In this document: positions 1 to 64,000 of the stretch, in pieces
Layout of the letters: every line of letters begins with the position of its first letter
How positions within the stretch are numbered: the first letter of the stretch is position 1
Position numbers and translations under genes: made by a program
The notes under the pieces: model-generated
What the model saw: the letters and a program-made list of their open reading frames with translations, nothing else
The model's database searches: none
Told to the model about the DNA's origin: nothing
Origin: a virus
Lineage: Duplodnaviria; Caudoviricetes
Virus record (IMG/VR): IMGVR_UViG_3300020577_009873
Location: 4,638-68,637 of that record
Reading direction: 5' to 3' (one strand)
Length of the DNA: 64,000 nucleotides

Positions 1-10
1 CTTATATAAA

Positions 11-286
11 TTAATCTATAATCTGTTGGATTTTTTTATTACGAGCCTCATCAAGACCCATTAAAAAAGTTTCTCTTACATTTCTGATAACAAAACCGTC
101 ACATTCGATAGTATAACACCGGTGAGAAGATATGACTTGACCGGGCGCCATAAACCAGCTTTTGTTGGGGGTCTCTTCTGTAGTAGACTGTACATTCCAA
201 ATTTTATAATTGACACTATTATCGCCCGTTAGTGGGTTTACAAAGTCAATGTATTCTGGCCTAATGTAAACTTTATTTCCGAGCAT
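11..286 (-). CDS. hypothetical protein with C-terminal RNKKIQQII tag
   Basis: ORF in tightly packed minus-strand run. Confidence 0.7.
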   Translation of the reverse strand: MLGNKVYIRPEYIDFVNPLTGDNSVNYKIWNVQSTTEETPNKSWFMAPGQVISSHRCYTIECDGFVIRNVRETFLMGLDEARNKKIQQIID

Positions 287-638
287 TAGAAAAATTCATT
301 TTAATATCTTTATATATCATCCGATTTTCTTCTTCTAATATCTCTTTTTTATGATATTCTTCTTGATGACATATATGATCTATTTTGGTAAAAATTTTAC
401 TTAATGTAGATTTGCTAATGCTTAGTGAAATATTATCTACACTTAATTCATAGTTACACCAACATCCAGCACCACTCATATCATATCCAAAAATTCTATG
501 AATTGAAACATTAAAGTTGTCTATTTCAAATTTGAAACAATTCCCAGTTTCCTCTATTGATAGAGATGAGTCGATTTTATTTAAAATTGACTCGCCGATT
601 AATTCGTCTTTGTTAAAAAGTCGTCTAAGTATTTTCAT
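273..638 (-). CDS. hypothetical protein
   Basis: ATG-start ORF overlapping the next gene. Confidence 0.7.
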   Translation of the reverse strand: MKILRRLFNKDELIGESILNKIDSSLSIEETGNCFKFEIDNFNVSIHRIFGYDMSGAGCWCNYELSVDNISLSISKSTLSKIFTKIDHICHQEEYHKKEILEEENRMIYKDIKMNFSNARK

Positions 639-649
639 AATATGTTTTT

Positions 650-1021
650 TTATGGTTCAAATCTTTTTCCTGATTTCCACTCATCACAAAATGAGTTATA
701 ATTAACTGTTAATTCCTCATCGATACCTATTGATTTTTCCGCAAATAATTCTCCACCAATGGAGATAGTATTCGGATTATCAGAGTGATTAATAAATCTC
801 TCATTTTCTAAAGAACACTTCCAGACCCCATCCTCAAAATATCCATAAACATCTAAAAAATGCTTTTGTATTTCGGGAAAAGATTCATATTGTTCCTTAG
901 TAAAAATAATGGTAAACTCAGATTCTCGAAATATTAACGTTCCCTTATCTATTGATTGACATGAAAATAATCCTATCCCATGTATTTTACTTGGTCCTAT
1001 TTTTGTCTTAATAAATAACAT
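650..1021 (-). CDS. SET-domain protein
   Basis: SKIHGIGLF, RFINHSDNPN and EELTVNY SET motifs. Confidence 0.9.
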   Translation of the reverse strand: MLFIKTKIGPSKIHGIGLFSCQSIDKGTLIFRESEFTIIFTKEQYESFPEIQKHFLDVYGYFEDGVWKCSLENERFINHSDNPNTISIGGELFAEKSIGIDEELTVNYNSFCDEWKSGKRFEP

Positions 1022-1022
1022 G

Positions 1023-1442
1023 TTAATAAATTAAATCTCTCCAATATGGATCAGTAATCATAATCACCTCAACATTATGATTAAATGTATTTAAATATTG
1101 TAATTCAAAGTCAGAATTCTCAAAATGAATGTTAATTCCCATTTTAATTAAGGTTTCTGCTTTCAATTGCCTGTCAGTAAAAACAACATTTTTACCTGTT
1201 AGTCCCATTTCTGATGCTAGTTGTAGCACCTCAATATGTTCATTAACTTTACCCATTGAACCATTCTTTGGTGAATGTCTTTTTGTAATGATATAAATAT
1301 CATTACCCATTTCTTTTAGCTGTTTGAAGACATTTTGTATTTCTTTCTTTTGAAGGTTTGGTGTATTATCAAATTCATCAGAAAGAGTTCCGTCAAAATC
1401 AAAGCTAATTTTCTTACCTGTAGTATTTTTAACTCTATACAT
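1023..1442 (-). CDS. HAD-superfamily hydrolase-like protein
   Basis: ISFDFDGTL motif I; IYIITKR motif II. Confidence 0.7.
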   Translation of the reverse strand: MYRVKNTTGKKISFDFDGTLSDEFDNTPNLQKKEIQNVFKQLKEMGNDIYIITKRHSPKNGSMGKVNEHIEVLQLASEMGLTGKNVVFTDRQLKAETLIKMGINIHFENSDFELQYLNTFNHNVEVIMITDPYWRDLIY

Positions 1443-1858
1443 TATCCAAGTTTTTTAGTTAATATTTCAATTTTCTTTTTGTGACTTTTAATCTCACTTT
1501 GTATCTTGTCATTGATGTGTTTATTCCACTTTTCAGTTATATCATAAACCACTGGAACAAATATATCTTTATTCCACATCTTACTATCTCCTCTTATAGA
1601 ATACCTATCAATTGTAGATATTCTATTAATTGAATTTTTTGCACCACGTATAGTTTTCCATTTAGAACAAGTGTCTATACCTCTTGATCCATATGATTTA
1701 CTACACCATAATTGAGTATATCCTTTTGCACCTATTCGAGTAAACCATTTATAATCACCATCATATAATGAGGATGAATCTTCATCATCGGAGAATAGTT
1801 TTTCTAATTGAGTATCTCTTAATTGACTTTTCTCAACAAATACAATTGTGTATAACAT
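1442..1858 (-). CDS. hypothetical protein
   Basis: ORF coupled to neighbours. Confidence 0.7.
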   Translation of the reverse strand: MLYTIVFVEKSQLRDTQLEKLFSDDEDSSSLYDGDYKWFTRIGAKGYTQLWCSKSYGSRGIDTCSKWKTIRGAKNSINRISTIDRYSIRGDSKMWNKDIFVPVVYDITEKWNKHINDKIQSEIKSHKKKIEILTKKLG

Positions 1859-1859
1859 T

Positions 1860-2138
1860 TTATCTTTCTGATTTTAGTAGTGATATATGATCTATATAAA
1901 AAGTTATGGGTCCTAATGAACAAACTCCCTTCCTAATTAAATTTTTGTACTCTTCATCTTCTTCTAATTTCTTTTCCGTAAAATCAATTCCATTAATAAT
2001 GGATTCAATTTTCCCATCACGATTATCAATCATGATTCGATTTCTAACTGTATCTAATTCTTCCTTTGTAGCAAAGAGACCAGAATATACTAAAGGAATT
2101 TCACTACATGGATTTGTTATATTTCTATTGATCTGCAT
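1860..2138 (-). CDS. hypothetical protein
   Basis: ORF coupled to neighbours. Confidence 0.65.
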   Translation of the reverse strand: MQINRNITNPCSEIPLVYSGLFATKEELDTVRNRIMIDNRDGKIESIINGIDFTEKKLEEDEEYKNLIRKGVCSLGPITFYIDHISLLKSER

Positions 2139-2428
2139 TATATAATTTTAGAAACCTTTCCATAGACTTGTTTAGTCCATCCGTTTATTCCACCTTTATT
2201 ATTGCCAATTAATAAACCTCTAGCTAAATCTTTAGATTTAACCAAATGTGTATAATATCTTCCTCTCACCTTACAAAAAACTATATCATCTATCTCACAC
2301 AAATCCCATGTAATTGGAATTAATTCATGGTCTTGTCCGGATTTGATTAAAGGAGTCATACTATTACCCTTCTCTGAGGTAATAAATGTTTTTCCTTGTT
2401 CTAATTGTATTTGCTTCCAATGAGTCAT
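2138..2428 (-). CDS. S24/S26 peptidase-like protein
   Basis: GNSMTPLIKSG and DDIVF...THLV motifs. Confidence 0.6.
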   Translation of the reverse strand: MTHWKQIQLEQGKTFITSEKGNSMTPLIKSGQDHELIPITWDLCEIDDIVFCKVRGRYYTHLVKSKDLARGLLIGNNKGGINGWTKQVYGKVSKII

Positions 2429-2904
2429 TACGAAACAGATATATCAACAATTTTTAACTCCAATAGTCCAGCAGGAACAGTTATTTTAACTTTCTCTCCT
2501 TTAGTATGTCCCATTAATCCTTTTGCAATAGGGCTATTATGTGAGATTTTACCATTCTTAACGTCAATCTCATCATCAGTAACAATTAAAAATGTATTCT
2601 GCTTCTTTGTTTTAATGTTTTGAACCTTAACACTTGTAAACAATTGAACACAATCAGAACTGACAGATTCTTTATACACAACCACAGAATTTCTTATCTT
2701 ATCTTCAAGAGTTTGAATTTTGATATTAAGCATATTGATATTTTCCTTAGCAACTTCATATTCTGAATTTTCAGATATATCTCCCTTTTCTCTAGCTTCT
2801 GTTAATGCAACTAGCGCCTCTCTCATTTCTCTACCCTTCAGTCTTAATAGGTCTTCCTCAAGCTTTTTGAGGCCCGAGCTTGTAACCATTGATTTCATAA
2901 TCAT
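2428..2904 (-). CDS. greA: transcription elongation factor GreA
   Basis: EAREKGDISENSEYE and ISHNSPIAKGLMG motifs. Confidence 0.95.
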   Translation of the reverse strand: MIMKSMVTSSGLKKLEEDLLRLKGREMREALVALTEAREKGDISENSEYEVAKENINMLNIKIQTLEDKIRNSVVVYKESVSSDCVQLFTSVKVQNIKTKKQNTFLIVTDDEIDVKNGKISHNSPIAKGLMGHTKGEKVKITVPAGLLELKIVDISVS

Positions 2905-2972
2905 TTTATAAATTTTATATTATTTTTTAACGCTTAAATTAAATAATATTATATTAAAAATCACTTAAAAGT

Positions 2973-3242
2973 TTAATCTCTTAAAAGATGACCTAGTCTA
3001 ATATCTCTTACTATATCATTAAAGTCAACTGATCCTTCCATAACATCATCCACATTTGATATTATAACTCTTACCCAAGGATTATCCATATTTATGTCAA
3101 CAAATTCTGTATAGCTAGATTCTCTCGTATATAAACCAATAACCTCATTTAATATACACACAGGATCATCATGCCCAGTATAATTAAAAATCGCTATTTT
3201 TCCACTTCCAGATTTGACTTCGGTTATTTTAACATCTTTCAT
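2973..3242 (-). CDS. hypothetical protein
   Basis: ORF ending RDIRLGHLL. Confidence 0.7.
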   Translation of the reverse strand: MKDVKITEVKSGSGKIAIFNYTGHDDPVCILNEVIGLYTRESSYTEFVDINMDNPWVRVIISNVDDVMEGSVDFNDIVRDIRLGHLLRD

Positions 3243-3859
3243 TTTAAATTAAAGGTTTTTTTATAAACATTTTTAATAGCATTAATTCCTGCTGGTGTTA
3301 TTTCTCTTGTTCCGATTCCAGCAAAATCCTGAACAACTATTTTTGGACAATTTGATTCTATAAAGCTCATAGATGAATAACTCCATCTAAACCATTTTTC
3401 TGTTTTTTGATCAAAAACCCAAACATCTTTTAAGTTATCAATTCCCATTTGAACAGCATATCCTGTTCCACCGTCAACTGATTGATATTTTGAATTACAA
3501 CGATATCCCTTCGCAGTTTTTTCGCCAGGGTTTACAATTGTACCAATAGCAATAATTTGTTTTGAGTATTTAACTTGGCACCAATTTCGAGCAAGTAAGT
3601 TAATATACTTATCAATACCATATCGATTAAGCCAATGATTGGCCCTAAAAACTTGCGTAATTCCTTCTTTAAAGTCCTCTTCTGATATTTCAACTTTATT
3701 TGGAGAAGTATGCATTTTTGTTTTATATGAATATGCTCTGGTCTTAACGTTAATTTTCTCACCCATTTTTTCCCAATAGGTATCAGCTCCCTCTGCACCA
3801 CCAGAATGGCATGTAATATTATTAAGATCTATTTCTAATTCACCAAAGATATCTATCAT
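3239..3859 (-). CDS. SLOG/DprA-like nucleotide-binding protein
   Basis: HSGGAEGAD, LARN and GGTGYAV motifs. Confidence 0.65.
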   Translation of the reverse strand: MIDIFGELEIDLNNITCHSGGAEGADTYWEKMGEKINVKTRAYSYKTKMHTSPNKVEISEEDFKEGITQVFRANHWLNRYGIDKYINLLARNWCQVKYSKQIIAIGTIVNPGEKTAKGYRCNSKYQSVDGGTGYAVQMGIDNLKDVWVFDQKTEKWFRWSYSSMSFIESNCPKIVVQDFAGIGTREITPAGINAIKNVYKKTFNLK

Positions 3860-3911
3860 AATGTGTCTAAATTTTGACTTAATCTATATATCATTATAGA
3901 TATACAAACTT

Positions 3912-4505
3912 TCATATTTCTTCACCATCGGGCCCGACAATTTTATTGTTCATTACTTCCTTTATTTGTGCATATGAAATTGGAGTATAATCTATTCCAT
4001 TACACCCTACATCCATAACCTTTCTTTTATAATACCAATCCCAATCTTTGTTTAAGGTCATCTTCTGATGCACGTGGCCATGTAGGTGAATAGCACCATG
4101 ATAAGATTTATTCCAAGAAATAATTGGGTGATGATGTAAATGAAAATGTTGATATCCACCTTTTACATCAGGATCTTTAATATCAATCTTTTTTTCATTA
4201 TCAATTGTTGTAAATCGATTCATTTTAGATATTTCATTATATCTATCATGATTTCCTAGAATAAAGTGAATTGTTCCATTTAGTTGATGTGCAAACCAGG
4301 TAGAATATTTAGCACTACACTTATAGTGCCAATCACCTAAGAAAAACACAATATCATCTTCACCAACAACTCTATTCCAGTTATCAATTAGTGCAGTGTG
4401 CATTTCATTTAGTTCCTTAAAAGGTCTATTATCAAATCGTATAACATTTTTATGTCCGATATGAAAATCAGCTATAAAAAATATATTTTGTGTTTCAAAT
4501 CTCAT
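3912..4505 (-). CDS. calcineurin-like metallophosphoesterase
   Basis: DFH, GD, GNHD and HGHVH motifs. Confidence 0.92.
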   Translation of the reverse strand: MRFETQNIFFIADFHIGHKNVIRFDNRPFKELNEMHTALIDNWNRVVGEDDIVFFLGDWHYKCSAKYSTWFAHQLNGTIHFILGNHDRYNEISKMNRFTTIDNEKKIDIKDPDVKGGYQHFHLHHHPIISWNKSYHGAIHLHGHVHQKMTLNKDWDWYYKRKVMDVGCNGIDYTPISYAQIKEVMNNKIVGPDGEEI

Positions 4506-4852
4506 ATTAATTCATTTAATTTTCTATTTCTTATAATAGACACAAGATTTGCATTTTTATAATGCGATAAATCAAACATTACTATCCATCTATGCTTATA
4601 TAATTTGTGGTTTACTCTTCTAATTACAGCAAAACCTTCTTCACGTAAACTATCATTATCATTACTATCTAATAGTGGTAGATCCCAAGTATCCATTTTT
4701 TTGGCTTTTTTTATCATATTTAATGATCTATTCAGTTCTATTAAGCTTAGATTTTCAACCTCAGTATCAACATATGACAACAAAGTATAATCACTAGGCC
4801 CAGCTATGTACGCCAAAATTTTATCTTCTATTGTAGCAACTATAAATCTCAT
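4502..4852 (-). CDS. hypothetical protein
   Basis: ORF ending RNRKLNELI. Confidence 0.7.
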   Translation of the reverse strand: MRFIVATIEDKILAYIAGPSDYTLLSYVDTEVENLSLIELNRSLNMIKKAKKMDTWDLPLLDSNDNDSLREEGFAVIRRVNHKLYKHRWIVMFDLSHYKNANLVSIIRNRKLNELI

Positions 4853-5139
4853 TCTATTACTCTGTATGCCTTTCCGTTATGATAAATAATTTCAGGATTT
4901 TCTTCATCTTCTTCAGTATATCTTAGTAAAACACTAAGTAAATGGTCATAATCCCCACTCATACACTGATGTAGAACATATTGAATTTCTTCACTTGTCC
5001 ATTTGTCTGATTTAGCACGCTTCTCAAATTGTGCCATAAGATTGAAGGCGTTTCCATCCATTCCAACCATATTCATCTTCACTTTTCGATTAAATTCACC
5101 AATGGACTCTCTGATTTTAATATCTCTAAATTTTGGCAT
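4849..5139 (-). CDS. hypothetical protein (start MPKFRD)
   Basis: ATG at 5139 just downstream of a TATCTTTG box (5159-5166, minus strand); DGNAF...SGDYDHLL. Confidence 0.75.
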   Translation of the reverse strand: MPKFRDIKIRESIGEFNRKVKMNMVGMDGNAFNLMAQFEKRAKSDKWTSEEIQYVLHQCMSGDYDHLLSVLLRYTEEDEENPEIIYHNGKAYRVIE

Positions 5140-5184
5140 AATTATTTTAATATATATACAAAGATACAAAAATATAAGGAGATT

Positions 5185-5760
5185 ATGAAATTTATTCAAA
5201 AATATGAAAACTTCACAACTGATGATAATAGGGCAGATAATCAATCCTTCCCTAGATATAATCAGGCTGACAGACTTAAAGCTAAACAATATGTAGATCA
5301 AATATTTAGCGGTGGTAGTGGTCCAGAAGTCGTTGAAATGTGCAAAGAAATTGGATGCGATAGACCAACCAATGATGAAGAATTAGAATCAGTTAAAGAA
5401 AAAGCTCTTAAATATTTTATAGATAATCCAGAAAGAATTAAGGAAGTGGGTATGACGTTCAAAAGCTATCCATATAATGGGGGTGGAAATGATGGTATTG
5501 TTAGAACTAATAACGTAGGTGGAGTTGTTAGGGAATCTAAAGGTGAAAAAGATGTTAAGGTTGTTTTAAATGATGATGAAATGAAACTATTTTCATCAGA
5601 AACTCTTTTATTAGGTTTAATTAGAAAAAATAAAATATCTTTACATGATAAAGAAGTTTGGTATGCAAAGGATGATAAAGAAACTAAAAAGATATTAGAT
5701 TTATTCTTTGAAATAGATGATGATAAAATAAATGAGGGAATTGGAAGCTATGATATATGA
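5185..5760 (+). CDS. hypothetical protein with N-terminal MKFIQKYENF tag
   Basis: ATG at 5185 after an AATATATA motif. Confidence 0.75.
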   Translation: MKFIQKYENFTTDDNRADNQSFPRYNQADRLKAKQYVDQIFSGGSGPEVVEMCKEIGCDRPTNDEELESVKEKALKYFIDNPERIKEVGMTFKSYPYNGGGNDGIVRTNNVGGVVRESKGEKDVKVVLNDDEMKLFSSETLLLGLIRKNKISLHDKEVWYAKDDKETKKILDLFFEIDDDKINEGIGSYDI

Positions 5761-5834
5761 TGAAACTAGAGTAGAACTAACGGATAAAGAATATCAAGAA
5801 TTTCTTGAAATAATAACTAAACGTGTATAATAAT

Positions 5835-6257
5835 ATGAAACATATAAGAAAATTTAACGAATCATTAAATTATCCTACAATTGAACAAGTAGAGGATGCT
5901 AGCCCAGAAGAAGTAATGAAATGGCAAAGATTTCTTCCAACACCATCTAATAAAGAACAATCTGATATAATAAATGCGGTCTTTTCTAAGTATAAAAAAC
6001 TTAAAGATAGTGGAGACATCAATTCCGGGACATCAAAATCTGTTGGATGGAATGAATCTGCTAATAATTTTAGGGTAAGTATTTTAACACTAAGAAGAGA
6101 AGTAGATGGTATGATATTTAAAATTGGAGATAAATATAAAGATGCTAATAATAACGAATTTACTATTGCATCTATAACTTCTGGCGGTGCTGATATCTTC
6201 TATTTAAATGCAGAAGAAGGTGGATTTATTAATGTTCTTAACGCAGTAAAATCATAA
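5835..6257 (+). CDS. hypothetical protein with N-terminal MKHIRKFNE tag
   Basis: first 26 nt identical to those of 6262..6618. Confidence 0.75.
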   Translation: MKHIRKFNESLNYPTIEQVEDASPEEVMKWQRFLPTPSNKEQSDIINAVFSKYKKLKDSGDINSGTSKSVGWNESANNFRVSILTLRREVDGMIFKIGDKYKDANNNEFTIASITSGGADIFYLNAEEGGFINVLNAVKS

Positions 6258-6261
6258 TAAA

Positions 6262-6618
6262 ATGAAACATATAAGAAAATTTAACGAGGCAAAATCCACT
6301 ACTAAATTTTTAGATAAAGAATCATTGGATAATATGTCCAAAGAGCAAATTGAAAAATTTAGGTATGACTTCTTATCTTCTTTAGGAAGCCGTAATTGGC
6401 ATGAAACTGAAGAAAAGAGATATATCGAAGAACTTGAATTATATTCACATCTTAGGTTTAAACAAGATGTTATAGATCGTTACAATAGATGGAGAAAAAT
6501 GGATGGTGAAGAATATAAATTTATAAGTAAATTTTCAGATGATGCGTTATATAAATTAACAATTGACTCCTTTAAAAAAGAATATGGTGAGCCTAAATAT
6601 ATTAAAGTTGATATATGA
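6262..6618 (+). CDS. hypothetical protein with N-terminal MKHIRKFNE tag
   Basis: ORF with shared N-terminal motif. Confidence 0.75.
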   Translation: MKHIRKFNEAKSTTKFLDKESLDNMSKEQIEKFRYDFLSSLGSRNWHETEEKRYIEELELYSHLRFKQDVIDRYNRWRKMDGEEYKFISKFSDDALYKLTIDSFKKEYGEPKYIKVDI

Positions 6619-7070
6619 AATTTTTAAAAAAATTTAATGAATCCAAAGAAGAATATTCTCAAGAAGATATCGAAGACTATTATATCGATTTAATAGATAT
6701 TGGATATAAAGTTAGTGGGTGGGAAGATGAAAACGGATTTCATCCGCGATTCTATAGATGGCCAAGTGGTGAAATAAATATTGCCTTTTCTAAAGAATCT
6801 ATTAAGAATGCGGAGATTATAAAATCAACAAGTCTATCAAATTTTAAAAAAATAATAGAAAAAAAGAAAAGCGAACATATTCAAATGGATTCAATTTTAG
6901 ATGCGGTATATAATGGAAGCCAAAGAATTGAATCAACGATTGGGAAAGTAATAATAGAAAGAATTGACCTTTACGATGATGTGGGCTTACCACTTGAATA
7001 TCCGTCTTATATACAAATTTCAATAACACCCAATGATAAATCAATTGAAAGAACTAATTTAGATTCCTAA
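6615..7070 (+). CDS. hypothetical protein with N-terminal MKFLKKFNE tag
   Basis: ORF with shared N-terminal motif. Confidence 0.75.
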   Translation: MKFLKKFNESKEEYSQEDIEDYYIDLIDIGYKVSGWEDENGFHPRFYRWPSGEINIAFSKESIKNAEIIKSTSLSNFKKIIEKKKSEHIQMDSILDAVYNGSQRIESTIGKVIIERIDLYDDVGLPLEYPSYIQISITPNDKSIERTNLDS

Positions 7071-7556
7071 ATCTTCTAAATTATTATTTCTAATAATTTT
7101 AGACTCCTTAACAACTTTTTCCCAAATATTAATGAAATTTTCGGCATTTATTTCCTTTAATTTGTTTGATACAATCGGAAATAAATCATCAAATATTGAA
7201 CTATCAAGATAGTTAGATCTGTTATTCCCATAACTATGACTCATACGAAATCCACTCTTATTAATATTTATCTCTAGATTATTTATTCCTGAAGATTTAT
7301 TAGTGTTTGATGGTGATGAAATCGTCGATAGATCATCAACCATAATAGTCATATACGAATTAGAAATATTTATATGAACATTCTTAAATTCAATAAGGTC
7401 AATAACCAATTTTCTAAACTTTTTACTTATTTCTGGATCATTTTCACAAAAATCTCCGAGATATTCACCCTTCTTTTGATCCGATTGGATAGATATTGCA
7501 CTCTTAACAGCATCTGTAACCAAGTTCGATAATTTAGCAGCCATTTTCTTTTTCAT
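7059..7556 (-). CDS. hypothetical protein
   Basis: ORF ending RNNNLEDL. Confidence 0.7.
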   Translation of the reverse strand: MKKKMAAKLSNLVTDAVKSAISIQSDQKKGEYLGDFCENDPEISKKFRKLVIDLIEFKNVHINISNSYMTIMVDDLSTISSPSNTNKSSGINNLEININKSGFRMSHSYGNNRSNYLDSSIFDDLFPIVSNKLKEINAENFINIWEKVVKESKIIRNNNLEDLGI

Positions 7557-7579
7557 TTATCTTATATAAATTTTACTTA

Positions 7580-8644
7580 TTAATGTTTTTTAATAAATGT
7601 TTTTAAATTCTCATATAAAATTTTCGGTATATTGTCAATCTCATCATACCGTATCCTAATTAAATTAATATAATTATCCTCACAATAATCAGATTTTATT
7701 TTGTCATTGATTTTAAGTTTATTAAATGCATTTATACCACCAAAATGTGACACCGGCTCATAATGTTGTTTACCATCAAATTCAATACATGTACGCATTG
7801 ATTCAATAAAAAAGTCAAAAGGTAATTCAAATGTATTTCGACAATCTTGAAATTTTTTTTGCCGAACAAAATTTATATTCCAATCTTTTAAAATTTTATA
7901 AATTATCTTTTCTCCCAATGATTCACTACAGGATGGGCATCCATTTCCCTGTAAGTGTGATAATGGTCTTTGTGTAAAATCACCATGTATAGGACATGTT
8001 ATAACAACCTTTATTTGATTTTTTTGGTAATCTACCTTATCATAATTATATTTATAATCATGCACTATGTTTGACTCATTTATAAATTGGTTATTAGTTT
8101 TTCTAACTGATAATTTATAATTTTCAGGGCAATTTCCTATAATATGTTGATATGGCTTTTGTAAGTAAAAAATGCCTTTATATCCTATCATAACTGGGAT
8201 GTTACCAGATATAAATTTCGTATAGCTATAGTCATATTTTTTTCCATGCTTTTTTATAGATTTTTTTATAAAGTTTTTTGTATTTAAATTCTTTTCGGGT
8301 GAATGTCCCTGTAAGTGAGCTGAAGCAATTTGTTCAAATACTATTCCCTCATATATAATTTTAATTTTTTTCAATGCTCCTTTATATTCTACTAAAGAAT
8401 AGTCATACTTGTCTCCCCATACTTCTTTAGATTCCTTTATAAATTGTTCAGTTGTTTTTGATGGTGTGTTTTTTTCTGGACATCTACCTAATGTTAGGTG
8501 TTTTACAACTTTTTGTTTGTATAGTTTTCCTTGATATAAAATATCAATATCTTGATTAGATAATATATTATCTGATAGATTTGGATATTCATACTTATAT
8601 CCATGTTTTTCTCTCGCTTTTTCTAAAAATTCTTTTTTTGTCAT
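7580..8644 (-). mobile_element. putative free-standing homing endonuclease (repeated FIKxS..HGxKYDYS units, Zn site, Vsr/DUF559-like nuclease)
   Basis: repeated units, CPIHG...GCPSC, then FDFFI...IEFDGKQHY; divergent from recA. Confidence 0.75.
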
Positions 8645-8645
8645 A

Positions 8646-8739
8646 AATTATATATTATAATCCATTACCTCCCTTTTAATTTTAATTTGGAAATTTTAAA
8701 AAAATATAAAAGGGAGGCAATGGATTATAATATATAATT
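8646..8739. repeat. 33-bp inverted repeat between the endonuclease and recA
   Basis: 8646-8678 is the reverse complement of 8707-8739 with 1 mismatch; each arm contains AATATATA. Confidence 0.9.
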
Positions 8740-8764
8740 ATATAAAATAAAATAAAATAAAATT

Positions 8765-9997
8765 ATGGCAAAATCACAATCAAAAGAAGTAAAAAAATTT
8801 GAATTCTCCAAAGTTGGAGCAATATTAGATAATATAGCAAAAACAGTTCCAATTCATATTGATAAAGAGATGAGAGAAAAAACCTATATTTCTACTGGCA
8901 GTTATGTTTTAAATGCTGCTCTATCTGGATCGCTATTTGGTGGAATAGGGGATCAAGGTATATCAACTTTTGGTGGACCAGAAGCTAGTGGAAAAACATT
9001 CTTAGCATTAAATATAATGAGAGAAGCACAGAAGAAAGGATATTGTGTAATTTACATTGATACCGAATCCGCTATTAATAGGTTAGACCTACCAAAATAT
9101 GGTATTGATAACTCAGCAGAAAAATTTATTATAATTAGAGGAAATCAAGTTGAAGAATTAAATGTTACATTAACAACATTGATAGATGAGTTAAAAAAGG
9201 CTAAGATCGAAGGATATGAGTTACCTAAACAAATTTGGGCATTAGATTCACTCGGACAACTTTCTTCTAAAAAATCTAAAGAAGATTTATTAAAAGGTGA
9301 TATAAAAGCAGATGTTGGTAATAAAGCAAAAGCAATTGGATCTTTATTTGTATCTATAACAGCTGATATAAACTACCTTCGCATACCAATGGTGATAAAT
9401 AACCAAACATACGAAACAATGGAGATGTTCAGCCAAACGATCATGAAGGGAGGAAGACAGTTATATTATTCATCGAATAATATAACATTTTTAACAAAAG
9501 CTAAATTAAAAGAGGGAGCAGATGATTTAGATATAACAGGTCAATCAGGTGTTGTAGTTACTTGTAAATGTGTTAAAAATAGATTAGTTAAGCCTAAGCA
9601 AGTAAAAATAGAAATTTCTTTTGAAAAGGGAATGAATCCATATAAAGGACTTTTAGAATTTTGTAGGCCAGAATTTTTTAAGCAAATTGGAATTGGTAGG
9701 GGAAAATATGAGATTGATAAAAAAACGGGAGAAATGACATTTGTTCCAGGAAGTGGAAAATGGTATGTTAGTCATTTAGACAAATCTTTTTATGAGGGAC
9801 AGATGTATAATTCGGAAGTATTTACCGAAGATGTTCTCAAAAGCATGGAACCGATTATAAATAATTATTTTAAATATAAAAGTATATCAGAACAAGAAGA
9901 AGTAGAAAGAGAATTTGAAAAATTAATAGGAAATGAAGATATAGATACCGCTGACGAGTTCCAAGATGATGTAGATGCTGGTGATTTATTTTCTTAA
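8765..9997 (+). CDS. uvsX: RecA/UvsX-like recombinase
   Basis: Walker A GPEASGKT, YIDTES, LDSLG, KGG motifs. Confidence 0.92.
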   Translation: MAKSQSKEVKKFEFSKVGAILDNIAKTVPIHIDKEMREKTYISTGSYVLNAALSGSLFGGIGDQGISTFGGPEASGKTFLALNIMREAQKKGYCVIYIDTESAINRLDLPKYGIDNSAEKFIIIRGNQVEELNVTLTTLIDELKKAKIEGYELPKQIWALDSLGQLSSKKSKEDLLKGDIKADVGNKAKAIGSLFVSITADINYLRIPMVINNQTYETMEMFSQTIMKGGRQLYYSSNNITFLTKAKLKEGADDLDITGQSGVVVTCKCVKNRLVKPKQVKIEISFEKGMNPYKGLLEFCRPEFFKQIGIGRGKYEIDKKTGEMTFVPGSGKWYVSHLDKSFYEGQMYNSEVFTEDVLKSMEPIINNYFKYKSISEQEEVEREFEKLIGNEDIDTADEFQDDVDAGDLFS

Positions 9998-10015
9998 TCA
10001 AAATAATCCATTAAT

Positions 10016-10219
10016 ATGAAAGACAAAATATACATATTATTAATTCAGAAAAACCTTGATATAACTAAGTACAATGTAGAAAAGTTATATCAGGCAGGAC
10101 TGAATAAGATAATTGATAATATAGAATTTTATTATGACAAACCTTATTCGTGTGAGTCTGTTTTTAAAGAATTATTTGATAGGGGTGTCATGGAGGAAGT
10201 TAGAAAAGTCCAATCTTAA
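10016..10219 (+). CDS. hypothetical protein
   Basis: ORF whose stop lies within the terminator hairpin. Confidence 0.6.
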   Translation: MKDKIYILLIQKNLDITKYNVEKLYQAGLNKIIDNIEFYYDKPYSCESVFKELFDRGVMEEVRKVQS

Positions 10220-10236
10220 ATAGATTGGACTTTTTT
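10204..10236 (+). terminator. intrinsic terminator
   Basis: AAAAGTCCAATCT-TAAAT-AGATTGGACTTTT followed by TT. Confidence 0.85.
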
Positions 10237-10253
10237 AATTTAATATATAAATT

Positions 10254-10652
10254 ATGAACCATATACAGAGGTTTAACGAATATAATGGTGAATTTTATTT
10301 TGAGATAACTCCAGATGAGAATTATCAATATTGGAGAATCATTTATAATAGGCTAGGTATTGATGAGAATCTTTATGGTAGGGATAAGATTGAATATTCT
10401 AAAAAGGTTCCTCATTTTAATAGTTATGAATCTGATTATTTAATTAGTAAGGGATTTAAGTTTGATAATAGTTGGAATATAGAATGGAAGTCTTTGGTTA
10501 TTAAAAATGTCGAATCATCAAATTATTACATTTATAAAGGGTTAGATGAGTGGTATCTAGTTACTTGCTTACGGTCTTTCAGATCAATCTACTATAAGTG
10601 TGATCAGTGGGATGGGTTACTAAAGTTTTTAAGTGATTATAAATTACAATAA
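10254..10652 (+). CDS. hypothetical protein with N-terminal MNHIQRFNE tag
   Basis: AATATATA upstream; C-terminal DEWY...YKCDQWDGL resembles 61439..61807. Confidence 0.75.
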   Translation: MNHIQRFNEYNGEFYFEITPDENYQYWRIIYNRLGIDENLYGRDKIEYSKKVPHFNSYESDYLISKGFKFDNSWNIEWKSLVIKNVESSNYYIYKGLDEWYLVTCLRSFRSIYYKCDQWDGLLKFLSDYKLQ

Positions 10653-10740
10653 AGATAATGAGGTAATATCAAAAAGTTTGGATTTTGCGCAATCGTTTGA
10701 GCAAATTATATTAAAAAGGAATAGGTAAAACCATATGATT

Positions 10741-10775
10741 AAAAAAGTCCAATCTATTTAAGATTGGACTTTTTT
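10741..10775 (-). terminator. intrinsic terminator, inverted copy of 10204-10236
   Basis: same hairpin and loop on the opposite strand. Confidence 0.85.
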
Positions 10776-11222
10776 CCTGGTTGTAGCTAAATAGTTTTTG
10801 TAAGAAAGGTACATTCCAATAAAAAGTAGTAATCCTCCGATTATACTAAGTGGTCTAAATATCATTGAAAGTACATTAAATGGAACTGAACATAATATTG
10901 TTATTTGTTGTATTCTAACTGCCTTTTTAGTACCAAAGATGATTATTTCTTTCTTAATACTAAGAACTGAATCTAGCTTTGTATCTCTTTCACAGGATTT
11001 ACATAATGTTTCCACCATTTGTTCGTTAAAACTAATTTCCCCAGTCAATGGATCAATATACCATCGACTAATAGGAGATTCTATATCTGATTTACATCTA
11101 TAACAAATATCACCATTCTTTATTCCAAAACTTATACTTTCTCTTTTCAGGAAGACAGGAAGGATTAAAAATATCATGGATGACAATGTCAATGATATCG
11201 ATATTAATGATATTATCATTAT
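10758..11222 (-). CDS. membrane protein with CxxC...CxxC
   Basis: hydrophobic segments; CYRC and CKSC; start approximate. Confidence 0.6.
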   Translation of the reverse strand: MMIISLISISLTLSSMIFLILPVFLKRESISFGIKNGDICYRCKSDIESPISRWYIDPLTGEISFNEQMVETLCKSCERDTKLDSVLSIKKEIIIFGTKKAVRIQQITILCSVPFNVLSMIFRPLSIIGGLLLFIGMYLSYKNYLATTRKKVQS

Positions 11223-11596
11223 TTTATAGTTTGTGTGATGGTTGATTCTTGACCAAAAAACCATGGAGATACATAAACTTCATCATCATCATCGTCATAT
11301 TTACATGGATATTGTTCGAATCCCTCACCAATCCCGTCTGACCATTGGCCACAGGTGTAATCTTTTAAGTCTTCCAATTCGATTGGGGTTAGTTCACGAT
11401 TTGATGTGTAGACTGTATAGGTAAATAATTTGCCGTTCTCAAATCGAAAATCCATATATCCTGATTTAATAGCTTCAGCATATGTGGCATCAGAATCAAA
11501 ATATTCAGCGAAGTTATCCTGACAGTCAACTCCATCCAACTCTTTTAAATTTTCGTAATCTGTTTGTGCTTCTCCTTTAACTGTAATTTTATACAT
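11219..11596 (-). CDS. hypothetical protein
   Basis: acidic ORF with GQWSDGIGEGFEQ. Confidence 0.75.
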   Translation of the reverse strand: MYKITVKGEAQTDYENLKELDGVDCQDNFAEYFDSDATYAEAIKSGYMDFRFENGKLFTYTVYTSNRELTPIELEDLKDYTCGQWSDGIGEGFEQYPCKYDDDDDEVYVSPWFFGQESTITQTIK

Positions 11597-11606
11597 AATT
11601 TTTATT

Positions 11607-11918
11607 TTAGTTTAATAATTGATTTAATTTTTTTTCTCTCATTTTACTTTTAGATACCTCAAGACTCATTTGCCTTCTTTGCCACATTCTAGTTGAGTTC
11701 ACCTTTTTTTGGATAAGTTCAGAAACAACGTCTTTTTTTTCTGGCAAAATGGGCTCATTATCTAAAATTAATTTTAGTCTAATTAAGATAGTATCAGAAG
11801 TTCCCCTAACATATTCAACACCTTCAATAGTAAATTGAGATAATTTTGTTTTAGAATGTAAATACCTAATGTAATTTTCATCAAGTCCAAATTCGATTAT
11901 TTGTTTAGATAGTATCAT
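11607..11918 (-). CDS. hypothetical protein
   Basis: ORF ending REKKLNQLL. Confidence 0.7.
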   Translation of the reverse strand: MILSKQIIEFGLDENYIRYLHSKTKLSQFTIEGVEYVRGTSDTILIRLKLILDNEPILPEKKDVVSELIQKKVNSTRMWQRRQMSLEVSKSKMREKKLNQLLN

Positions 11919-12222
11919 TAGGTTTTAATATTTGCTTAATTTTTTCGTCTCTAAATATCTTTTCTTTATCAGGAACAATCAACGTTCCATCACTACCAAC
12001 TTCCTGAAAATTCTCACTTAAATAATAGAGAACCACACCTCTCTCTGGTTTATTTGGAAATAATTCTGTCAATTTTGTTTTTGACATATCTGTATTTTGA
12101 AAAATTTTCAATCCAAAACACCATACTCCTTTTAATTCTTCAATAGAATCGGAAAATCCGATTGCGGATCCCTCAAGCGATGTAAAGTATCCAATATATT
12201 TCCCTGTTTCGTTGTTCCACAT
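11905..12222 (-). CDS. hypothetical protein
   Basis: ORF with RDEKIKQIL near the C-terminus. Confidence 0.7.
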   Translation of the reverse strand: MWNNETGKYIGYFTSLEGSAIGFSDSIEELKGVWCFGLKIFQNTDMSKTKLTELFPNKPERGVVLYYLSENFQEVGSDGTLIVPDKEKIFRDEKIKQILKPNDTI

Positions 12223-12227
12223 AAGTA

Positions 12228-12695
12228 TTATTTTAATATTTTTTCAATTTTTCTATTTCTAATTTCTGCTTTTGAGTTCATCATTTTCATACATTCCGGA
12301 CCAATACCATTTTCGATTGATTCAGGAACGGTGAGTTGTCTTCCACAACGGCCACAATGACCTTCGTGCCAAATTTCAACACAAGAGTCTAATTTAGCTT
12401 CCATTAATTTACCAAAAACATATTGAAATACAAGTACTGATTGTGCTTCTGCAGAGATTTTAGATTTTTGTGAGTGTTTAAACTTGTTCTTAAAAATGGA
12501 ACCGACAAATTGATATAAGTCAGGGTTAGTAAGAACCTTCACAAAAAAGACTGGATTATCTTCTTTAGAAGTTTTTGACCGTTTTACTTTATAGGTAAAA
12601 CGGTTATTCGTTTTTGTATTAAGGAAGGTAACAGTAGCGTTACCTGCCGTAATGAATTTGATTGCGTCTGAATGTTTTAAAATACCCCCTTTCAT
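12228..12695 (-). CDS. DUF6011-like Zn-finger protein
   Basis: CGRCGRQLTVPESIENGIGPEC; TATCTTTG box at 12712-12719 (minus strand). Confidence 0.7.
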   Translation of the reverse strand: MKGGILKHSDAIKFITAGNATVTFLNTKTNNRFTYKVKRSKTSKEDNPVFFVKVLTNPDLYQFVGSIFKNKFKHSQKSKISAEAQSVLVFQYVFGKLMEAKLDSCVEIWHEGHCGRCGRQLTVPESIENGIGPECMKMMNSKAEIRNRKIEKILK

Positions 12696-12776
12696 ATCTT
12701 AAATATTTAAACAAAGATACGAAGAATTAGTGAAATAAAAAAGGTTTTCTATGTAAAAGAAACCATTGATAATCAA

Positions 12777-13226
12777 TTACTTATTGATGTTCCAATCCCA
12801 ATTTGTTCTAAGCATTTTTTTCAATGTGTCAAAGTGTAGCTCTTGTAGGTCTCCGGGCCTCTCCCTCCGATTTAATCGTAATTTTAATTTTTCAAAGTTT
12901 CGTAAAATTAATTCAAATTTATCCCAATCACTATCGTTTGGACGATGGCCACAGTAATTATAACCTACTAATATTTTTGTTTGTGGGTCAAAAAACAATT
13001 TAATAGCAGCATATCCATTATACTCTAAAGTAAATCCGATAGTAGAGTTAAAAAAATCAGAAACGCTATTCAATAGTTTTTGAAGTTCTTCAATTGTTTG
13101 AACAGATTTTCCTATTATTGGGATACCATTATTAACAAATTTAACAGAAGATATTTCTAGGCCATATAGTGCCTCAAAAACATCATCATATTCAATAAAA
13201 TTTTCAAATATTTTAAGGTATTTCAT
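12777..13226 (-). CDS. hypothetical protein with N-terminal MKYLKIFENF tag
   Basis: ORF with shared N-terminal motif. Confidence 0.7.
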   Translation of the reverse strand: MKYLKIFENFIEYDDVFEALYGLEISSVKFVNNGIPIIGKSVQTIEELQKLLNSVSDFFNSTIGFTLEYNGYAAIKLFFDPQTKILVGYNYCGHRPNDSDWDKFELILRNFEKLKLRLNRRERPGDLQELHFDTLKKMLRTNWDWNINK

Positions 13227-13229
13227 ATT

Positions 13230-14402
13230 TTAATAGTCATAGTCATCATCATCATCTTGATAGTCATCATCTTCAGACCACTCAATATATTGAGATCCAG
13301 GAAAATTCCTATTGCTAATTTTACCAGTAGATGGGTCCCAATTGTTCATATTATCTACTGATGGATATTTATCAAAAGTCATTGGTTTAATGTGAGCTAC
13401 AAATGTTTTATTATAGTCGTTGTTTATTGCATGCCATCCTCTATGTTTAGCATACTCTAAAAATATTTTCTGATCTGAATCCTTCATTACATAAATATTA
13501 TCCATTAAATAAGAACCGTCATCTAGTTTCCACAAAAGAGCCCTTCCTATTATTTTATCATATTTTTCTTCTGATCTAAGAATAACTAATTTTACTGTTT
13601 CTGGATTTTTGATATAAATTTCTAACCAATCTCTTCGACCGACTGCTTGACAGGATGAACCTAGATTACCTTTATTTGGATCTAAATAATTTTTACGATG
13701 ATACCAAAATAATAAATCTTCACCATCAACTATTTCAAAATTTGAAAAAGCATCATTCATAACCTTCAAAATTGCTCTAAAATCGTTAACAAATTTTTCT
13801 ATTTGAGAATCCGAAAAGCCAGTTATTTTATGTGCGGATAAAAGACCTCTAACAACGCGGCCTATTCTAATTTCTTGGCGATTTTTAGCAAATACTAATT
13901 TTGCAATTTGATCCTTAGCATCTTTTAATTTGGCCTCGTTATAAACACCTTCTCCCTTTTCAAATTTAACATAACACCAAACTTTACCAGTTTTTTCAGA
14001 TTTAAATCGACTAATGACTTCACCTATTTCACTATGATTTGGTGAATAAACATCCTTAGATTTTGGCACATATCCGAGCTGTGTGAAAATATTAGCATTT
14101 GCAGTTACATTATTAGTTAGCCATCCACCATGTCCGCCAATGTAATAAACCGCTTCTTTATTACTCTTTAAGACTTCTTGTGCTATTCTATCTGGAGTAA
14201 ATGTAACAACATTTTCGTTATCGATTTTAACATCTAAAAAATTAAAAATAACATCTAAATCTTTGTTTTCTATTTCTAGTAATTTTTGAGATATGGGGTT
14301 TCCTTCCATTTTACCTAACACTCTACGGAATTTATCTGAATAGATAACATTAGACTCTAATAATAAGCTTTCAAAAATGAAATCGTTGTATTTAAGTAGC
14401 AT
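13230..14402 (-). CDS. conserved phage protein, paralog of 15181..16659
   Basis: shared LGxSC, GRALLW, MDxIY and YPxxD motifs. Confidence 0.8.
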   Translation of the reverse strand: MLLKYNDFIFESLLLESNVIYSDKFRRVLGKMEGNPISQKLLEIENKDLDVIFNFLDVKIDNENVVTFTPDRIAQEVLKSNKEAVYYIGGHGGWLTNNVTANANIFTQLGYVPKSKDVYSPNHSEIGEVISRFKSEKTGKVWCYVKFEKGEGVYNEAKLKDAKDQIAKLVFAKNRQEIRIGRVVRGLLSAHKITGFSDSQIEKFVNDFRAILKVMNDAFSNFEIVDGEDLLFWYHRKNYLDPNKGNLGSSCQAVGRRDWLEIYIKNPETVKLVILRSEEKYDKIIGRALLWKLDDGSYLMDNIYVMKDSDQKIFLEYAKHRGWHAINNDYNKTFVAHIKPMTFDKYPSVDNMNNWDPSTGKISNRNFPGSQYIEWSEDDDYQDDDDDYDY

Positions 14403-14418
14403 ATTAGTATATATTAAA

Positions 14419-15102
14419 TTATTTTTTTAATATATTATATAATAAGTAGGCGTCATTTACATCTTCATAGGGCTTTTTAATAGTCTTATTTTCCAGTACT
14501 TCAGTTTTAATAGATTTAAGATGGGTCGCCCAAACGTCTTTTAAATTAGTATTTTCAACAATAGATAGAAACATTTCCCTCTTGGTGAAATTACCACCAG
14601 AAATTCCTTCATTATTCTTAAAAATCAATTTAGGCTTCTTTACTCCAATATCTATTGGGGTGTAAGTTAATTTGCAAGATTCTTGCTTTAGTGTAGATGG
14701 AGATAAGACCAAGATATCTTTACTAATATAATCGTATAATTTCTTTCGTAATAAAGTCGAAAAGGTAACCAAGTCAATTAAATCTCCGACACTGGCCCCG
14801 AAATTATATCCTTCAATAGCAATTCTAGTTGGCTCGGACTTATTAATATTTAATTCAATATCACTAATGATAGTATCAGTGATTTTATCATAATCTTTTA
14901 GTTTGGTTAACTCTCCGTCAGAATAGTCTTTATATTCCCGATAAGAAATATATCTAAAAGTAGCATATTGTTCACATAATTTAAACCACTTTGATAATCC
15001 TGACTTATTAGTTGCGTCAGATTCTCTACAATAGTTAAATATTTTACCATTGACTACTAATCCGGTTGATATTAAGCTTGGGTCAATTCCTATATAATTC
15101 AT
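14419..15102 (-). CDS. RuvC-like Holliday junction resolvase
   Basis: starts MNYIGIDPSLISTG; IAIEGY and DVNDAY acidic motifs. Confidence 0.75.
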   Translation of the reverse strand: MNYIGIDPSLISTGLVVNGKIFNYCRESDATNKSGLSKWFKLCEQYATFRYISYREYKDYSDGELTKLKDYDKITDTIISDIELNINKSEPTRIAIEGYNFGASVGDLIDLVTFSTLLRKKLYDYISKDILVLSPSTLKQESCKLTYTPIDIGVKKPKLIFKNNEGISGGNFTKREMFLSIVENTNLKDVWATHLKSIKTEVLENKTIKKPYEDVNDAYLLYNILKK

Positions 15103-15180
15103 AATCCTATATATCAGGATTATGTCCTTCTTAAATAGGTAACCCGTCTCCGGGACGATTCTTTCCTCTAACACATTCTC

Positions 15181-16659
15181 TTAGGGTGCGGGCTCCGTCC
15201 ACGAAGATGGCATCGGATCAGCCGTTATGTAGAACCGTGATTCCGGATCTTCCTGTGTAAAATTATCCGATACTGTAGGAGGAGTGGTAAAATTATCCGA
15301 TACTGTAGCAATTGGATGTACTCGTGGTCTTGTTCTGCCAAGGATGGCGTGTTCAAAAAAGTGCAATCCTTCATCAACTGTAATATATCGATCACGTGCA
15401 GGATCACTATTTGTTTGATCTGTATTTGTTAAAGTTATTCTTTGTTGTTCATATAACATTTTTAACATTTCCTCATGGCGAGCTCTCTCCATTGCTTGCT
15501 TCTTTTTCCTTTCCTCCATTTCTTTTTTTCTAATGGAAATTGCCTCTTGATTGTTTAAATGATCTAGTTCTTTAATGAATAAAAAATCATCCAGTTCTTC
15601 ATTAAATTCAACATCCTTTTTAAGCATATACATGTTGTTAATTCTTGACCATTCTGCATTGTGTGTATGTACTCTTAATGTTGAGTCTGGAATTAGTTTC
15701 CCATCCATATAAGTAATACTTACAGTCTCGCCACGGTGATGAAACAGTCCGGTAGAGAAGTCATGTGCCAAATAGTCATTTTCAAATTGACTACCATCTG
15801 GTGCGCAGAGTGTTTTTAGATTGGTATTTTCATTAAAATTATATAAGATTCCCTTTGTTTTATCAAAAAATTTGAATGTATCCATATAAGGATATCTATC
15901 GTATTTCCAATTTTTTAATTGAATTGCGAATTTTTGTTCAATTTTTTTACCACCTAATTCAAAAGCTAATGAATTGTTCCACTTTTGCTCATATTTATAC
16001 ATGTATCCATTTGCAATAGCCCATCTTTTAAATTGATAAGACAACTCCTCATCATTTACTGTATAAATTCGGTCCATTACCTTGTATGAATCAAAGTTCC
16101 ACAAGAGAGCTCTACCAAGTAGATATTGGTCATCATCAAACATACCAAGCATCGTAACAACATCAGAATTATCAACATATAAACCCATATATCGCTGACA
16201 GTTGTCATATTTCATACAGGAGTTTCCAAGTGAACCAGAACATCCACGATACATATCACCATGGTAATATTTCCTAATATCATTACCGGATAAAATTTTG
16301 AATGTAAACTTAATCCTACTTAGAATAGACTTATATAGATTATTAAATACTTCGAGATCCTTATCATGGACGCCATTGAATATTTTATTGATAACAGAAG
16401 CAGGACGAGCAAAAAATCGTTTGTTATGTGTCCAAGGATCTTGGCCATCTGGAATACTATCCAATCTTTCTTTTGTTAAGTATGATAACTTGGTTTTATC
16501 TAAATTAGAAATTGAAAGATAATTTGCATGGTCTTCTTTCAAATCCTTTTTATCGTGTTCGCTAAGTAATAATCTAGCAACAGAAGAACTATCTTGAATT
16601 TCTTCTAAGACAGCCTTTAATTCATCAGATAGTAAGATATTTATTTTATGCATAATCAA
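15181..16659 (-). CDS. conserved phage protein, paralog of 13230..14402
   Basis: LGNSCM, GRALLW, MDRIY, YPYMD motifs. Confidence 0.8.
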   Translation of the reverse strand: MIMHKINILLSDELKAVLEEIQDSSSVARLLLSEHDKKDLKEDHANYLSISNLDKTKLSYLTKERLDSIPDGQDPWTHNKRFFARPASVINKIFNGVHDKDLEVFNNLYKSILSRIKFTFKILSGNDIRKYYHGDMYRGCSGSLGNSCMKYDNCQRYMGLYVDNSDVVTMLGMFDDDQYLLGRALLWNFDSYKVMDRIYTVNDEELSYQFKRWAIANGYMYKYEQKWNNSLAFELGGKKIEQKFAIQLKNWKYDRYPYMDTFKFFDKTKGILYNFNENTNLKTLCAPDGSQFENDYLAHDFSTGLFHHRGETVSITYMDGKLIPDSTLRVHTHNAEWSRINNMYMLKKDVEFNEELDDFLFIKELDHLNNQEAISIRKKEMEERKKKQAMERARHEEMLKMLYEQQRITLTNTDQTNSDPARDRYITVDEGLHFFEHAILGRTRPRVHPIATVSDNFTTPPTVSDNFTQEDPESRFYITADPMPSSWTEPAP

Positions 16660-17120
16660 ATGTTATTAAATGTTAGAATCCTAACTTCTTTATTATTGTG
16701 TAATTTTTTCATTGAGTAGTAAAGTTTCTTACCTTCCTCTGTCAAGTCTCTATATGTCGCTTTCCAAGAATATCCATCTTGGAATTCATAAGAATCATTT
16801 GACCAACCGATACAAATAGAAGAAACAAATGGAATCGAGATTAATCTATTTAAATCTTCCTTTGATTGTAAATTAGGAAAATAAAAATTATCATATTCAT
16901 TTTGTAATTTATTATTTCTTTGAACATCTTCGGAAAGTGTTCTATCAATAATATCATCTGAAACAAAATCTCCCGGTAAGATAAGATTAATATTTGATAA
17001 TGCACTATCTTGTTTAAAATCAAAGGCAACCAAATATACTAATGTCTTTTGTTCAGCATTAATATTCATTCTGTTCCCATAAGGGAAAAATACAAACCCA
17101 CTATTGTCTTCAGTAAACAT
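16656..17120 (-). CDS. hypothetical protein
   Basis: ORF. Confidence 0.7.
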   Translation of the reverse strand: MFTEDNSGFVFFPYGNRMNINAEQKTLVYLVAFDFKQDSALSNINLILPGDFVSDDIIDRTLSEDVQRNNKLQNEYDNFYFPNLQSKEDLNRLISIPFVSSICIGWSNDSYEFQDGYSWKATYRDLTEEGKKLYYSMKKLHNNKEVRILTFNNI

Positions 17121-17145
17121 ATTTTACAAAATTACATCAAAAAAA

Positions 17146-17640
17146 TTAAATTACAAAACCTTTTTCTTCCGTCCACGGAATCACCAACTTATAAAAATTC
17201 TCTTCGAAAACAATATTTTCCGGAATATTTAGTATTACACAGTTCATCCCTGCTTGATAAAATAAATTAGCAAGAGTTTTACGTGTTTTCCCATTCAAAG
17301 ATACATCATCCGGATTTAAACCATCATAAGCAATAAAAAATAATTTATCCACATTCTGTTTAGCATATGAATACAATTTTCTAATATTTTCTTTTATTCT
17401 TTCCTCACTAATATATTTCTTTGGAGCATCAACAGTAACTAATCCATAAGCCCTACCACTATTAGATAGACAGTTATTCATTAGTTCACCATGTTCAACA
17501 CCAAACTCAAGCTGAGCGACTAGAGCTGCACCACCTTTACCTGTTCTTGGATTCCCATTAATTCCAATTGGGTTAGAGCCAAAAACAAATATCCCGTTTT
17601 CGGGAAGATTTTTCTTATTTAATGATCCTTTATATGTCAT
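17146..17640 (-). CDS. IFVFGSN-family (macro-like) phage protein
   Basis: IFVFGSN...GGAALVA motif. Confidence 0.65.
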   Translation of the reverse strand: MTYKGSLNKKNLPENGIFVFGSNPIGINGNPRTGKGGAALVAQLEFGVEHGELMNNCLSNSGRAYGLVTVDAPKKYISEERIKENIRKLYSYAKQNVDKLFFIAYDGLNPDDVSLNGKTRKTLANLFYQAGMNCVILNIPENIVFEENFYKLVIPWTEEKGFVI

Positions 17641-18008
17641 TTGATTAGTTTCTCCAATTTTTTATTCCTCTCAATTGATTTCCTATATTTATTAAACTCT
17701 TCCGTATTTATTTCTCCCTCTTGTGGCTCTATATAAAATAAACTACAAACTATAATCAAATATACAATAATTATAGGAATTCCTAAGATAAATAAAAAAT
17801 CAGATCGCAAAGAATAAAAGGGCCTATTGGCCAGTATAATACTAAAAATTTGAATTGTTGCCCAAAGTTTTAAAACATATCCCCAACGAATTTTGCGTTT
17901 TTGATATAAATAAGCTTGCTTAAGGCTTATTTTATTTAATAGTAATCCTAATATCAAAAATATCGTAATACCCAAAAATAAATATACAAATATTAAAGGT
18001 GTAATCAT
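17637..18008 (-). CDS. membrane protein
   Basis: three hydrophobic segments; ends RNKKLEKLIK. Confidence 0.7.
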   Translation of the reverse strand: MITPLIFVYLFLGITIFLILGLLLNKISLKQAYLYQKRKIRWGYVLKLWATIQIFSIILANRPFYSLRSDFLFILGIPIIIVYLIIVCSLFYIEPQEGEINTEEFNKYRKSIERNKKLEKLIK

Positions 18009-18239
18009 TTAGATTTCAGTATTTTTGATTTCTGCAGTATAATTTGTTGTTGCTCGATAGCCTAAATATCCAGACGGATAAGTATAATCTATTTTTACTT
18101 TATAACCCTCAGAACGAAGTTTTTCAAATACTAAATCATAATTTTCATAATCACTGTCAGCATCTGTGTACTTTATAAATATAGAATGACCTGGGGCTAC
18201 TTTTTTTAACTCATTTAAAATTTCGTTATACTTTTTCAT
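18009..18239 (-). CDS. hypothetical protein
   Basis: ORF starting MKKYNEILNE. Confidence 0.65.
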   Translation of the reverse strand: MKKYNEILNELKKVAPGHSIFIKYTDADSDYENYDLVFEKLRSEGYKVKIDYTYPSGYLGYRATTNYTAEIKNTEI

Positions 18240-18477
18240 ATATTTTTTATTTTATTATCAAGATGCAAGCTAAAACATTTTTGCAAACATATTTAACATA
18301 CCATCAAACTTATTTGCAAATGAGGTGATTGATTTATCATACCTCGGATGGGTTTCATCAATTTGACGAATATTCCAACATGGTCCATCACATTCGTTAA
18401 ATTGGATTATCAATTAAAAATTGTTGTCCAACTTGTACCCCATCAAAAGATGTTAATTTATTTTCCATATTTTTGTT

Positions 18478-19335
18478 TTATTTTAATTCTTCAAGTAAAT
18501 ATTCCAATTTTTCATTACGAATGAAACATTGAGTAATCCTAATAATCCTCTCTGTTTCTTTTTTAACGACATAAGAGTCCTGATTACGGAAGATGCCCAT
18601 ATATAGATTAAAGACTACATAAGCGTCTAGTACAATATCATTTTTACTATCAATCGTCAATTTTTCAGATTCAGTTGATAATGTTGCATATTCTTCCTTG
18701 GTCCACTTATGATTCATAAATCGAAGTGAATTTTTAAAGGCGTCAAATTTGCGATGATTGATTTTCTGATCTTTATCAACAATAATTTCTCTTACTTTTG
18801 AAAGTAATACTTTTTCTCCTACAAGTGATTTAATTGAGTTAATTTGTTCAGTGAATGTTTCCCCGTCAAAAGATTGTGATACCTCTTCTGCCATTTTAGT
18901 AACACCTGTAAGGTGTTTTTTACAAAGTGTCATATTATTAACACCAAATACTAGATACATATTATTATCACTACGGTAAAGACCAAGGTTCATATTAAGT
19001 CGGCGCGATTTATCACTAGAGTTTAAAATATAAAATGATTTATAGTAAGGACTACCATTAATATCTACAGAATCCGAAAGTAGTATAAGTTGCTGAATGC
19101 CACGTTTCATTACGAAACGATAATGTGAAATTTTAAAATTAGATTCAATATGTGAGATTTTCTCCTTCATAAAAGAACGGATGTCGAAAATCTCATACCT
19201 TTTAGATACTGGGGTTGTGTTAATAACAGTATCAAAATATTTAGTAACTACACTATCTCCAACTTTTAAAATTTCAATAGCGTCAATTTTTTCAAAAAGT
19301 TCCTTTTTGTTATAAGTTTTGAATCCAATAAGCAT
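18478..19335 (-). CDS. hypothetical protein
   Basis: 285-aa ORF behind a TATCTTTG box (19352-19359); ends RNEKLEYLL. Confidence 0.8.
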   Translation of the reverse strand: MLIGFKTYNKKELFEKIDAIEILKVGDSVVTKYFDTVINTTPVSKRYEIFDIRSFMKEKISHIESNFKISHYRFVMKRGIQQLILLSDSVDINGSPYYKSFYILNSSDKSRRLNMNLGLYRSDNNMYLVFGVNNMTLCKKHLTGVTKMAEEVSQSFDGETFTEQINSIKSLVGEKVLLSKVREIIVDKDQKINHRKFDAFKNSLRFMNHKWTKEEYATLSTESEKLTIDSKNDIVLDAYVVFNLYMGIFRNQDSYVVKKETERIIRITQCFIRNEKLEYLLEELK

Positions 19336-19383
19336 ATGTGTAAAATTTACACAAAGATACGACTACTTTTTGATATTAAAAAA

Positions 19384-21591
19384 TTATAATTTTTCCATAA
19401 ATACTGAATCCTCGCTCTTAAATAAATAGTTCTGGTAAGCATCTTCTGCTAAAAAGGAACACATTGGAGCCAGAGCCTTCATAAATCTTTCTAAAGCAAA
19501 TTTCATTACATATTGACATCTTTGTCTTTCAGGTGAGTGTAAATCATATTCATATAAATAAGATTTTGTAGGAACGTCTAAATATTGACTAGAGAATTCG
19601 GTCACCCAAGCCATAAGTTCCTCAAAAACCTTTCTGAAATTCATTTCAGAGTAATTATTTTTAACTCTACTATACATCAACTCACATCTTTCAAGTGCGA
19701 GCAGTTCTTTTTCACCCATTTCACACTGTAAATTGTCAAATCCATACATATTTCCAAGTAAATATTTTAACGTATTTCTGAACTTAAAGTAATATTCACC
19801 ACAACTTTTCAAAACATTTTCACCTAACTGAACATCATCAGCATATGTAACAACAGATGCCCATAATCTCATAACATCACTATTGTGTTTTAATTGCATT
19901 TCTTTAGGATCTACTACATTACCAACTGATTTTGCCATTTTTCTACCGTTTCCATCTAATACAAATCCATGTGATACTAGCTTTTTATATGGTGATTTAC
20001 CGTTCATGGCAACAGATGTTAGCAAAGATGATTGAAACCACCCACGAGTTTGATCTGAACCTTCAAAGTAAACATCAGACTGACCACCAACAACTGAATA
20101 CCAACTAACACCAGAATCAAACCATACATCTAAAGTATGTTCGCATTTAACTAGGCCAAGTCCTTGAAATTCAGTTGGTAATAAATCTTCCTCTGTTCTA
20201 TCAAACCACACATTTGAGCCATGATTTTTGAATAGTGTAACTAAGTGCTTTTCCAAATCTTTATTTAGAAATGGCTTACCATCTTTCATAAAAACTGCCA
20301 ACGGAAATCCCCATTTTCTTTGTCTTGATAAGCACCACCTGTCTCTCGATTTTAGTGTACTTGTTAATCTATTTTTCCATCTTTCTTCTGAAAAGGTAAC
20401 ATCATTCAAAGCAAGTAAAGCTTTTTCTTTTAGTTCAGACAAATTCAAAAAGAACTGCTCAGTCAATTTAAAGTAAACAGGTCCTCCTGTTCTCCAATCA
20501 TGTGGGTAGGAATGTTCATAATATTCAGATTTAAATAGCATATCACCCATTTGAGATACAACCCACTCTGATCCAGCATCTAAGCAAAATAGACCATTTG
20601 ATAATTTACCAGCAGGATCAGTTAAGTCTAATCCGGTTAATCCATTCTTTTTGCATACCTCAAAATCATCCTCACCATGTGCGGGACAAAGATGAACTAA
20701 TCCGGTTCCACTATCTAATTTTACAAATTTATCACAAACTACGAAACCACCACTTCCAAGTTTGTTGCTATATTTTAATCCTTTAAGTGATTTTCCCTTA
20801 TATTTATTAACAACTTCACCATTTAAAAGATGCATTCTTGATTCTGCAACAACATAGGTTTTATCTCCTAATTTTACATCAACATAGTCTCCACTTTTAT
20901 TAACACATACAGCAACATTACCCAATACTGTCCATGGTTGTGTTGTCCATAAAAATAGCTTTCTTCCATCTTCTAAATCAAATGTAAAATAAGCAGATAG
21001 ATCTTTCCTGTTCTTATATTCTAATTCAGCTTCAGCTAATACGGTTCTTGATGATGGTGAGTAGTAAACAGGTCTGCTATCAAGATATAATAAGGAACTA
21101 TTTAGAAAATTATATAATACTTCTAATTGTTTATATTCATAGTTTTTATCCATTGTTAAATAAGGATTATCCCATTCTGCTAAAACCCCAAATGATTTAA
21201 ATGTTTCGTTTTGTTTTTCAGAATATGTTTGTGCCCATTCCTCACATTTATTTCTAAGTTCGGTAGTATTTAATCTACCATATTTTTTTTGTACGGCTAA
21301 TTCGGTTGGTAATCCATGACAATCAGATCCAGGCCTAAATCTCACTTTATCACCCTTCATAAGATGATACTTAACTGTCATGTCTTTTAGTACTTTATTT
21401 AAAAGGTGACCAACATGCACATCACCATTTGCATATGGTGGACCATCATGTAATGTAAAAAGTTCACCTTCATTTCTTTCGTTTCTATTTTTGAGAACAT
21501 CTTTCCATAATTTTAAAAGTTCAGGTTCTCTTTGTTGTGAATTCGATCTTTGTGTGAATTCTGTTTTCGGCATATTTAATGTCTTACTCAT
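19384..21591 (-). CDS. ileS: isoleucyl-tRNA synthetase, C-terminally shortened
   Basis: LHDGPPYANG, HVGH, WTTQPWT, WCLSRQRKWG, EGSDQTRGWF, KMAKS; start MSKTLNMPK lies downstream of the terminator. Confidence 0.95.
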   Translation of the reverse strand: MSKTLNMPKTEFTQRSNSQQREPELLKLWKDVLKNRNERNEGELFTLHDGPPYANGDVHVGHLLNKVLKDMTVKYHLMKGDKVRFRPGSDCHGLPTELAVQKKYGRLNTTELRNKCEEWAQTYSEKQNETFKSFGVLAEWDNPYLTMDKNYEYKQLEVLYNFLNSSLLYLDSRPVYYSPSSRTVLAEAELEYKNRKDLSAYFTFDLEDGRKLFLWTTQPWTVLGNVAVCVNKSGDYVDVKLGDKTYVVAESRMHLLNGEVVNKYKGKSLKGLKYSNKLGSGGFVVCDKFVKLDSGTGLVHLCPAHGEDDFEVCKKNGLTGLDLTDPAGKLSNGLFCLDAGSEWVVSQMGDMLFKSEYYEHSYPHDWRTGGPVYFKLTEQFFLNLSELKEKALLALNDVTFSEERWKNRLTSTLKSRDRWCLSRQRKWGFPLAVFMKDGKPFLNKDLEKHLVTLFKNHGSNVWFDRTEEDLLPTEFQGLGLVKCEHTLDVWFDSGVSWYSVVGGQSDVYFEGSDQTRGWFQSSLLTSVAMNGKSPYKKLVSHGFVLDGNGRKMAKSVGNVVDPKEMQLKHNSDVMRLWASVVTYADDVQLGENVLKSCGEYYFKFRNTLKYLLGNMYGFDNLQCEMGEKELLALERCELMYSRVKNNYSEMNFRKVFEELMAWVTEFSSQYLDVPTKSYLYEYDLHSPERQRCQYVMKFALERFMKALAPMCSFLAEDAYQNYLFKSEDSVFMEKL

Positions 21592-21617
21592 ATTATTTTT
21601 GTTAATTTTTTGAAAAT

Positions 21618-21648
21618 AAAAAAACCCCAAGAAAAATTCCTTGGGGTT
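21618..21648 (-). terminator. ileS attenuator terminator
   Basis: minus strand AACCCCAAG-GAATTTTT-CTTGGGGTT followed by T-tract. Confidence 0.9.
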
Positions 21649-21670
21649 CAATTTTGATAATAGTTATCCA

Positions 21671-21736
21671 TTATCCAATTGGCTTTAGCCAAGGAATCGT
21701 ATAATGAATAATTATAATATTTTTGTGATTAAACAT
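21671..21736 (-). CDS. Ile leader peptide MFNHKNIIIIHYTIPWLKPIG
   Basis: four tandem Ile codons; ATTCCTTGG complementary to terminator arm CCAAGGAAT. Confidence 0.9.
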   Translation of the reverse strand: MFNHKNIIIIHYTIPWLKPIG

Positions 21737-21769
21737 AATGTTTATAGTTTTTTTATCTTTATTGTTTTA

Positions 21770-21777
21770 CAAATATA
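21770..21777 (-). promoter_or_regulatory. Bacteroidota -7 promoter box for the Ile leader
   Basis: TATATTTG on the minus strand. Confidence 0.65.
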
Positions 21778-21801
21778 TGAAAATAAATTGAAAACAAAAA
21801 A

Positions 21802-22788
21802 TTATCTTGCATAATGTCGAATTATACCCCTTCTTAAAATTTCTGCACCTTTTTTAATTCTTTTGTCAATGTATTTGAAAAATCCATCAACCGATAAGCT
21901 TTTAATTAATTCTGGATCAATTGAGGTGTCGGGTCCATTTTCTTCTGAATCTAAAAACTTTGTAATATTATCTGCTAGTCCATTTTTCATTTCTGTTAAA
22001 ACCTCTTCTGGATTCCTATCTGGCATTGACTTCTTAATTTCATCAACTAAAGTTTGCTTAAATGATACAGGATCAAATGATGATAATCTCTGATAAAAAT
22101 CCCAACTTGGTGTTTTCTCTTTCATTTCATCAAATGAGTATTTCTTAGTATATGGGTAAGCGTCTTGAGTCATGGCATTCAATTCATGTCTTTCCGTCCA
22201 ATAGATATAATATCCAAACTCTTTCCACCATATATTCCACACACTATCTGGAACATCCGCAGCATTAACATCGAGTGCGTAGGTAACTGAAGTTGGTATA
22301 ACTGGCTTACCTCTTTTATACCTATTATATCCCTCAAAAGAGTGGTTTAGTTCATGTACTAATCCGGATTCTAATTCAATTTCTAATCCATCAATATCAT
22401 CAAATTTATCCTCATTTATAATACCACCGACTTCAATTTTTAAAAGTGATTTTCCATCCTCTGTTTCCTCAAAATCTTCACAAGCTCCAGTGGTTGTAAA
22501 ATGTTTTCCTCTTGAACTTATTGTAGGAAATTTATTAGTAAACTCTTCATTAGAAATTTTGTCAAATGTAACTAAAAGTTCAATTTTTGTAATTGGGTAT
22601 TTATCTGTTACGGCTGATGCAATTTCTTCTTCAAATTCTAATTTTTCCTCAAATTTTGATACATCTTTGGAATAAAAGTCTTGGAATTTTTCCTTGACAT
22701 ATTTCATTAATATATCACTATACTTCAATGTTTCTTCCGAAACACCAAGTTTTTCGAGTATAAAATCTTGGAATTTAAAAATTTTCAT
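21802..22788 (-). CDS. HExxH putative metallopeptidase with N-terminal MKIFKFQDFILE tag
   Basis: LVHELNH and a downstream ELNA. Confidence 0.65.
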   Translation of the reverse strand: MKIFKFQDFILEKLGVSEETLKYSDILMKYVKEKFQDFYSKDVSKFEEKLEFEEEIASAVTDKYPITKIELLVTFDKISNEEFTNKFPTISSRGKHFTTTGACEDFEETEDGKSLLKIEVGGIINEDKFDDIDGLEIELESGLVHELNHSFEGYNRYKRGKPVIPTSVTYALDVNAADVPDSVWNIWWKEFGYYIYWTERHELNAMTQDAYPYTKKYSFDEMKEKTPSWDFYQRLSSFDPVSFKQTLVDEIKKSMPDRNPEEVLTEMKNGLADNITKFLDSEENGPDTSIDPELIKSLSVDGFFKYIDKRIKKGAEILRRGIIRHYAR

Positions 22789-22818
22789 ATATTATATATT
22801 AATATATAATATTCTAAA

Positions 22819-23361
22819 ATGAAATATATTAAAACATATGAAGACCATGAAGATTTACTTAATTCACTTAAAAAATTAAGTGATCAAATGAGTAGATTAA
22901 AAATCTTAACAAAGATGGATATTCGTCATAAAACTCCGAAAGAGATATATGAAGATTTCTTCTTAGAATTTAAAGAATCAGAAGGATTCAAAATAGAGAT
23001 TCACGGACGTAGCAACAACGGCATAGGTCCTATAAGCGTTGACTTATATAATATGATCGATAAAGATATTATAGAATCTGAATTTTATAGATATGTTGAT
23101 AAATTGAAGTCAATTAAAAGTAGGTTAGAAAATTATATGAATTTTGATTGTCATTTTACGATATCATTAAATGGTAAAGAACAAAATGTACAAGTAGGAT
23201 ATGACCGAAGAAATGATGAATTTAAATTTTCAGGACTAGGTGATAAAAAAAGCGGATATGATGGAAATGGACAATATTATACAAATATCAATGGTATCGC
23301 TGGATCTAAAAATTTTCCAGATGATAAAGTTTCTATGATAATAAAATTTTATATCATTTAA
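22819..23361 (+). CDS. hypothetical protein with N-terminal MKYIKTYE tag
   Basis: AATATATA upstream. Confidence 0.75.
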   Translation: MKYIKTYEDHEDLLNSLKKLSDQMSRLKILTKMDIRHKTPKEIYEDFFLEFKESEGFKIEIHGRSNNGIGPISVDLYNMIDKDIIESEFYRYVDKLKSIKSRLENYMNFDCHFTISLNGKEQNVQVGYDRRNDEFKFSGLGDKKSGYDGNGQYYTNINGIAGSKNFPDDKVSMIIKFYII

Positions 23362-24200
23362 ATTTTCTCACCCTTTGTCTCATCATAGTATCTCCATGTA
23401 AATCCTTTAACAATTATAAATTTTCCATTTTTCTTATTTAATTTTCTCCTGCAACAAGAAATTAAATTAGATTTACCAATATCATTGTTAGATGATGCTT
23501 CTCTAATAGAATCATATATTTGTAGTAATCTACCATTCAAATCATATTTACAAACTTTTCTACTATTAGCCTGTATATTTTTGTTATATGGGACATAATC
23601 AAATTTGTCTCCCTTGTATCTAAATGTTGTTGATGTTATATCATCTTCCTTTCTCCAAAAATGTTTACCACCAACAGTATAGTATGATTTTTTTTTACAA
23701 CACAATGATATTAGATATATATGATTTCCTGATTTTCTACTAGCATCTATCAAAGATTCATATTCATTTAAAATATTTCCATTTAGGTCATATTCTATAA
23801 CAGGAGTCATATATTTATATTTGGAATCATGTATTTTCTTTTTTGATGAATCTTTATGTTTTCTGCCATTCCAGTCAACACCAAATTCACCACCTTCGCT
23901 AAGGTTTGTTAGTCGAAATCCATCATCTTTAAATTTCCTAACCCAATATATTTCTAATTCATTTACATTTGATGAATCACATTCCTGAATAATGTTCATT
24001 ATTGGTTTTTCTCCAACTTTCAAAAGTGATTTTATCCAATTAGATTTATGTGTATTTTTATCATATTTTTCTAGATAACACTTTTGTAAATGCCGTTTAT
24101 ATCTATTTTTTGGATTATTAGTTTTCCCAATATATCTAACTTCATTGGTAATTGGATCTGAAAGTGAATAAATAAATTGTTTCTTTAATATTTTTTCCAT
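23358..24200 (-). mobile_element. GIY-YIG homing endonuclease with NUMOD1 repeats
   Basis: FIYSL...RYIGKT; two YDLNG...Y.S..EAS modules. Confidence 0.85.
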
Positions 24201-24256
24201 AATTTTGTTTTTGATATTTTATATATATATTATATAAATAAACTAGATACTCCTAT

Positions 24257-25876
24257 ATGAAATACATTAAAAAACGAAATAGTTTCTTAAAAGAAAGTAA
24301 GACTATGAAAGATGATGCTCTACACATCTTGGCAACACATGATGACAACCAATCCTCTGATATTAAAGAGGTTTTAGATGACCTAGATAAAACAAAAGTT
24401 TCCTCTAGGGTTATTACCAGGTTTGCCCCTTCTCCAACTGGAAAACTTCACATTGGGGGAATACGCACTGCATTATATAACTATCTATTTGCTAAAAAGC
24501 ACAATGGTATATTTTATGTTCGTATAGAAGATACTGATCAAAAAAGATTCGACTCTGAAGCAGAAGATTATATTAAGAACGCGTTAGAATGGGTTGGTAT
24601 TGAAACAGATTGGGATCCATGGAAGGGGGGTCCAAATGGTCCTTATCGCCAATCCGAAAGGGATTATACTGGACACATCAAAACTCTATTGGATGCTGGT
24701 CATGCTTATTATGCTTTTGATACTGAACAAGATTTAAATTTAGTAAGAAAGGATAATCAAAACTTTGCCTATGATGTAAAGTCAAGAATGAATATGAAAA
24801 ACTCTCTTTCTTTATCAAAAGAAGAAGTTGATAAATTACTTGAAAATAAAGCACCATATGTAATTAGATTTAAGGTTCCTGAAAACAAAACTATTAAATT
24901 TACTGATATCGTTAGAGGTGATGTTTCTTTTAATAGTGCTCAAGTTGATGATAAGGTATTAGTTAAATCAAATGGTATTCCTACTTATCATATGGCATCC
25001 GTATGTGATGATCATGATATGGGAACAACACACGTTATTAGAGGTGAAGAGTGGCTACCGTCTGCCCCATTACATGTCATGTTATATGAAGCATTTGGTT
25101 GGGATGCCCCGCAATTTGCTCACTTACCTTCAATTCTTAAGCCAGATGGTAAAGGAAAACTTTCAAAAAGGGATGGACTCAAATTAGGTATTCCAGTATT
25201 TCCATTTGGTGGAGAGGGAGTAGATGATAAAGGAAATACCGTTAAATATAAAGGATTTAAAGACGAAGGATTTGAACCAGACGCACTTGTAAACTTCTTA
25301 TTGTTATTAGGATGGGCACCAAGTGATGGTAAAGAAATTTATAATTTAGCTGAAATGATTTCTGACTTCTCTCTTGATAGAGTTCATAAAGCAGGAGCTA
25401 GATTTGATATGGATAAAGCAAAGTGGTTTAATAGTGGATATCTTCAAAATAAATCAGATGCTGAATTATTAAGTCATATTGATATGGGTAACACCTATAA
25501 ATATGATGATGATAAATTATCAATGATTGTTGATTTGTGTAAAAAGAGAAGCACTTTTAAAACTGATATGCAGGTTGTTGCTGATATCTTCTTTAAACCA
25601 GTAATTCTTGGAGAAAAGGAATTAAAAAGCTTATCAGAAGACTATAAAAAAGTTTTTGTAGACTTTGTTGAAAAAGCATCATCAATTGATTGGGAAATGG
25701 AAAAGGTTAAACAATTAATTTTTGATATCTGTGCAGAAAAAGGAATTAAAATGGGTAAAGTAATGCCGTCATTAAGAATGTCTGTTACGGGTGGTGTCCC
25801 AGGACCAGATTTAATGACCACAATGTTTATTTTAGGAAAAGAAGAAAGCCTAAAAAGAATTAAAAATTCTTTATAA
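24257..25876 (+). CDS. gltX: glutamyl-tRNA synthetase with ~50-aa N-terminal extension
   Basis: TRFAPSPTG, HIGG, RIEDTD, YRQSER, HVIRGEEW, KLSKR. Confidence 0.95.
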   Translation: MKYIKKRNSFLKESKTMKDDALHILATHDDNQSSDIKEVLDDLDKTKVSSRVITRFAPSPTGKLHIGGIRTALYNYLFAKKHNGIFYVRIEDTDQKRFDSEAEDYIKNALEWVGIETDWDPWKGGPNGPYRQSERDYTGHIKTLLDAGHAYYAFDTEQDLNLVRKDNQNFAYDVKSRMNMKNSLSLSKEEVDKLLENKAPYVIRFKVPENKTIKFTDIVRGDVSFNSAQVDDKVLVKSNGIPTYHMASVCDDHDMGTTHVIRGEEWLPSAPLHVMLYEAFGWDAPQFAHLPSILKPDGKGKLSKRDGLKLGIPVFPFGGEGVDDKGNTVKYKGFKDEGFEPDALVNFLLLLGWAPSDGKEIYNLAEMISDFSLDRVHKAGARFDMDKAKWFNSGYLQNKSDAELLSHIDMGNTYKYDDDKLSMIVDLCKKRSTFKTDMQVVADIFFKPVILGEKELKSLSEDYKKVFVDFVEKASSIDWEMEKVKQLIFDICAEKGIKMGKVMPSLRMSVTGGVPGPDLMTTMFILGKEESLKRIKNSL

Positions 25877-25887
25877 AAAATAGGATA

Positions 25888-26229
25888 ATGATGAATATTA
25901 GAAAATTTAATGAAATGGATACATTCAATATTACATTCTCTTCTAAAGAAGAATTTATAAAATTTTGGAGTGATAGATGGAAAGGAACTAATGCGGAAAA
26001 GTTTCCAAAAGAATTTATAGAAACTTTTGAGACACAATTTGATTATTCGGAATGGGAAAAAGAAAATTATAATTATGGAAGCGAATTTGATGCGGATAGT
26101 GAGATCGAAAATATTGACTCTGAATTTGGAATTGCAATAGGAGACGACGAAGACTGTGATATATCCTCTGATGAGTGGGTTGATTTTTATAACAGTTGTT
26201 GGACATGGTTAAAAAATAATAAAAAATAA
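25888..26229 (+). CDS. acidic hypothetical protein with N-terminal MNIRKFNE tag
   Basis: ORF with shared N-terminal motif. Confidence 0.75.
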   Translation: MMNIRKFNEMDTFNITFSSKEEFIKFWSDRWKGTNAEKFPKEFIETFETQFDYSEWEKENYNYGSEFDADSEIENIDSEFGIAIGDDEDCDISSDEWVDFYNSCWTWLKNNKK

Positions 26230-27023
26230 TGAAATATTTAGAAAGTTATGATGGGTATGGTGAACTTAACGTCGTTTGTGATGAATCTTGTTACTCATTA
26301 GCGAGCACATACCTAAATAAGTTAGATAAAAAATCAACTATATCTAGTAAAGAAGGTAATTCATCTGTTATATCTGCGATTAAAACTCTTATATCAAAAG
26401 GATCTAACAATATTTTAGTTATATTAGATGATAGGGGAGAATTAAAAGATCAAATGGATGAAAGACTTGATTTTTTAAGAGGTTTTATGGGTGAGCGGGA
26501 TTATAAAAAACTCGATGTAAAAATGGTATCTGAATTAAAGATAAGTGAGAGTAAATTATATGAAGAAGCAACATTTAAAAAGTCAGATTTTAATATTTAT
26601 AAAATCAGAGTTTATGCTGATGGTATTGATGTTGTTAAAAGTAAATTTGATGGAGATCCAATTCAACATAATGAAAGAGCTAAGGAATATGTAGACTTTT
26701 TTGGAAAAATGGTTGAAAAAGTAACTGGACAATCAATGAGATATTATTATAACAAATATATGTTCTTTGCAAAAGAATCGGTTGTTGAGTTGTTAAAGGC
26801 TGATTATGATATTCGAGTAGTAGAAGGAGAAGAATATAATTGGTGGTTTGTACCTAAAGAAAATAAAGAAGTATCAGATTGGATAGAAAAAAATTGCAAA
26901 CTACCATTCAGAAAAGCTTTAAGAAGTCCTAATTTCGCTTCTTTAGATAGTGATAGTAGTGATTATTGGAGAAAAAAGGCTGAAGAACTTACAAAGGATT
27001 ATAAAATGAAAAATAATTTATAG
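26229..27023 (+). CDS. hypothetical protein
   Basis: ORF starting MKYLESYD. Confidence 0.75.
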   Translation: MKYLESYDGYGELNVVCDESCYSLASTYLNKLDKKSTISSKEGNSSVISAIKTLISKGSNNILVILDDRGELKDQMDERLDFLRGFMGERDYKKLDVKMVSELKISESKLYEEATFKKSDFNIYKIRVYADGIDVVKSKFDGDPIQHNERAKEYVDFFGKMVEKVTGQSMRYYYNKYMFFAKESVVELLKADYDIRVVEGEEYNWWFVPKENKEVSDWIEKNCKLPFRKALRSPNFASLDSDSSDYWRKKAEELTKDYKMKNNL

Positions 27024-27197
27024 GAAGAAGTAAAACATTCAAAAAAAATTCACCCAAAAGCTTTTAAGGAGTGAGGAAAAAGAGTTAAGATTAGATTTAA
27101 ACTTAATATGGCATGTTTATGAGGATGAGATTACTGATGCAGAAAATTTTTCGGTAATAACAAGATGGTAAAAATAAACTATTTATAAAAAATTTCG

Positions 27198-27205
27198 TAT
27201 ATTTG
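27198..27205 (+). promoter_or_regulatory. Bacteroidota -7 promoter box for the Val leader
   Basis: CG-TATATTTG-T, 4 nt before the leader ATG. Confidence 0.75.
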
Positions 27206-27209
27206 TAAT

Positions 27210-27263
27210 ATGAATATCAATTTAAATATCGTCGTGGTATCAACATCTGTCCGATGTTGGTAA
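27210..27263 (+). CDS. Val leader peptide MNINLNIVVVSTSVRCW
   Basis: GTC GTG GTA tandem plus GTC; GATGTTGG pairs with CAACATC (27241) or with terminator arm CCAACATC. Confidence 0.9.
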   Translation: MNINLNIVVVSTSVRCW

Positions 27264-27284
27264 TTTTTACGCCTAAAATTATAC

Positions 27285-27318
27285 AAACCCCAACATCAAA
27301 AAATGTTGGGGTTTTTTT
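27285..27318 (+). terminator. valS attenuator terminator
   Basis: AAACCCCAACAT-loop-ATGTTGGGGTTT followed by TTTT. Confidence 0.9.
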
Positions 27319-27379
27319 ATTTCAAAAAATAAAAAAACCACCACTGACTAATAGTGGAAATTAAAAAATTAATATATAA

Positions 27380-28192
27380 ATGAAAAAAATAGAAATGATA
27401 ATTTACGGACTATTCTCCTCAGAGTCACCATCTGATATTAGATATATTGGAAAGGCAACCAATATTAAAGACAGACTAAGAAGACATCTATCAAAGTATA
27501 GTTTGAAGAACGATACATATAAAAACAGATGGATAAAATCTGAAATAAATAAAGGAAATAAAATAGAAATTGCAATCATAGAAGAGGTTAGTGAAAGCAA
27601 TTGGGAAAAAGCAGAAATTTTTTGGATATCCGAATTTAGAAAACTAGGGTATAACTTAACAAATTCGACTATTGGTGGAGATGGAATAGTTCCAACGAAT
27701 GAAATTATAAATAAAAGGGGTAAAACCAAAATTACAAACAATTTAAAAAATAAATCGGAATTAATTGAAAAGTTCAATATAAGAGAAATAAATAACATGT
27801 GGGTTGGTGAGAGGGTCTGCCCAAAATGTGGTAAAATAATCAGATATGAATTATCAAATATTAATAAACTAATATCTCTTTGTAAAAAATCTATTGATAG
27901 GAAATGTTTATCTTGTAGTAGTACAGACAAAACACCATTTAGAAATCATAAGTGGTCTACAAAAGGAATGAAATATAAAACCAATAACAGCAAATTAATT
28001 AGAGAAAAATATGGTAAAAAAATACAACAATTTGATAAAGATGGAAATTTAATTGATGAATTTAATTCCATTAGAGAAGCAAATTCAATTACAAAAATTG
28101 ATAGAAAAAGTATATCACAATGTATTAAAGGAACCAGAATAACAGCTGGAGGATACATTTTCAAACAAAAAATGAATAATTATGAAAAATAA
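27380..28192 (+). mobile_element. GIY-YIG homing endonuclease with NUMOD1
   Basis: IIYGL...RYIGKA, NLTNSTIGGDG, FNSIREA...TAGGYIF. Confidence 0.85.
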
Positions 28193-29525
28193 ATTTTTAA
28201 TAGATACTCCCCCACCAACAATTAGCGGAAGTCAAGGACTTCATATCGGACATATATTTTCCTATACACAAGGTGATTTAATTGCAAAATATAAAAGATT
28301 TATTGGCAATGATATTATCTACCCGTTTGGGATAGACAATAATGGCATACCTACCCAAAAAAGCGCATCTAACAAGGGAATAAAAGGAACGAAAGAAATA
28401 ATTGACTTCTCACTTAAAAGGGGAGAAGATTACAAATCAACATTTAAAATGTGCGGCATTACTTTTGAAAATGGACAAGATTATCATACCTATAATAATC
28501 TTTCACTAGATATTTGCTATCAAGCATTTGAAATTTTAAAGAAAAAGGGAATTGCCTATAAGGCAAACACAGAATATCTGTGGTCTGAAAAATTAAAAAC
28601 TTCTATTTCACAATCTGAATTAAATGAAGAAGGATTGATTGAAAGAACTGGAGAAACTCCAATTATTAAAAGTGGTGAGGGGTGGTTTATTAATTTAAAA
28701 GATCATTTGCCACAGATAAAAGAAATGATAGATAAAATAGAATGGAAACCAATTAAATTCAAGAAAAGAATTGATGATTGGATTGAAAATATAAAATGGG
28801 ATTGGTCAATCTCAAGAGAAAGAAATTTTGGAATTCAAATTCCTGGTGAAGAAACATTTACCTTTGATACTTGGTTCATTTCATCACTATCTCCGCAAAT
28901 TGCTTGGTCGTCATATAAAGGATATAATGATATGCTGAATTGTCCAATATTTGATATGAGATTTCAATCACATGATATTATTAGAACTTGGGCATTTTAT
29001 ACAATTGCTATGTCCTATTTTATTAATGGTCAAATTCCTTGGAAAACAATTATGATAACAGGTCATACTTTAGATGGAAATGGGGATAAATTTAGTAAAT
29101 CAAGTGGTAATGCAACTCCGCCAAAGCCATTAATTGATAAGTATGGTATATCAGGAATTAGATATTGGGCTTTTTCTAGTACGTTAGGAACCGATACTAA
29201 GATTGATGAGAATAAGATGAAAATAGGCTGGAGAATTATTAATAAATTAAAAAATGCTGAAAAGTTTATTAATATGCAAATAGAAAATAATTGGATTGGT
29301 GAGAAAGAGGAGTATTATTCTAAGTGGTTAGAACAAAAGAATATGATATTTGAATATTTAGAAGAATATGAAATTGATAAAGCAAATGGTGCTTTATATG
29401 AATTTTTCTGGGACACATTTTGTTCTACTTGGATTGAGGAGTCTAAAAAAGAATCAATATCATTAACATTAATTAAAATACTTAATGAAATAAAAGGTAT
29501 TATAAATTTCATTTATATAAAATAA
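28182..29525 (+). CDS. valS: minimal valyl-tRNA synthetase
   Basis: DTPPPTISG, HIGH, DWSISRER, FDTWF, DIIRTW, KFSKS; Val leader upstream. Confidence 0.85.
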   Translation: MKNKFLIDTPPPTISGSQGLHIGHIFSYTQGDLIAKYKRFIGNDIIYPFGIDNNGIPTQKSASNKGIKGTKEIIDFSLKRGEDYKSTFKMCGITFENGQDYHTYNNLSLDICYQAFEILKKKGIAYKANTEYLWSEKLKTSISQSELNEEGLIERTGETPIIKSGEGWFINLKDHLPQIKEMIDKIEWKPIKFKKRIDDWIENIKWDWSISRERNFGIQIPGEETFTFDTWFISSLSPQIAWSSYKGYNDMLNCPIFDMRFQSHDIIRTWAFYTIAMSYFINGQIPWKTIMITGHTLDGNGDKFSKSSGNATPPKPLIDKYGISGIRYWAFSSTLGTDTKIDENKMKIGWRIINKLKNAEKFINMQIENNWIGEKEEYYSKWLEQKNMIFEYLEEYEIDKANGALYEFFWDTFCSTWIEESKKESISLTLIKILNEIKGIINFIYIK

Positions 29526-29558
29526 AAAAACCCTCAAATTAATTTGAGGGTTTTTTTA
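29524..29558. terminator. bidirectional terminator
   Basis: A-tract, CCCTCAAAT/ATTTGAGGG, T-tract between convergent genes. Confidence 0.85.
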
Positions 29559-29562
29559 ATTC

Positions 29563-30657
29563 TTAAACAACGGGTGTTAAGAATATTTTTCGATTGTGCC
29601 TATCAACAGCGATTACCTTTACCTTTACTTCCTCGCCATCAGATAAATCTTTGTTCACCTTTTCTAACTCGGAGATATGTATTAGTCCGATTGTTTCCTG
29701 GTCTAAGAAAACAAGCGTTCCGAACTGTTTATTTTCTTTAACCTTACCAGTTAATACTTGACCATTTTTAATGGAATCCCAAAGAGAGTCTCTTAAAATT
29801 TGAGTTAAGATGATTTTGTCTTTGATAATTTCCTTAACATAGAATTGAATTTCTGTGCCAGGTTGAATTTGTGCAAGTTTGTCTTGCCATTCAGGGTTGA
29901 TGTTTGTTTTGTGAATCATACCTGTTAAACATTCACCAAATTCAACGAATACTCCGAACGGTGTTGTTCCTGTAACGTTTCCATTATAAACCTCACCTCT
30001 TTGTAATTTCTTAATTGCTTCTGGAATAAGTGTTTGTAGATATTTTCTTCTACTAACAATATATGTACCTTCATCCCTAGAATATGATTCAATCATAACT
30101 TCAAGATTTTTACCGATAATTGATTCGGTGTCATATAATTTGTTAATACCAGCGAGTGTGTTTGGCATAAACCCTGGCAATGTTACTCCCTCATACAATA
30201 CATCAACATTGTATCCAGCCGGAGTTAGTTCTCTAACGAAGACATTCACGTGCTGATCTTCATCAATTGATTTGAGTGTTTCGTGCGCTCTGCTTTCATA
30301 GAGACTGGATAGTCCTCCTTTAATCATAAAGGTCACTTCGTCAACTTCAACGATGATAACATCTACTTTATCACCAACATTTGTATTTTTTAAATACTTA
30401 GCTTCGTTTGGTTTATTTTCAATTCTGATATAATCCTTGAAATTACCATCAAACATTAAAAATTCTGTAGTCTGTCCTACATAAATTGCGTGTACAATTT
30501 CACCTTCAACAGGAGATTGGAATGTGTACCCGTCATACATTTTTTCAAGAATAGCATTCTGTAATTTCCATTCTCTTTGTTGTTTCTCTAAATCGAAGTC
30601 AAAGTCTTCACCGACTTCCATTAGTTTAAATTTTTTGTTATAAAATTTGTTATTCAT
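29563..30657 (-). CDS. ribosomal protein S1-like protein
   Basis: repeated S1 OB-folds: TPFGVFVE...GMIHKT and QFGTLVF...GLIHISEL...VKVKVIAVD. Confidence 0.85.
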   Translation of the reverse strand: MNNKFYNKKFKLMEVGEDFDFDLEKQQREWKLQNAILEKMYDGYTFQSPVEGEIVHAIYVGQTTEFLMFDGNFKDYIRIENKPNEAKYLKNTNVGDKVDVIIVEVDEVTFMIKGGLSSLYESRAHETLKSIDEDQHVNVFVRELTPAGYNVDVLYEGVTLPGFMPNTLAGINKLYDTESIIGKNLEVMIESYSRDEGTYIVSRRKYLQTLIPEAIKKLQRGEVYNGNVTGTTPFGVFVEFGECLTGMIHKTNINPEWQDKLAQIQPGTEIQFYVKEIIKDKIILTQILRDSLWDSIKNGQVLTGKVKENKQFGTLVFLDQETIGLIHISELEKVNKDLSDGEEVKVKVIAVDRHNRKIFLTPVV

Positions 30658-30709
30658 ACTTTTGTTTTAATACTCTTCTATATCTATATGTATTAAAAGT
30701 TTATATGAT

Positions 30710-31078
30710 TTATAAAATTATGCGAGGTATATTGTTTCGATTCATATAATCTCTAATAAAAATAGCTTCCTCATATTTTTCCTCCTTAACTAGAATCTCC
30801 AATTTTTGATTTAATTCAATCGCTATTTCTTGTGAGGTTTTTTCTTTTTTTATATCATCATCTAAAATTGAATTGAAATATTCATTTAAGTGATTAATAT
30901 CTTTAAATTGAACATCCTTACTACCACTAAACTTAGAATTTAGCAATTTTCGAATATAGAAGTCGTTTAAAGCATTGTTATCTATTAAGTATTTAGCCAA
31001 ATGATATGGCCTATTTTTAAATAGCTTTAATACATTAATTAAGGTCTCATATAGCTTATCTCTATCCTTATCTTCCAT
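30710..31078 (-). CDS. hypothetical protein with C-terminal UVR-like motif
   Basis: LVKEEKYEEAIFIRD. Confidence 0.65.
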   Translation of the reverse strand: MEDKDRDKLYETLINVLKLFKNRPYHLAKYLIDNNALNDFYIRKLLNSKFSGSKDVQFKDINHLNEYFNSILDDDIKKEKTSQEIAIELNQKLEILVKEEKYEEAIFIRDYMNRNNIPRIIL

Positions 31079-31080
31079 AG

Positions 31081-31767
31081 TTAGATTTTTTCAAAATATA
31101 AATTAAAATAATAATTAAAATTGTAAGATGCTGATGATTTTTCTTGATTAAAAATAATATTCAATTTTCCTTGACTTTCGCTTAATATTGACTGTATTTT
31201 TTTTGTTACAAGACTGCTGTTTGTAATCTCACCAAAGGTATTTTTATATTTCATGGATCCATCATCAGAAAATGATTTATAATCAACGAAAAAGTCTACT
31301 GATTTATATTTATATCTATTTATTACATTTTTAAGAATATAATCATTAATGGCAGAATCCGTATTATTAAAAATAGTCATATTGTTTTTAACACCTTCAA
31401 ATGTTCTATATTTTTTTAGTGTGGCAAATATATAATTCGATAGTATTTTATTAATATCTATCTCTATATTCCATTTAGTATTAGATGCAAGTTGAATACT
31501 ACTTTGTGATTCATCAGACTTTATAGTGTGATTAACTGATTTATCATTAACACTACTATATACTATAGGGTCTAAATTTTTCTCTAAAGAAAAGTTCAGT
31601 TGTTCTCTATTTTGGTCCTGATAGTATATTAAATTTTCATTTAAAATAGAAATTGAATCTTGAATGTCAAGCATTTTAGATCCAAAAAATGAGGTTTGCT
31701 CCGTCATATTCATGGTCCCGTTAATATTTACATATTTAAATTCGGGTGATATATAATTTCTTCTCAT
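31081..31767 (-). CDS. putative virion protein
   Basis: coupled to the large N/S/T-rich ORFs. Confidence 0.55.
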   Translation of the reverse strand: MRRNYISPEFKYVNINGTMNMTEQTSFFGSKMLDIQDSISILNENLIYYQDQNREQLNFSLEKNLDPIVYSSVNDKSVNHTIKSDESQSSIQLASNTKWNIEIDINKILSNYIFATLKKYRTFEGVKNNMTIFNNTDSAINDYILKNVINRYKYKSVDFFVDYKSFSDDGSMKYKNTFGEITNSSLVTKKIQSILSESQGKLNIIFNQEKSSASYNFNYYFNLYFEKI

Positions 31768-34700
31768 TATGATTTTAAAATTTTATTTGATGTGAGATTT
31801 ACCTCAGTGTTTTGATCAATATCCAAACATTCAATATAATACTCATTATCCCAAGTTGATTTAAATATGAAATAATCGGTAAATGTATATCCAAATTCAT
31901 CTAACATCGGATAAATGGATTTAATATCTGGATTAAATCTAAGTTTTAAAATATTACTCTTTCTATTTATTTTGGAAATAACTCTTTCCTTCATCATACC
32001 AAAATTTGTTAATTCAGTATCGAATTTATAATTTCCAACAGCAGATGATGTCATACCCGGAGCCTCAAATAGTGGTATTGTATAAAATATTGGACAATAA
32101 TATCCACTGTATCTATATAGACTGTTATAAATATTATTTTTTAAACCATGATAATTTTCAATAATAGATGGATCATCTTTTCTCTTACTTATTTCGATTC
32201 CTAATCCATTGCTATTATAATAGTTTAACATATCAATCGTTACAATACTACCATTATCTAACTTTCTTTTTGGTTTAAATTGACTAACTTCAAGTGTTGA
32301 TGTATTATGTAGTAGAGATTGAACTCTACTAAATAACCTATCCGGAGCTTGATATGTTAACATACAAGGAAGAGATGTTATATTATCAAAGTCATATATT
32401 TCTAGCGACCCATCTTCGTTGATAATTACGTATTGTAAATAATCACTAAATCCAAATTTATTGGATAAGTCTGATATAGCATTTGTAAAGTTTAAAGCAG
32501 TTATATTAGAATAAATATCATTATATAAACTATCTCTATCTACACTCGATATATCTGGTAATGTGTTATCATTAACATAAATATTAACTAAAACATTTTT
32601 ATATTTTTTATTAATGTATACGGATATTCCATTTTCTAAGGTAGAATCAGATTTAGCGGTACATTGATAATATTTATTATTTAATAATATAATAGGGTTG
32701 TCTGCCAAGTTATATTGATAATTTGTATCTGGAACCATACTATACTTTCTAGTCCAAACATTTGATATTCCTGGAATATCGCCCGATGAATAAGAGGAAT
32801 TTAGCTGGTATAATATTTCATTATAAACAACATATGGGTATCCAGGTGTTGTAATAGTTGTATTTGGTTTTGATATATAATTGCTACCATATGTATATAT
32901 CGGTGACCATATTTCAACAATATTCCAATCAGATTTTATTGAAGTCTCTACCCAAAAATATGTAGATCCTACTGTATCCACTGCTGATGTTATAGTTGAT
33001 GGTTCGCTTCTCCAAACATTGGATGATCCTGGCTGTATTGTGTTGCTTTGTGTGGTTGATATCCAGGTCTTATTATCATGCCTAATCACATCATTATATC
33101 CATATGATTTAAATGGATTCCAGAATGAAAATGTATTTCCAGTACTGTCGTAATAGTAATACTCGCCTTTATTATAGATAAAGTCATTAGATGAGAATGT
33201 AAACGATGGGGTCCAAAATATACTTGTTGATGGTGACCAATCAACATTTTCCCACTCTGATGTTTCAGTAGATGGATTCTTAGTTGGATCAGTTATAGTA
33301 GAACTTGTAGAAGCCTTATATAAGATATCATAATATGATACAACATCATTAGTTGAATATGTTTTATTATGAACCCAATTATCAATCACATACCATGTGA
33401 GTGAATTATTTGTTGTCGATAAGTCTCCGACTGATATATCTGATGCGGAATGTGATACTTTATAATCATTTTTTGATAAAAGAATAGAAAATTTATATCC
33501 TTGATATGTATTTAATGATTTTAAATTAATATCATCGATATTACCATCCGATACTTTAATATCCTCGACATCATATAAATTAAATTTTAGTCCTCTAAAT
33601 AGAGTTGTGTTAGGTATAACATTATCTCCCGCCTCAAAAACAGACCACTTCTTTGTATTTACTATCTCATCACCATTATTAAATGTCGACTTTTTACCAA
33701 AGAAATAAGAAAAATAATCATATGTTGTATCTAAGTATTTATCTAATTCAAAAGAAAAATTAGTATCTATATTACCATTAATTGTGGACTCAACATGAAG
33801 GCTATGATACGAATAAGATGCGGTAGATGAATTTACCGAATAAAAATAATCTAAATTTCTTTCTTTCCTACTTGGAATAGGATCGAATGGATTTGTTGTT
33901 CTGTTAAAATCCTCAGATAGAAATGAGTTATTTAATAGATATGGATAGTCATTAGATGATAGTGAGTTTTGATACCCCCATTTACTCCTATATGAGTTTT
34001 TTCTCCATATATCAGATAGATCATTGTCTACTATTCGGAAAGTCTCACCATTGGCAGTATATTCAGATGATACAGGTATATTAACCACCTTACCATTTAC
34101 AATATAATCGTTATAATCACTAGGATTATTTTTGCTGTCATAGTCCAATGTATACATTTTTGGCTCATCTGTATATGTCAATTCTGATATTTTTGAATAC
34201 TCAAATTTGGAGTACTCTGTTTCTACAATAGTAGTATCAAAATCCTTAATGTCAGTAAACTTACATTTGTAAATTTTAAATGGTATTAAATTAGGATTAC
34301 CATCAACTTTTAGATTCAAAGTAGTTTTATATGCGGCATCTGGACTATTTATCCAATATTGTAATTTATCTGATGACATGGTGAATCCATAATCAGATTG
34401 TATATAAAATACGCCATTTGATTCTTTAATTACATGATACTTTCCATCAATATCTATTAACCACACATCAGCTAAATCATAATCTGATATTAATACATTA
34501 CCATTTAATAATTCAATAGAATTGTCATCGTTTATTTGAACAATGTTGCTATTAATAGAACTATGTGTAATTCCTATTAGATCGACATCACTTATTATTT
34601 TATAATAGTATCTTTCACCTAGTTTAACTTCATCGCTATAAACAGTTTTGGATAATCTTACTTTGGAAAACTGTGCTTTCGATGTTCTAATATATCTTTC

Positions 34701-35708
34701 GACTTTATAAAATCTACCACCAACTTCTATATAGGGTGATGTAATTATATCCCAATTATCTATAAATGGACTATCACTACTTTGACTAGTTAATAAGTTT
34801 CCACCAGATATAACCACATCTGATTTTAATTCAGGTAATAGATAAGGGCTAAAATTATAAACATTTTCCATCTCATCAAGATAGAATCCCATGTACCTGT
34901 TAATACTCCATTTTCTTAACGTGTCTGGAGTTGCCGGAGTATCATCAAATAAAAAACTAAAATTTATAATATTTGGAAATATTACTTTATTGTTTTTATA
35001 TCCATCATATACTAATCTTTCAAAGTCACTAAACGTGTTTTCATATTCTAATGCAGAGTCTAAGAAAAACGATTTAGATGTATATCCACCCACCTCATAG
35101 TCAATCCCATTCCAGCTTGAAAATTCAAGACTTCTATAATCCATATAAAATGGACAAGTCGGAAAATATTGATTTTGCACATAATTATTATTTATCCACT
35201 CACCTAATGGTGTATTTTTTGTTAAATCAAATATTTTTACACATTTGAAATTATCAACAATTTCAGATCTAAAATTATCCTTATTTAAATTAACCAATCC
35301 AGGGCCATCAATCCTAAGTACTATAAATTTCTTTGGAAAGCTCTCATCACCAACATACAGGGGTGCAAAACATTCAAACTCTTCATTATAGTTTTTGTTA
35401 TTAATAATATTTCTACACCCCATTTGATAAATATCATCAAATTGTTTATCAAAGGTATTAAACATGTTATCATTATCATCATCATATTTAACCTTAAAAG
35501 CTATATCAACTGGGAGTCCATTATAAAAATAAGGCACTATTTCATCATAATAGGTATTTTTATTAAATTGTACCTTTTTGTATTTACTATCAGACAATTG
35601 TGCATCTGAGTCAATAGAATCTAGAAATAGATTGTAATTACTAGAGACCATAACTTTCACATTCGTTGTTAATCCAACATTTGTTCTTAATATAGAAAAA
35701 CTATTCAT
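31767..35708 (-). CDS. large putative structural protein with carbohydrate-binding-like repeats
   Basis: 1313 aa; W...Y..NDVV.Y repeats. Confidence 0.6.
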   Translation of the reverse strand: MNSFSILRTNVGLTTNVKVMVSSNYNLFLDSIDSDAQLSDSKYKKVQFNKNTYYDEIVPYFYNGLPVDIAFKVKYDDDNDNMFNTFDKQFDDIYQMGCRNIINNKNYNEEFECFAPLYVGDESFPKKFIVLRIDGPGLVNLNKDNFRSEIVDNFKCVKIFDLTKNTPLGEWINNNYVQNQYFPTCPFYMDYRSLEFSSWNGIDYEVGGYTSKSFFLDSALEYENTFSDFERLVYDGYKNNKVIFPNIINFSFLFDDTPATPDTLRKWSINRYMGFYLDEMENVYNFSPYLLPELKSDVVISGGNLLTSQSSDSPFIDNWDIITSPYIEVGGRFYKVERYIRTSKAQFSKVRLSKTVYSDEVKLGERYYYKIISDVDLIGITHSSINSNIVQINDDNSIELLNGNVLISDYDLADVWLIDIDGKYHVIKESNGVFYIQSDYGFTMSSDKLQYWINSPDAAYKTTLNLKVDGNPNLIPFKIYKCKFTDIKDFDTTIVETEYSKFEYSKISELTYTDEPKMYTLDYDSKNNPSDYNDYIVNGKVVNIPVSSEYTANGETFRIVDNDLSDIWRKNSYRSKWGYQNSLSSNDYPYLLNNSFLSEDFNRTTNPFDPIPSRKERNLDYFYSVNSSTASYSYHSLHVESTINGNIDTNFSFELDKYLDTTYDYFSYFFGKKSTFNNGDEIVNTKKWSVFEAGDNVIPNTTLFRGLKFNLYDVEDIKVSDGNIDDINLKSLNTYQGYKFSILLSKNDYKVSHSASDISVGDLSTTNNSLTWYVIDNWVHNKTYSTNDVVSYYDILYKASTSSTITDPTKNPSTETSEWENVDWSPSTSIFWTPSFTFSSNDFIYNKGEYYYYDSTGNTFSFWNPFKSYGYNDVIRHDNKTWISTTQSNTIQPGSSNVWRSEPSTITSAVDTVGSTYFWVETSIKSDWNIVEIWSPIYTYGSNYISKPNTTITTPGYPYVVYNEILYQLNSSYSSGDIPGISNVWTRKYSMVPDTNYQYNLADNPIILLNNKYYQCTAKSDSTLENGISVYINKKYKNVLVNIYVNDNTLPDISSVDRDSLYNDIYSNITALNFTNAISDLSNKFGFSDYLQYVIINEDGSLEIYDFDNITSLPCMLTYQAPDRLFSRVQSLLHNTSTLEVSQFKPKRKLDNGSIVTIDMLNYYNSNGLGIEISKRKDDPSIIENYHGLKNNIYNSLYRYSGYYCPIFYTIPLFEAPGMTSSAVGNYKFDTELTNFGMMKERVISKINRKSNILKLRFNPDIKSIYPMLDEFGYTFTDYFIFKSTWDNEYYIECLDIDQNTEVNLTSNKILKS

Positions 35709-35714
35709 TTATTA

Positions 35715-38700
35715 TTATACTATTTTCGTAGGCCCAGACGTTAAGGCTTTGTTCAAAACAACTTTATTCCTATTGATAACAAATTTTATTGTGAAAACAA
35801 ATGGTCTATTATCAACATCTGTTTCTAATAAAAATTTAATTTTCTTAGTATGCCTAATTGTTTTAGTAGCGGAATTTAAATTAATATATTGATAGTTTAA
35901 TCCTGTCTGACTTGGATCCAATGCATTCATCTTAAAATAGATGTTAATTGGGATATTTATGTCATTTGATGTTCCGCCATCAAGAGCTCTATTTTTATCA
36001 GCATTGGTTTCTACAATGTCTTCTAACTTAGGAACAGATGGGTGAACACTTGTTAATAATTTAGTAGTACTTGACACACTAACCGTATTATCTATCCATT
36101 TAGATACGTCTAGTAATGAGTTATTATTACCAACGAAAGATAAAATAGAATTCTCCGAATATCCTAAATTAAATTCGGTTGATGATAAAATACTCGTAAT
36201 TGAGTTACTATCTGATTGAATAAATCCATTTCCTATATTATCAGATAATTTGGTAATTGATGTTTGATTTAAACTATCATAATTAACAAGCCATACGAAT
36301 TGGTTATCAATTTGTGATTTTGTTTGGCCTGTTAGATTAGAAAAAATCAATTCATTTTGATCATTAATCCAAAAAGATTGAGGAGCCGATTGATTATAGA
36401 TATCACTATTAGTGGTATTTATATATGTTCTATTAGATAGAAGTCCTAGTGGAGAATCGGATGATTTATTTCTAATTTTCAATAAGAAATCTTTGATAGA
36501 ATAGATGTTGTTAGCATAAACTCTACCAGTTGGTACACCAGTTGACACATAAGAATCTAAATAATCTTCACATTCAACCGTAAATGCTAATTCAGAACCA
36601 TTTTTAACAACAAATTGTTCTGAATTTCTATAAATAACAACTTCAAGTTCTCCTTTGGCCTTCTTGATTTGATCTTCAAGTGATTTAATCCTACCTTCAA
36701 GATATGATAAATATTCAAAAAGATCTAGAGCAATGCCATTAGAATCTTTAAATCCTGATAGAATACTTGCTGAGTTGTGTAAATATGTTTTATTATTTAT
36801 AGTAGTCGTTTCTGATAAATGTGTATCAAGACCCTTTGCAGTTAAATCAGATTGAATACTTGCTTTAATATCTTCTTTATTAGCATCGGTTATGATCGCA
36901 TTGGTTTGATTTAAATTGTTACTTAACTCATCAGGAAAGTCAACAGATAATGTATCAGACCAATCGGATTCAACAGGAGATTCTGGCCATCCAACTTCAG
37001 ATATTGACTTTACTCTTATTTCTACTCTCTCATTATATTGAATAGGAATATCAACTTGGTTTATATTAACCACATCTGGATTGGATAAATCTTCAGTATT
37101 CCATGTATATGATCCAGTCGTTGGATTAAAGGTTCTACCTCTAACATCACTCTTAATTGATACCCAATTAGAAAATGCTGCTGTCTTAGGTGACGGTAAT
37201 AGGGAATCACTTATACTAAATGTTTCAATAGGTGTCTCTTTACCATCTTTACTTAAATATCTGTATTCAACAACAAATTGAATTACTTCTTGTGGATTTG
37301 TTCCTTTTGAAACAACTGCTTTTGGTATATCCCAAAAACCTCTAACACTAAATTTATAATCAACTGAATTACCAGCCGAGTTAGAAATAGTTAATATTTC
37401 GGATACTAAAGTATTAAGTGCTTTAGATTTAGTTTCCTTTGTTTTTACTAGTCTATCCAATTCATTCTCAAATTGTTTTCTAGCAGCATCTGATGCAAAT
37501 CTAGTTACTTTTAATTGTTTATTCTTATCTGTAATAGCGGCATCTATTTGCTCAATTTCAGATTTTAAAGCTTTTTGTTGATTATTTTTACTCTTTAATG
37601 TATTTGAATCAGAATTATCTGTCAAATGTTTATTTATTTGAACAACTTTGAAATTAGATGAACTCAAAACGGGTCTATTTGGAATAGTTGATAAGATATT
37701 TGGTGTTTTTTTAGCTACCAAGTCTTTAATAACTTGACCATAATCATATACATTATCTATGTAATATTGCTCCATTGTACTGCCATTAGATGAGTCATCA
37801 GATACTAATCTTAAATCATTTGTCCAAAATCCAGTACCAGCACTCCAATTCTTAGATAATAAGAAGTTGTCCATATTTAATGGTTTAATAAATATCACAT
37901 TTCTCTCATTGTATCCAATTGAGACTCTAACCTTCTTAGTGTATAAAACAGGAGAATAAAATTTAAGTGTATTATATCCGACGGATATTGGTTCGTTGCC
38001 TTCAACCCTTTCTAGTCTAACCTTAGCGGTAAATGAAACAGTAGATATCTCTACTATTTTATATCTAGTTGTTGATTGATCAACATTCACAATTAATTCA
38101 TCACTAACAGTAAGTTGTTTTATTTCGTTTGTTTGTGTGTTGACATAATCGAGTCTATTTAAATGATACCATAATTTTCGATTTATCAAATCCTCTTCAG
38201 TTTTCAGAACTGTAAATGATCCTGAATATTGTAATTCATTTGGTTGTAAGTCAAATACTTGTTCATCATAATTTGGAGTACTTGGTGTTAATACTCCAGG
38301 TGTAGTAGAGTGCCATGTTGTAAACTCATCAAGAACAATTGAACTATTGTTTCTAAATTGTGTGTTAAAATTATTCAATGCTGATTGTCCAAGAGTTGTA
38401 TAATTACCTAAAGAATCCTTTTCAAAATCAACTATATACCTTCTACTTAATACCTTTCTAACATTATTCTCGATTCTACCACTCAAATCTATCTCAACTG
38501 ATAATTCTGGATTCATTAATCCTTCAAAAAACCAATTCTTACTGGATTTAAAACTATTCAATACCTGCAATTGTGATATATCATTAGGCTCTCTATTTAA
38601 ATCAACAGTTACTATCTTCTTGTATTTATTCGAAGATGAAGTTTGTATAACAGCTCCTGTATTATCAACATTATAAATAGAATTAATATTATTATTAAGT

Positions 38701-38900
38701 CTATCAATCTCAGATTTTAAAAATCCGAATGATGGTAATACAAACTGTTTTGCTATACCCGATGAGTCAGTAACATTTACGGTTACAGAAGCTTCCGTAG
38801 ATACTGCAAGATCATTAATTTTTGAAAGCGTATCAATTAGATTGTTATTAAAATTTATAACTTGTTCCGCTACGGTATGATATGAACTTTGAAATGGCAT
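35715..38900 (-). CDS. large putative structural protein with coiled coil
   Basis: 1061 aa; AATATATA upstream. Confidence 0.6.
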   Translation of the reverse strand: MPFQSSYHTVAEQVINFNNNLIDTLSKINDLAVSTEASVTVNVTDSSGIAKQFVLPSFGFLKSEIDRLNNNINSIYNVDNTGAVIQTSSSNKYKKIVTVDLNREPNDISQLQVLNSFKSSKNWFFEGLMNPELSVEIDLSGRIENNVRKVLSRRYIVDFEKDSLGNYTTLGQSALNNFNTQFRNNSSIVLDEFTTWHSTTPGVLTPSTPNYDEQVFDLQPNELQYSGSFTVLKTEEDLINRKLWYHLNRLDYVNTQTNEIKQLTVSDELIVNVDQSTTRYKIVEISTVSFTAKVRLERVEGNEPISVGYNTLKFYSPVLYTKKVRVSIGYNERNVIFIKPLNMDNFLLSKNWSAGTGFWTNDLRLVSDDSSNGSTMEQYYIDNVYDYGQVIKDLVAKKTPNILSTIPNRPVLSSSNFKVVQINKHLTDNSDSNTLKSKNNQQKALKSEIEQIDAAITDKNKQLKVTRFASDAARKQFENELDRLVKTKETKSKALNTLVSEILTISNSAGNSVDYKFSVRGFWDIPKAVVSKGTNPQEVIQFVVEYRYLSKDGKETPIETFSISDSLLPSPKTAAFSNWVSIKSDVRGRTFNPTTGSYTWNTEDLSNPDVVNINQVDIPIQYNERVEIRVKSISEVGWPESPVESDWSDTLSVDFPDELSNNLNQTNAIITDANKEDIKASIQSDLTAKGLDTHLSETTTINNKTYLHNSASILSGFKDSNGIALDLFEYLSYLEGRIKSLEDQIKKAKGELEVVIYRNSEQFVVKNGSELAFTVECEDYLDSYVSTGVPTGRVYANNIYSIKDFLLKIRNKSSDSPLGLLSNRTYINTTNSDIYNQSAPQSFWINDQNELIFSNLTGQTKSQIDNQFVWLVNYDSLNQTSITKLSDNIGNGFIQSDSNSITSILSSTEFNLGYSENSILSFVGNNNSLLDVSKWIDNTVSVSSTTKLLTSVHPSVPKLEDIVETNADKNRALDGGTSNDINIPINIYFKMNALDPSQTGLNYQYINLNSATKTIRHTKKIKFLLETDVDNRPFVFTIKFVINRNKVVLNKALTSGPTKIV

Positions 38901-38955
38901 TTTTTATATAGATTTTTTTTATATATTAATTTTTACTATCTTTGATTAGTTAATT

Positions 38956-39417
38956 GTGAACTATATAAAGAAATTAAAATCATTGGGGTTTAAGAAAATT
39001 GAACCTATTGTTGTTTGTAGCTTCAACTATGAAAAAGTAGGTCGTAAGCACTTATCTGGACATTATATTATTTCTCTTAAAGAAGTAGAAAGTAATGAAA
39101 AATATAAAAAGGAAACCTCTGATTTTTATCAAAAAATTACTTACTATCCAAAATCTATTCAAAATCAATCCTACCTATTAAAAGTATCAAATGTCGTTTC
39201 CTTATTTATAATATTAGTAGGGGGAGAGTTCACCTTTGTAATAAAGGATGATTCTATTCCCAATGATGAAAGGCCATATACCATCTACATAAATTCTATC
39301 AAAATTGCAATAAAATCTGAGTCATTAAATGACAACTTTTGGAAAAGATGTATGGAATTTATTAGTAATGATATTAAGCGAGACCTATTAATAAAAGAGA
39401 TTTTTAAATATGGATAA
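38956..39417 (+). CDS. hypothetical protein
   Basis: GTG start; ends RDLLIKEIF. Confidence 0.65.
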   Translation: MNYIKKLKSLGFKKIEPIVVCSFNYEKVGRKHLSGHYIISLKEVESNEKYKKETSDFYQKITYYPKSIQNQSYLLKVSNVVSLFIILVGGEFTFVIKDDSIPNDERPYTIYINSIKIAIKSESLNDNFWKRCMEFISNDIKRDLLIKEIFKYG

Positions 39418-39778
39418 TTTCGAAGACTTTATAGAAGAAATTAAGGAAACATCAAAAAATTATGTAATTATATGTGGATTTACTGATATAAAAGATGCTG
39501 CATTGATTAATACCAGTCACTATATAATGCTTGGGTATGCAGATGAAAAAGATATCAAAGAAGCTTTATCGTATATTGAAGAATTACCAGAAATAGAAGG
39601 CGAATATGAATTCGATGCTGTGTTTAGATGGGTTTCGGATGATTATGATGATATGGGTCGGATTACACTTAGGGGATATTTGGAAGAAAAATACACTAAA
39701 TTCACTCTAATTCAGACACTTATACAACGAGAAAGAGAGGAAAAAATTGACAACTTTTTCGATTTTAATTTTGATTAA
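39410..39778 (+). CDS. hypothetical protein
   Basis: ORF ending REEKIDNFF. Confidence 0.7.
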   Translation: MDNFEDFIEEIKETSKNYVIICGFTDIKDAALINTSHYIMLGYADEKDIKEALSYIEELPEIEGEYEFDAVFRWVSDDYDDMGRITLRGYLEEKYTKFTLIQTLIQREREEKIDNFFDFNFD

Positions 39779-39806
39779 TTCGATAAATTATCGTATATTT
39801 GTAAAA

Positions 39807-41669
39807 ATGATTAATATGATTCAAGAACTGCGTAATAAAATAGTCGAGGCCAATAAGTTATATAGGATCGGCAAGCCTATTATCTCTGATTCCAAGTATG
39901 ACCAATTAGTTGAAGAATTGGCTCTATTATCACCAGATGATGAATTACTCACAAGTGTTGGGCACACTGTTTCCGATGAACGTAAAAGCCGACTTCCAAT
40001 TGAAATGGCTTCTATGAATAAAATTAAAACTATGGATGATATCAATGATTGGTGTCGTCTTAAATCTATTCCCAAAACCGAAAAGGTTATTATCACACCA
40101 AAATTTGATGGGCTTTCTCTTTGTGTAGATGAAACATCAGACTCTGCTTGGACTCGTGGTGATGGTGAGTTTGGTCAAAAATCAAACGAACACTACAAAC
40201 TAATTAAAAATCACCTATATGCGGATTTAGAAGGAAACTTCGATCCATTTTCACCTATACCCTTTAAGTTTACTTATGGGGAGGTTATGATGCCTAAAAG
40301 TGTATTCGTTAAAAAATACTCGGAAGAATTTGCCAATCCAAGAAATTTGGTTGGGGGTCTTTTAAATTCTAAAGATGCCACTGATCCATTAAAAGATTGT
40401 AACTATATTAAATATGGTGCAATTCCTGACGAAAGGTTCAATTTCTCAACTAAACAAGAAATTATTGATGAACTTAACAACGGACAAACTATTGGTGTAA
40501 ACTATTTTGTTTGTAAGGTTTCTGAATTGACAGAAGATTTGTTAATTGATTTATTTCACAAATGGTCTGTTGATTATGAAATTGATGGTGTAATCATCGA
40601 AATAAATGATCTTAAATTACAAAATAAATTAGGTCGTGAGACCTCTTCAAATAATCCGGTATGGGCTCGCGCATTTAAACACGAAAGTTTTGAACAATGT
40701 GCTGAGACTGAAGTTATCGGCATCTCTTGGAATATATCCAAACAAGGATATCTCAAACCAACTCTACACGTTAGTCCAATTAAACTTGATGGTGTTACTG
40801 TTTCTAATGTAACTGGTAATAATGCTAGATTCGTGAAAGATTTAGGTCTTGGAGTCGGCGCTAAGGTCATTATTAAACGATCTGGAATGGTTATTCCTTT
40901 GATTGTAGACGTAGTAGAAACGGTAGACTTTGTGATGCCAGATGTTCCTAATATTGATTGGAATGAAAATGGTGTTGAACTAATGACACTTAACGAAACT
41001 GATGATCAAAAGCTAAAACAATTGATTGCCTTTTTTAAAATTCTTGATGTTAAAAATGTATCAGAAGGTGTAATTAATCAATTCTGGAATGCCGGATATA
41101 AAACAGTTAAGGATATTTTGAATCTTACTAAAAGTGATATGGAGAAATTGGATAGATTTGGTAAGAGGAAAGCCACTATTGTATATGATGCTATTCAAAA
41201 ATGTATTAACAATGTGAGCTTGTCAAAACTGCAACATGCTACTGGCCTTTTTAAAGGTCTAGGTTCCAAGAAACTTGCCTTGTTGGAACATTTCACCAAA
41301 AAGCCTACCATTAATCAAGTAATGGAAATTGAAGGATTTGCTGAAATTTCTGCCCAATCATATATAGATAATTATGATACTTTCTTTAATTTTATTAAGG
41401 ATTTACCAATTACCATTGAAGAAAAAGTTGAAGTAGTCCTATCTGATACTGGATTAGAAGGCACCTCATTTGTATTTACTGGCGTTCGTCGTCCAGATCT
41501 AGAGGGTATTATTGTATCTCGTGGTGGTAAAATTGGTGGAGCTGTTTCTAAAAACACTACACACCTTGTAATGAAGGCGGTTGGTAGTGGATCTTCTAAA
41601 GAAAAGAAAGCTATTGAATTAGGTGTTGAAATTATTACTGTTGAACAATTAGAAAAGTTATTAAAATGA
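39807..41669 (+). CDS. ligA: NAD-dependent DNA ligase
   Basis: PKFDG, TRGDG, ANPRN, YEIDG, HhH and BRCT; TATATTTG box at 39794-39801. Confidence 0.95.
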   Translation: MINMIQELRNKIVEANKLYRIGKPIISDSKYDQLVEELALLSPDDELLTSVGHTVSDERKSRLPIEMASMNKIKTMDDINDWCRLKSIPKTEKVIITPKFDGLSLCVDETSDSAWTRGDGEFGQKSNEHYKLIKNHLYADLEGNFDPFSPIPFKFTYGEVMMPKSVFVKKYSEEFANPRNLVGGLLNSKDATDPLKDCNYIKYGAIPDERFNFSTKQEIIDELNNGQTIGVNYFVCKVSELTEDLLIDLFHKWSVDYEIDGVIIEINDLKLQNKLGRETSSNNPVWARAFKHESFEQCAETEVIGISWNISKQGYLKPTLHVSPIKLDGVTVSNVTGNNARFVKDLGLGVGAKVIIKRSGMVIPLIVDVVETVDFVMPDVPNIDWNENGVELMTLNETDDQKLKQLIAFFKILDVKNVSEGVINQFWNAGYKTVKDILNLTKSDMEKLDRFGKRKATIVYDAIQKCINNVSLSKLQHATGLFKGLGSKKLALLEHFTKKPTINQVMEIEGFAEISAQSYIDNYDTFFNFIKDLPITIEEKVEVVLSDTGLEGTSFVFTGVRRPDLEGIIVSRGGKIGGAVSKNTTHLVMKAVGSGSSKEKKAIELGVEIITVEQLEKLLK

Positions 41670-42064
41670 AATTAGAATATACTTTAGACATAAAAAACTT
41701 AGAAGTTATTAAGGACGAGGAAGAACAATTTGATTTATTCTTCTACCAAGGTCATCCAATATTTGTAATACCTGACTTTGGTCAACCTCAAGACATTTGG
41801 ATAGGTTTCCTATCCTACTTAGAAGAGAAAAATGGTGAGGTTTGGGATCAAGATGGTGGTGAAATAACTTCACACAAAATAATTGGGGATGATGGACTAA
41901 CAAAATGTACCTATGAGGCATACGGCATATCATTTGATGAGGATGATGAGCTTAAAGATTATGTTGTTGACATTGAAGGGTATGTTATAAGGGAAACATC
42001 ATCTGTTGGTGTTGGATCACTCGATCATTGTTACTTTTTAGCAAAAACAGTTAAAATAAAATAA
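41666..42064 (+). CDS. acidic hypothetical protein
   Basis: ORF overlapping the ligase stop. Confidence 0.7.
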   Translation: MKLEYTLDIKNLEVIKDEEEQFDLFFYQGHPIFVIPDFGQPQDIWIGFLSYLEEKNGEVWDQDGGEITSHKIIGDDGLTKCTYEAYGISFDEDDELKDYVVDIEGYVIRETSSVGVGSLDHCYFLAKTVKIK

Positions 42065-42066
42065 AT

Positions 42067-42432
42067 ATGAATTTTTTACACTTTGAAAAAATAGATGGTA
42101 CAAAAGTAGATTCAGCTAAAATAGCTGGATATCAACTATACGGTGAATTCTTTGATGATATCGATTTTAAACTAACCATTATTGATGGTAAATTAAAGAT
42201 TGATTTGATAATTGATCCATATTTCACACAGGATGAAATTGATGATATCACTGATCATATTAAACATGAGGAAATAAATTGGAATAATGGTTATGAATTC
42301 TTATCATACAAAGATATTAATGATGATAGTGATCTATATTTAGTAGCTGATGAAAATTCAGATATTTTTAATATAGTAAATTCACCAAAAAATATTAAAA
42401 ATATAAATAAGGTTGCTAATAAAATGAAATAA
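42067..42432 (+). CDS. hypothetical protein
   Basis: ORF. Confidence 0.7.
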   Translation: MNFLHFEKIDGTKVDSAKIAGYQLYGEFFDDIDFKLTIIDGKLKIDLIIDPYFTQDEIDDITDHIKHEEINWNNGYEFLSYKDINDDSDLYLVADENSDIFNIVNSPKNIKNINKVANKMK

Positions 42433-42434
42433 AT

Positions 42435-42785
42435 ATGAAAAAGTTATTTTGTAGTAAAATATCACACAATCCATACAAAGAAGAAATGATAACTGAAATA
42501 ATAGAAAGAGTATTTCAAATTGATGGATATTGTGTCGAAGAAAAAATCGAAGGTGTTTTGTTTGATATTCACTTTGATGATGAGCAAGTTACAAGTATTA
42601 AAATTAGTAATACAAACATGCGTAAATACTTTGAAGATAATTTTAATAAAGAAAGGTTCTTTAATAAAATTAAAGAACATGCTGAGTCCTTATTGGTGGA
42701 AGGTGATGAAGTAGATGTTCCGCTTTATATTAAGGATAAATATTTTAAAAATGGTATAAATGTTGCTTACATAAAAAACGATTAA
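42435..42785 (+). CDS. hypothetical protein
   Basis: ORF. Confidence 0.7.
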   Translation: MKKLFCSKISHNPYKEEMITEIIERVFQIDGYCVEEKIEGVLFDIHFDDEQVTSIKISNTNMRKYFEDNFNKERFFNKIKEHAESLLVEGDEVDVPLYIKDKYFKNGINVAYIKND

Positions 42786-42786
42786 T

Positions 42787-43269
42787 ATGGGATGTGATAT
42801 ACATTTTTATGTCGAAAAATGGTCTGATGAAGAATTGACCGAAGGACCAATTGATATCTCGGATAAGAGAGACTCAAGAATATCTAATGTTCTTAAATTA
42901 AAGAGGGAATATAGATGGATAAGTGTGGATAAATGGTACAGGGATGAAGGATACTGGACAAATTATGGGAATTCATTTTATAGTGGTAGGGATTATAACC
43001 TATTTGCAAAGTTAGCTGATGTTAGAAATTATAATAATAATATTAAACCGCTGGATCAACCAAGGGGAATTCCAGTAGATGCCTCCTATGCCTATAAATT
43101 AATGACTAAGGAGGATGGTGATAGTCATTCACATTCATATTTTACTCTATGTGAATTATTAGATTCAGGAGTGGATTGGGGTGCTAATTTTTTAAGCACA
43201 ATTGAAAAAATGAAACGCATTGATCCGGATCCATCTAATGTTAGATGTGTATTCTTTTTTGATAATTAA
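42787..43269 (+). CDS. phage protein of MGCDIH...FFDN type
   Basis: MGCDIH, RDYNLFAKLADVRN, PRGIP, HSHSY motifs. Confidence 0.75.
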   Translation: MGCDIHFYVEKWSDEELTEGPIDISDKRDSRISNVLKLKREYRWISVDKWYRDEGYWTNYGNSFYSGRDYNLFAKLADVRNYNNNIKPLDQPRGIPVDASYAYKLMTKEDGDSHSHSYFTLCELLDSGVDWGANFLSTIEKMKRIDPDPSNVRCVFFFDN

Positions 43270-43349
43270 AAATCTTTTTCGACCAGTCGTGAATCTGTAT
43301 AGAATTCATAAAAAAATCTTTATAGGAAGCAAATAAAATAAAATATATT

Positions 43350-43727
43350 ATGAACATGATTAACATTCTTTTTTTCGTTTCGGGATGCATTTTAACTTCT
43401 TTTTTATTTTTATACGTGAAAAAAAATAAAAAAGAAACTTTTCTTAGAAGGGGGTTATTACAGAATAGTTATTCTGCTTGTGAAAATGGATCTAAGGAAA
43501 GTGTTGAAGCCAACTTAGAAGTCGCGGAAATTGAAAGTAGTGAGACTAAATCAAAAGTTAAAGTATTAGAAGTATCCTTTGATAAATCTAAGTATAATAC
43601 TACAAGGTGGAAAGAAAAAGTTAAAACTTTGGTAGATAACACTTGGATTAACACTTCAGATATCGAATGGATTAATAAAAATAAAAGTACAGAAAGAGCA
43701 GAAAAGCTAGATAAAATATTAAATTAA
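43350..43727 (+). CDS. membrane-anchored hypothetical protein
   Basis: N-terminal hydrophobic segment; ends RAEKLDKIL. Confidence 0.7.
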   Translation: MNMINILFFVSGCILTSFLFLYVKKNKKETFLRRGLLQNSYSACENGSKESVEANLEVAEIESSETKSKVKVLEVSFDKSKYNTTRWKEKVKTLVDNTWINTSDIEWINKNKSTERAEKLDKILN

Positions 43728-43829
43728 GGTCGATTGTAATTAAACATTTTTATATATAAATTATATAATTATAATAGACGGCAATTTACGGCATTTGGTG
43801 AAAATCAAAATAAAAACTAAAGATGAACT

Positions 43830-44435
43830 ATGTTAAATTTAACGGCAATTAAATCATTTTCGGACCATGAAAAACTATTCAAAGAAAGAACAGGCAACGA
43901 TTTTACTCACTTTTACAAGAAGTACTATCCAAAATTAATCTATTACACTGCTAAAATGTGTAATGATGTACAAAAAGCAGAGGATGTAACTACAGAATCC
44001 TTTATGACAGCTTTCGAAAAAATCGATAAATACGAAAAGGAAAAATCTCAATTTTCAACTTGGTTATTTACTATAGCACGTAACATTATGTTACAAGAAA
44101 TAAAGAATCAAAAAAAGACAGTATCAATTGATGTAGAAGTTGATGAAGAAGGAACTACTCTAAAGGACTTTATCCAAGAGGCTGAGAGTTACGATCATAT
44201 CAATAAACTTACTACAAAAAAGGCTGATATTATGAAATACCATATTTCAAGACTTAAAGATCCTTATAAAAAAGTAATTGAGATGAGAGAAATCAAAAAA
44301 ATGCAATATAAAGATATTGCAACCGAATTAAACTTAAACCTATCAACAGTTAAAAGTCAAATAAGAAATGGTAGAGCTCTTCTAATAAAAAGTGCTAAAA
44401 AGGAATTTGATCTTTTAGATGATATGTATCTATAA
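43830..44435 (+). CDS. ECF-type RNA polymerase sigma factor
   Basis: region 2 AEDV...FSTWLFTIARN; region 4 YKDIATELNLNLSTVKSQIRNGR. Confidence 0.92.
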   Translation: MLNLTAIKSFSDHEKLFKERTGNDFTHFYKKYYPKLIYYTAKMCNDVQKAEDVTTESFMTAFEKIDKYEKEKSQFSTWLFTIARNIMLQEIKNQKKTVSIDVEVDEEGTTLKDFIQEAESYDHINKLTTKKADIMKYHISRLKDPYKKVIEMREIKKMQYKDIATELNLNLSTVKSQIRNGRALLIKSAKKEFDLLDDMYL

Positions 44436-44470
44436 GCAAGGTCTATCCTATAAAAAATAAAATTCAAGAA

Positions 44471-44791
44471 ATGATATACACAACAGAGTTAACTGATAAA
44501 AACTATCAAGAATTTACTAAAAATAAACTCACACTAGTTGACATATGGGCTCCTTGGTGTGGCCCCTGTCGACAAATTTCTCCAATTGTCGATTCCTTAT
44601 CAACTGAATATGCTGGTAAGCTTTCCGTTGGAAAACTAAATGCGGATGAAAATTCTGAAATAGTTACTCAATTAGGTATTAGAAGCATACCTGCTATCTT
44701 TATTTATAAAGAAGGCGAAATTGTAGAAACAATGATTGGATTCTCATCAAAACAGAAACTTGCCGAAGTTATTGAAAAACATTTAATGTAG
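44471..44791 (+). CDS. trxA: thioredoxin
   Basis: WAPWCGPC and GIRSIP motifs. Confidence 0.95.
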   Translation: MIYTTELTDKNYQEFTKNKLTLVDIWAPWCGPCRQISPIVDSLSTEYAGKLSVGKLNADENSEIVTQLGIRSIPAIFIYKEGEIVETMIGFSSKQKLAEVIEKHLM

Positions 44792-44824
44792 TATTTCTCA
44801 TGTTTCATTGGGCAGGACGCTGCA

Positions 44825-44857
44825 AAAATAACCACTTTTTTAAGTGGTTATTTTTTT
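44825..44857 (+). terminator. intrinsic terminator after thioredoxin
   Basis: AAAATAACCACTT/AAGTGGTTATTTT followed by T-tract. Confidence 0.8.
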
Positions 44858-44985
44858 GTATATTTGTTTTTATGAATAGTTATTTAATATGTGTAACTAA
44901 AGAAGATATTCTTAAAAATGTATGGGATAAGGATGATGTTGATGAAAAAAGGGAGAAAAAAATTATTGTGAGTATAGTCAATTAA

Positions 44986-45363
44986 TTGAAAATAGAAAGA
45001 AAAATGTATTGTCCATATTGTCATAAACGTTCTGAGTGGCATATTCCAATTAGAGAAGAGAATCGCCGATCAATTTTTCAAGAAAAGTTTGTATATAAAT
45101 GTAAATTTTGTTCTGAAAAATTCACAGAACAAGATTCATTAGATTATGAGTGGGATGAAATGATTAAAATGTGTGCTAAAACAATAACACCAAGTGATTG
45201 TATTAGATGGGTTAAGGGTGAAATACCTACTAATCACACTTTTGAATTTGATGCCGCTTTTAATTATCATTTTGGAATAAGCCCAAAGAAAATAAAAGAA
45301 GATCAAATAAGGGATTTGGAAATACGTATTAAGAGAGAAAACATACTAAATGGATTATTATGA
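44986..45363 (+). CDS. Zn-ribbon hypothetical protein
   Basis: CPYC...CKFC. Confidence 0.65.
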   Translation: MKIERKMYCPYCHKRSEWHIPIREENRRSIFQEKFVYKCKFCSEKFTEQDSLDYEWDEMIKMCAKTITPSDCIRWVKGEIPTNHTFEFDAAFNYHFGISPKKIKEDQIRDLEIRIKRENILNGLL

Positions 45364-45791
45364 AAATAGTTAATAGAAAAGCATATCATGATTATACGGT
45401 GATTAAAGAATTCACTGCTGGGATTGCTCTTGTTGGATCAGAGGTAAAATCACTGAGAAACGGGGAAGCTAATCTTCAAGACTCATTTTGCTATTCAATG
45501 GATGGTGAAATTTTTGTAAAAGGTTTACATATATCAAAAAATAAAATGTCTTCTTTTACAAATCATGAAGAAAAGAGAGATAGAAAATTACTTTTAACCA
45601 AGAGAGAAATTAGAAATATTATCAATGAGGTAAAAACTAACAATGGCATGACTGTTGTTCCTTTAGAAATATTTGAATCAAAAGGGAGATTTAAGATAAA
45701 AATCTGTATTGCCAAGGGTAAAAAGACTTATGATAAAAGGGAGTCTATCAAGCGTAAAGATATTGATAGAGAAATTAGAAATAATTATTAA
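45360..45791 (+). CDS. smpB: SsrA-binding protein SmpB
   Basis: NRKAYHDY, GIALVGSEVKSLR, RKLLL, KGKKTYDKRESIK. Confidence 0.95.
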   Translation: MKIVNRKAYHDYTVIKEFTAGIALVGSEVKSLRNGEANLQDSFCYSMDGEIFVKGLHISKNKMSSFTNHEEKRDRKLLLTKREIRNIINEVKTNNGMTVVPLEIFESKGRFKIKICIAKGKKTYDKRESIKRKDIDREIRNNY

Positions 45792-45792
45792 T

Positions 45793-46191
45793 ATGCATAG
45801 AGACGACAAATCAAAATATCTTCTTTATATAGAGCCAAAAAAAGAAGATAAACTCAAAGAACCCATTAATGATGAATTCACTGAATTAATGGAGATGGCT
45901 CTTTCAAAGGCTAAATCCGGAACATCAGGATACTCACATCTTGATGATATGGGTGATGGATGGGAATATAGAGATAAAAAGTTACCATCATTTGGAACTG
46001 CTGGAGCTTGGAGGGGAATGCATAGAACCGATTGTGGAGAAATGTCAACATGCCGAGATTACCAACTTGAAAATGGTATGATCACTAATTCATTGGCCCC
46101 ATTTTATTTAAGATGGTATCGTTATTCGATTCCTGAGAATGATATGTTGAAAATTAAAGAGTTAGCTGATTTTTATGAAAAGTCTTTATAA
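45793..46191 (+). CDS. hypothetical protein (start MHRDD)
   Basis: ATG immediately after the smpB stop. Confidence 0.7.
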   Translation: MHRDDKSKYLLYIEPKKEDKLKEPINDEFTELMEMALSKAKSGTSGYSHLDDMGDGWEYRDKKLPSFGTAGAWRGMHRTDCGEMSTCRDYQLENGMITNSLAPFYLRWYRYSIPENDMLKIKELADFYEKSL

Positions 46192-46229
46192 TTTGAAACT
46201 TATTTTTTAATTTTGTGTATAAATTATGA

Positions 46230-46528
46230 GCTTATATCCGATTTTCAAATTTATAATAGGAAACAAAAGAAAAGGTAGGATATAAGTGTTTATGATGGTA
46301 AGTAGTGAAATGATAAGTTGTCCCCTCAGGCTGAAAATTCACGAACCATCTAAATGCAAATTTCAATTATATTAAATGAGTAGAGGGATAGGAATTATTA
46401 AATGTGTGTCTTTGGTAATTCTGAAAATTAAATTACGACACTCTTAAAACATATAATCGGTGTCTGTTTATATGTTTGAATTTATAGATTAATGACACAA
46501 AAGCCTGAGTGTGAACTCAGGCTTTTTT
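46230..46528 (+). ncRNA. candidate structured non-coding RNA ending in a terminator
   Basis: several nested helices and two possible pseudoknots in a region without long ORFs. Confidence 0.5.
46499..46528 (+). terminator. intrinsic terminator
   Basis: AAAAGCCTGAGT-GTGA-ACTCAGGCTTTT followed by TT. Confidence 0.85.
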
Positions 46529-46572
46529 ATTATATACTAAAAACAAATAGTGATAGAAAAATATAATGAATA

Positions 46573-47145
46573 ATGATAGAAAAAATAGAATACAAAGGTA
46601 TTAGATATCCAAAATTTCAATCAGAAGGATATGCCTCACAATTTGTGATACCATTCGCTAAAAAAGTGTGTAAAGGTATAGGAGTTGATGTTGGTTGTAA
46701 TAGATTAGAGTGGATGTATGCCGGAGAAATTTGTAACGAAAACAACATAATCAATTATGACAGTTGGTATTCTCAAGCAGTTTTATCATCCAGTCAATCA
46801 AACTCTTTTCCGATAGATCCACAACTAAATAAATTTGATTCGACCAATTTTCCAGAAAATTGTCAAAATTTAGATTATATTTTTTCATCACACTGTCTAG
46901 AGCATATTAATGGTTGGGTTAATGTTTTAGACTATTGGACAGCAAAACTAAAAAAGGGAGGTACTTTGTTTTTATATCTACCGGACTATTCACAAACCTA
47001 TTGGAGACCTTGGAATAATAGAAAACATGTGAATATACTAACTCCTCAAATAATTGAGGACTACTTAATAGACAAAGGTTATAGTCAAGTTTTTAAATCT
47101 GGAGTTGATATAAATAACTCCTTTGTAGTTATGGCAGAAAAATAA
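46573..47145 (+). CDS. class I SAM-dependent methyltransferase
   Basis: GVDVGC, DYIFSSHCLEH, LKKGGTLFLYLP. Confidence 0.85.
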   Translation: MIEKIEYKGIRYPKFQSEGYASQFVIPFAKKVCKGIGVDVGCNRLEWMYAGEICNENNIINYDSWYSQAVLSSSQSNSFPIDPQLNKFDSTNFPENCQNLDYIFSSHCLEHINGWVNVLDYWTAKLKKGGTLFLYLPDYSQTYWRPWNNRKHVNILTPQIIEDYLIDKGYSQVFKSGVDINNSFVVMAEK

Positions 47146-47152
47146 TATTTGT

Positions 47153-48058
47153 ATGCGGGAGATAAAAACAGTTACTCATTTAAATCTTGGAGATAACATA
47201 TACTACGTTCATCTCTTTCGTAAGATAATTGATCACTATCAAGGAAATATAAGATTCATACATCATCTTCACGAAAGATATATTAAAGAATTATCTAATT
47301 TTATTCAAGGATATGAAGAAAATATAATATTCAAAGATATTATGCAATATACAATTGATTATATCATTCCCTTAGAGATGGCTAAAGTCCCAGGATGGTT
47401 TTTACCATATGATAAACTTGTAGAATATCATAGAAATGATACTGGGAAAAAGTTGCCAATTTTACTATATGGAGATAACGACCATTGGACAAAAAATCAT
47501 CCAAATGATCCGGGTATAATGGATTCATTTAATTTTGATGAAGTATTATTAAGGCAATTTATACAATTTTGTGAATTTATGAATGTTGAATGTCCTATTA
47601 AAACCGTGAATGATACATTATTGGATATGCCAGAATTATTAGAAAATAATATTTTAAGTGGCAATTATGATATTCTGATCGGAAATAGTAAGCCTATGTC
47701 CTCACAATGGGTGTCCAATACCTATGTTTTTGATTATATTTTGGATAGAATTGATTTATCGAAGGTTAAAGTAATTTCATTGGAACCAACTGGTAGAAGT
47801 GAAATACCATCCACGATAGAAAATGGTCTAAATTTGATAGAAATTGGAAATATATCCATCAATTCAAAAATAATCATTGGTGTACATTCATCTCCTTATA
47901 CAACACTAATAAATAAATATAACCATATGAATAATGAATTTGTAGTTTTGCAAAATTGGGGTAAATTTAGATATTCAAATGCAAATAGTGTCAACTACTG
48001 CACAGAAGATGAATTCGTTAACAATTATAAAATTCCACTAAATTGGTGTAAAATTTAG
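47153..48058 (+). CDS. putative glycosyltransferase-like protein
   Basis: NLGD near the N-terminus and IIIGVHSSP near the C-terminus (GT9-like pattern). Confidence 0.45.
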   Translation: MREIKTVTHLNLGDNIYYVHLFRKIIDHYQGNIRFIHHLHERYIKELSNFIQGYEENIIFKDIMQYTIDYIIPLEMAKVPGWFLPYDKLVEYHRNDTGKKLPILLYGDNDHWTKNHPNDPGIMDSFNFDEVLLRQFIQFCEFMNVECPIKTVNDTLLDMPELLENNILSGNYDILIGNSKPMSSQWVSNTYVFDYILDRIDLSKVKVISLEPTGRSEIPSTIENGLNLIEIGNISINSKIIIGVHSSPYTTLINKYNHMNNEFVVLQNWGKFRYSNANSVNYCTEDEFVNNYKIPLNWCKI

Positions 48059-48099
48059 GTATCCTTAACGAGGATCATCGATAATATTTGATAATTTAT

Positions 48100-48708
48100 T
48101 TATCTAAAATTTACCTTAATATTTGGTTTCTTTTCTCTGATGATATTATTCTTAGACTCATCAAATTTAACCATTACTTTTTTAGATAATTTAACAATAA
48201 AGTCATCATCCCATGGTACAAAAATTGTACCATCAGCTATTACTTCCATTCTAATTTTACCAGTAGCTCCTTCTTCAAGAAGTGATAATTTCTTTATAGG
48301 TATATTTACTTTTCCATTATCATCAATATTTCCATTAAAAAGTAAACTCCATTCATTTGACTCTACAACTATTCTAACTTGAGAGTCTTTAATATTAGCT
48401 CCTTCCACCTCAATATCACAAGAAAAAACTTCCGATTTATCTTTATATAATTTATATCTTTTTTCTTCAACCTTTTCTTCAATCTTTTCCTCCGGTAAAT
48501 AATTCTCATTTACTATGATATCATTATTTACTTCTTCCAATTTTACTTCCATTTCGATATCTTCTTCTACAGTATCTTCTACAATATTCTCCTTTAAATT
48601 CGAAACATCTGAAATATGTGAATCGATAATTTCCTTATGATCATCACTAGAATTCTTAGAATTCTTATTCTTCATAAAATCTGAGAAATTAATAATTTCT
48701 TCTTTCAC
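48100..48708 (-). CDS. hypothetical protein
   Basis: ORF with acidic N-terminal half. Confidence 0.7.
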   Translation of the reverse strand: MKEEIINFSDFMKNKNSKNSSDDHKEIIDSHISDVSNLKENIVEDTVEEDIEMEVKLEEVNNDIIVNENYLPEEKIEEKVEEKRYKLYKDKSEVFSCDIEVEGANIKDSQVRIVVESNEWSLLFNGNIDDNGKVNIPIKKLSLLEEGATGKIRMEVIADGTIFVPWDDDFIVKLSKKVMVKFDESKNNIIREKKPNIKVNFR

Positions 48709-48740
48709 TTTATTATTTTTAATTTTTATAATTATATATA

Positions 48741-49058
48741 TTAATTTTTAATTTTAACATTTGGAATACTTTGAAATGTTCTTTCAAAATGAGATACTTC
48801 TATTTTTATCGTTGAGTTTAATTTTATAGATTCCTCATATTCTAATCCATTTATTTTACATACTATTCTAATAAATTTATCTGCCTTTTCTTCTCCAACA
48901 TCCTTTCTTAATTTATTCCACGGATTTCCTTTTATATAATCGGATATGCTACCACCCCTTCTTTTTATTATATTTTGAACCTCTATTACGACATTCCAAT
49001 TGTCATCCGTTGAATTCCAATTAGTGTCTATTTCGTTCCAACTTAAATACATATCCAT
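48741..49058 (-). CDS. hypothetical protein
   Basis: ORF. Confidence 0.7.
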   Translation of the reverse strand: MDMYLSWNEIDTNWNSTDDNWNVVIEVQNIIKRRGGSISDYIKGNPWNKLRKDVGEEKADKFIRIVCKINGLEYEESIKLNSTIKIEVSHFERTFQSIPNVKIKN

Positions 49059-49095
49059 CTTTTAGGAATCTTGTTTTTTTATATATAATTTTATT

Positions 49096-50796
49096 ATGTC
49101 GACATATAGTTTAACAGACAATAAAATATCACTAACATATCAACGAATACTACAAATTTCGGACGGAGGAGATAATAATCCATCAGGAATTATATATGAT
49201 GGACTCGGAAATAAAATAACAATAGATTCCTCAAATATTGGACCAGGTGTAGGATTTCAAGGATTTCAAGGAGAAGTTGGACAATTAGGTTTTCAAGGTC
49301 CATTAGGTGGAGGAACAGGATCACAAGGATATCAGGGATTTCAAGGAGAAGTTGGACAATTAGGTTTTCAAGGTCCATTAGGTGGAGGAACAGGATCACA
49401 AGGATATCAGGGATTTCAAGGATATCAAGGAAATCAGGGAATGACTGGCCTTCCGGGAATGCAAGGACTTCAAGGTGTTCAAGGATTTATTGGATCAACC
49501 GGTACTCAAGGTATTCAAGGACTTCAAGGTCTTCAGGGAATTCAGGGATTCATAGGAATAACTGGACTCGAAGGACTTCAAGGTGTTCAAGGATCAATCG
49601 GTATTCAGGGATTTCAAGGGCAGGGTATTCAAGGATCAACTGGAATTGGGGGTGTTCAAGGATTTATTGGACCAACTGGTATTCAGGGATTTCAGGGTAG
49701 TCAGGGGATTCAGGGATTTATTGGTACAACAGGTATTCAGGGATTTCAAGGTCACCAAGGTTTTCAAGGACAGGGTGTTCAAGGCACTCAAGGTCTTCAG
49801 GGGATTCAAGGATTTATAGGGGTGACAGGTCTTCAGGGTATACAGGGTCTTATAGGAACAACTGGTTCACAAGGTATTCAGGGATTTCAAGGGCTTATAG
49901 GGGCAACCGGCCAAGGTATTCAAGGATTTATTGGATCAACGGGTGCCCAAGGTATTCAAGGTATTCAGGGATTCGAAGGTGTTCAAGGATTTATAGGACC
50001 AACTGGTCAAGGAAATCAGGGCAGTCAAGGAACACAAGGTTTACAAGGAATTTTAGGAGCAACAGGACAGGGTGTACAAGGTTTTCAAGGGCTTTTCGGA
50101 CCAACTGGATTTCAAGGGGTTCCGGGATTAGGATTTCAAGGTGATCAAGGATTTCAAGGAACTCAAGGTCTTATAGGACCAACTGGCCAAGGAAATCAAG
50201 GCAGCCAAGGACCAATAGGATTAAGTGGGATGGGCAATCAAGGACCTATAGGACCAACAGGTGACCAGGGACTACAAGGTGTTCAAGGACCAATTGGTGT
50301 TCAAGGAACACAAGGTATTGGCTATCAAGGATTTCAAGGAAATATAGGTCCGACCGGACAAGGGTTTCAAGGATTTGTTGGATCAACAGGTAGTCAAGGT
50401 GTTCAAGGATTATTTGGCAATCAAGGGTTTCAAGGAATAGGATCATTAGACAAAATAATTACAGTAAATATTGATTCTAGCCCAAATTATATATTAGCTG
50501 GGTCAAAATGTCAAGTAAGCATTACTTATAATTGCACGGCTTCTAAATGGACGATATTGTCAGATGATATTGGAAATATACAATTTGATGTTAAAAAAAC
50601 AACATTTGCTGAGTATCCAACATTTTCATCAATTACAAATTTTAATTATCCTGGGTTATCATCACAAAGTAAAAATTATAATACAATACCTGGATGGGAT
50701 ATAATAAATGAGGATGATATTTTAGAATTTAGTGTAATAAATGATAGCACTATTAAAAAATTAAGTCTAATAGTAAAATTACAACAATATCCCTAA
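49096..50796 (+). CDS. collagen-like (G-X-Q repeat) fibre protein
   Basis: about 400 aa of interrupted GFQ/GIQ/GPT triplets. Confidence 0.85.
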   Translation: MSTYSLTDNKISLTYQRILQISDGGDNNPSGIIYDGLGNKITIDSSNIGPGVGFQGFQGEVGQLGFQGPLGGGTGSQGYQGFQGEVGQLGFQGPLGGGTGSQGYQGFQGYQGNQGMTGLPGMQGLQGVQGFIGSTGTQGIQGLQGLQGIQGFIGITGLEGLQGVQGSIGIQGFQGQGIQGSTGIGGVQGFIGPTGIQGFQGSQGIQGFIGTTGIQGFQGHQGFQGQGVQGTQGLQGIQGFIGVTGLQGIQGLIGTTGSQGIQGFQGLIGATGQGIQGFIGSTGAQGIQGIQGFEGVQGFIGPTGQGNQGSQGTQGLQGILGATGQGVQGFQGLFGPTGFQGVPGLGFQGDQGFQGTQGLIGPTGQGNQGSQGPIGLSGMGNQGPIGPTGDQGLQGVQGPIGVQGTQGIGYQGFQGNIGPTGQGFQGFVGSTGSQGVQGLFGNQGFQGIGSLDKIITVNIDSSPNYILAGSKCQVSITYNCTASKWTILSDDIGNIQFDVKKTTFAEYPTFSSITNFNYPGLSSQSKNYNTIPGWDIINEDDILEFSVINDSTIKKLSLIVKLQQYP

Positions 50797-51014
50797 CTAA
50801 AAGTTACAATTATTTTTTCATTTACTAGTGTTTGTTGATCCATTAGTGGATATGTATATAAAATACTCTCACAAGATCCAATACTAGTGTTATTAATCGT
50901 TGAGACACATCCTAAAGTATCATAAAATAAAACCCTGTCAGAAGATCCGGTGCTATGAATACTAATATTCATAATTAATTCATTATCACTTTGAAATAGT
51001 ATATTATCTATCAT
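50793..51014 (-). CDS. hypothetical protein
   Basis: ORF directly following 51016..53388. Confidence 0.55.
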   Translation of the reverse strand: MIDNILFQSDNELIMNISIHSTGSSDRVLFYDTLGCVSTINNTSIGSCESILYTYPLMDQQTLVNEKIIVTFS

Positions 51015-51015
51015 C

Positions 51016-53388
51016 TTAATTAAGTGTTAATAATGCTTTTACTTGTACGTTATCAGGAATAGATGCCGGAGTAAATCTTATAAATGTCGTCTCGTTGCCT
51101 TTATCTGTTGTATTATAAGTTGTCCAGTTACTTCCACCATCAGTTGTTTTTTCCCAAGTTCCAGTTCTCGTTACAGAGTCATCCGTGTCTAAAATTCCAT
51201 TAGTAATAGCATTGTATAGTCTTATCTTTAATGTTGGTACAGCGCTACCAAAAGCAATTGCGTGCTTCCATGCAAACGTTTTTGTTACCTTACTAGATAA
51301 GTCAGCACATGATAAATAATGACTATCCTGTGTATCAGTTGACGCATCTTCATAAACACATGTTACCGAATATAAACGTCTAGGAACGCAAAACTCACCT
51401 AATACTTCAAACGTAAACATAAACTGAATATAGTCGCTTGGTGATGCACCAGTTAAATCACCGTTTATAGTTTCTGTCCAACTTCCAGAATTATCATCTA
51501 TACCCGATGTTCTATAATACATTCTTATTGGTTCGGGTGTATATCCTAAAAGAAAATCACCAACATATTGATTGGTAGCCATATATGCCCTATATAAAGC
51601 AGAGGCACCTAATGTTGATAATTTAGGTGTAATGACTCTTTGATTTGAATTATCTGCATAATAACCATCTGCTCCAATATTTAGCACAAGAAACCAGTTT
51701 AGACCAGTCGTTGTAACGTTTGGCATAGCAAACATTCTACCACCCTCAGTCCAAATAGATAAAGCAGCTGTTGAAAATAAGGCATCAACAGCACCTGAAT
51801 TTGTTGTAGTAAGTTTAGTTCGGTTATTTATTTGTCCAAATATCTTTTCAAATTGTGGATTACTTGGATCATAATTACAAGTATATGTTCCGTGTCTTCC
51901 TGCTAAAGTAGTAGAGATTAAAAATTTACCAATTGAATCACTATAGTCTATTTGCAAAAATGCTGAAGTAGCTAAGTTTGTAGTAGTACTACCAGGTGGA
52001 TTCTCAACCATCGAGTCTGCTAACCAGGCGCCACCACCATCCGTAATTGATGAAATAGGACAACGATAAACTCTTGTTAAAGTAACAAAAAATAAAGCTT
52101 TTACACCAGCTGCTGGGCCTAAAGTTGGCGTACATATTCTACCATTATTAACCTGCTGTACTGTACCAGTAACAGTCTGTATAGCTGTTTTATATGACCA
52201 AGCACCAGTTGCATAACCGGTAACTACTGTTAAGGCAGCTCTCATATTAAACCTATGTGCCCTAACTGAAGTTGTATTATCTAAATTTAATAAATATTCA
52301 TCATGTGATGTAGCGGTTCCATTTCCATCATCTGTTAATCCTATTGCGTTTGCCATTAACCCACTATATAAGGTATGTACTCCTGATTGTGATACTGAAG
52401 TATTTACTGCAGCACCACCAAGAGTTGCAGAAACGGTAAATGTATCAGACGTAGGTACTGTCAAAACATAATATGCGGTATTCACTGTAAGTCCAGTTGG
52501 TAAAGCACCTGTAGTTGAGAACATTACAACATCACCAATAATATAACCGTGTCCTACTGCAGTAAACACACCTGGCGACGCTATTGTTACGGTAACAGTT
52601 ACGGGAGCTTTGTCTTTTAATAGATATGATGCTCGTAAATTATCAGTGTTTGTTGCCTCTACTATTGTTGTACCACCTATTTGGAATACACCTGGATTTA
52701 AGCCTTTTATTAAATGTATACCGCCGTTATACAAAGTAGCGTTTGTACAAACCACACCTAATCTTATTTCTTCAATAACATATGCCGTAGCACCTGGTAA
52801 ATTAACAGATCCGGAAATAGTTAAAGATGTATTACTAGCAATAGCTGAAATATCATACCAAGATGAAACCAAAGTCGGATCTGTTGTGCCAAATCCAATC
52901 CTTGCACCTGCCGCTATTCTATCTGAAGTAAATAAAGTGTTACTACCTGTAATTGTTGAAGAGGTTCCAGATGTTGAAACCGTACCATCAGTGTGCATTG
53001 ATACATCAGTACGCAAAGAACGTATTGTTTTAGCACCAGCAAAGGTAGTACCGGATAAGGTGATAAATCCATTCCAAGATATTGTGTTTGTGGATGAATT
53101 ATACGTAAACATCGCAATAGTTCTTGTAACTGCTGCCGTAGCATTCGTACCAGCAAATATCCAAAAAATAGTGGGTGACCATTGATATACGTGTGGACAA
53201 AAATAAGAAGATAACGTAACCTCTACCATATTAATCATAGTAGGTGGTGGAACAGTTACATACTCATCTAGTGTTGTTGCTCCTGTATATTGTTTAAACA
53301 AAGACCCAATTATAGTTTTAGTGGCATCATATCCATCAGTTGTTAAAATAGTATCACCAGTAAAAACATGCTCTACAGCTTTTTTCAT
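51016..53388 (-). CDS. putative tail or fibre protein
   Basis: T/G/S-rich; HGYIIGDVVMFSTTGALPTGL...YYV module; higher GC than flanks. Confidence 0.6.
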   Translation of the reverse strand: MKKAVEHVFTGDTILTTDGYDATKTIIGSLFKQYTGATTLDEYVTVPPPTMINMVEVTLSSYFCPHVYQWSPTIFWIFAGTNATAAVTRTIAMFTYNSSTNTISWNGFITLSGTTFAGAKTIRSLRTDVSMHTDGTVSTSGTSSTITGSNTLFTSDRIAAGARIGFGTTDPTLVSSWYDISAIASNTSLTISGSVNLPGATAYVIEEIRLGVVCTNATLYNGGIHLIKGLNPGVFQIGGTTIVEATNTDNLRASYLLKDKAPVTVTVTIASPGVFTAVGHGYIIGDVVMFSTTGALPTGLTVNTAYYVLTVPTSDTFTVSATLGGAAVNTSVSQSGVHTLYSGLMANAIGLTDDGNGTATSHDEYLLNLDNTTSVRAHRFNMRAALTVVTGYATGAWSYKTAIQTVTGTVQQVNNGRICTPTLGPAAGVKALFFVTLTRVYRCPISSITDGGGAWLADSMVENPPGSTTTNLATSAFLQIDYSDSIGKFLISTTLAGRHGTYTCNYDPSNPQFEKIFGQINNRTKLTTTNSGAVDALFSTAALSIWTEGGRMFAMPNVTTTGLNWFLVLNIGADGYYADNSNQRVITPKLSTLGASALYRAYMATNQYVGDFLLGYTPEPIRMYYRTSGIDDNSGSWTETINGDLTGASPSDYIQFMFTFEVLGEFCVPRRLYSVTCVYEDASTDTQDSHYLSCADLSSKVTKTFAWKHAIAFGSAVPTLKIRLYNAITNGILDTDDSVTRTGTWEKTTDGGSNWTTYNTTDKGNETTFIRFTPASIPDNVQVKALLTLN

Positions 53389-53538
53389 TTAAATAATTAA
53401 TTTTTAATATCAAATTATATAGTAAAATATATCATGTACATTTTATATAAAGCGGAAAAATTATTTAAATAAAAAAACTTTTCGTATATTTGAAAATATA
53501 TAAAAAGAGAGATTAAAAATTTAATATATAAAAAAAGA

Positions 53539-53570
53539 TTTGGTGGGTAGAAAAGTTCGCCGTATCTTTG
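53539..53570 (+). promoter_or_regulatory. Bacteroidota sigma-A promoter for the His/Phe/Trp module
   Basis: TTTG-N20-TATCTTTG. Confidence 0.8.
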
Positions 53571-53597
53571 TGAAACAAATAATAAAAAGAAAAAATC

Positions 53598-53693
53598 ATG
53601 TCATACGTTAGTAAACATAAACATTTTAGCAAATTCCATTTTTGGTTTAGTACCAAGAGTTCGGGAGCTAATATTGTTTTGCCTAATGTGTAA
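53598..53693 (+). CDS. His/Phe/Trp leader peptide MSYVSKHKHFSKFHFWFSTKSSGANIVLPNV
   Basis: 3 His, 4 Phe and 1 Trp within codons 7-17; GAGTTCGGG pairs with terminator arm CCTGAACTC. Confidence 0.88.
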   Translation: MSYVSKHKHFSKFHFWFSTKSSGANIVLPNV

Positions 53694-53716
53694 TGGTGAA
53701 AATAAAAGTATTAGAT

Positions 53717-53747
53717 AAACCTGAACTCGAAAAGTTCAGGTTTTTTT
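53717..53747 (+). terminator. His/Phe/Trp attenuator terminator
   Basis: AAACCTGAACT-CGAAA-AGTTCAGGTTT followed by TTTT. Confidence 0.9.
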
Positions 53748-53767
53748 ATTGCTAAAAATTTATTATT

Positions 53768-54391
53768 ATGAGAGAAATTAAAGAAAATACGTACAAGGGA
53801 ACAAGAATTCTATTAGGAAATGAAAAAAGAGATTTAATTAATAGAATGATAGATGTTCTAAAAGATAGAGGATATATGGAAATTCAAATTCCAATTATTC
53901 AAAATCTAGAAACCTTTAGAAATAAGGTAGGTGATGAAAATAGAAATATGATGTTTTTATTTTCTGATAGAGGAAATAGAGAATTGTGTTTGGCTCCTGA
54001 ATATACCGCGGTAATTCAGTCATTGAGTGATACATTCAAATATAGTAAAGATGTTAAATTGTTCTATGTTCAAGAATGTTTCAGAGGTGAAAGACCACAA
54101 GCAGGTAGATACAGACAGTTTACACAATTAGGTGTAGAGATAATTAATCCAAGTATGGATTATGTTGAAGAACTTTCTTCATTAGCACTCGAACTAGTGT
54201 CAAATGGTAATGTTGATAGATTCAAAGTAGATATGAGTGTTACAAGAGGATTAGATTATTATAAAGATGGAAAAGGATTTGAAATATCCTGTGATGAATT
54301 AGGAGCTCAAAAACAAGTGTGTGGTGGGGGTGAATATGATGGTGGAATTGGGTTCGCGATTGGAATTGATAGAATATTGTTGATTAATTAA
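53768..54391 (+). CDS. hisS: minimal histidyl-tRNA synthetase (catalytic domain only)
   Basis: KGTR, LAPEYTA, FRGERPQAGRYRQFTQLGVE, RGLDYY, GGGEYD, GFAIGIDRI. Confidence 0.88.
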   Translation: MREIKENTYKGTRILLGNEKRDLINRMIDVLKDRGYMEIQIPIIQNLETFRNKVGDENRNMMFLFSDRGNRELCLAPEYTAVIQSLSDTFKYSKDVKLFYVQECFRGERPQAGRYRQFTQLGVEIINPSMDYVEELSSLALELVSNGNVDRFKVDMSVTRGLDYYKDGKGFEISCDELGAQKQVCGGGEYDGGIGFAIGIDRILLIN

Positions 54392-54395
54392 ATAT

Positions 54396-54483
54396 GGTGG
54401 TATTAGTGTCAGCGGTGAGTCTGAAAAGACGAGCACGATACTCTGTGAAAGTATTAGCACCGGTTCAAATCCGGTATATCACC
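54396..54483 (+). tRNA. tRNA-His(GTG) with D-loop hairpin insertion
   Basis: G-1/C73; ATACT-CTGTGAA-AGTAT; T-loop TTCAAAT. Confidence 0.85.
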
Positions 54484-54488
54484 CAAAA

Positions 54489-54564
54489 GGAAGCGGTAGC
54501 TCAGTCAGGTAGAGCAGCGGGGCCAAAATCCCGCGTGTCAGTGGTTCAAATCCATTCCCTTCCA
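54489..54564 (+). tRNA. atypical tRNA with 8-nt anticodon loop (contains CCA; identity uncertain)
   Basis: normal D and T arms; GCGGG-GCCAAAAT-CCCGC; bulged acceptor stem. Confidence 0.65.
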
Positions 54565-54569
54565 CAAAT

Positions 54570-54653
54570 GGTGCAGTAGCTGAGGTGGTGGCGAAAGCCT
54601 ATAGCGCTTGGTCTGAAAAACCAGAGACACCGGTTCGAGCCCGGTCTGTACCA
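54570..54653 (+). tRNA. tRNA-Phe(GAA) with D-loop hairpin insertion
   Basis: GGTGCAG/CTGTACC; TGGT-CTGAAAA-ACCA. Confidence 0.85.
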
Positions 54654-54658
54654 CATAA

Positions 54659-54734
54659 GGTGAACAAGCTAACTTGGTAGAAGCGCCAGACTGAAAATCT
54701 GGAGGATCCGGATCGTAACCGGAGTTCACCACCA
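54659..54734 (+). tRNA. tRNA-Phe(GAA)
   Basis: GGTGAAC/GTTCACC with ACCA; CCAGA-CTGAAAA-TCTGG. Confidence 0.9.
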
Positions 54735-54737
54735 AAT

Positions 54738-54811
54738 GGTGTCTGTAGCTCAATCGGAAGAGCGCAAGTTTGTGGAACTTGAGGCAGCGGGATCGAAACC
54801 CGTCAGACACC
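54738..54811 (+). tRNA. tRNA-His(GTG)
   Basis: G-1/C73; CAAGT-TTGTGGA-ACTTG. Confidence 0.9.
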
Positions 54812-54818
54812 CAAACAT

Positions 54819-54900
54819 ACATCCGCTCATAAGCGTGACCAGCCGGTTCCAACCCGGTAATGCGTAAGCGTGGTTAAGAGTTCGAATCTCTTCGGGTGTT
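54819..54900 (+). tRNA. atypical tRNA(CCA) with reduced D-arm and long variable arm
   Basis: ACATCCG/CGGGTGT; GCCGG-TTCCAAC-CCGGT; AAGAG-TTCGAAT-CTCTT. Confidence 0.7.
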
Positions 54901-54908
54901 CAAAACAT

Positions 54909-54979
54909 ACGTTTGTGGTGCAATGGTAGCATATCGGTCTCCAAAACCGCAGATTCGGGTTCGAGTCCTGACAAGCGTA
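54909..54979 (+). tRNA. tRNA-Trp(CCA)
   Basis: ACGTTTG/CAAGCGT; CGGT-CTCCAAA-ACCG. Confidence 0.88.
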
Positions 54980-55038
54980 CAAATAGGAATACCCAACAGG
55001 GTAAAAAATTATCAGATGAAACTAGAAAAAAATGTCAA

Positions 55039-55782
55039 ATGCTAAAAAAGGAAAAAAATATAAAATACCTAGTGGGGATTCAGCCGACAGGGAAGCTAAC
55101 AATAGGTAACTACCTAGGTTGTTTAAAGAAAGGCCTAAGGCTTCAAGAGGAAGGGCATGATGTTACCTTCTTGATAGCAAACTACCATTCTCTAACAACT
55201 GATAGTTATACTGATGTAACTGAACAGGAATTAATTAAATTAGGTTGTAAGAATATAAAAAGACAAATTCCTGAATATACTGAGTTGTTTTTCAAACTAT
55301 GTTGTAAGTTAAACTTGGGAACATTATTGAAAATGCCTCAATATAAAGACAAAAAGGAAAATGTAGAATTTGACTTGGGATTGATGTTATATCCTGTATT
55401 AATGGCAGCTGATATCATCATTAACGACCCAGATGTAGTAATTGTTGGTAAAGACCAAATAGCTCACTTAGACCTATGTAATGATATTTCTAAGAGATTT
55501 AATGGTAAGTATTACAATTATGAATTAGGTGATGTAGATAAGATTATGTCATTGGCTGATCCAACAAAAAAGATGTCAAAATCTTTGGGAGAAAAACATG
55601 TTCTTTATATCTTTGATGAAAACTATGAAGCAAAAATAAAAAAGGCAAACGCCAACGAAGAGGGTCTTGAAAATCTAAAAAAGATTGGAACAGGAATCGG
55701 AGTTGATGTTGATAAATATGAAATGAATTCTGATTTAAAGAAGGCTATTTCAGACAAAATGAATGAAATTTTTAACAAGTAA
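55039..55782 (+). CDS. trpS: compact tryptophanyl-tRNA synthetase
   Basis: GIQPTGKLTIGNYLG, YPVLMAADI, VGKDQ, KKMSKS; the longer track start overlaps tRNA-Trp. Confidence 0.92.
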   Translation: MLKKEKNIKYLVGIQPTGKLTIGNYLGCLKKGLRLQEEGHDVTFLIANYHSLTTDSYTDVTEQELIKLGCKNIKRQIPEYTELFFKLCCKLNLGTLLKMPQYKDKKENVEFDLGLMLYPVLMAADIIINDPDVVIVGKDQIAHLDLCNDISKRFNGKYYNYELGDVDKIMSLADPTKKMSKSLGEKHVLYIFDENYEAKIKKANANEEGLENLKKIGTGIGVDVDKYEMNSDLKKAISDKMNEIFNK

Positions 55783-55786
55783 TAAA

Positions 55787-55843
55787 ATGACAACAATTAA
55801 AAACATAAAAAAATCTAAAAAACGAATAAAAATGATTCGATAG
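55787..55843 (+). CDS. Lys leader peptide MTTIKNIKKSKKRIKMIR
   Basis: six AAA codons; TGATTCG pairs with terminator arm CGGATCA; four tRNA-Lys downstream. Confidence 0.8.
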   Translation: MTTIKNIKKSKKRIKMIR

Positions 55844-55862
55844 ATAAGCTATTACCTTAACT

Positions 55863-55898
55863 AACCCGGATCAGATTAATTTTCTATCCGGGTTTTTT
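55863..55898 (+). terminator. Lys attenuator terminator
   Basis: AACCCGGAT...ATCCGGGTT followed by TTTT. Confidence 0.85.
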
Positions 55899-55920
55899 AT
55901 ATATAAAATAAAAAAAAATT

Positions 55921-56343
55921 ATGCAAAAAACATATGAATGCAAAGAAATTAATGGATATGAAAATTATTTAATATCTACAAACGGTGATGTTTATAATAA
56001 AAAAACAGGCCGTAAAATGAAAACTAGAATAACCAAAACTGGATATGTAGATGTTTCTATTTGTAATGAAAAAGGAGCTAAAACATTTTTAATACATCGA
56101 CTTGTGGCGATGACACATATTGATAATGTATTTAATAAGCCCTTTGTCAATCATAAGGATCATGATAGAAAAAATAATAATGTTAGTAATCTAGAGTGGG
56201 TGACAGCAGAAGAAAACTCAAATCATATGTTTAGAAAAAAGAAAAAAGGGACTATTTCAAAAACTAAAATTATTGATATTTATGAAAGTAAAAAATGGAA
56301 AAATGTTGAGGATTTTTATAAAGAAATAATTGATAAATATTAA
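55921..56343 (+). mobile_element. NUMOD4-HNH homing endonuclease
   Basis: YLISTNGDV; IHRLVA...VNHKDHDRKNNNVSNLEW. Confidence 0.9.
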
Positions 56344-56416
56344 CCTCTTGTAGCAAACTGGCAGTAGGCAACGGTCTTTTAAACCGTGGGGCCGGGTTCG
56401 ATTCCCGGCGGGAGGA
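56344..56416 (+). tRNA. tRNA-Lys(TTT)
   Basis: ACGGT-CTTTTAA-ACCGT; T-loop TTCGATT. Confidence 0.88.
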
Positions 56417-56421
56417 CAAAT

Positions 56422-56505
56422 TCCTTCGTAGCAAAATTGGTAAGGCGCTTGACTTTTAATCAAGAGTCCGAAAGGACATTCCGGGTTCGAGTCCCGGCGG
56501 GGGAA
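56422..56505 (+). tRNA. tRNA-Lys(TTT) with long variable arm
   Basis: CTTGA-CTTTTAA-TCAAG followed by GTCC-GAAA-GGAC. Confidence 0.85.
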
Positions 56506-56508
56506 CAA

Positions 56509-56580
56509 GATCTTGTAGTTTCAATGGTAAAACCACTGGCTTTTAACCAGTATTTCTGAGTTCGAGTCTCGGCGGGATCA
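56509..56580 (+). tRNA. tRNA-Lys(TTT)
   Basis: ACTGG-CTTTTAA-CCAGT. Confidence 0.88.
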
Positions 56581-56585
56581 CATAT

Positions 56586-56656
56586 TCCCTCGAAGCATTA
56601 AGGTGATGCTCAAGTCTCTTAAACTTGAGAACACGGATCGTTACCGTGCGGGGGAA
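56586..56656 (+). tRNA. tRNA-Lys(CTT)
   Basis: CAAGT-CTCTTAA-ACTTG; T-loop ATCGTTA. Confidence 0.85.
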
Positions 56657-56674
56657 CAAAAAAAAATTAAAATT

Positions 56675-56911
56675 ATGGAAACGCTAACAACAATAAGAGA
56701 AAGATTAGAAACACATTATGAAGGTGTTTATAGAAAGATATGGGTTCAAGGCAGTGCTCGTCATGGTCAAAATGATATTTTATTAACTCTATTTCCTTCA
56801 AATAGTGACGGATATAAGATTGTATCTATGCGAAAGTTAAGAAATATTTCATTTGAAGAAGTGCTCACAGTACTACAAAGAGAATTAAGCATCACAAATA
56901 TATTAGAGTAA
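56675..56911 (+). CDS. hypothetical protein (start METLTT)
   Basis: ATG after an A-rich leader downstream of the tRNAs. Confidence 0.6.
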   Translation: METLTTIRERLETHYEGVYRKIWVQGSARHGQNDILLTLFPSNSDGYKIVSMRKLRNISFEEVLTVLQRELSITNILE

Positions 56912-56926
56912 TTTAATATATAATGG

Positions 56927-57934
56927 ATGAGGTATATTAAAAAATATGAATCTTATAATAAACTTGATGAAATATTAGATATATTTTTTGATCTTGAAGA
57001 AGAAGGATATTCGGTTAAAAGTGCAGAATCAAAAATAGTTGAAGATAGGGATGATTGGGGTGTAAATAATCTAAGATATGTTTATGGTAAAAAATTTATA
57101 AATTATAATAAGGATGTAATATTATCCAAAGGAGGGAAAGTCTATAAGGTTAAGGATGCTATTATTGTCAGAATATCAAAGACACATTATATAAAAAATC
57201 TGACAGATCGAAAAATAATAAAACATTGGAAAATACTAGACTCTGAAATATCTAAAAAAACAGATGTTATAAAAGAGAGATCTGAATTTTTAGGCTTAAA
57301 TTTATATGGAGTCATGGCTGAATGGTATCAACTTGGAAAGGCATCACATATAAAATCATCAGATGAGCCATATTTTGGTTATGATATGATTAATGACTGT
57401 TATACATTTGCATTTTATCCATCCGAAAAAGTACTTGAAAAATTTTATAATCCACCATCTGAAATAAAAGAAAAACTGCACTCTATTGTGAATGACTTAC
57501 TATCTAAATATGAAGGTGGTAAGCCATTTTTTGACGCATTGGATGATGCTATTAAGGATGTTTATAATGAAGATATGATTCTTGCTTTATTAAAGGGCAA
57601 TTCAAATGAATGGATAGCAGCATCTGGTGGATTTGGAGATAGGGTCTATAACCTATGGAAAAGGGGAAAATTTAGGTGTAAAGGAATAGTTGTCTTCAAT
57701 GGTAAAATGATGACAAATAAAACCGGAGTAAACAATTGGTATCCACCAGATTTCGATTTATCAAACAAGGATTATGTATATGTAGATGATTCTTATTTTT
57801 CTGGTGGAACTGCAAGAAAAATAAATGGATTTTTATCTGAACACAATTCAAAAATTAAACACGTATCTGTTATATATGACGGATCAAAGGAAAAAAGCAA
57901 ACTAGTTAAATCATTTTTTAGATACTACAAATGA
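56927..57934 (+). CDS. phosphoribosyltransferase-domain protein with N-terminal MRYIKKYE tag
   Basis: PRPP-binding motif YVYVDDSYFSGGT. Confidence 0.7.
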   Translation: MRYIKKYESYNKLDEILDIFFDLEEEGYSVKSAESKIVEDRDDWGVNNLRYVYGKKFINYNKDVILSKGGKVYKVKDAIIVRISKTHYIKNLTDRKIIKHWKILDSEISKKTDVIKERSEFLGLNLYGVMAEWYQLGKASHIKSSDEPYFGYDMINDCYTFAFYPSEKVLEKFYNPPSEIKEKLHSIVNDLLSKYEGGKPFFDALDDAIKDVYNEDMILALLKGNSNEWIAASGGFGDRVYNLWKRGKFRCKGIVVFNGKMMTNKTGVNNWYPPDFDLSNKDYVYVDDSYFSGGTARKINGFLSEHNSKIKHVSVIYDGSKEKSKLVKSFFRYYK

Positions 57935-58284
57935 AACACATAAAATTTAATCAAACAACTCTTTATAGACCAATTAATGATAAGGAATTAAAGTTGATAT
58001 CAAATAGTGGATATGCTAAATTTCCACCAAGACTTCCAGAACAGCCTATATTTTATCCAGTAACCAATATTGAATATGCTAGACAAATAACTGTCGAGTG
58101 GAATGTTCCAGCATATGGATGTGGATACGTTGTTGAATTTGATATGAATAGTAACTACCTTAAAAAATTTGATATACAAAATGTGGGTGGTGAAATACAC
58201 AATGAACTATGGATTCCGTCGGAAGAAATGGATGAGTTTAATGATAATATTATTGGTAAAATAAGGTTAGTAGAATCATACTAA
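57931..58284 (+). CDS. conserved protein of the family often labelled ADP-ribosylation/crystallin J1
   Basis: TLYRP...FPPRLPEQPIFYPV...HNELWIP. Confidence 0.7.
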   Translation: MKHIKFNQTTLYRPINDKELKLISNSGYAKFPPRLPEQPIFYPVTNIEYARQITVEWNVPAYGCGYVVEFDMNSNYLKKFDIQNVGGEIHNELWIPSEEMDEFNDNIIGKIRLVESY

Positions 58285-58310
58285 AAAAACCTCTCAATTC
58301 GAGAGGTTTT
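58285..58310 (+). terminator. intrinsic terminator
   Basis: AAAACCTCTC/GAGAGGTTTT. Confidence 0.7.
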
Positions 58311-58380
58311 AAAGTTATAATACGAGATTATAACGTGGCCTAAATGAGTATTCTATATATTATTTTTAATATATAGGGTA

Positions 58381-58848
58381 ATGAAATATCTAAATAAATT
58401 TTCAAAGTTCTTTAAAAGAAAAAATGAAAAAAAGGTTCCATTTAAACAAGTTTTAATAAACCTTCAAAAATTTATTGACTCAGTTTGTCCTGATGAAGTA
58501 TCAGTTCGATATCACCAAAAAATGGTGATAAATGATATTAAGGTTCAAAATTTTATACCTCCTGCTGATCAGATACCAAAGTCTTTAGGATTAGGCAGAA
58601 TTAAAATAACCTTACTACAAGATAATGAAAATTATATTTTAATTACTTTACCTTATAATGATCAAATGAAATTTGATATGTTATATTGGAGGGATTTTAT
58701 ATGTCAAGATGGATCAATGCAAAGAGTACCAACTAATACACCACCGGGATATTGGATTCCACAAATAAGTCATGGAGAAGAAGGATCTTTATTTGATAAA
58801 GTTAGGGAATATCTAATAGATAATAATCTGGTTGGTCCAGTTGATTAG
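58381..58848 (+). CDS. hypothetical protein with N-terminal MKYLNKF tag
   Basis: AATATATA upstream; paralog of 59658..59867. Confidence 0.75.
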   Translation: MKYLNKFSKFFKRKNEKKVPFKQVLINLQKFIDSVCPDEVSVRYHQKMVINDIKVQNFIPPADQIPKSLGLGRIKITLLQDNENYILITLPYNDQMKFDMLYWRDFICQDGSMQRVPTNTPPGYWIPQISHGEEGSLFDKVREYLIDNNLVGPVD

Positions 58849-58881
58849 TATATTTAATAAAATTTATTTTATATATAATAT

Positions 58882-59658
58882 ATGATTGATAATTTTAAGC
58901 AATTTGAATTAAATCAAAATTCATATTTCAATGCTGCTAAAAAGGCTGATGAATATGGTCTAAGTAAAAAATCAAAGAGATTATCCGAGTGGGGTAATAT
59001 TGCGGGAACCGTTAATAATAATGTGTCTCCTCATACCTTAGGATATTTTAATCTTGATATGAGTGTTTATAGAAGAAGATTTCAAAAACCTAACATGTAT
59101 AGACCAGATCGAATGGATAATTACACAGGTATTGAATGTTGGCCAACAAATTTAGAAATATCACAATTAAAAAATTTAAGCAATAGAACTACTGATATTG
59201 ACATAGTATATGATGGCCCGATTAAAGCTTATTTACGTGATATTTATTTAGACTGCAGAACTCATGCAAGTAATATTAGATTAGTGCCCTATTTTCATTT
59301 TTTTGATAAAAATAATGATCCAATTTATGCAGACATTCCTGATCCTATTGTTATAGAAATTCCAATTTCTTGGACTATAAACAACGAACATGATAACCGA
59401 AATCCTGCAGAATTATATTTTAAAGTGAAAGGAGAATACAACATTCGTAGTCACGATGAAAGTCGGAAAAATATTCTATTTAATGATAGAAGATCTGCTA
59501 CAAAACTTAAAATGGTAATTAGTAAAATGGATGATTATTATAAAGATAAATATGATCAGGTCAGTGATTTCTTTAAAGAATATTCATATGCTGAGGAGTT
59601 TATCAAATTTTTAGGGATTCTAAAATCAATATCCGTTCATAAACTATATAAAGACTAA
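58882..59658 (+). CDS. hypothetical protein
   Basis: ORF starting MIDNFKQFE. Confidence 0.75.
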   Translation: MIDNFKQFELNQNSYFNAAKKADEYGLSKKSKRLSEWGNIAGTVNNNVSPHTLGYFNLDMSVYRRRFQKPNMYRPDRMDNYTGIECWPTNLEISQLKNLSNRTTDIDIVYDGPIKAYLRDIYLDCRTHASNIRLVPYFHFFDKNNDPIYADIPDPIVIEIPISWTINNEHDNRNPAELYFKVKGEYNIRSHDESRKNILFNDRRSATKLKMVISKMDDYYKDKYDQVSDFFKEYSYAEEFIKFLGILKSISVHKLYKD

Positions 59659-59867
59659 TGAAATATTTAAATATAAAATTATTAGAGGATGATGATACAT
59701 ATATTTTAATTTCACTAGGATATAATCATGATATGAAATTTGATATGATGACGTGGACAGAGAAAGCATCATGGATGAGACAAGTGAGTCATGGGTTAGA
59801 AGGATCTTTATTTGATAAAGTAGCAAATTATCTAACAGATAATGAATTAGTTGACCCTATTATTTAA
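59658..59867 (+). CDS. internally deleted paralog of 58381..58848
   Basis: shared MKYLN, YILI, MKFDM, SHG.EGSLFDKV..YL.DN.LV. Confidence 0.7.
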   Translation: MKYLNIKLLEDDDTYILISLGYNHDMKFDMMTWTEKASWMRQVSHGLEGSLFDKVANYLTDNELVDPII

Positions 59868-59872
59868 ATAAT

Positions 59873-59903
59873 TTTGGTGGGAATAAAAAAAATCGTATCT
59901 TTG
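59873..59903 (+). promoter_or_regulatory. Bacteroidota sigma-A promoter for the Ser/Arg module
   Basis: TTTG-N19-TATCTTTG; closely similar to the promoter at 53539. Confidence 0.8.
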
Positions 59904-59939
59904 TGAAAACAAAGGAATAAAAATATAATATATACAATT

Positions 59940-60005
59940 ATGAAAATGGTTAATACAAATACAAGTTCGTCACGTAGTTCTAACAGCTCGAAAATTCGAA
60001 GTTGA
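59940..60005 (+). CDS. Ser/Arg leader peptide MKMVNTNTSSSRSSNSSKIRS
   Basis: 8 Ser codons of five kinds plus CGT and CGA; AAATTCGAAGTT pairs with the terminator arm. Confidence 0.9.
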   Translation: MKMVNTNTSSSRSSNSSKIRS

Positions 60006-60032
60006 TTGTATTTCTATTGCTATACAATATTG

Positions 60033-60059
60033 AACCTCGAATTTAATTCGAGGTTTTTT
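60033..60059 (+). terminator. Ser/Arg attenuator terminator
   Basis: AACCTCGAAT-TTA-ATTCGAGGTT followed by TTTT. Confidence 0.9.
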
Positions 60060-60066
60060 GTTTTAT

Positions 60067-60139
60067 GGTTCCATCGTCCAACTGGATAGGACATGACCCT
60101 GCGAAGGTTAAGATATGAGTTCGAATCTCATTGGGACTT
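60067..60139 (+). tRNA. tRNA-Arg(GCG)
   Basis: TGACC-CTGCGAA-GGTTA; T-loop TTCGAAT. Confidence 0.88.
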
Positions 60140-60145
60140 CAAATT

Positions 60146-60234
60146 GGTGAGTTAAGCAGCTACATTGGAGTGGCGACCAGCTTTGAAACCTGGGTTTCGT
60201 TAAATCGGATGGGGGTCGGGTCCTCAGCTCACCG
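60146..60234 (+). tRNA. atypical tRNA-Ser(TGA)
   Basis: GGTGAGT/GCTCACC; CCAG-C-TTTGAAA-C-CTGG; long variable arm; T-loop GTCGGGT. Confidence 0.7.
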
Positions 60235-60238
60235 CAAT

Positions 60239-60326
60239 GGAGGGATGGCAGAGTTGGTCTATTGCACCTGACTTGAAATCAGGAGGTCGGGCAACCGATC
60301 CGTGGGTTCGAATCCTACTCCCTCCT
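60239..60326 (+). tRNA. tRNA-Ser(TGA)
   Basis: CCTGA-CTTGAAA-TCAGG; long variable arm. Confidence 0.92.
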
Positions 60327-60331
60327 CAAAT

Positions 60332-60404
60332 GTTCTTGTAGCTCAACGGTTAGAGTTTTCCGCTTCGAACGGAAAGGATGTAGGTTCGAATCCTACCAAG
60401 AATT
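60332..60404 (+). tRNA. tRNA-Arg(TCG)
   Basis: TTCCG-CTTCGAA-CGGAA. Confidence 0.88.
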
Positions 60405-60453
60405 CAAAAAAATTGAACTCACATTTTAATATATAGTGAAAATATGAGTTCAA

Positions 60454-61026
60454 ATGAAATACACAGTATATAAAATAACAAATTTAATAAACGGTAAAAT
60501 TTATATCGGAGTTCATAAAACAGAAAATTTAGACGATGGATATATGGGATCTGGTAAAAATATAAAAAGAGCTATTGACAAATATGGAATTCAAAATTTT
60601 AAAAAAGAATATATTAAAATATTTGACAATCAAGAAGATATGTTTAAAATGGAGTCTGAGTTGGTAAATGAGTTATTTTTATCTAGTCGTGAGAATTATA
60701 ATATAATGAAAGGAGGCCATGGAGGATTTGAACATATAAATAAAAATTGTTGGGATAAAGAAAGTAGAAAAAATCATTTACAAAAAATATACAATTTGGT
60801 TTCAGCTGAAAAAAGAAAGGATATCGGAGCATATATGGGTAAAAATTTTGGAGGTAGTAATAGATTAAGAGAGGATGTAATAAATTATAGATTAAAAATA
60901 CTCGAAACAGTTGACATGTCTAAATATGGTTGGGTAGAAAAAGCTAGTAAATTACTAAATATAACCCATACACAAGTTAGGAGATTTGTAAATAAATATT
61001 ATACGGGGGAATATTATAGAAGATAA
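60454..61026 (+). mobile_element. GIY-YIG (Seg-like) homing endonuclease inside the tRNA array
   Basis: TVYKITNLINGKIYIGVH...YMGSG...YN. Confidence 0.88.
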
Positions 61027-61115
61027 GGAGAGTAAAGTAGCCAGGGTGCTACCACCGCCTGCTAAGCGAGTGGATCGGGTAACTGATTACGTTTCGAGCA
61101 CGTTGCTCTCCTCCA
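61027..61115 (+). tRNA. tRNA-Ser(GCT) with 8/4 fold
   Basis: 8-bp acceptor GGAGAGTA/TGCTCTCC, 4-bp T-stem, 5-bp D-stem, encoded CCA. Confidence 0.8.
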
Positions 61116-61116
61116 T

Positions 61117-61205
61117 GGTAAAATACCCAAGAGGATGTAAGGGGCTCGCTTGGAAAGCGAGTAGGTCGGGAAACTGGCGCATGAGTTCGAATCTCATTTT
61201 TACCG
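61117..61205 (+). tRNA. tRNA-Ser(GGA)
   Basis: CTCGC-TTGGAAA-GCGAG; long variable arm. Confidence 0.9.
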
Positions 61206-61221
61206 CGAAAAAATTAAAATT

Positions 61222-61419
61222 ATGATTTTAGAAGAAAATATAAATGGATTAGTTTTTGTTGAACAAAGGACTTTTTATATCTATAAATCCGAAGAAGATA
61301 GAAAGAATGGAAAGTATTCATTTGTAACTTCTGATGAAGGTTTATTTTTAACTCACAAGGAAAACTTAAGAAAAAAATTGTCAGTTATAAGGGATGAAAA
61401 GATAGATAAAGTTTTATGA
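61222..61419 (+). CDS. hypothetical protein
   Basis: ORF ending RDEKIDKVL. Confidence 0.7.
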   Translation: MILEENINGLVFVEQRTFYIYKSEEDRKNGKYSFVTSDEGLFLTHKENLRKKLSVIRDEKIDKVL

Positions 61420-61438
61420 TCTTTTTAATATATATTCT

Positions 61439-61807
61439 ATGAAGTATATTAAATCCTTTAACGAATCAATTACGACATCAAAAATAGCATTTAATGAATT
61501 CGAAAGGTCTCATATAACAGTACCGTTTACATTGAATGAGGTAGATATAATTAAAAATAATATAGAAACTTCTGTTGTTCTTGGTACGAAAACTGATATT
61601 GAGCTAAATAATGGAAAATGGCAAATATATTATACAGATAAAATATTTATTTCATACTATATAACAAAATATGATGATGAATGGTGGACAGTTCGTAGAA
61701 TAGATTATGCTGGGAGAGAATCTTTATACATTTGTGACCAATTTGATGAATTAATATTATTATTAAAACAGTTAAGATATGATAATAGGAAATTGTCCAA
61801 TATGTGA
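61439..61807 (+). CDS. hypothetical protein with N-terminal MKYIKSFNE tag
   Basis: AATATATA upstream; DDEWW...YICDQFDEL. Confidence 0.75.
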   Translation: MKYIKSFNESITTSKIAFNEFERSHITVPFTLNEVDIIKNNIETSVVLGTKTDIELNNGKWQIYYTDKIFISYYITKYDDEWWTVRRIDYAGRESLYICDQFDELILLLKQLRYDNRKLSNM

Positions 61808-62069
61808 TAGAGAAATGTGGGATGATAGTTCATCTGATCGGCATCATTTCTATCCAAAGTGTAAAGGTGGAAAGGAAACAGAATGGGTGCATAGGGTATG
61901 TCATCGAAAAATACATTCTATTTTTACTGAAAATGAATTGGCTAAAAAATATAATAATGCCGATTTAATCCGAGAGCATCCTGAGATTATTAAATTTATA
62001 AAGTGGGTTTCTAAAAAAGAACCCAATTTTTATGATAGAACCATAACACATAATAGAAAAAAGAGATAG
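61779..62069 (+). CDS. small HNH-type nuclease
   Basis: CPICDR...HHFYPK..GG...HRVCHRKIH. Confidence 0.8.
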   Translation: MIIGNCPICDREMWDDSSSDRHHFYPKCKGGKETEWVHRVCHRKIHSIFTENELAKKYNNADLIREHPEIIKFIKWVSKKEPNFYDRTITHNRKKR

Positions 62070-62070
62070 T

Positions 62071-62523
62071 ATGAAAAATATTAAAGATTATCAAGAGCAT
62101 TTTAAAAAAATGAAAGAAGATCCGGAGTATAAAATGGATCATAATAGGAAAATAAAGGAACAACAAAAAGAAAAATTTCGTAATATTAATCCATTCGAAA
62201 CAGCTGATGATGTTCCAGATCTTCCGAGAGTGGATGAAAAAGAGTGGGTAGAATATTATGTCCCAATTTTAATTGAAAAGGGAGCTATTCCTAAAAAAGA
62301 CTTGGTAGATGGTGAGTGGTATTATGGGGAATTTAGAAATAGCAATTTTGGAAGATGGAATGCTAAAAAGCAAGTATTTGATCATATTAGATATAAGTTC
62401 GTATATAGATGGGACGAATGTAATCACTTTGAAGATGATAACGGATTTGCACTATTTGTTCCCATTCGAAAGGCAAATAAAGAAGAAATAGAAAAACAAG
62501 AAAAAATTATTAATACCCTATGA
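62071..62523 (+). CDS. hypothetical protein
   Basis: ORF. Confidence 0.7.
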   Translation: MKNIKDYQEHFKKMKEDPEYKMDHNRKIKEQQKEKFRNINPFETADDVPDLPRVDEKEWVEYYVPILIEKGAIPKKDLVDGEWYYGEFRNSNFGRWNAKKQVFDHIRYKFVYRWDECNHFEDDNGFALFVPIRKANKEEIEKQEKIINTL

Positions 62524-62993
62524 AAAAATATTATCAAACAGACGAATTACAAGAAATGATTGATTGGGACAATATCATGAAAATGAATAGATATGCTGGT
62601 GGTCATGACGATCAAATGATTGGATTATTTAAAGATTCAATTTTAATAGCACATTGGAATGAAAATGACTATCAAGGTATGGTAGCTACATGTGTAATGT
62701 TATCTGGGAAAGGCTTTGATGGTAAATTTGCTATCTATAATGACTATTATGGATCTTGTTCAGGATGCGATTCATGGGAGGGTGCTGATGATGATTCTGT
62801 TAAATCTATGTGTATTAATTTATCTAATGGTGCTTATGTCTTTAAAAACATAAATGATGTTATTCTGTTTTTAACAGTTGAGGATAAAGATAACTATTCT
62901 TGGAATGGAAAAGCTTCCTCTAATTTATTGTCAGAAATACTTAAGAATGTACAGATTCTTAGGAATATAAAGATTGAAAATATCATTTCATAA
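62520..62993 (+). CDS. hypothetical protein
   Basis: YGSCSGCD motif; ends RNIKIENII. Confidence 0.75.
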   Translation: MKKYYQTDELQEMIDWDNIMKMNRYAGGHDDQMIGLFKDSILIAHWNENDYQGMVATCVMLSGKGFDGKFAIYNDYYGSCSGCDSWEGADDDSVKSMCINLSNGAYVFKNINDVILFLTVEDKDNYSWNGKASSNLLSEILKNVQILRNIKIENIIS

Positions 62994-64000
62994 CAACTGT
63001 AACTTCCTTAGGATCTAATCTGTGATATCTATTACTTGAACTTAATACGGAATTAAAGGTAATTGGAAATTTAACATCATCCTTAAATACTATTTTCCTT
63101 GATTTGAATGTTAATTTATCCTTTATGACCTTAATCATTTGACCAATTATTTCATCTTTGGATGAAACCTTCAGAACAATTTCGTTATTCATTATTTTAT
63201 AATGTTCATTAACACCTGATATAAATAAGTTCTTGTCATAATTAATTGTAACATTACAGTTCTTTAACATAGTTAACTTTATAGGTAGACTATATTGTGG
63301 CTCTTTTAATATTATATCTTCAACTATAATATTTTCTGGTTCCATTGAAGAATATTCTTTCTCTGAAAAGTGATACTTTATATTAAAGTGATTATAATAA
63401 ACATGTTTATGCTTCGAAAATTGAAGTTTAGTATTATCAATTAAGCTTTTAACTTTCGATATATCAATTGTCTCACCTTTAACCATTTTACAATATTCCA
63501 TTAATAAAAAAATACTATTACTTTTTCGACTTTTTGATGCATAGTATAATATAACATCCGCATACCTTTTATCACGATCAATTTCACACATGTAATAGTC
63601 GATATCATATGTTAATTTATAATCCCAATTTTTATAATATTTCAAAACCTTATTAATAGAAGCACCATTAAACATACTTCTAGGTGCCTTGGAAGTTAGT
63701 AATATAAAATCGCTACTTAAATTATCTTTGATTTTATTAAATTGATTTTCAGTAGCAAAACAATGAGCAAACTTATTAACATCATCAATTGTTAGTATTT
63801 CAGCTTCTTTTTGATTAAGTAGTTTTCTAAAAACTTTAGCAATTATCCCCTCAATTTCAAATCCGCTTCGAGACCTAGATAGTTTCGATGATAAAATAGG
63901 AAGTAGTTGAGAAATTTCCTTTTTGTCTACTCTAGATGAGTTGAGAGCGTTCTCAATTTCTTTCAATGTTGATAATTTATTAATTTTTCTAAAGTCAAAT
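62983..64000 (-). CDS. hypothetical protein, probably 5'-truncated by the window edge
   Basis: at least 327 aa; track start is TTG near the edge. Confidence 0.65.
   Translation of the reverse strand, partial: FDFRKINKLSTLKEIENALNSSRVDKKEISQLLPILSSKLSRSRSGFEIEGIIAKVFRKLLNQKEAEILTIDDVNKFAHCFATENQFNKIKDNLSSDFILLTSKAPRSMFNGASINKVLKYYKNWDYKLTYDIDYYMCEIDRDKRYADVILYYASKSRKSNSIFLLMEYCKMVKGETIDISKVKSLIDNTKLQFSKHKHVYYNHFNIKYHFSEKEYSSMEPENIIVEDIILKEPQYSLPIKLTMLKNCNVTINYDKNLFISGVNEHYKIMNNEIVLKVSSKDEIIGQMIKVIKDKLTFKSRKIVFKDDVKFPITFNSVLSSSNRYHRLDPKEVTVVMK

What the first reader, a model, noticed from the sequence alone, without database searches (positions are those of the whole stretch)
53539..55782. One leader senses three amino acids (His, Phe, Trp) and heads an operon of exactly His, Phe and Trp components
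Codons 7-17 read H K H F S K F H F W F. GAGTTCGGG (53657-53665) pairs with CCTGAACTC (53720-53728). Cargo: HisRS, 2 tRNA-His, 2 tRNA-Phe, 2-3 CCA-bearing tRNAs and TrpRS, with nothing else. This is a multivalent OR-gate comparable to ilvGMEDA or thr leaders, but controlling tRNAs and synthetases.
Basis: partly seen in the sequence, partly recalled or inferred. Interest (0 to 1): 0.88.

Follow-up and report, generated by a model that had tools for sequence, protein, structure and literature searches.

The report
Codon-matched attenuators control phage tRNA arrays
A huge bacteriophage places a tiny His/Phe/Trp-rich reading frame and a switchable terminator in front of its own His, Phe and Trp tRNA and synthetase genes, and its relatives do the same with other matching codon sets before other tRNA clusters, which looks like a built-in sensor that makes tRNAs on demand.

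Summary

- **The leader.** Window 53598-53693 is a 31-codon ORF whose codons 7-17 read HKHFSKFHFWF. It is followed by a 1:2 / 2:3 / 3:4 set of alternative helices and an intrinsic terminator. Then come a mini-HisRS, seven tRNA or tRNA-like genes (His, Phe, Trp) and a mini-TrpRS.
- **The source.** The window comes from a huge phage with Bacteroidota-type promoters.
- **Relatives.** A pattern scan found 113 related leaders, 87 of them unique units.
  - In 87/87 the leader segment that pairs with the terminator's 5' arm fits its own terminator better than foreign ones.
  - An alignment of 29 shows compensatory changes in 6/10 antiterminator pairs and 10/12 terminator pairs.
  - 317 of 331 tRNAs behind these leaders are Phe, His, Lys or Trp.
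- **Other leader classes.** Neighbouring tRNA arrays carry their own codon-matched leaders: Ser/Arg, Asn/Leu/Met/Thr/Val/Cys/Ile, Gln/Pro/Asp, Tyr/Glu/Ile/Gly/Ala and Lys. Two of these lie in this window. The true leader-to-array pairing beats all other 5039 permutations.
- **Prior description.** I found none in eight literature searches.

My reading is a new variant of ribosome-mediated attenuation in which tRNA genes are the regulated cargo. Confidence is about 0.8.

The parts
53539..53570 (+). Bacteroidota-type promoter-like element: TTTG (53539-53542), 20-nt spacer, TATCTTTG (53563-53570)
   Evidence: Read. TAnnTTTG occurs in the 100 nt upstream of 76 of 81 related leaders, against a background of 0.11 per 100 nt. 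That this is the Bacteroidota consensus is recalled, not tested.
53598..53693 (+). Leader ORF, 31 codons plus stop: MSYVSKHKHFSKFHFWFSTKSSGANIVLPNV
   Evidence: An ORF of 28-40 codons with an ATG at the same place occurs in 113 of 114 pattern hits. The ATG is invariant in 29/29 aligned sequences.
53616..53648 (+). Regulatory codons 7-17: 3 His (CAT), 4 Phe (TTT/TTC), 1 Trp (TGG), 2 Lys, 1 Ser
53626..53646 (+). Segment 1: 5' strand of the anti-antiterminator, overlapping the Phe-Ser-Lys and His-Phe-Trp-Phe codons
   Evidence: MFE folds (z -5.2 and -5.1). The homologous helices are 89% paired in alignment A1.
53652..53671 (+). Segment 2: pairs with segment 1, or through its core 53657-53665 (GAGTTCGGG) with segment 3
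   Evidence: Fold of 53652-53731 gives -22.6 kcal/mol, z -4.4, with 53657-53665 paired to 53720-53728. Covariation.
53717..53750 (+). Intrinsic terminator: 5' arm 53717-53727 (segment 3), loop 53728-53732, 3' arm 53733-53743 (segment 4), T run to about 53747
   Evidence: Compensatory changes in 10 of 12 pairs in relatives.
53768..54391 (+). Mini HisRS-like gene (207 aa): catalytic core only
   Evidence: Pfam hit. Aligns to residues 8-166 and 224-316 of a 423-aa HisRS, so the insertion domain and the C-terminal anticodon-binding domain have no counterpart.
54394..54488 (+). Atypical tRNA-His-like element (GUG in a 7-base loop) with an enlarged D region
   Evidence: Rfam tRNA 26.3 bits, below threshold. 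Fold. Loop read.
54489..54565 (+). tRNA with an abnormal anticodon loop (6 or 8 bases, contains CCA); identity unresolved
   Evidence: ARAGORN '???'. Rfam tRNA 38.5 bits. Fold.
54570..54654 (+). Atypical tRNA-Phe-like element (GAA loop) with an enlarged D region
   Evidence: ARAGORN calls it Tyr(ata). Rfam tRNA 31 bits. Loop CUGAAAA read.
54659..54734 (+). tRNA-Phe (GAA)
   Evidence: 51 bits.
54739..54812 (+). tRNA-His (GUG)
   Evidence: 60.5 bits.
54813..54908 (+). tRNA-like element with a UUCCAAC loop (CCA), acceptor stem and T arm, and a non-standard body
   Evidence: Fold. No ARAGORN or Rfam hit.
54909..54980 (+). tRNA-Trp (CCA)
   Evidence: 61.1 bits.
55039..55782 (+). Mini TrpRS-like gene (247 aa)
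   Evidence: Pfam hit. Aligns to residues 11-226 of 337-aa TrpRS chains.
55787..55843 (+). Second leader ORF, Lys-rich (MTTIKNIKKSKKRIKMIR), starting 5 nt after the TrpRS stop
   Evidence: A related mini-leader MKTK[LMR]KYKR precedes Lys arrays in 23 of 24 unique intergenic regions of relatives.
55864..55898 (+). Second terminator (ACCCGGAT ... ATCCGGGT plus T run). An alternative pairing of UGAUUCG in the leader's last codons with CGGAUCA is predicted.
   Evidence: Folds (z -4.5 for the full unit, -3.7 for the partial unit).
55921..56343 (+). HNH/NUMOD4 homing-endonuclease gene inserted between the second terminator and the Lys tRNAs
   Evidence: Pfam HNH_3 and NUMOD4.
56344..56657 (+). Four tRNA-Lys genes (UUU x3, CUU)
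59873..59903 (+). Promoter-like element of the third unit: TTTG ... TATCTTTG
   Evidence: Read.
59940..60005 (+). Third leader ORF, Ser/Arg-rich: MKMVNTNTSSSRSSNSSKIRS
   Evidence: There are 29 unique homologous leaders. Ser columns are invariant while codons switch between the AGY and TCN boxes.
60032..60060 (+). Third terminator (11-bp stem, 3-nt loop, T run)
   Evidence: Fold. The leader segment AATTCGAAGTTG pairs with its 5' arm.
60067..61206 (+). Arg/Ser tRNA array (Arg GCG, Ser UGA, Arg UCG, Ser GGA, plus unrecognised tRNA-like elements), interrupted by an ORF of about 190 aa

Best explanation
This is a ribosome-mediated transcription attenuator, the same mechanism as trpL, hisL or pheM, that controls a phage operon of tRNA genes and two minimal aminoacyl-tRNA synthetases.

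Proposed sequence of events:
1. Transcription starts at a Bacteroidota-type promoter (53539-53570).
2. A ribosome translates the 31-codon leader.
3. If charged tRNA-His, tRNA-Phe or tRNA-Trp is scarce, the ribosome stalls in codons 7-17. That keeps segment 1 (53626-53646) from pairing with segment 2 (53652-53671).
4. Segment 2 then pairs with the terminator's 5' arm (53657-53665 with 53720-53728). The terminator cannot form, and RNA polymerase reads on into HisRS, the tRNAs and TrpRS.
5. If decoding is fast, the ribosome runs through segment 2 to the stop codon, which lies in the apical part of the antiterminator. The 1:2 and 3:4 helices form and transcription ends at the T run.

The products (tRNAs and the enzymes that charge them) relieve the stall, so the circuit is a negative-feedback, demand-driven supply of decoding capacity for exactly the codons in the leader.

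The element belongs to a family in huge phages in which successive tRNA arrays each have their own codon-matched leader.

Shown from sequence: the ORF, the helices, covariation and the codon-to-anticodon match. Inferred: translation of the leader, stalling, and regulated read-through.
For: Anatomy in the window:
- The full leader folds into 1:2 plus the terminator (-39.5 kcal/mol, z -5.1). The stretch left free by a stalled ribosome (53652-53731) folds into the antiterminator (-22.6 kcal/mol, z -4.4).
- Only 20 nt separate the T run from the HisRS start, so there is no room for a promoter.

Conservation:
- 113 of 114 pattern hits keep an ATG ORF of 28-40 codons.

Antiterminator:
- In 87 of 87 unique units the leader pairs better with its own terminator 5' arm (mean -12.7 kcal/mol) than with dissimilar arms of other units (mean -7.9). 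The median rank is 0.
- The pairing segment always starts 10-17 nt after the TGG codon.
- On alignment A1 (29 diverse sequences), 85% of cells are paired, 6 of 10 pairs have compensatory changes, and 24 cells show double changes against 8.0 +/- 2.2 in shuffles (0/500). Slid controls reach at most 51% paired.

Terminator:
- 91.3% paired, 10 of 12 pairs compensatory, 0/500.

Anti-antiterminator:
- 89% paired.

Fold states:
- The full-length MFE contains the terminator in 87/87.
- The stalled-state MFE pairs at least 70% of the 5' arm upstream in 62/87.

Cargo match:
- 317 of 331 ARAGORN tRNAs in the first array behind 85 unique leaders are Phe, His, Lys or Trp.

Family:
- Other arrays in the same loci have their own leader plus terminator with matching residues.
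- For 7 classes the true pairing is the single best of 5040 permutations, at amino-acid and at codon level, for the whole ORF or for codons 2-22.
- Codon-level detail: all 11 Ile codons in class E are ATA, with tRNA-Ile(UAU) downstream. All 3 in class C are ATT, with tRNA-Ile(GAU) downstream.

Coding signature independent of my search pattern:
- In 28 Ser/Arg leaders, three columns are 28/28 or 25/28 Ser while the codon switches between the AGY and TCN boxes.

Other:
- Promoter motif in 76/81.
- A weak Rfam Thr_leader resemblance (26.1 bits, E 0.07) is only a hint.
Against: There is no experimental or read-level evidence of translation, stalling, termination or read-through. RNA-library contigs of a related strain span the region but cannot show RNA ends.

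Limits of the homologue set:
- It was collected with a pattern that fixes 26 bases of the leader. Conservation of the H-K-H-F-S-K and W-F-S codons among hits is therefore by construction.
- For the same reason covariation in the 1:2 helices is weak: 3 pairs, with 4-17 of 500 shuffles reaching the observed values.

Results that fall short:
- The stalled-state MFE shows the antiterminator in 62 of 87 units, not all.
- For other classes the own-versus-foreign terminator test is mixed: B 22/31, C 5/5, D 2/2, E 3/5, F 1/3, G 2/2.
- Not all conserved codons are matched. Leader A carries many Ser codons (278 counted in codons 6-22 of 63 leaders), but only 6 Ser tRNAs sit in its arrays.
- 16 of 72 Arg codons in class B are AGR, with no tRNA-Arg(UCU) in the array.
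- In relatives the Lys mini-leader is followed by a hairpin without a T run.
- 86 of 211 array starts, as I defined them, have no detected terminator-plus-ORF unit. Many of these gaps come from tRNAs that ARAGORN misses or from inserted endonuclease genes.
- The regulatory codons are few per amino acid: 1 Trp, and 2-3 His in most relatives.
- Transcription-translation coupling in the presumed Bacteroidota host is assumed.
Confidence: 0.8

Rival explanations
1. The small ORF is an independent gene for a conserved 28-40-aa peptide that acts in trans and has its own terminator. The tRNA operon is expressed by constitutive leakage through that terminator or from an unrecognised promoter.
For: The peptide has a conserved N-terminus, M-[RK]-T-[IN]-N, and a partly conserved C-terminal G-T-x-x-V-L stretch. 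Leader peptides with trans functions are in print (peTrpL; abstracts seen in the listing).
Against: This does not explain why the leader segment complementary to the terminator's 5' arm co-varies with it. It does not explain why seven unrelated-looking peptides each mirror the tRNA set behind them. Only 10-25 nt separate the T run from the first gene in most units. The C-terminal conservation coincides with the antiterminator strand.
Confidence: 0.05
2. The element is an RNA-only switch or processing signal: a riboswitch, a protein- or tRNA-binding leader such as a T-box, or an RNase site. The reading frame is incidental.
For: The RNA is strongly structured (z about -5). Much of the conserved 'coding' sequence lies in helices. 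aaRS genes in Firmicutes are controlled by tRNA-sensing T-box RNAs (established knowledge, recalled).
Against: No Rfam riboswitch or T-box match appears in 53000-57000 at E up to 1. The ATG is invariant and the frame is open in 113/114. Ser columns switch between AGY and TCN codons while staying Ser. Codon sets match anticodon sets across classes, including ATA versus ATT for the two Ile tRNAs. An RNA-only model predicts none of these.
Confidence: 0.07
3. The element is real, but what it responds to is global translation status (any slowing of ribosomes, for example early versus late infection) rather than the specific supply of His, Phe and Trp tRNAs. The codon match reflects shared ancestry or codon bias.
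For: There are few regulatory codons per amino acid. Ser, Lys, Thr and Gly codons without matching tRNAs are also conserved in leader A. All classes share the N-terminal M-[RK]-T-I-N, suggesting descent from one ancestral leader.
Against: Shared ancestry would make the classes alike. Instead they have diverged so that each matches its own array, giving the best of 5040 permutations. The rare residues His and Trp appear only in the class whose arrays hold His and Trp tRNAs.
Confidence: 0.06
4. Chance: an AT-rich intergenic region happens to contain a short ORF with His/Phe/Trp codons next to a terminator.
For: Short ORFs are common: 309 of 20-80 aa in the window. Two others reach 7 His/Phe/Trp in 11 codons.
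Against: Conservation in 87 unique units, covariation, and the family-wide codon match.
Confidence: 0.01

Closest known systems
pheM leader of the E. coli pheST (phenylalanyl-tRNA synthetase) operon
   Same: A short leader ORF rich in cognate codons, followed by an alternative antiterminator/terminator, controls a gene of the translation apparatus (an aaRS) rather than a biosynthetic pathway. This is established knowledge, recalled and not checked in a paper here.
   Different: pheM senses one amino acid and controls a cellular synthetase. Here the main cargo is tRNA genes, the sensor covers three or four codon families, the owner is a phage, and there is no sequence relationship (no Rfam leader family reaches threshold).
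Multivalent leaders thrL (Thr+Ile) and ilvL (Ile, Val, Leu) of enterobacterial biosynthetic operons
   Same: One leader ORF mixes codons for several amino acids, so shortage of any of them can give read-through. The 1:2 / 2:3 / 3:4 architecture is the same. The only Rfam hint in the region is Thr_leader at 26.1 bits against a gathering score of 55.
   Different: Those leaders regulate enzymes that make the amino acids. Here the regulated products are the decoders themselves. Multivalency goes much further in sister classes, about 8 amino acids in the Asn/Leu/Met/Thr/Val/Cys/Ile/Arg leader. The host range is Bacteroidota-type, not Proteobacteria.
T-box riboswitches upstream of aaRS genes in Firmicutes
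   Same: They provide feedback control of tRNA-charging genes according to the charging state of a specific tRNA, through a terminator/antiterminator choice.
   Different: A T-box binds uncharged tRNA directly, without translation, and reads a single specifier codon. Here an ORF is conserved, no T-box match is found, and many codons are read by the ribosome.
Classical single-amino-acid attenuators hisL, trpL and pheL
   Same: Same mechanism and geometry: regulatory codons lie in segment 1 and the stop codon lies before segment 3 (passages of PMC3082878 on pheL seen).
   Different: Those have runs of one codon, such as seven Phe or His. Here 1-4 codons of each of several kinds are interleaved, and the cargo differs.

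Membership tests
Ribosome-mediated (leader-peptide) transcription attenuator | Short ORF with a start codon in the 5' leader, upstream of the regulated genes | tested here: met
   ORF 53598-53693. Kept in 113/114 relatives, with the ATG invariant in 29/29.
Ribosome-mediated (leader-peptide) transcription attenuator | Regulatory codons cognate to the regulated function | tested here: met
   8 of 11 codons are His/Phe/Trp, placed before His/Phe/Trp tRNAs, HisRS and TrpRS. 317/331 downstream tRNAs in relatives are Phe/His/Lys/Trp. Class-level permutation gives 1/5040.
Ribosome-mediated (leader-peptide) transcription attenuator | Intrinsic terminator between the leader ORF and the first regulated gene | tested here: met
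   53717-53743 plus T run. 91.3% paired, with 10/12 pairs showing compensatory changes.
Ribosome-mediated (leader-peptide) transcription attenuator | Antiterminator (2:3) mutually exclusive with the terminator | tested here: met
   53657-53665 pairs with 53720-53728. 87/87 fit their own arm better than foreign arms. 6/10 pairs are compensatory, 0/500 shuffles.
Ribosome-mediated (leader-peptide) transcription attenuator | Anti-antiterminator (1:2) whose 5' strand overlaps the regulatory codons | tested here: met
   MFE folds. 89% paired in A1, but covariation is weak because my search pattern fixes the 5' strand.
Ribosome-mediated (leader-peptide) transcription attenuator | Read-through rises when the cognate charged tRNA is limiting and depends on leader translation | not testable with these tools
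   This needs reporter assays, 3'-end mapping or ribosome profiling. RNA-library contigs were uninformative.
Rfam leader families (Thr_leader, His_leader, Trp_leader, Phe_leader and others) | Covariance-model score at or above the curated gathering score | tested here: not met
   The only hit is Thr_leader at 26.1 bits against 55 (E 0.07). No other leader family appears at E up to 1. The element works like these families but is not a member of any curated one.
T-box riboswitch | Match to the T-box model (specifier loop, T-box antiterminator bulge) | tested here: not met
   No T-box hit in 53000-57000 at E up to 1.

The most novel reading that the evidence does not exclude
Huge phages carry a modular regulatory code. 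Every tRNA array is headed by a leader that spells out, codon by codon, the anticodons behind it. The phage therefore measures the host's decoding capacity for each codon family separately and switches on replacement tRNAs, and in this window also minimal synthetases, only where decoding fails. One situation in which this would help is when host tRNAs are scarce for the AT-rich phage genes. Another is when they are cut by anticodon-nuclease defence systems. In the second case the leaders would be sensors in a counter-defence circuit.
Probability: 0.3. Interest if true: 0.95.

Novelty: new variant of a known kind. Interest (0 to 1): 0.88.

Why it matters
tRNA genes are usually thought to be controlled by growth-rate and stringent signals, and phage tRNAs are treated as constitutive helpers for codon usage. 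A codon-matched attenuator in front of each tRNA array would be the first case I know of in which tRNA supply is set by direct feedback from the ribosome reading the same codons.

It would show that leader-peptide attenuation can integrate up to about eight amino acids. It would also give a testable handle on why huge phages carry dozens of tRNAs and truncated synthetases.

Practically, the leaders predict which tRNAs form one transcription unit. They help to identify atypical tRNAs that gene finders miss. They also offer compact, programmable sensors of decoding capacity for particular codons.

Tried and rejected
- **Loose first pattern.** MATTTTAGY-N12-TGGTTTA gave more than 116 mostly chance hits. 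Only L005 and L017 were real. I replaced it with a 26-base pattern.
- **Prokaryote genomes.** The same pattern in 185,579 prokaryote species genomes gave 0 hits. This gives no host clue and no sign of a cellular origin.
- **RNA evidence.** The look-up of sequencing runs was unreachable twice and then answered. Laying four RNA-library runs gave only assembled contigs of a strain a few percent different from the window. These span promoter, leader, terminator and HisRS in one piece. Contigs cannot show RNA ends or levels, and DNA carry-over is possible, so nothing follows for or against attenuation.
- **E. coli precedent.** I half-remembered that the E. coli tRNA-Phe gene pheV has a Phe-rich leader. 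The 190 nt upstream of pheV in MG1655 (read from position 380 of the locus, with the ORF list covering 400-600) show no such ORF. I dropped that as a precedent.
- **Literature.** Eight searches found no paper that links leader peptides or attenuation with phage tRNA genes.
  - The main text of the huge-phage paper PMC7162821 has 0 occurrences of 'attenuat', 'leader' or 'terminator'.
  - Its supplements, and those of other papers, could not be seen and might bear on this.
  - Subscription-journal papers are not in the library.
- **Within-class co-variation.** I looked at His, Phe and Lys codon numbers against tRNA numbers within class A. One lineage with a single His codon has no detected His tRNA and three Ser tRNAs. 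ARAGORN misses and relatedness make the table anecdotal, and I draw nothing from it.
- **Frame-stop counts.** Frame 0 is open by definition of the span, so only the contrast with about 1.9 and 2.8 stops in the other two frames is informative.
- **Not run.** I made no structure predictions or large protein searches for the two mini-synthetases. They would not change the verdict on the leader.

Full report
**What is at the coordinates**

The window is AT-rich phage DNA. Its nearest named relatives are three uncultured phage genomes of 635-735 kb: LR756502, LR745206 and LR756501. The paper that described them predicts Bacteroidetes hosts for the genomes above 634 kb (passages of PMC7162821). The window's own record is a 68.6-kb linear fragment.

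Between a minus-strand 790-aa ORF ending at 53388 and the finding's genes lies a 380-nt spacer. In it I read the following.
- A promoter-like TTTG (53539-53542), a 20-nt spacer and TATCTTTG (53563-53570).
- A 31-codon ORF at 53598-53693, MSYVSKHKHFSKFHFWFSTKSSGANIVLPNV.
- A hairpin at 53717-53743 followed by a T run.

GAGTTCGGG (53657-53665) is complementary to CCTGAACTC (53720-53728), which is the 5' arm of that terminator.

Twenty nucleotides after the T run starts a 207-aa HisRS-like gene. Then come seven tRNA or tRNA-like elements (His, an unresolved one, Phe, Phe, His, a CCA-loop element, Trp). Last is a 247-aa TrpRS-like gene ending at 55782. Four of the seven RNA elements are atypical, and their assignment rests on my reading of the loops.

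**Folding**

The whole leader folds into a long hairpin in which the Phe-Ser-Lys and His-Phe-Trp-Phe codons (53626-53646) pair with 53652-53671. The terminator forms alongside it (-39.5 kcal/mol, z -5.1).

The part that a ribosome stalled on codons 7-17 would leave free, up to the terminator's 5' arm (53652-53731), folds into a different hairpin. Its base is the 53657-53665 / 53720-53728 pairing (-22.6 kcal/mol, z -4.4). This is the 1:2, 2:3, 3:4 geometry of classical attenuators.

Rfam finds nothing above threshold. The only hint is Thr_leader at 26.1 bits against a gathering score of 55.

**Relatives of the leader**

The three named relatives have a homologous small ORF plus terminator directly in front of tRNA arrays. 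A 26-base pattern from the conserved core found 18 viral and 92 metagenomic stretches and none in 185,579 prokaryote species genomes.
- Of 114 hits, counting the window and the three named genomes, 113 keep an ATG ORF of 28-40 codons.
- The pattern fixes the H-K-H/N-F-S-K and W-F-S codons, so their conservation among hits proves nothing.
- The evidence that is independent of the pattern is the ATG (29/29 in alignment A1), the open frame, the helices and the cargo.

**Covariation**

For 87 unique units I compared how well each leader pairs with its own terminator 5' arm and with the dissimilar arms of other units.
- Own arm: mean -12.7 kcal/mol. Foreign arms: mean -7.9 kcal/mol.
- The own arm is better than the mean foreign arm in 87/87, with median rank 0.
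- The pairing segment always begins 10-17 nt after the TGG codon.

On alignment A1 (29 diverse sequences):
- The antiterminator has 85% of cells paired and 6 of 10 pairs with compensatory changes. It has 24 doubly changed cells against 8.0 +/- 2.2 in shuffles (0/500), and slid controls reach at most 51%.
- The terminator has 91.3% paired and 10 of 12 pairs compensatory.
- The 1:2 helices are 89% paired but barely co-vary. That is expected, because one strand is fixed by my pattern.

The full-length MFE contains the terminator in 87/87. The stalled-state MFE pairs at least 70% of the 5' arm upstream in 62/87.

In most units the leader's stop codon lies inside the apical part of the antiterminator. 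A ribosome that reaches the stop would therefore hinder it, as in trpL. This last point is inference from the folds.

**Cargo in relatives**

ARAGORN finds 331 tRNAs in the first contiguous array behind 85 unique leaders.
- 108 are Phe, 87 His, 85 Lys and 37 Trp, which makes 317.
- 6 are Ser and 8 are odd calls.

Order and copy number are shuffled between loci, so the set is kept while the array is rebuilt. The family consensus K-H-K-H-F-S-K-S-S/N-K-W-F therefore mirrors a Lys/His/Phe/Trp array.

The window lineage (window, L125, L154) is a derived form. It reads K-F-H-F-W-F at the corresponding place, and a mini-HisRS sits directly behind the terminator. The only other lineage with a HisRS-like gene in that position is L201. 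In the window the Lys tRNAs sit behind a second leader.

**A family of codon-matched leaders**

The flanks of the same loci hold further arrays, each with its own ATG ORF plus terminator.

| Leader core | tRNAs downstream |
|---|---|
| ...SSSRSS... | Arg(ACG/UCG/GCG) and Ser(UGA/GCU/GGA) |
| ...NLNMNLNNTLNMVNTLCIR... | Asn, Arg(UCU), Ile(GAU), Leu, Thr, Cys, Val, Met |
| ...PQIQDQDQP... | Gln, Pro, Asp |
| ...IEAIGYAYEAG... | Tyr, Glu, Ile(UAU), Gly, Ala |
| ...AYYYEGE... | Tyr, Glu |
| ...IGSGIIAIGAG... | Ile(UAU), Gly |
| MKTK[LMR]KYKR | Lys arrays (23 of 24 unique spacers) |

Two of these classes are in the window.
- The Lys-rich MTTIKNIKKSKKRIKMIR (55787-55843) starts 5 nt after the TrpRS stop. 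A terminator follows at 55864-55898, then an inserted HNH gene and four Lys tRNAs.
- The Ser/Arg-rich MKMVNTNTSSSRSSNSSKIRS (59940-60005) has a terminator at 60032-60060 before the Arg/Ser array.

I took one representative per class, the unit with the longest array, for seven classes. The true leader-to-array pairing is the single best of 5040 permutations under four scorings: amino acid or codon level, and whole ORF or codons 2-22. 1/5040 is the smallest value this test can give. The class definitions are my own regular expressions.

At codon level:
- All 11 Ile codons in codons 6-22 of class E are ATA, with tRNA-Ile(UAU) downstream. All 3 in class C are ATT, with tRNA-Ile(GAU) downstream.
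- Class B uses CGN for 56 of 72 Arg codons, with tRNA-Arg(ACG/UCG/GCG) downstream.

In 28 Ser/Arg leaders, which were found by adjacency and not by a pattern, two columns are Ser in 28/28 and one in 25/28. In these columns the codon alternates between the AGY and TCN boxes. That needs at least two substitutions and marks selection on what the ribosome reads, not on the RNA sequence.

**Results that do not fit neatly**
- The own-versus-foreign terminator test is clear for classes C (5/5), D (2/2) and G (2/2). It is only partial for B (22/31), E (3/5) and F (1/3). Several of these classes share nearly the same terminator arm, which weakens the control.
- Leader A keeps many Ser, Thr and Gly codons with no matching tRNA in its array. 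Some of them lie in the helices.
- The Lys mini-leader of relatives is followed by a hairpin without a T run, so that unit may work differently.
- Of 211 unique array starts as I defined them (a gap above 130 nt), 125 have a detected terminator-plus-ORF unit. The other 86 are mostly Lys (33), Ser (13), Trp (8) and Met (7). Many of these gaps are caused by atypical tRNAs that ARAGORN misses or by homing-endonuclease insertions. The Met arrays appear to have no leader.
- No read-level evidence could be obtained.

**Mechanism**

My best reading is a ribosome-mediated attenuator whose regulated products are the decoders of its own regulatory codons. A shortage of charged tRNA-His, tRNA-Phe or tRNA-Trp stalls the leader ribosome, frees segment 2, forms the antiterminator and lets the operon be transcribed. 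Enough decoding capacity closes it.

Because the second leader follows the TrpRS stop with no room for a promoter, units 1 and 2 are probably tandem checkpoints on one transcript. This is inference.

A Bacteroidota-type TAnnTTTG motif lies 34-93 nt upstream of the ATG in 76 of 81 relatives, mostly 53-67 nt. The background is 0.11 per 100 nt. The identification of this motif with Bacteroidota promoters is recalled.

**Comparison with what is known**

Ribosome-mediated attenuation as a mechanism is long known. Multivalent leaders (thrL, ilvL) and a leader controlling a synthetase (pheM of pheST) are textbook cases, which I recall. T-boxes do a related job for aaRS genes without translation.

Three things are different here.
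- The cargo is tRNA arrays.
- The owner is a phage.
- The design is modular and codon-resolved across many arrays.

The element meets every sequence-level defining feature of the mechanism, but it is not a member of any curated Rfam leader family.

Eight literature searches found no description of leader peptides or attenuation for phage tRNA genes. The main text of the huge-phage paper does not contain the words. Supplements and subscription journals could not be searched.

**Verdict**
- Observation: confirmed.
- Interpretation: supported by comparative genomics, untested by experiment.
- Novelty: a new variant of a known kind.
- Interest: high.

Noticed in passing
window 53768-54391 and 55039-55782: Both synthetase genes are much shorter than cellular ones. 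The HisRS-like protein aligns only to residues 8-166 and 224-316 of a 423-aa HisRS. The TrpRS-like protein aligns only to residues 11-226 of 337-aa TrpRS chains. Both therefore seem to lack the anticodon-binding part. Whether they are active, and on which tRNAs, is open.
   Followed up: partly
window 54394-54488, 54570-54654, 54813-54908; also L176 and others: tRNA-like genes with normal acceptor stems, T arms and His/Phe/Trp anticodon loops, but with an enlarged or rebuilt D region. They sit next to a canonical tRNA of the same specificity. ARAGORN and Rfam miss or mis-call them. They recur in relatives (L176 upstream sequence).
   Followed up: partly
window 54489-54565; L125, L126, L129, L154, L218: tRNAs that ARAGORN reports with 2- or 4-base 'anticodons' (aa, taaa, ggaa, cc). 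That means 6- or 8-base anticodon loops, within the His/Phe/Trp/Lys arrays. Eight-base loops are what frameshift-suppressor tRNAs have (recalled). I did not pursue this.
   Followed up: no
window 53523-53534 and 59923-59935; just upstream of the ATG in most related leaders: A conserved TTTAATATATAA-like motif occurs next to the leaders. It also lies directly upstream of Met tRNA arrays that have no leader. It may be a second, phage-specific promoter or a processing signal.
   Followed up: no
window 55921-56343 and about 60456-61026; L121, L126, L134, L146 and others: Homing-endonuclease genes are inserted inside or between tRNA units: HNH/NUMOD4 here and GIY-YIG-like ORFs in relatives and at about 60456 in the window (my reading of the sequences). 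They often lie exactly between a terminator and the first tRNA.
   Followed up: partly
all leader classes: Leaders of all classes start alike, with M-[RK]-[TA]-[IN]-[IN]-N, whatever tRNAs follow. This suggests descent from one ancestral leader by duplication, or a shared requirement for translation start without a Shine-Dalgarno sequence.
   Followed up: no
window 49096-50796: A 566-aa ORF made almost entirely of G-x-Q-G-type collagen-like triplet repeats, next to a 790-aa ORF on the opposite strand with no Pfam match. They are probably virion fibre proteins.
   Followed up: no
window 53300-56700 in coded runs X16, X17: Two wastewater RNA-library assemblies hold a strain a few percent different from the window. 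It has the same leader, terminator and HisRS, but a different stretch of 1127 letters in place of 54655-55078. The tRNA array is therefore rebuilt even between close strains.
   Followed up: partly

Follow-up and report, generated by a model that had tools for sequence, protein, structure and literature searches.

Hairpin-bearing D-loops in the tRNAs of a clade of huge phages

Introduction

The cloverleaf is among the most constant of RNA shapes. To our knowledge, an extra arm in bacterial-type tRNAs is taught as a feature of the variable region only, and of tRNA-Leu, tRNA-Ser, tRNA-Tyr and tRNA-Sec only. This class II arm is tolerated by the ribosome and EF-Tu in bacterial tRNA-Leu, tRNA-Ser and tRNA-Tyr. 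The DNA analysed here (the window) is a stretch of 64,000 nucleotides of IMG/VR record IMGVR_UViG_3300020577_009873, a fragment of a huge phage whose kin are the 634-735 kb records LR756502, LR756501 and LR745206. Two genes of its tRNA array, for tRNA-His and tRNA-Phe, carry a GAAA-capped hairpin inside the D-loop. Is this hairpin part of a working tRNA, a harmless expansion, the mark of a specialised RNA, or an intron? A preliminary description of the locus had proposed a fifth arm that shields against nucleases or docks a protein, or alternatively a processed mini-intron.

Materials and methods

tRNA genes were searched for with a strict scanner requiring 7/7 acceptor pairs and 5/5 T-stem pairs. 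In the window it returned 6 + 2 hairpin genes, compared with 13-15 genes by Rfam and ARAGORN. Because the strict scanner misses many real tRNAs, the counts per amino acid are lower bounds. A relaxed scanner (6/7 acceptor and 4/5 T-stem pairs) yielded 880 candidates, mostly noise, whose D-loop lengths followed a flat distribution; since it is noisy in AT-rich DNA it was dropped and the strict scanner was kept. Twenty-one strict candidates had a D-loop of at least 14 nt. Six were excluded for a doubtful fold or a weak hairpin: L044 Asp(ATC), L051 Phe (D-loop 14, variable 12), L053 Leu(TAA), L041 'Pro(AGG)', L006 'Ser(GGA)' and L041 Gly (GC-CAAA-GC). The 5' half is wrongly placed in MAFFT alignments A1 and A2, which combine different isoacceptors, and both were left out of the pair counts.

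Results

Gene anatomy of the two tRNAs

The features of the locus are collected in Table 1. The sequence agrees letter for letter with the hairpin positions given in the preliminary description.

Table 1. Features of the tRNA locus and its neighbours (window coordinates)
Feature	Position	Strand	Details and evidence
HisRS-like protein, 207 aa	53768..54391	+	class II core only; Pfam PF13393, 1.2e-19, profile positions 14-139 of 308
tRNA-His(GTG)	54396..54483	+	encoded G-1 at 54396, C73 at 54483; cloverleaf decomposition
D-loop hairpin GTCT-GAAA-AGAC of tRNA-His	54419..54430	+	GTCT 54419-54422, GAAA 54423-54426, AGAC 54427-54430
tRNA-Phe(GAA)	54570..54653	+	A73, D-loop 19 nt; cloverleaf decomposition
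D-loop hairpin GGC-GAAA-GCC of tRNA-Phe	54590..54599	+	GGC 54590-54592, GAAA 54593-54596, GCC 54597-54599
Second tRNA-Phe(GAA), ordinary	54659..54731	+	paralogue, 9-nt D-loop; ARAGORN; Rfam 51 bits
Second tRNA-His(GTG), ordinary	54738..54811	+	paralogue, G-1, 8-nt D-loop; ARAGORN; Rfam 60.5 bits; alignment A6
TrpRS-like protein, 249 aa	55033..55782	+	downstream of array; Pfam PF00579, 4e-39; relatives found
tRNA-Lys(TTT)	56422..56505	+	long variable arm GTCC-GAAA-GGAC; Rfam alignment; fold

tRNA-His has a 7-bp acceptor stem, a D-stem GTGT/GCAC, a T-arm ACCGG-TTCAAAT-CCGGT, a D-loop of 23 nt and the anticodon loop CTGTGAA. tRNA-Phe likewise has a 7-bp acceptor stem, with a D-stem GCTG/TAGC, the anticodon loop CTGAAAA and a T-arm; its spacer between D-stem and anticodon stem is 2 nt rather than the usual 1. 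Both have a variable region of 4 nt. Both genes have the marks of elongator tRNAs, with 7/7 acceptor pairs, 5/5 T-stem pairs, a 7-nt T-loop of the TTCRA type and G53-C61 in the strict scanner, together with a 5-bp anticodon stem, a 7-nt anticodon loop, T33 and a purine at 37. As in bacterial tRNA-His, the GTG anticodon is accompanied by an encoded G-1 paired with C73. Only the D-loop departs from the elongator pattern of about 7-11 nt with G18G19: both loops contain the GG, but they measure 23 and 19 nt. The insert of tRNA-His lies 3 nt past G18G19 and 2 nt ahead of the 3' D-stem strand, and that of tRNA-Phe begins 1 nt past G18G19. Neither gene has the extra stem-loop at positions 44-48 that defines class II, yet the hairpins have the build of a class II arm (a short stem and a 3-5-nt, often GNRA, loop), with 3-4 bp and GAAA.

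Both hairpins appear in the unconstrained minimum-energy folds and contribute -4.5 (tRNA-His) and -5.3 (tRNA-Phe) kcal/mol to the cloverleaf. With the cloverleaf enforced, the tRNA-His hairpin is kept, whereas the minimum-energy fold of tRNA-Phe favours another pairing of the D-region. Against shuffled sequences the whole tRNAs score modestly (z = -2.63 for His, 3/200 shuffles as good; z = -1.51 for Phe, 14/200). Because of these modest z-scores and the alternative Phe pairing, the case that the hairpins are more than chance rests on the relatives. In an AT-rich genome GAAA is simply a highly stable cap, which would also suit a neutral expansion, in which a harmless insertion in the solvent-facing part of the D-loop persists provided that it forms a hairpin that is compact and stable.

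Recurrence in related phages

Conservation in relatives had been set as a check on the first observation, and the strict scan found 15 D-loop-hairpin tRNAs in loci of 11 related phage genomes. They comprise Cys (six), His (three), Phe (three), Lys (two) and Gly (one). The insertion site is constant, 1-3 nt past GG and 2-3 nt ahead of the D-stem, and all 15 keep a variable region of 4-5 nt. The loop is GNRA in 12/15 hairpins and GAAA in 11/15. Anticodon loops, T33, purine 37, T-loops and identity nucleotides are canonical and conserved, with G-1:C73 in His, A73 in Phe and T73 in 6/6 Cys as discriminators. The three hairpin-bearing His genes all start with GGTG and end with CACC or TACC (alignment A6). 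The preliminary description had argued for selection from the same site and loop with differing stems in two genes; the relatives strongly support this argument, through compensatory changes and hairpins kept in tRNA-His, -Phe, -Cys, -Lys and -Gly. The trait is clade-wide, which that description overlooked together with its counterpart, long variable arms on class I tRNAs.

Orthologues of the window genes show how variable the hairpin is. Those of tRNA-His carry GTC-GAAA-GAC (L013:1183-1267) or a 5-bp stem with a 9-nt loop (L154:2498-2590(-)). A tRNA-Phe orthologue carries CC-GAAA-GG (L154:1501-1583(-)), and the tRNA-Phe at L018:5596-5686 carries GGTC-GAAA-GACC. Overall, stems range from 2 to 5 bp and the loops are GAAA, GTAA, TTA, GTCA and one of 9 nt. 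In the plain tRNA-Phe orthologues (L001:4156-4227, L013:1437-1508 and L019:1385-1456) the alignment gap falls exactly at the hairpin site, and plain phage and bacterial copies show a clean gap at the insert in alignments A4 and A5. Among close relatives the hairpin is also patchily distributed. In LR756502 and LR745206 (loci L001 and L019) the orthologue of the first His gene lacks it, and the Phe copy in about 92%-identical contigs of sequencing runs X1 and X2 has, by reconstruction, an ordinary 8-nt D-loop. This patchiness, and conservation limited to the fold while stem length and loop vary, are what a neutral expansion would predict.

Three further explanations were rejected. A shared mobile mini-element does not account for hairpin sequences that vary from tRNA to tRNA; an assembly artefact does not account for the recurrence of these genes in a separate, independent contig of IMG/VR and in those of other runs; and pseudogenes would not have intact cloverleaves and covarying stems.

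Covariation in tRNA-Cys

In the six hairpin-bearing tRNA-Cys copies of alignment A4 the hairpin helix is paired in 18/18 cells, all three of its pairs have changed on both sides, and the score of the whole structure was reached in 0/500 shuffles. A four-sequence version of the alignment likewise shows compensatory stem changes. All six genes have T73 and the GCA anticodon, which belong to the identity elements for CysRS. A G/A mismatch occupies position 13:22 in the phage copies as it does in the bacterial ones. The stems have turned over fully among the six genomes and the hairpin has still been kept, a persistence that speaks against a neutral expansion. Selection on the tRNA fold alone would nevertheless yield compensatory changes and a preference for GNRA, and compensatory change shows only that the hairpin must fold once present; it does not prove usefulness. 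A second point against neutrality comes from LR756502 and LR745206, in which the strict scan, a partial one, recovered no tRNA-Cys besides the hairpin-bearing copy.

A second site for the same module

For tRNA-Cys, six genomes place the hairpin in the D-loop and two place it in the variable region. The related phages contain 36 class I tRNAs with a variable region of at least 9 nt, many of them GAAA-capped, among them Lys, Gln, Thr, Trp, Cys and other types. In the strict scan, 15/33 tRNA-Lys have such an arm. The variable arm of the window tRNA-Lys repeats the hairpin module at this other permissive site, and none of the accepted tRNAs has an insert at both sites. For comparison, passages of PMC12360207 describe the variable arms of tRNA-Leu in E. 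coli and B. subtilis as 3-5 bp with a canonical GNRA loop.

Controls and database searches

In the clade scan, the D-loop was 6-12 nt in 267/289 tRNA-like sequences. With the same scanner, hairpin-bearing D-loops numbered zero in 747 kb of unrelated viral loci, in the 25-kb tRNA region of phage T5 and in 22 kb of bacterial loci. Model R1 was run on 151 genomes of the phylum of G023 (putative host phylum). The 115 tRNA-Cys matches listed are all 70-74 nt long and score at most 75.8 bits, compared with 83-84 nt and 85-104 bits for the phage hairpin copies, and none of these 115 has a D-loop hairpin.

The absence of the hairpin from these matches and from the control loci speaks against a neutral expansion, as does its independent gain in at least five isoacceptor families within one phage clade. 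The other type of added arm, present in about a dozen further families of that clade, points the same way. Weighing these points against the patchiness and the variable stems, we regard a neutral expansion as a serious contender but somewhat unlikely.

Sequence patterns retrieved little more. An IMG/VR scan with the D-arm flanks of the window genes gave the near-identical record IMGVR_UViG_3300015608_003242 and five chance matches in GC-rich phages, with no new orthologues. The D-arm pattern of tRNA-Cys matched 87 stretches in IMG/VR, of which 2 are real tRNAs, both already known, and 6 stretches in JGI metagenomes, of which 2 are real and identical to known copies. Either the hairpin trait is rare in IMG/VR and the JGI metagenomes or the D-arm is too variable for exact patterns.

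Retention or excision of the hairpin

If the hairpin were a processed mini-intron, excised after transcription with the halves joined, the resulting D-loops would be ordinary (11 nt in His, 9 nt in Phe and Cys). Short introns at non-canonical positions, the D-loop among them, are known in archaeal tRNA genes (PMC3241643), and the relative LR756501 encodes RtcB-type ligases. By inspection, however, the phage genes lack a bulge-helix-bulge. Single-stranded nucleotides of the loop lie on both sides of the insert, which is itself a closed hairpin, and no pair of 3-nt bulges around a 4-bp helix is present at the junctions. The splicing endonuclease family PF01974 was over the cut-off in 0/5 phage records and RtcB was found in 1/5; among 14 control genomes, PF01974 was positive only in 4 archaea. 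We know of no bacterial precedent for the excision of 10 nt from a D-loop.

Contigs from RNA libraries, from two runs of one wastewater study, contain the His gene with the hairpin intact. These contigs may derive from DNA carry-over or from precursors, and mature tRNA is not distinguishable in them. None shows a joint that skips the hairpin, which is weak evidence since contigs drop rare forms. The uncovered parts of 54655-55078 in runs X1, X2 and X7 carry no evidential weight, and shares <0.2 in runs X5-X18 are likewise uninformative. Taken together, we disfavour the mini-intron and consider it very improbable. The hairpin is instead expected to stay in the mature tRNA, for which the earlier label of a fifth arm is a fair description.

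Neighbouring genes and plain paralogues

The preliminary description had noted an uninserted twin of each hairpin gene in the array. A second tRNA-Phe and a second tRNA-His are indeed present; by alignment, however, they are different paralogues and not near-identical copies. A plain paralogue beside each hairpin copy would fit a division of labour, in which the plain tRNAs decode and the hairpin copies are special substrates, decoys or regulators. The roles in question are partners for the truncated HisRS-like and TrpRS-like proteins, sponges for nucleases, and amino-acid donors outside translation. The gene order agrees with this idea, as the HisRS-like gene, which encodes the core without an anticodon-binding domain, sits immediately upstream of the hairpin tRNA-His. 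In genome G002 a tRNA-His with a GAAA-capped variable arm (L010:2820-2908) lies about 90 nt upstream of a HisRS-like homologue. Passages of PMC7590224 describe engineered hairpin tags on tRNAs that can recruit fused synthetases, and the AriB authors consider it possible that overexpressed viral tRNAs inhibit the nuclease.

The linkage of the HisRS-like gene and the hairpin tRNA-His is inconsistent, however. Most of its 16 IMG/VR relatives are without a tRNA directly behind, and the spacing to the tRNA-His gene is 1.7 kb in G003 and about 10 kb in G017. The HisRS-like protein may dock on the hairpin, a proposal to which these arrangements lend no specific support. Non-decoding RNAs would also have no need of the canonical anticodon loops, T33, purine 37, T-loops and identity nucleotides, and a hairpin copy as the sole tRNA-Cys found in two large genomes (partial scan) speaks against a role outside decoding. 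A dedicated, non-decoding function is therefore doubtful in our judgement.

Discussion

We tentatively favour the reading that these are working elongator tRNAs with a retained fifth arm resembling a variable arm, which marks the phage tRNAs off from those of the host; we hold it plausible, if a little short of probable. The arm is probably retained and the tRNAs are probably charged and used. A hairpin of 10-12 nt (3-4 bp with a GAAA cap) would be placed in the beta region, the part of the D-loop that is exposed to solvent and lies between nucleotides 20 and 21. We take position 20a/b to adjoin the base of the class II variable arm, as in tRNA-Ser/SerRS crystal structures, and the arm would project from the core roughly where the class II arm does. 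The clade would then add one module, a short stem with a GNRA loop, to class I tRNAs, at either the D-loop or the variable region. The benefit may be that phage tRNAs become structurally distinct, with proteins that read the D-loop or the core treating the two sets differently. Candidate readers of the distinct face are tRNA-cleaving defence nucleases of the host, modification enzymes and phage enzymes. The arm may serve as a mark or a shield separating phage tRNAs from host tRNAs.

A bolder version can be formulated: the clade would systematically fit class I tRNAs with a GNRA fifth arm and thereby gain immunity to host tRNA-cleaving defences or to a purge of host tRNAs driven by the phage itself, and maybe a handle for cut-down synthetases, giving a partly orthogonal translation set unseen by tRNA finders. 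We think this unlikely as a whole.

Among the closest known parallels are the class II tRNAs of bacteria (Leu, Ser, Tyr), which also bear an extra solvent-exposed stem-loop of matching size and build on a decoding tRNA. Unlike the class II arm, which emerges at positions 44-48, the phage arm branches from the D-loop, where it separates nucleotides 20 and 21, and it occurs on tRNA-His, -Phe, -Cys, -Lys and -Gly with a variable region of 4-5 nt. Archaeal tRNA genes with D-loop introns share the additional nucleotides within the D-loop of the gene. The phage insert differs in lacking a bulge-helix-bulge, in its bacterial-phage setting with the splicing endonuclease in 0/5 records, and in being conserved by covariation as a structure and not as a splice motif.

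Odd cloverleaves are known, namely the 8/4 and 9/3 allo-tRNAs, tRNA-Sec-like D-arms and 'E-loop' tRNAs, described in passages of Mukai et al. 2017 (PMC5389517) and a review (PMC7609411). As presented there they are natural, some phage-borne, off the standard shape, and escape routine annotation, like the tRNAs reported here. Theirs is an altered split between acceptor and T-stem, a longer D-stem, or a loop between acceptor and D-stem; the phage hairpin tRNAs keep the usual 7/5 branch and 4-bp D-stem, and a hairpin is added in the D-loop alone. The available passages of PMC5389517 and PMC7609411 make no mention of a D-loop hairpin. We found no description of D-loop-hairpin tRNAs in the portions of the literature searched; the genes may be among the tRNAs listed by Al-Shayeb et al. 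2020 (Supplementary Table 7).

The tRNA-Lys, tRNA-Thr and tRNA-Asn of phage T5 offer a functional analogy. In the account of the PARIS nuclease AriB, these host-like phage tRNAs are spared by the defence nuclease through their differences, and the hairpin may, by analogy, work like this escape. The T5 tRNAs owe their escape to point substitutions within the anticodon stem, and an inserted arm as an escape device is undescribed in that account. Engineered aptamer-tagged tRNAs (passages of Mukai 2020, PMC7590224) resemble the phage tRNAs in that a small hairpin serves as a protein handle, including for HisRS variants, on a translationally active tRNA. They are, however, artificial and tagged at the tip of the variable arm, and no natural counterpart is claimed in those passages.

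The D-loop hairpins reveal a second permissive site in the cloverleaf. Should the arm prove to be a shield or a handle, phages would have a further, new way of prevailing in the tRNA-centred arms race with bacterial immunity, and genetic-code engineering would have a natural template on which to build orthogonal tRNAs.

Annotation of hairpin-bearing tRNAs

Standard gene finders miss D-loop-hairpin tRNAs. ARAGORN was correct on 0/15 and gave a wrong anticodon for three of the 15; in the window it missed the tRNA-His and called the tRNA-Phe 'Tyr(ata)'. The Rfam tRNA model (RF00005, cut-off 29 bits) placed tRNA-His below the cut-off (26.3 bits) and tRNA-Phe above it (31.0 bits), and in both alignments the 5' half is misaligned, starting inside the D-loop with a mispaired acceptor stem. 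Because of the ARAGORN result and the misalignment of the window copies by Rfam, published tRNA sets of huge phages probably contain too few genes, some of them under the wrong label. Model R1 scored tRNA-His at 31.5 bits over 54399-54481 and tRNA-Phe at 53.4 bits over its full length.

D-loop hairpins in tRNAs of the window and its relatives

Re-reading of the sequence matched exactly, in coordinates and letters, the hairpins that the preliminary description had placed in the tRNA-His and tRNA-Phe genes. Unconstrained minimum-energy structures of both tRNAs include the D-loop hairpin, which contributes -4.5 (His) and -5.3 kcal/mol (Phe) to the cloverleaf energy; as a caveat for Phe, the enforced-cloverleaf optimum favours an alternative D-region pairing. 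Both genes are present, unaltered, in a near-identical contig (G022). ARAGORN missed tRNA-His in the window and mislabelled tRNA-Phe as Tyr(ata). The Rfam tRNA model gave 26.3 bits (His) and 31.0 bits (Phe), with both alignments beginning within the D-loop.

The source IMG/VR virus record is 68.6 kb (completeness estimate 13%), of which the window covers 64 kb, and the closest GenBank relatives are the uncultured phages LR756502, LR756501 and LR745206 (634-735 kb). The translation module of the window contains three class-I aminoacyl-tRNA synthetases, an S1-domain protein, a HisRS core and a TrpRS-like protein. Relative loci were anchored on HisRS-like and TrpRS-like genes, and tRNA clusters from five large relatives were added. 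These loci were searched with a strict custom scanner that demanded complete pairing of the 7-bp acceptor stem and of the T-stem (with G53-C61), plus a T-loop motif, a D-stem and an anticodon arm made of a 5-bp stem and a 7-nt loop. It found 289 distinct tRNA-like sequences in the 413 kb of clade loci; the D-loop was 6-12 nt in 267 of them and at least 14 nt in 21. Fifteen of these 21 candidates were accepted as hairpin-bearing tRNAs: six Cys(GCA), three His, three Phe, two Lys(TTT) and one Gly(TCC). The hairpin site is constant in all 15, lying 1-3 nt past G18G19 and 2-3 nt ahead of the 3' D-stem strand. ARAGORN called none of the 15 correctly (12 missed, 3 given wrong anticodons).

Coordinates and hairpins of the features described (G, genomes or contigs; L, fetched loci)
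Feature	Location	Details
tRNA-His(GTG)	window 54396-54483	G-1, C73, 7-bp acceptor stem, 4-bp D-stem, standard anticodon arm and T-arm, 4-nt variable region; D-loop 23 nt, GTCT-GAAA-AGAC
tRNA-Phe(GAA)	window 54570-54653	stems, arms and variable region as in tRNA-His; D-loop 19 nt, GGC-GAAA-GCC
tRNA-His hairpin	G003	GTC-GAAA-GAC
tRNA-His hairpin	G017	stem 5 bp, loop 9 nt
tRNA-Phe hairpin	G017	CC-GAAA-GG
tRNA-Phe hairpin	LR756501	GGTC-GAAA-GACC
tRNA-Cys(GCA) hairpin	G019	GAC-GAAA-GTC
tRNA-Cys(GCA) hairpin	LR756502	GTC-GTAA-GAC
tRNA-Cys(GCA) hairpin	LR745206	GTT-GAAA-GAC
tRNA-Cys(GCA) hairpin	G002	ACC-GAAA-GGT
tRNA-Cys(GCA) hairpin	G004	GCT-GAAA-AGC
tRNA-Cys(GCA) hairpin	G003	GTCT-TTA-AGAC
tRNA-Lys(TTT) hairpin	G006	AGC-GAAA-GCG
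tRNA-Lys(TTT) hairpin	G001	GCC-GTCA-GGC
tRNA-Gly(TCC) hairpin	G002	CGC-GAAA-GCA
Class-I tRNAs with long variable arm, examples	L001:4481-4749, L013:2425-2690, L154:197-482	
tRNA arrays	window 54.4-55.0, 56.3-56.7, 60.1-61.2 kb	
HisRS core	window	207 aa
TrpRS-like protein	window	249 aa
Dense translation block	window 19384-30657	754-aa class-Ia synthetase, 539-aa GluRS/GlnRS-type enzyme, 447-aa truncated class-Ia synthetase, S1-domain protein
RecA-like protein	window 8765-9997	
NAD-dependent DNA ligase	window 39747-41669	
Sigma factor	window 43830-44435	

Covariation and controls

Six hairpin tRNA-Cys genes were aligned with plain tRNA-Cys from phages and bacteria. All 18 cells of the hairpin helix are paired, and each of its three pairs shows two-sided changes. 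For the whole structure, the observed covariation was reached by 0 of 500 shuffles and collapsed in slid registers. The insert forms a clean block, absent from plain orthologues, in the tRNA-Cys and tRNA-Phe alignments.

Four hairpin tRNA-Cys genes served to build a covariance model, which scored 85-104 bits on the phage hairpin tRNA-Cys (83-84 nt). The bacterial control comprised 151 genomes from the phylum of G023, a MAG titled 'uncultured Bacteroidetes' that carries an 80%-identical TrpRS-like fragment; 113 of them gave matches, and among the matches listed (115) all were 70-74 nt and at most 75.8 bits. With the scanner, unrelated viral loci (747 kb, 3 tRNA-like sequences), a 25-kb T5 tRNA region (13) and bacterial loci (22 kb, 17) yielded no hairpin-bearing D-loop.

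The G023 fragment lies on a short contig (L159, CAISYK010000106.1, 1.5 kb), which either hints at the host or is a mis-binned phage contig. With the phage-derived model, bacterial tRNA-Cys of this phylum reached 75.8 bits, above the phages' own plain tRNA-Cys (58-68 bits). The scanner's sole long-D-region candidate in T5 (AY543070; L170:10513-10597, minus strand) falls within the annotated 'RNA1, tRNA-like stable RNA with unknown functions', an old, unexplained RNA with a tRNA-like acceptor/T domain.

Long variable arms

Long variable arms are normally confined to Leu, Ser, Tyr and Sec tRNAs. The clade loci (L001-L059, L147-L158) contain 36 class-I tRNAs with a variable region of at least 9 nt: Lys (15/33), Gln (4/16), Thr (4/11), Trp (3/12), Cys (2/15), Glu (2/15), and one case each of His, Ile, Met, Asn, Val and Arg. 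ARAGORN also reported additional long genes (85-92 nt) for Asn, Met, Arg and Lys. A GAAA cap is frequent on these arms (e.g. window 56422-56505). No accepted tRNA has inserts in both the D-loop and the variable region, and six genomes have the tRNA-Cys arm in the D-loop, two in the variable region. The D-loop hairpin and the long variable arm look like a single module with two permissive sites. Its build is that of natural tRNA-Leu variable arms, described in PMC12360207 as 3-5 bp with a GNRA loop.

Interpretation of the arm

The processed mini-intron suggested earlier is unlikely, since the D-loop inserts of the window tRNAs lack a bulge-helix-bulge and, among five phage records searched, a tRNA-splicing endonuclease over cut-off was found in none and RtcB in one. 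A non-decoding role does not fit the canonical anticodon loops and identity elements. What remains is a retained fifth arm, whether selected or merely tolerated. Selection, for which the preliminary description had argued, is favoured on three counts: tRNA-Cys keeps the arm despite complete stem turnover, the arm was gained repeatedly across many isoacceptor families in a single clade, and it can sit at either of two sites. We infer all functional steps of the fifth-arm reading; the most plausible benefit would be that proteins reading the D-loop/core face could tell phage from host tRNAs. tRNAs with an extra arm are known; the D-loop site and the tRNA identities bearing the arm are new here. 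A D-loop hairpin in decoding tRNAs was not found in the literature searched, including the accessible parts of Al-Shayeb 2020 (PMC7162821), Krahn 2020 (PMC7609411), Mukai 2017 (PMC5389517) and Mukai 2020 (PMC7590224).

RNA-library contigs and neighbouring genes

Two runs of a wastewater metatranscriptome study (X1 and X2) yielded 5.2-kb and 3.7-kb contigs spanning window 54300-54655 at ~92% identity. They show zero differences from window 54353-54521; therefore the His gene, including its hairpin, is intact in them. Neither has a joint skipping the hairpin; these are assembled contigs, from which transcription or mature tRNA is not provable, and they lend weak support for expression. Reconstruction of the Phe copy gave a D-loop of 8 nt and a variable region of 13 nt. 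Because this copy differs at ~92% identity, the hairpin trait turns over quickly.

The tRNA array content is unequal between these close strains, and the distance from the Phe gene to the TrpRS-like gene is 1127 letters in the X1/X2 variant vs. 422 in the window (54655-55078). HNH (with NUMOD4) and GIY-YIG homing-endonuclease-like genes lie between the tRNA clusters (window 55921-56343 and 60454-61026), as such genes likewise do in the T5 tRNA region, and may drive the fast turnover of array content.

Between the two hairpin tRNAs lies a tRNA-like gene with an 8-nt anticodon loop (window 54489-54565; ARAGORN 'tRNA-???'; Rfam 38.5 bits, 8 loop letters). An 8-nt loop is also present in contig L002, which is near-identical, and in the X1/X2 contigs; its sequence differs there, and the stem changes are compensating. 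The gene may encode a tRNA that reads quadruplets or is special in some other way. In another odd tRNA-like gene (window 54813-54905 and L001:4230-4316), called by none of the tools, the acceptor stem, T-arm and CCA-anticodon arm are intact, but the D region is shrunken and there is an additional hairpin (ATGC-GTAA-GCGT). LR756502 also has this gene, conserved beside the normal tRNA-Trp.

What the first reader, a model, noticed from the sequence alone, without database searches (positions are those of the whole stretch)
55787..56656. Lys-sensing leader gating four divergent tRNA-Lys genes, a possible counter to anticodon nucleases
Leader MTTIKNIKKSKKRIKMIR has six AAA codons. TGATTCG (55833-55839) pairs with CGGATCA (55867-55873). 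Downstream, past an HNH gene, lie three tRNA-Lys(TTT) with three different anticodon stems and one tRNA-Lys(CTT). No synthetase is present. Known: tRNA-Lys(UUU) is the target of PrrC and of PARIS AriB, and phage tRNA-Lys variants can rescue infection. Inference: an inducible, sequence-diversified backup. Caveat: AAA is common in this AT-rich genome and the antiterminator is only 7 bp.
Basis: partly seen in the sequence, partly recalled or inferred. Interest (0 to 1): 0.85.

Follow-up and report, generated by a model that had tools for sequence, protein, structure and literature searches.

The report
Lysine attenuator before phage tRNA-Lys genes
A tiny lysine-rich reading frame followed by a transcription stop sits in front of a giant phage's four lysine tRNA genes and probably lets them be made only when ribosomes are short of lysine tRNA; nothing here ties it specifically to host tRNA-cutting defences.

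Summary
An 18-codon ORF (55787-55843, six AAA), a strong intrinsic terminator (55863-55898), an HNH homing-endonuclease gene and four tRNA-Lys genes are all present, and the 7-bp alternative pairing exists.

The reading as a Lys-sensing leader-peptide attenuator is well supported by comparison. The same window has a His/Phe/Trp/Tyr-rich leader before those tRNAs and a Ser/Arg-rich leader before tRNA-Ser/Arg. Three complete relatives (634-735 kb huge phages) follow the same rule, for example a Gln-run leader before four tRNA-Gln. Over 29 units, 0 of 50,000 permutations of leaders against tRNA sets reach the observed match. Leaders also pair better with their own terminator's 5' arm than with others' (0 of 20,000).

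In two close relatives the tRNA-Lys genes start 7-13 nt after the terminator with no HNH gene, so read-through is their only evident source of transcripts.

The anticodon-nuclease idea is not specifically supported. The system covers at least 17 amino acids. Divergent same-anticodon copies are general (12 of 12 sets). The three UUU anticodon loops are identical to one another. In this genome the inserted HNH gene carries a promoter-like motif that may partly bypass the gate.

All evidence is computational. This scan has noted the same control before, on this window (Ser/Arg unit) and on other phage genomes. I found no published account of it.

The parts
53539..53570 (+). Bacteroidetes-type promoter-like site (TTTG ... 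TATCTTTG) that heads the operon in which the Lys leader lies. The Lys leader has no promoter of its own.
   Evidence: Sequence read. TATCTTTGTGAAA occurs exactly only at 53563 and 59896 in the window. The -33/-7 consensus is recalled; the term TAnnTTTG stands in 24 Bacteroides promoter papers (listing only).
53598..53743 (+). Upstream attenuator 1: leader MSYVSKHKHFSKFHFWFSTK... (3 His, 4 Phe, 1 Trp, 1 Tyr, 4 Lys) plus terminator 53717-53743. It gates the HisRS-like gene, five tRNAs and the TrpRS-like gene.
   Evidence: Antiterminator duplex -11.3 kcal/mol, p = 0.007. Weak Rfam Thr_leader hit at 53621-53750, E = 0.16.
55039..55782 (+). Short TrpRS-like gene. Its stop codon lies 4 nt before the Lys leader's ATG.
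   Evidence: Pfam tRNA-synt_1b 3.9e-39. NCBIfam trpS 4.5e-37, below the cut-off.
55787..55843 (+). Lys leader ORF of 18 codons, MTTIKNIKKSKKRIKMIR, with six AAA codons.
   Evidence: Top of 444 sORFs for AAA density. Identical in L001; homologous in L002 as MKTVNKNKKNKRVSLIR.
55833..55839 (+). Antiterminator 5' strand (TGATTCG), lying in the last three sense codons of the leader.
   Evidence: Duplex with the terminator 5' arm is -8.5 kcal/mol, z = -2.9, p = 0.007 over 300 shuffles. Own arm ranks 2 of 29 in the swap control. This is the MFE pairing of the transcript cut before the terminator 3' arm.
55841..55863 (+). Spacer hairpin enclosed by the antiterminator helix. It is kept, with different sequence, in L002.
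55863..55898 (+). Intrinsic terminator: stem 55863-55871 / 55886-55894, three inner pairs, T6 tail. CGGATCA (55867-55873) is the shared strand.
   Evidence: -16 to -20 kcal/mol. G-C to A-U compensatory change in L001 and L002.
55895..55905 (+). TTTTATATATA, a one-mismatch copy of the gene-start motif TTTAATATATA, 15 nt before the HNH ATG. It is a possible separate promoter.
   Evidence: 19 of 75 ORF starts have the motif within 60 nt upstream.
55921..56343 (+). HNH homing-endonuclease gene, an insertion between the attenuator and the tRNAs.
   Evidence: Absent in L001 and L002 and in a related strain's contig.
56344..56417 (+). tRNA-Lys(TTT) no. 1, anticodon stem ACGGT/ACCGT. Shared 100% with L001.
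   Evidence: (45.9 bits).
56422..56506 (+). tRNA-Lys(TTT) no. 2, 85 nt, stem CTTGA/TCAAG, with an extra GTCC-GAAA-GGAC hairpin in the variable region.
   Evidence: (54.4 bits).
56509..56581 (+). tRNA-Lys(TTT) no. 3, stem ACTGG/CCAGT.
   Evidence: (55.4 bits).
56586..56657 (+). tRNA-Lys(CTT) no. 4, stem CAAGT/ACTTG.
   Evidence: (41.2 bits).

Best explanation
The element is a ribosome-mediated (leader-peptide) transcription attenuator that gates a phage tRNA-Lys array.

Proposed mechanism:
1. Host RNA polymerase starts at the Bacteroidetes-type promoter at 53539-53570. It passes attenuator 1, the HisRS-like gene, five tRNAs and the TrpRS-like gene, and then reaches the 18-codon Lys leader.
2. 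If Lys-tRNA(UUU) is plentiful, the ribosome runs to the TAG stop and covers TGATTCG (55833-55839). The terminator then forms and transcription stops at the T-run.
3. If the ribosome stalls on AAA codons 5-12, TGATTCG stays free and pairs with CGGATCA in the terminator's 5' arm as soon as that arm emerges. The terminator cannot form, and the polymerase reads on into the tRNA-Lys genes.
4. New tRNA-Lys relieves the stall. The result is a demand-driven negative feedback on tRNA-Lys supply.

Shown here: all sequence parts, their conservation, the match of leader codons to downstream tRNAs across a family of such units, and the specific leader-terminator complementarity.

Inferred: translation of the leader, stalling, and regulated read-through.

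In this genome an HNH homing-endonuclease gene has been inserted between gate and array. It may add a second, ungated source of transcripts.
For: 1. Anatomy is complete.

2. Leader composition predicts the downstream tRNAs.
- In the window, three leaders cover 13 of 13 ARAGORN tRNAs: H/F/W/Y, K, and S/R.
- In LR756502, 7 units cover 42 of 43 ARAGORN tRNAs of four loci. Examples: MTTSFQQQQQQQINRTD before Gln x4, and E/Y before Glu/Tyr.
- In LR745206, 8 units. In LR756501, 3 units, for example MNNILHINLLNSLCLLGIKLIG before Leu x5.
- Permutations reaching the observed match: 1 of 5040, 1 of 40320, and 0 of 50,000 for all 29 units (273 of 710 residues matching against 103.0 expected).

3. Lys specifically: the K fraction of the leader is higher in the 6 units with tRNA-Lys downstream than in the 23 without (one-sided Mann-Whitney p = 0.0028).

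4. Antiterminator.
- Own-arm duplex averages -10.2 kcal/mol against -7.35 for swapped arms, with 0 of 20,000 permutations as good. The Lys unit gives -8.5 against -4.0 and ranks 2 of 29.
- Shuffle p = 0.007.
- In transcripts cut before the terminator 3' arm, the antiterminator is the MFE structure in the window (-9.6), L001 (-13.5) and L002 (-26.8 kcal/mol). It is abolished by a ribosome on the stop codon and kept with a ribosome stalled on Lys codons 5-12.

5. Conservation.
- L002 keeps leader, terminator and tRNA-Lys behind a different upstream gene.
- G55868 to A in the 5' arm is compensated in the 3' arm and stays compatible with the leader's U.

6. No room for a promoter: the tRNA-Lys genes start 7-13 nt after the T-run in L001 and L002.

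7. The same genome uses the same device for ileS and valS, and a relative uses it for aspS.
Against: - There are no expression data. RNA-library contigs were uninformative.
- At equilibrium the terminator (-16 to -20 kcal/mol) beats the 7-bp antiterminator in every ribosome state modelled, so the switch must be kinetic.
- There is no convincing 1:2 protector hairpin, only 5 bp, so untranslated RNA would also antiterminate.
- A stall on AAA codon 15 would mask the antiterminator strand.
- A-runs give AAA in any frame, so frame specificity cannot be tested for Lys.
- Antiterminator significance is weak in 7 of 17 units (p > 0.14).
- Units from different genomes are homologous, not independent.
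- In this window the HNH gene's promoter-like motif may bypass the gate.
- Only three sequences carry the dedicated Lys leader.
Confidence: 0.75

Rival explanations
1. Counter-defence reading: the attenuator exists chiefly to switch on a set of nuclease-resistant, sequence-diversified tRNA-Lys when a host anticodon nuclease (PrrC, PARIS AriB or the like) destroys host tRNA-Lys(UUU).
For: - The sensor would respond to any loss of Lys-tRNA(UUU).
- AriB cuts E. coli tRNA-Lys in the anticodon stem (between positions 40 and 41), and a base-pair swap there gives resistance. T5 tRNA-Lys rescues infection (passages of PMC11464382; abstract of PMC12409363).
- The four window tRNA-Lys have four different anticodon stems.
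- One copy has an extra arm and one has swapped tertiary pairs.
Against: - Nothing is Lys-specific. Codon-matched leaders gate tRNAs for at least 17 amino acids.
- All 12 of 12 multi-copy same-anticodon sets in LR756502 have all-different anticodon stems, at 51-86% identity.
- The three UUU copies share one anticodon loop.
- The host and its tRNA-Lys are unknown, so resistance changes cannot be scored.
- No RNA-repair or anti-nuclease gene was found beside the array.
- AAA is the commonest of the 28 codons tabulated for the phage's long ORFs (6.9%), so plain demand explains a Lys sensor.
Confidence: 0.12
2. Constitutive terminator plus a chance A-rich sORF: the hairpin only ends the hisS-tRNA-trpS transcript, and the tRNA-Lys genes are made from the promoter-like motif of the HNH gene or by leak.
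For: - The genome is 29% GC and A-rich on this strand.
- AAA is common.
- The antiterminator is only 7 bp with one G.U pair.
- TTTTATATATA lies 15 nt before the HNH ATG.
- The terminator always wins at equilibrium.
Against: - Only 2 of 444 sORFs are this AAA-rich.
- L001 and L002 lack the HNH gene, and their tRNA-Lys genes abut the terminator.
- ORF, K codons, antiterminator and terminator are kept in L002 behind another gene.
- The family-wide codon match and own-arm complementarity are not expected by chance.
Confidence: 0.08
3. Relic gate: the attenuator worked in the ancestor, but in this genome the HNH insertion with its own promoter has uncoupled the tRNA-Lys array from it, so the array is now expressed with that promoter class.
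For: - The HNH gene replaces two tRNA-Lys genes present in L001.
- The motif sits at 55895-55905.
- Exact copies of the motif sit 4-28 nt before eight ATGs.
Against: - The leader and terminator are intact and 96.6% identical to L001.
- The function of the motif is unknown.
- Read-through transcripts would still reach the tRNAs through the HNH gene.
Confidence: 0.05

Closest known systems
Leader-peptide attenuators of amino-acid biosynthetic operons (trp, his, phe, thr, ilv, leu leaders of enterobacteria). Recalled, except that the pheL paper PMC3082878 was seen as an abstract in the listing and as one passage.
   Same: A short ORF enriched in the sensed codons, an intrinsic terminator, an alternative helix that shares the terminator's 5' arm, and multivalent leaders in sister units.
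   Different: The cargo is tRNA genes, the sensed molecule itself, rather than biosynthetic enzymes. The element is phage-borne. There is no clear 1:2 hairpin. No Rfam leader family matches the Lys unit.
Leader-peptide attenuation of a synthetase operon (E. coli pheST, pheM leader). Recalled; not checked in a paper.
   Same: Attenuation applied to the translation apparatus. The same phage has Ile, Val and (in a relative) Asp leaders before ileS, valS and aspS.
   Different: The Lys unit gates tRNA genes only. No LysRS is present in the contig or in LR756502.
T-box riboswitches (recalled).
   Same: They sense the charging state or supply of one tRNA and act by terminator/antiterminator choice on translation-related genes.
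   Different: T-boxes bind the tRNA directly and need no translation. No T-box match at E <= 1 in 53000-62000.
Anabaena trn L-array (PMC8421152, passages; PMC10272220, abstract).
   Same: A spare tRNA array that is silent until translation is impaired.
   Different: It is controlled at the promoter by the repressor TrcR and direct repeats. The main text of PMC8421152 has 0 occurrences of 'attenuat', 'leader peptide' or 'terminator'. That response is global, not per amino acid.
Phage T5 tRNA-Lys against PARIS AriB (PMC11464382, passages; PMC12409363, abstract).
   Same: A phage-borne tRNA-Lys(UUU) with an altered anticodon stem.
   Different: Resistance was shown experimentally there. Here the host, the nuclease and resistance are all unknown, and no inducible control is described in the T5 passages I read.

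Membership tests
Leader-peptide (ribosome-mediated) transcription attenuator | Short ORF with start and stop just upstream of the regulated genes | tested here: met
   ATG 55787 to TAG 55843, 18 codons. Kept in L001 and L002.
Leader-peptide (ribosome-mediated) transcription attenuator | Enrichment of codons for the sensed amino acid | tested here: met
   6 AAA in the 17 codons after the ATG, against 6.9% in long ORFs. Only 2 of 444 sORFs are as rich.
Leader-peptide (ribosome-mediated) transcription attenuator | Intrinsic terminator between the leader and the cargo | tested here: met
   55863-55898. Not listed by the consensus scan, whose loop limit is 8 nt.
Leader-peptide (ribosome-mediated) transcription attenuator | Antiterminator helix that shares the terminator 5' arm and is masked by a ribosome at the end of the leader | tested here: met
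   7 bp, -8.5 kcal/mol, p = 0.007. Rank 2 of 29 in the swap control. Ribosome-mask folding. Modest in size.
Leader-peptide (ribosome-mediated) transcription attenuator | 1:2 protector/pause hairpin that gives termination without translation | tested here: inconclusive
   Only CGAAU/AUUCG, 5 bp, appears in the MFE fold. In the truncated transcript the free RNA forms the antiterminator.
Leader-peptide (ribosome-mediated) transcription attenuator | Cargo functionally tied to the sensed amino acid | tested here: met
   Four tRNA-Lys. Family-wide match: 0 of 50,000 permutations reach it.
Leader-peptide (ribosome-mediated) transcription attenuator | Read-through rises when the cognate charged tRNA is limiting | not testable with these tools
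   Only contigs of RNA libraries were available.
T-box riboswitch | Specifier loop and T-box sequence that score against the Rfam model | tested here: not met
   No T-box hit among 19 matches at E <= 1 in 53000-62000.
Nuclease-evading phage tRNA (T5 tRNA-Lys type) | Same anticodon as the targeted host tRNA | tested here: met
   Three UUU copies and one CUU copy.
Nuclease-evading phage tRNA (T5 tRNA-Lys type) | Anticodon stem-loop changes relative to the host tRNA that block cleavage | not testable with these tools
   The host tRNA is unknown. The stems differ among copies, but so do those of 12 of 12 other same-anticodon sets.
Nuclease-evading phage tRNA (T5 tRNA-Lys type) | Rescue of infection in the presence of the nuclease | not testable with these tools
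   Bench test only.

The most novel reading that the evidence does not exclude
The Lys unit is a damage sensor as well as a supply gauge. When a host anticodon nuclease removes tRNA-Lys(UUU), ribosomes stall on the leader's AAA codons. The phage then switches on a set of structurally odd tRNA-Lys that the nuclease cannot cut: four different anticodon stems, one copy with an extra GAAA-capped arm, and one with swapped 8:14 and 54:58 tertiary pairs. The whole family of codon-matched attenuators in huge phages would then be an inducible, per-amino-acid counter-defence against tRNA-targeting immunity.
Probability: 0.12. Interest if true: 0.92.

Novelty: new variant of a known kind. Interest (0 to 1): 0.72.

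Why it matters
Phage tRNA genes are usually discussed as constitutive supplements for codon usage or as decoys against tRNA-cutting defences. Here the tRNA genes seem to be wired to a sensor that reads the very quantity they supply. If so, huge phages run a per-amino-acid homeostat on the host's translation system, using the oldest known RNA switch logic on a cargo for which I found no published case.

Six literature searches and the main text of the huge-phage paper found nothing on leader peptides or attenuation before tRNA genes. The nearest in print is a repressor-controlled spare tRNA array.

The idea is directly testable with reporter fusions and cell-free coupled transcription-translation. 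It also offers compact codon-specific sensors of tRNA supply.

Tried and rejected
- Equilibrium folding of leader plus terminator with ribosome masks. The terminator is the MFE in every state, so equilibrium cannot show a switch. I turned to the co-transcriptional intermediate instead.
- Consensus promoter/terminator scan. It did not list the Lys terminator because of its loop limit. Sigma-70-like sites were fewer than in shuffles (33 against 45.7).
- RNA evidence. 20 runs hold the stretch, 4 of them on record as RNA. Contigs of four RNA-library runs were laid. They come from related strains, are long and roughly even, may be DNA carry-over, and show no transcript ends. Two contigs of one study end at 55783, which is not evidence. 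One useful by-product: a relative's contig has only about 194 nt between 55873 and 56509, so it has no HNH gene.
- More Lys leaders. Two pattern scans of IMG/VR were run. The strict pattern found only the two contigs already known. The loose one added 7 unrelated stretches of 51-65% GC with no tRNA nearby, which are chance matches.
- T-box or known leader families. None matches the Lys unit.
- Stop-codon recoding, because the leader ends in TAG. Code 11 gives 75 ORFs of 100 aa or more. Reading TAG or TGA as sense adds little, and L002's leader ends in TGA. Rejected.
- Function of the ORFs behind the array (56675-58284). No Pfam or PHROG family was found except a sub-threshold PRTase-CE hit. 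Atlas look-alikes are leads only. Nothing links them to tRNA repair.
- LysRS. None in the contig or in LR756502.
- Supplementary files of the papers were not opened. Supplementary tables of PMC7162821 on tRNAs might bear on the novelty claim.
Full report
WHAT IS THERE

The window is 64 kb of a 68.6-kb viral contig. CheckV rates the contig 13% complete, and it has 29% G+C. Its nearest public relatives are the 634-735 kb uncultured huge phages LR756502, LR756501 and LR745206. The main text of PMC7162821 places these in the Mahaphage clade with predicted Bacteroidetes hosts (passages).

- A short TrpRS-like gene ends at 55782 (Pfam 3.9e-39).
- Four bases later an 18-codon ORF runs from 55787 to 55843 and reads MTTIKNIKKSKKRIKMIR, with six AAA codons.
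- An intrinsic terminator follows: stems 55863-55871 and 55886-55894, three inner pairs, and a T6 tail. The 143-nt region folds with z = -4.5, and 0 of 200 shuffles fold as well. My hairpin scan also finds it.
- An HNH/NUMOD4 homing-endonuclease gene occupies 55921-56343.
- Four tRNA-Lys genes abut its stop codon, three with anticodon TTT and one with CTT. ARAGORN calls them. Rfam scores are 45.9, 54.4 and 55.4 bits, and 41.2 bits for the fourth when searched alone.
- TGATTCG (55833-55839) pairs with CGGATCA (55867-55873) over 7 bp, including one G.U pair.

IS IT MORE THAN CHANCE?

AAA is 6.9% of codons in the window's long ORFs. Of 444 ATG-to-stop sORFs of 12-30 codons on both strands, only 2 reach six AAA or 33% AAA. 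One is this leader and the other lies inside a long ORF.

THE DECISIVE EVIDENCE IS COMPARATIVE

An automatic scan took plus-strand terminators with a tRNA within 1600 nt downstream and the longest ATG sORF ending within 60 nt upstream. In the window itself it found three units that between them precede 13 of 13 ARAGORN tRNAs:
- MSYVSKHKHFSKFHFWFSTK... before a HisRS-like gene, tRNAs (Phe, His, Trp among them) and the TrpRS-like gene.
- The Lys leader before tRNA-Lys x4.
- MKMVNTNTSSSRSSNSSKIRS before tRNA-Arg, Ser, Arg, Ser.

I found these two sister units before opening the scan's earlier notes, which list them too.

The relatives show the same rule.
- In LR756502 the four large tRNA clusters were located with RF00005 (50 hits) and fetched. 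Seven units there precede 42 of 43 ARAGORN tRNAs. Their leaders and cargos are: K/H/F/W before Phe, His, Lys; S/R before Arg, Ser; E/Y before Glu, Tyr; I/G/A before Ile, Gly, Ala; N/L/T/V before Asn, Leu, Val, Ile, Thr; D/P/Q before Pro, Asp; and MTTSFQQQQQQQINRTD before four tRNA-Gln.
- LR745206 and LR756501 repeat the pattern. Examples are MTTTQQIQQQQINQTD before Gln x3, MNNILHINLLNSLCLLGIKLIG before Leu x5, and MNFRIINMIQEQMQQIQ... before Met, Gln, Ile.

I counted leader residues whose amino acid has a tRNA in the unit behind it and permuted leaders against tRNA sets:

| Set | Units | Matching residues | Mean in permutations | Permutations reaching observed |
|---|---|---|---|---|
| LR756502 | 7 | 68 of 188 | 27.3 | 1 of 5040 |
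| LR745206 | 8 | 79 of 197 | 29.1 | 1 of 40320 |
| All | 29 | 273 of 710 | 103.0 | 0 of 50,000 |

Rows left out:
- L001, which is near-identical to the window.
- Three terminators with no sORF: L003 16-45 at the locus edge, L024 3707 and L029 1863.

Non-matching units were kept (L004 3170 with 0 of 8, L030 1801 with 1 of 9). One further unit, L037, whose leader is rich in A, R, G, T, V and P and precedes an Arg/Thr/Val/Ala/Gly/Pro cluster, was seen only by eye and is not in the counts. One cluster (L033) showed no leader.

Units in different genomes are partly homologous, so the within-genome permutations are the fairer figures.

For lysine alone, the K fraction of the leader is higher in the 6 units followed by tRNA-Lys than in the 23 that are not (one-sided Mann-Whitney p = 0.0028).

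THE SWITCH

Leaders pair with their own terminator's 5' arm better than with other units' arms. The mean is -10.19 against -7.35 kcal/mol, and 0 of 20,000 permutations do as well. The Lys unit gives -8.5 against -4.0 and ranks 2 of 29. Against 300 shuffles of its own leader the Lys duplex has p = 0.007. Across 17 units, 10 have p <= 0.063 and 7 have p > 0.14.

At equilibrium the terminator (-16 to -20 kcal/mol) wins in every modelled state, so any switch must be kinetic.

In the transcript cut just before the terminator's 3' arm, the results are:
- The MFE structure is the antiterminator, enclosing a small spacer hairpin: window -9.6, L001 -13.5, L002 -26.8 kcal/mol.
- It vanishes when a ribosome footprint (-15 to +12 around the A site) sits on the stop codon.
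- It persists when the footprint sits on AAA codons 5, 8, 9, 11 or 12.
- It is lost for codon 15.

Unlike the classical trp design there is no convincing 1:2 hairpin, so untranslated RNA would read through.

CONSERVATION

L001 has a TrpRS 98% identical to the window's. It has the identical leader and a terminator in which G55868 is A, with the partner changed to keep the pair. Its antiterminator is 9 bp, all Watson-Crick.

L002 is more distant. It keeps a 17-codon leader (MKTVNKNKKNKRVSLIR, four AAA and one AAG), TGATTCGG, the spacer hairpin in other letters, and the terminator. There the module sits behind a HisRS-like gene instead of TrpRS.

In both relatives there is no HNH gene, and the first tRNA starts 7-13 nt after the T-run. 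This leaves no room for a promoter, so these tRNA-Lys genes can only be reached through the terminator.

Compared with L001, the window's HNH gene (55906-56340) replaces two long tRNA-Lys genes. tRNA no. 1 is shared at 100%. Numbers 2-4 stand where L001 has another ORF. The array is therefore a hot spot of homing-endonuclease turnover behind a stable gate.

A CAVEAT SPECIFIC TO THIS GENOME

The motif TTTAATATATA, allowing one mismatch, occurs 50 times against 21 expected. 19 of 75 ORF starts have the core within 60 nt upstream. A one-mismatch copy lies at 55895-55905, 15 nt before the HNH ATG. If it is a promoter, the array has a second, ungated input here.

THE ANTICODON-NUCLEASE IDEA

[quoted passage not shown] The PrrC part is recalled only.

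Nothing here singles out lysine, however:
- The same control covers at least 17 amino acids.
- Every one of 12 multi-copy same-anticodon sets in LR756502 has all-different anticodon stems at 51-86% identity, like the window's Lys set at 60-68%.
- The three UUU copies share one anticodon loop.
- No repair or anti-nuclease gene was found nearby.
- AAA is the commonest of the 28 codons tabulated for the phage's long ORFs, so demand alone explains a Lys gauge.

A stall-sensing gate would respond to nuclease damage as to any other shortage, so the idea is not excluded. I give it about 0.12.

COMPARISON AND NOVELTY

The mechanism is that of the classical leader-peptide attenuators. The same genome applies it to ileS and valS, and LR756502 applies it to a non-discriminating aspS. 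What is unusual is the cargo, tRNA genes alone.

Six library searches found no account of leader peptides before tRNA genes. The main text of the huge-phage paper contains neither 'attenuat' nor 'leader'.

The nearest in print is the Anabaena spare tRNA array, which is induced under translational stress but through a promoter repressor.

This scan has reported the same control before. It did so on this window's Ser/Arg unit and on at least seven other phage genomes, including a crAss-like phage and phages of 159, 325 and 597 kb. Those are unchecked AI notes, not independent support.

VERDICT

- Observation: confirmed.
- Interpretation: partly supported. The attenuator reading is supported; the nuclease reading is not.
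- Novelty: new variant of a known kind.
- Confidence in the attenuator reading: 0.75.
- Interest: 0.72.

Noticed in passing
window 56422-56506; L001 2653-2839; L009 4481-4750: tRNA-Lys genes of 82-91 nt with a long variable arm. The window copy carries a GTCC-GAAA-GGAC hairpin. Long-arm tRNA-Lys recur in relatives. A long extra arm is unusual for tRNA-Lys (recalled).
   Followed up: partly
window 56586-56657: tRNA-Lys(CTT) has A at position 8 with U at 14, and A at 54 with U at 58. Both conserved tertiary pairs appear swapped rather than lost (read). tRNA-Phe 54659-54734 also has the A54/U58 form.
   Followed up: no
window 54570-54654: ARAGORN calls this tRNA-Tyr(ata). By eye it reads better as tRNA-Phe(GAA) with a GGC-GAAA-GCC hairpin inserted in the D-loop. 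Rfam matches only 54584-54653 at 31 bits.
   Followed up: no
window 54813-54908: A stretch between tRNA-His and tRNA-Trp that neither ARAGORN nor Rfam calls. By eye it has an acceptor-like pairing, a standard T-arm and a possible CCA anticodon loop with a long extra arm.
   Followed up: no
window, for example 10239, 14408(-), 56912, 58365, 60425, 61424: The motif TTTAATATATA lies 4-28 nt before many ATGs. With up to one mismatch there are 50 sites against 21 expected. 19 of 75 ORF starts have the core within 60 nt upstream. It is probably a phage promoter class giving very short 5' leaders.
   Followed up: partly
L039 416-530 (LR756502 about 426215-426330): An Asp-rich leader MRKIIKLKDDRYLWTDCLAD plus terminator directly before a non-discriminating AspRS gene.
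   Followed up: partly
L003 1334-1400: After an HNH gene and just before three tRNA-Lys there is a 12-codon ORF, MKTMKTEIKRKR, and a 7-bp hairpin without a T-run. It may be a remnant or a variant Lys leader.
   Followed up: no
L038 1786 and 1864 (LR756501): Two tRNAs with anticodon CTA, labelled 'Pyl' by ARAGORN. They are suppressor-like and hint at TAG read-through in the 735-kb phage. The window itself shows no sign of recoding.
   Followed up: no
window 56927-57934 and 57931-58284: The ORFs behind the tRNA-Lys array are a 335-aa protein with a C-terminal PRTase-like part (Pfam E = 0.0079; Atlas look-alikes 0.85-0.87) and a 117-aa protein. The latter's Atlas look-alikes (0.96) are auto-named ADP-ribosylation/crystallin J1. 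These are leads only.
   Followed up: partly
L033 1700-1870 (LR756501): A tRNA cluster (Ile, Cys, Asp, Asn, Tyr) with no leader or terminator seen upstream. A G+C-rich, possibly structured stretch lies there instead.
   Followed up: no
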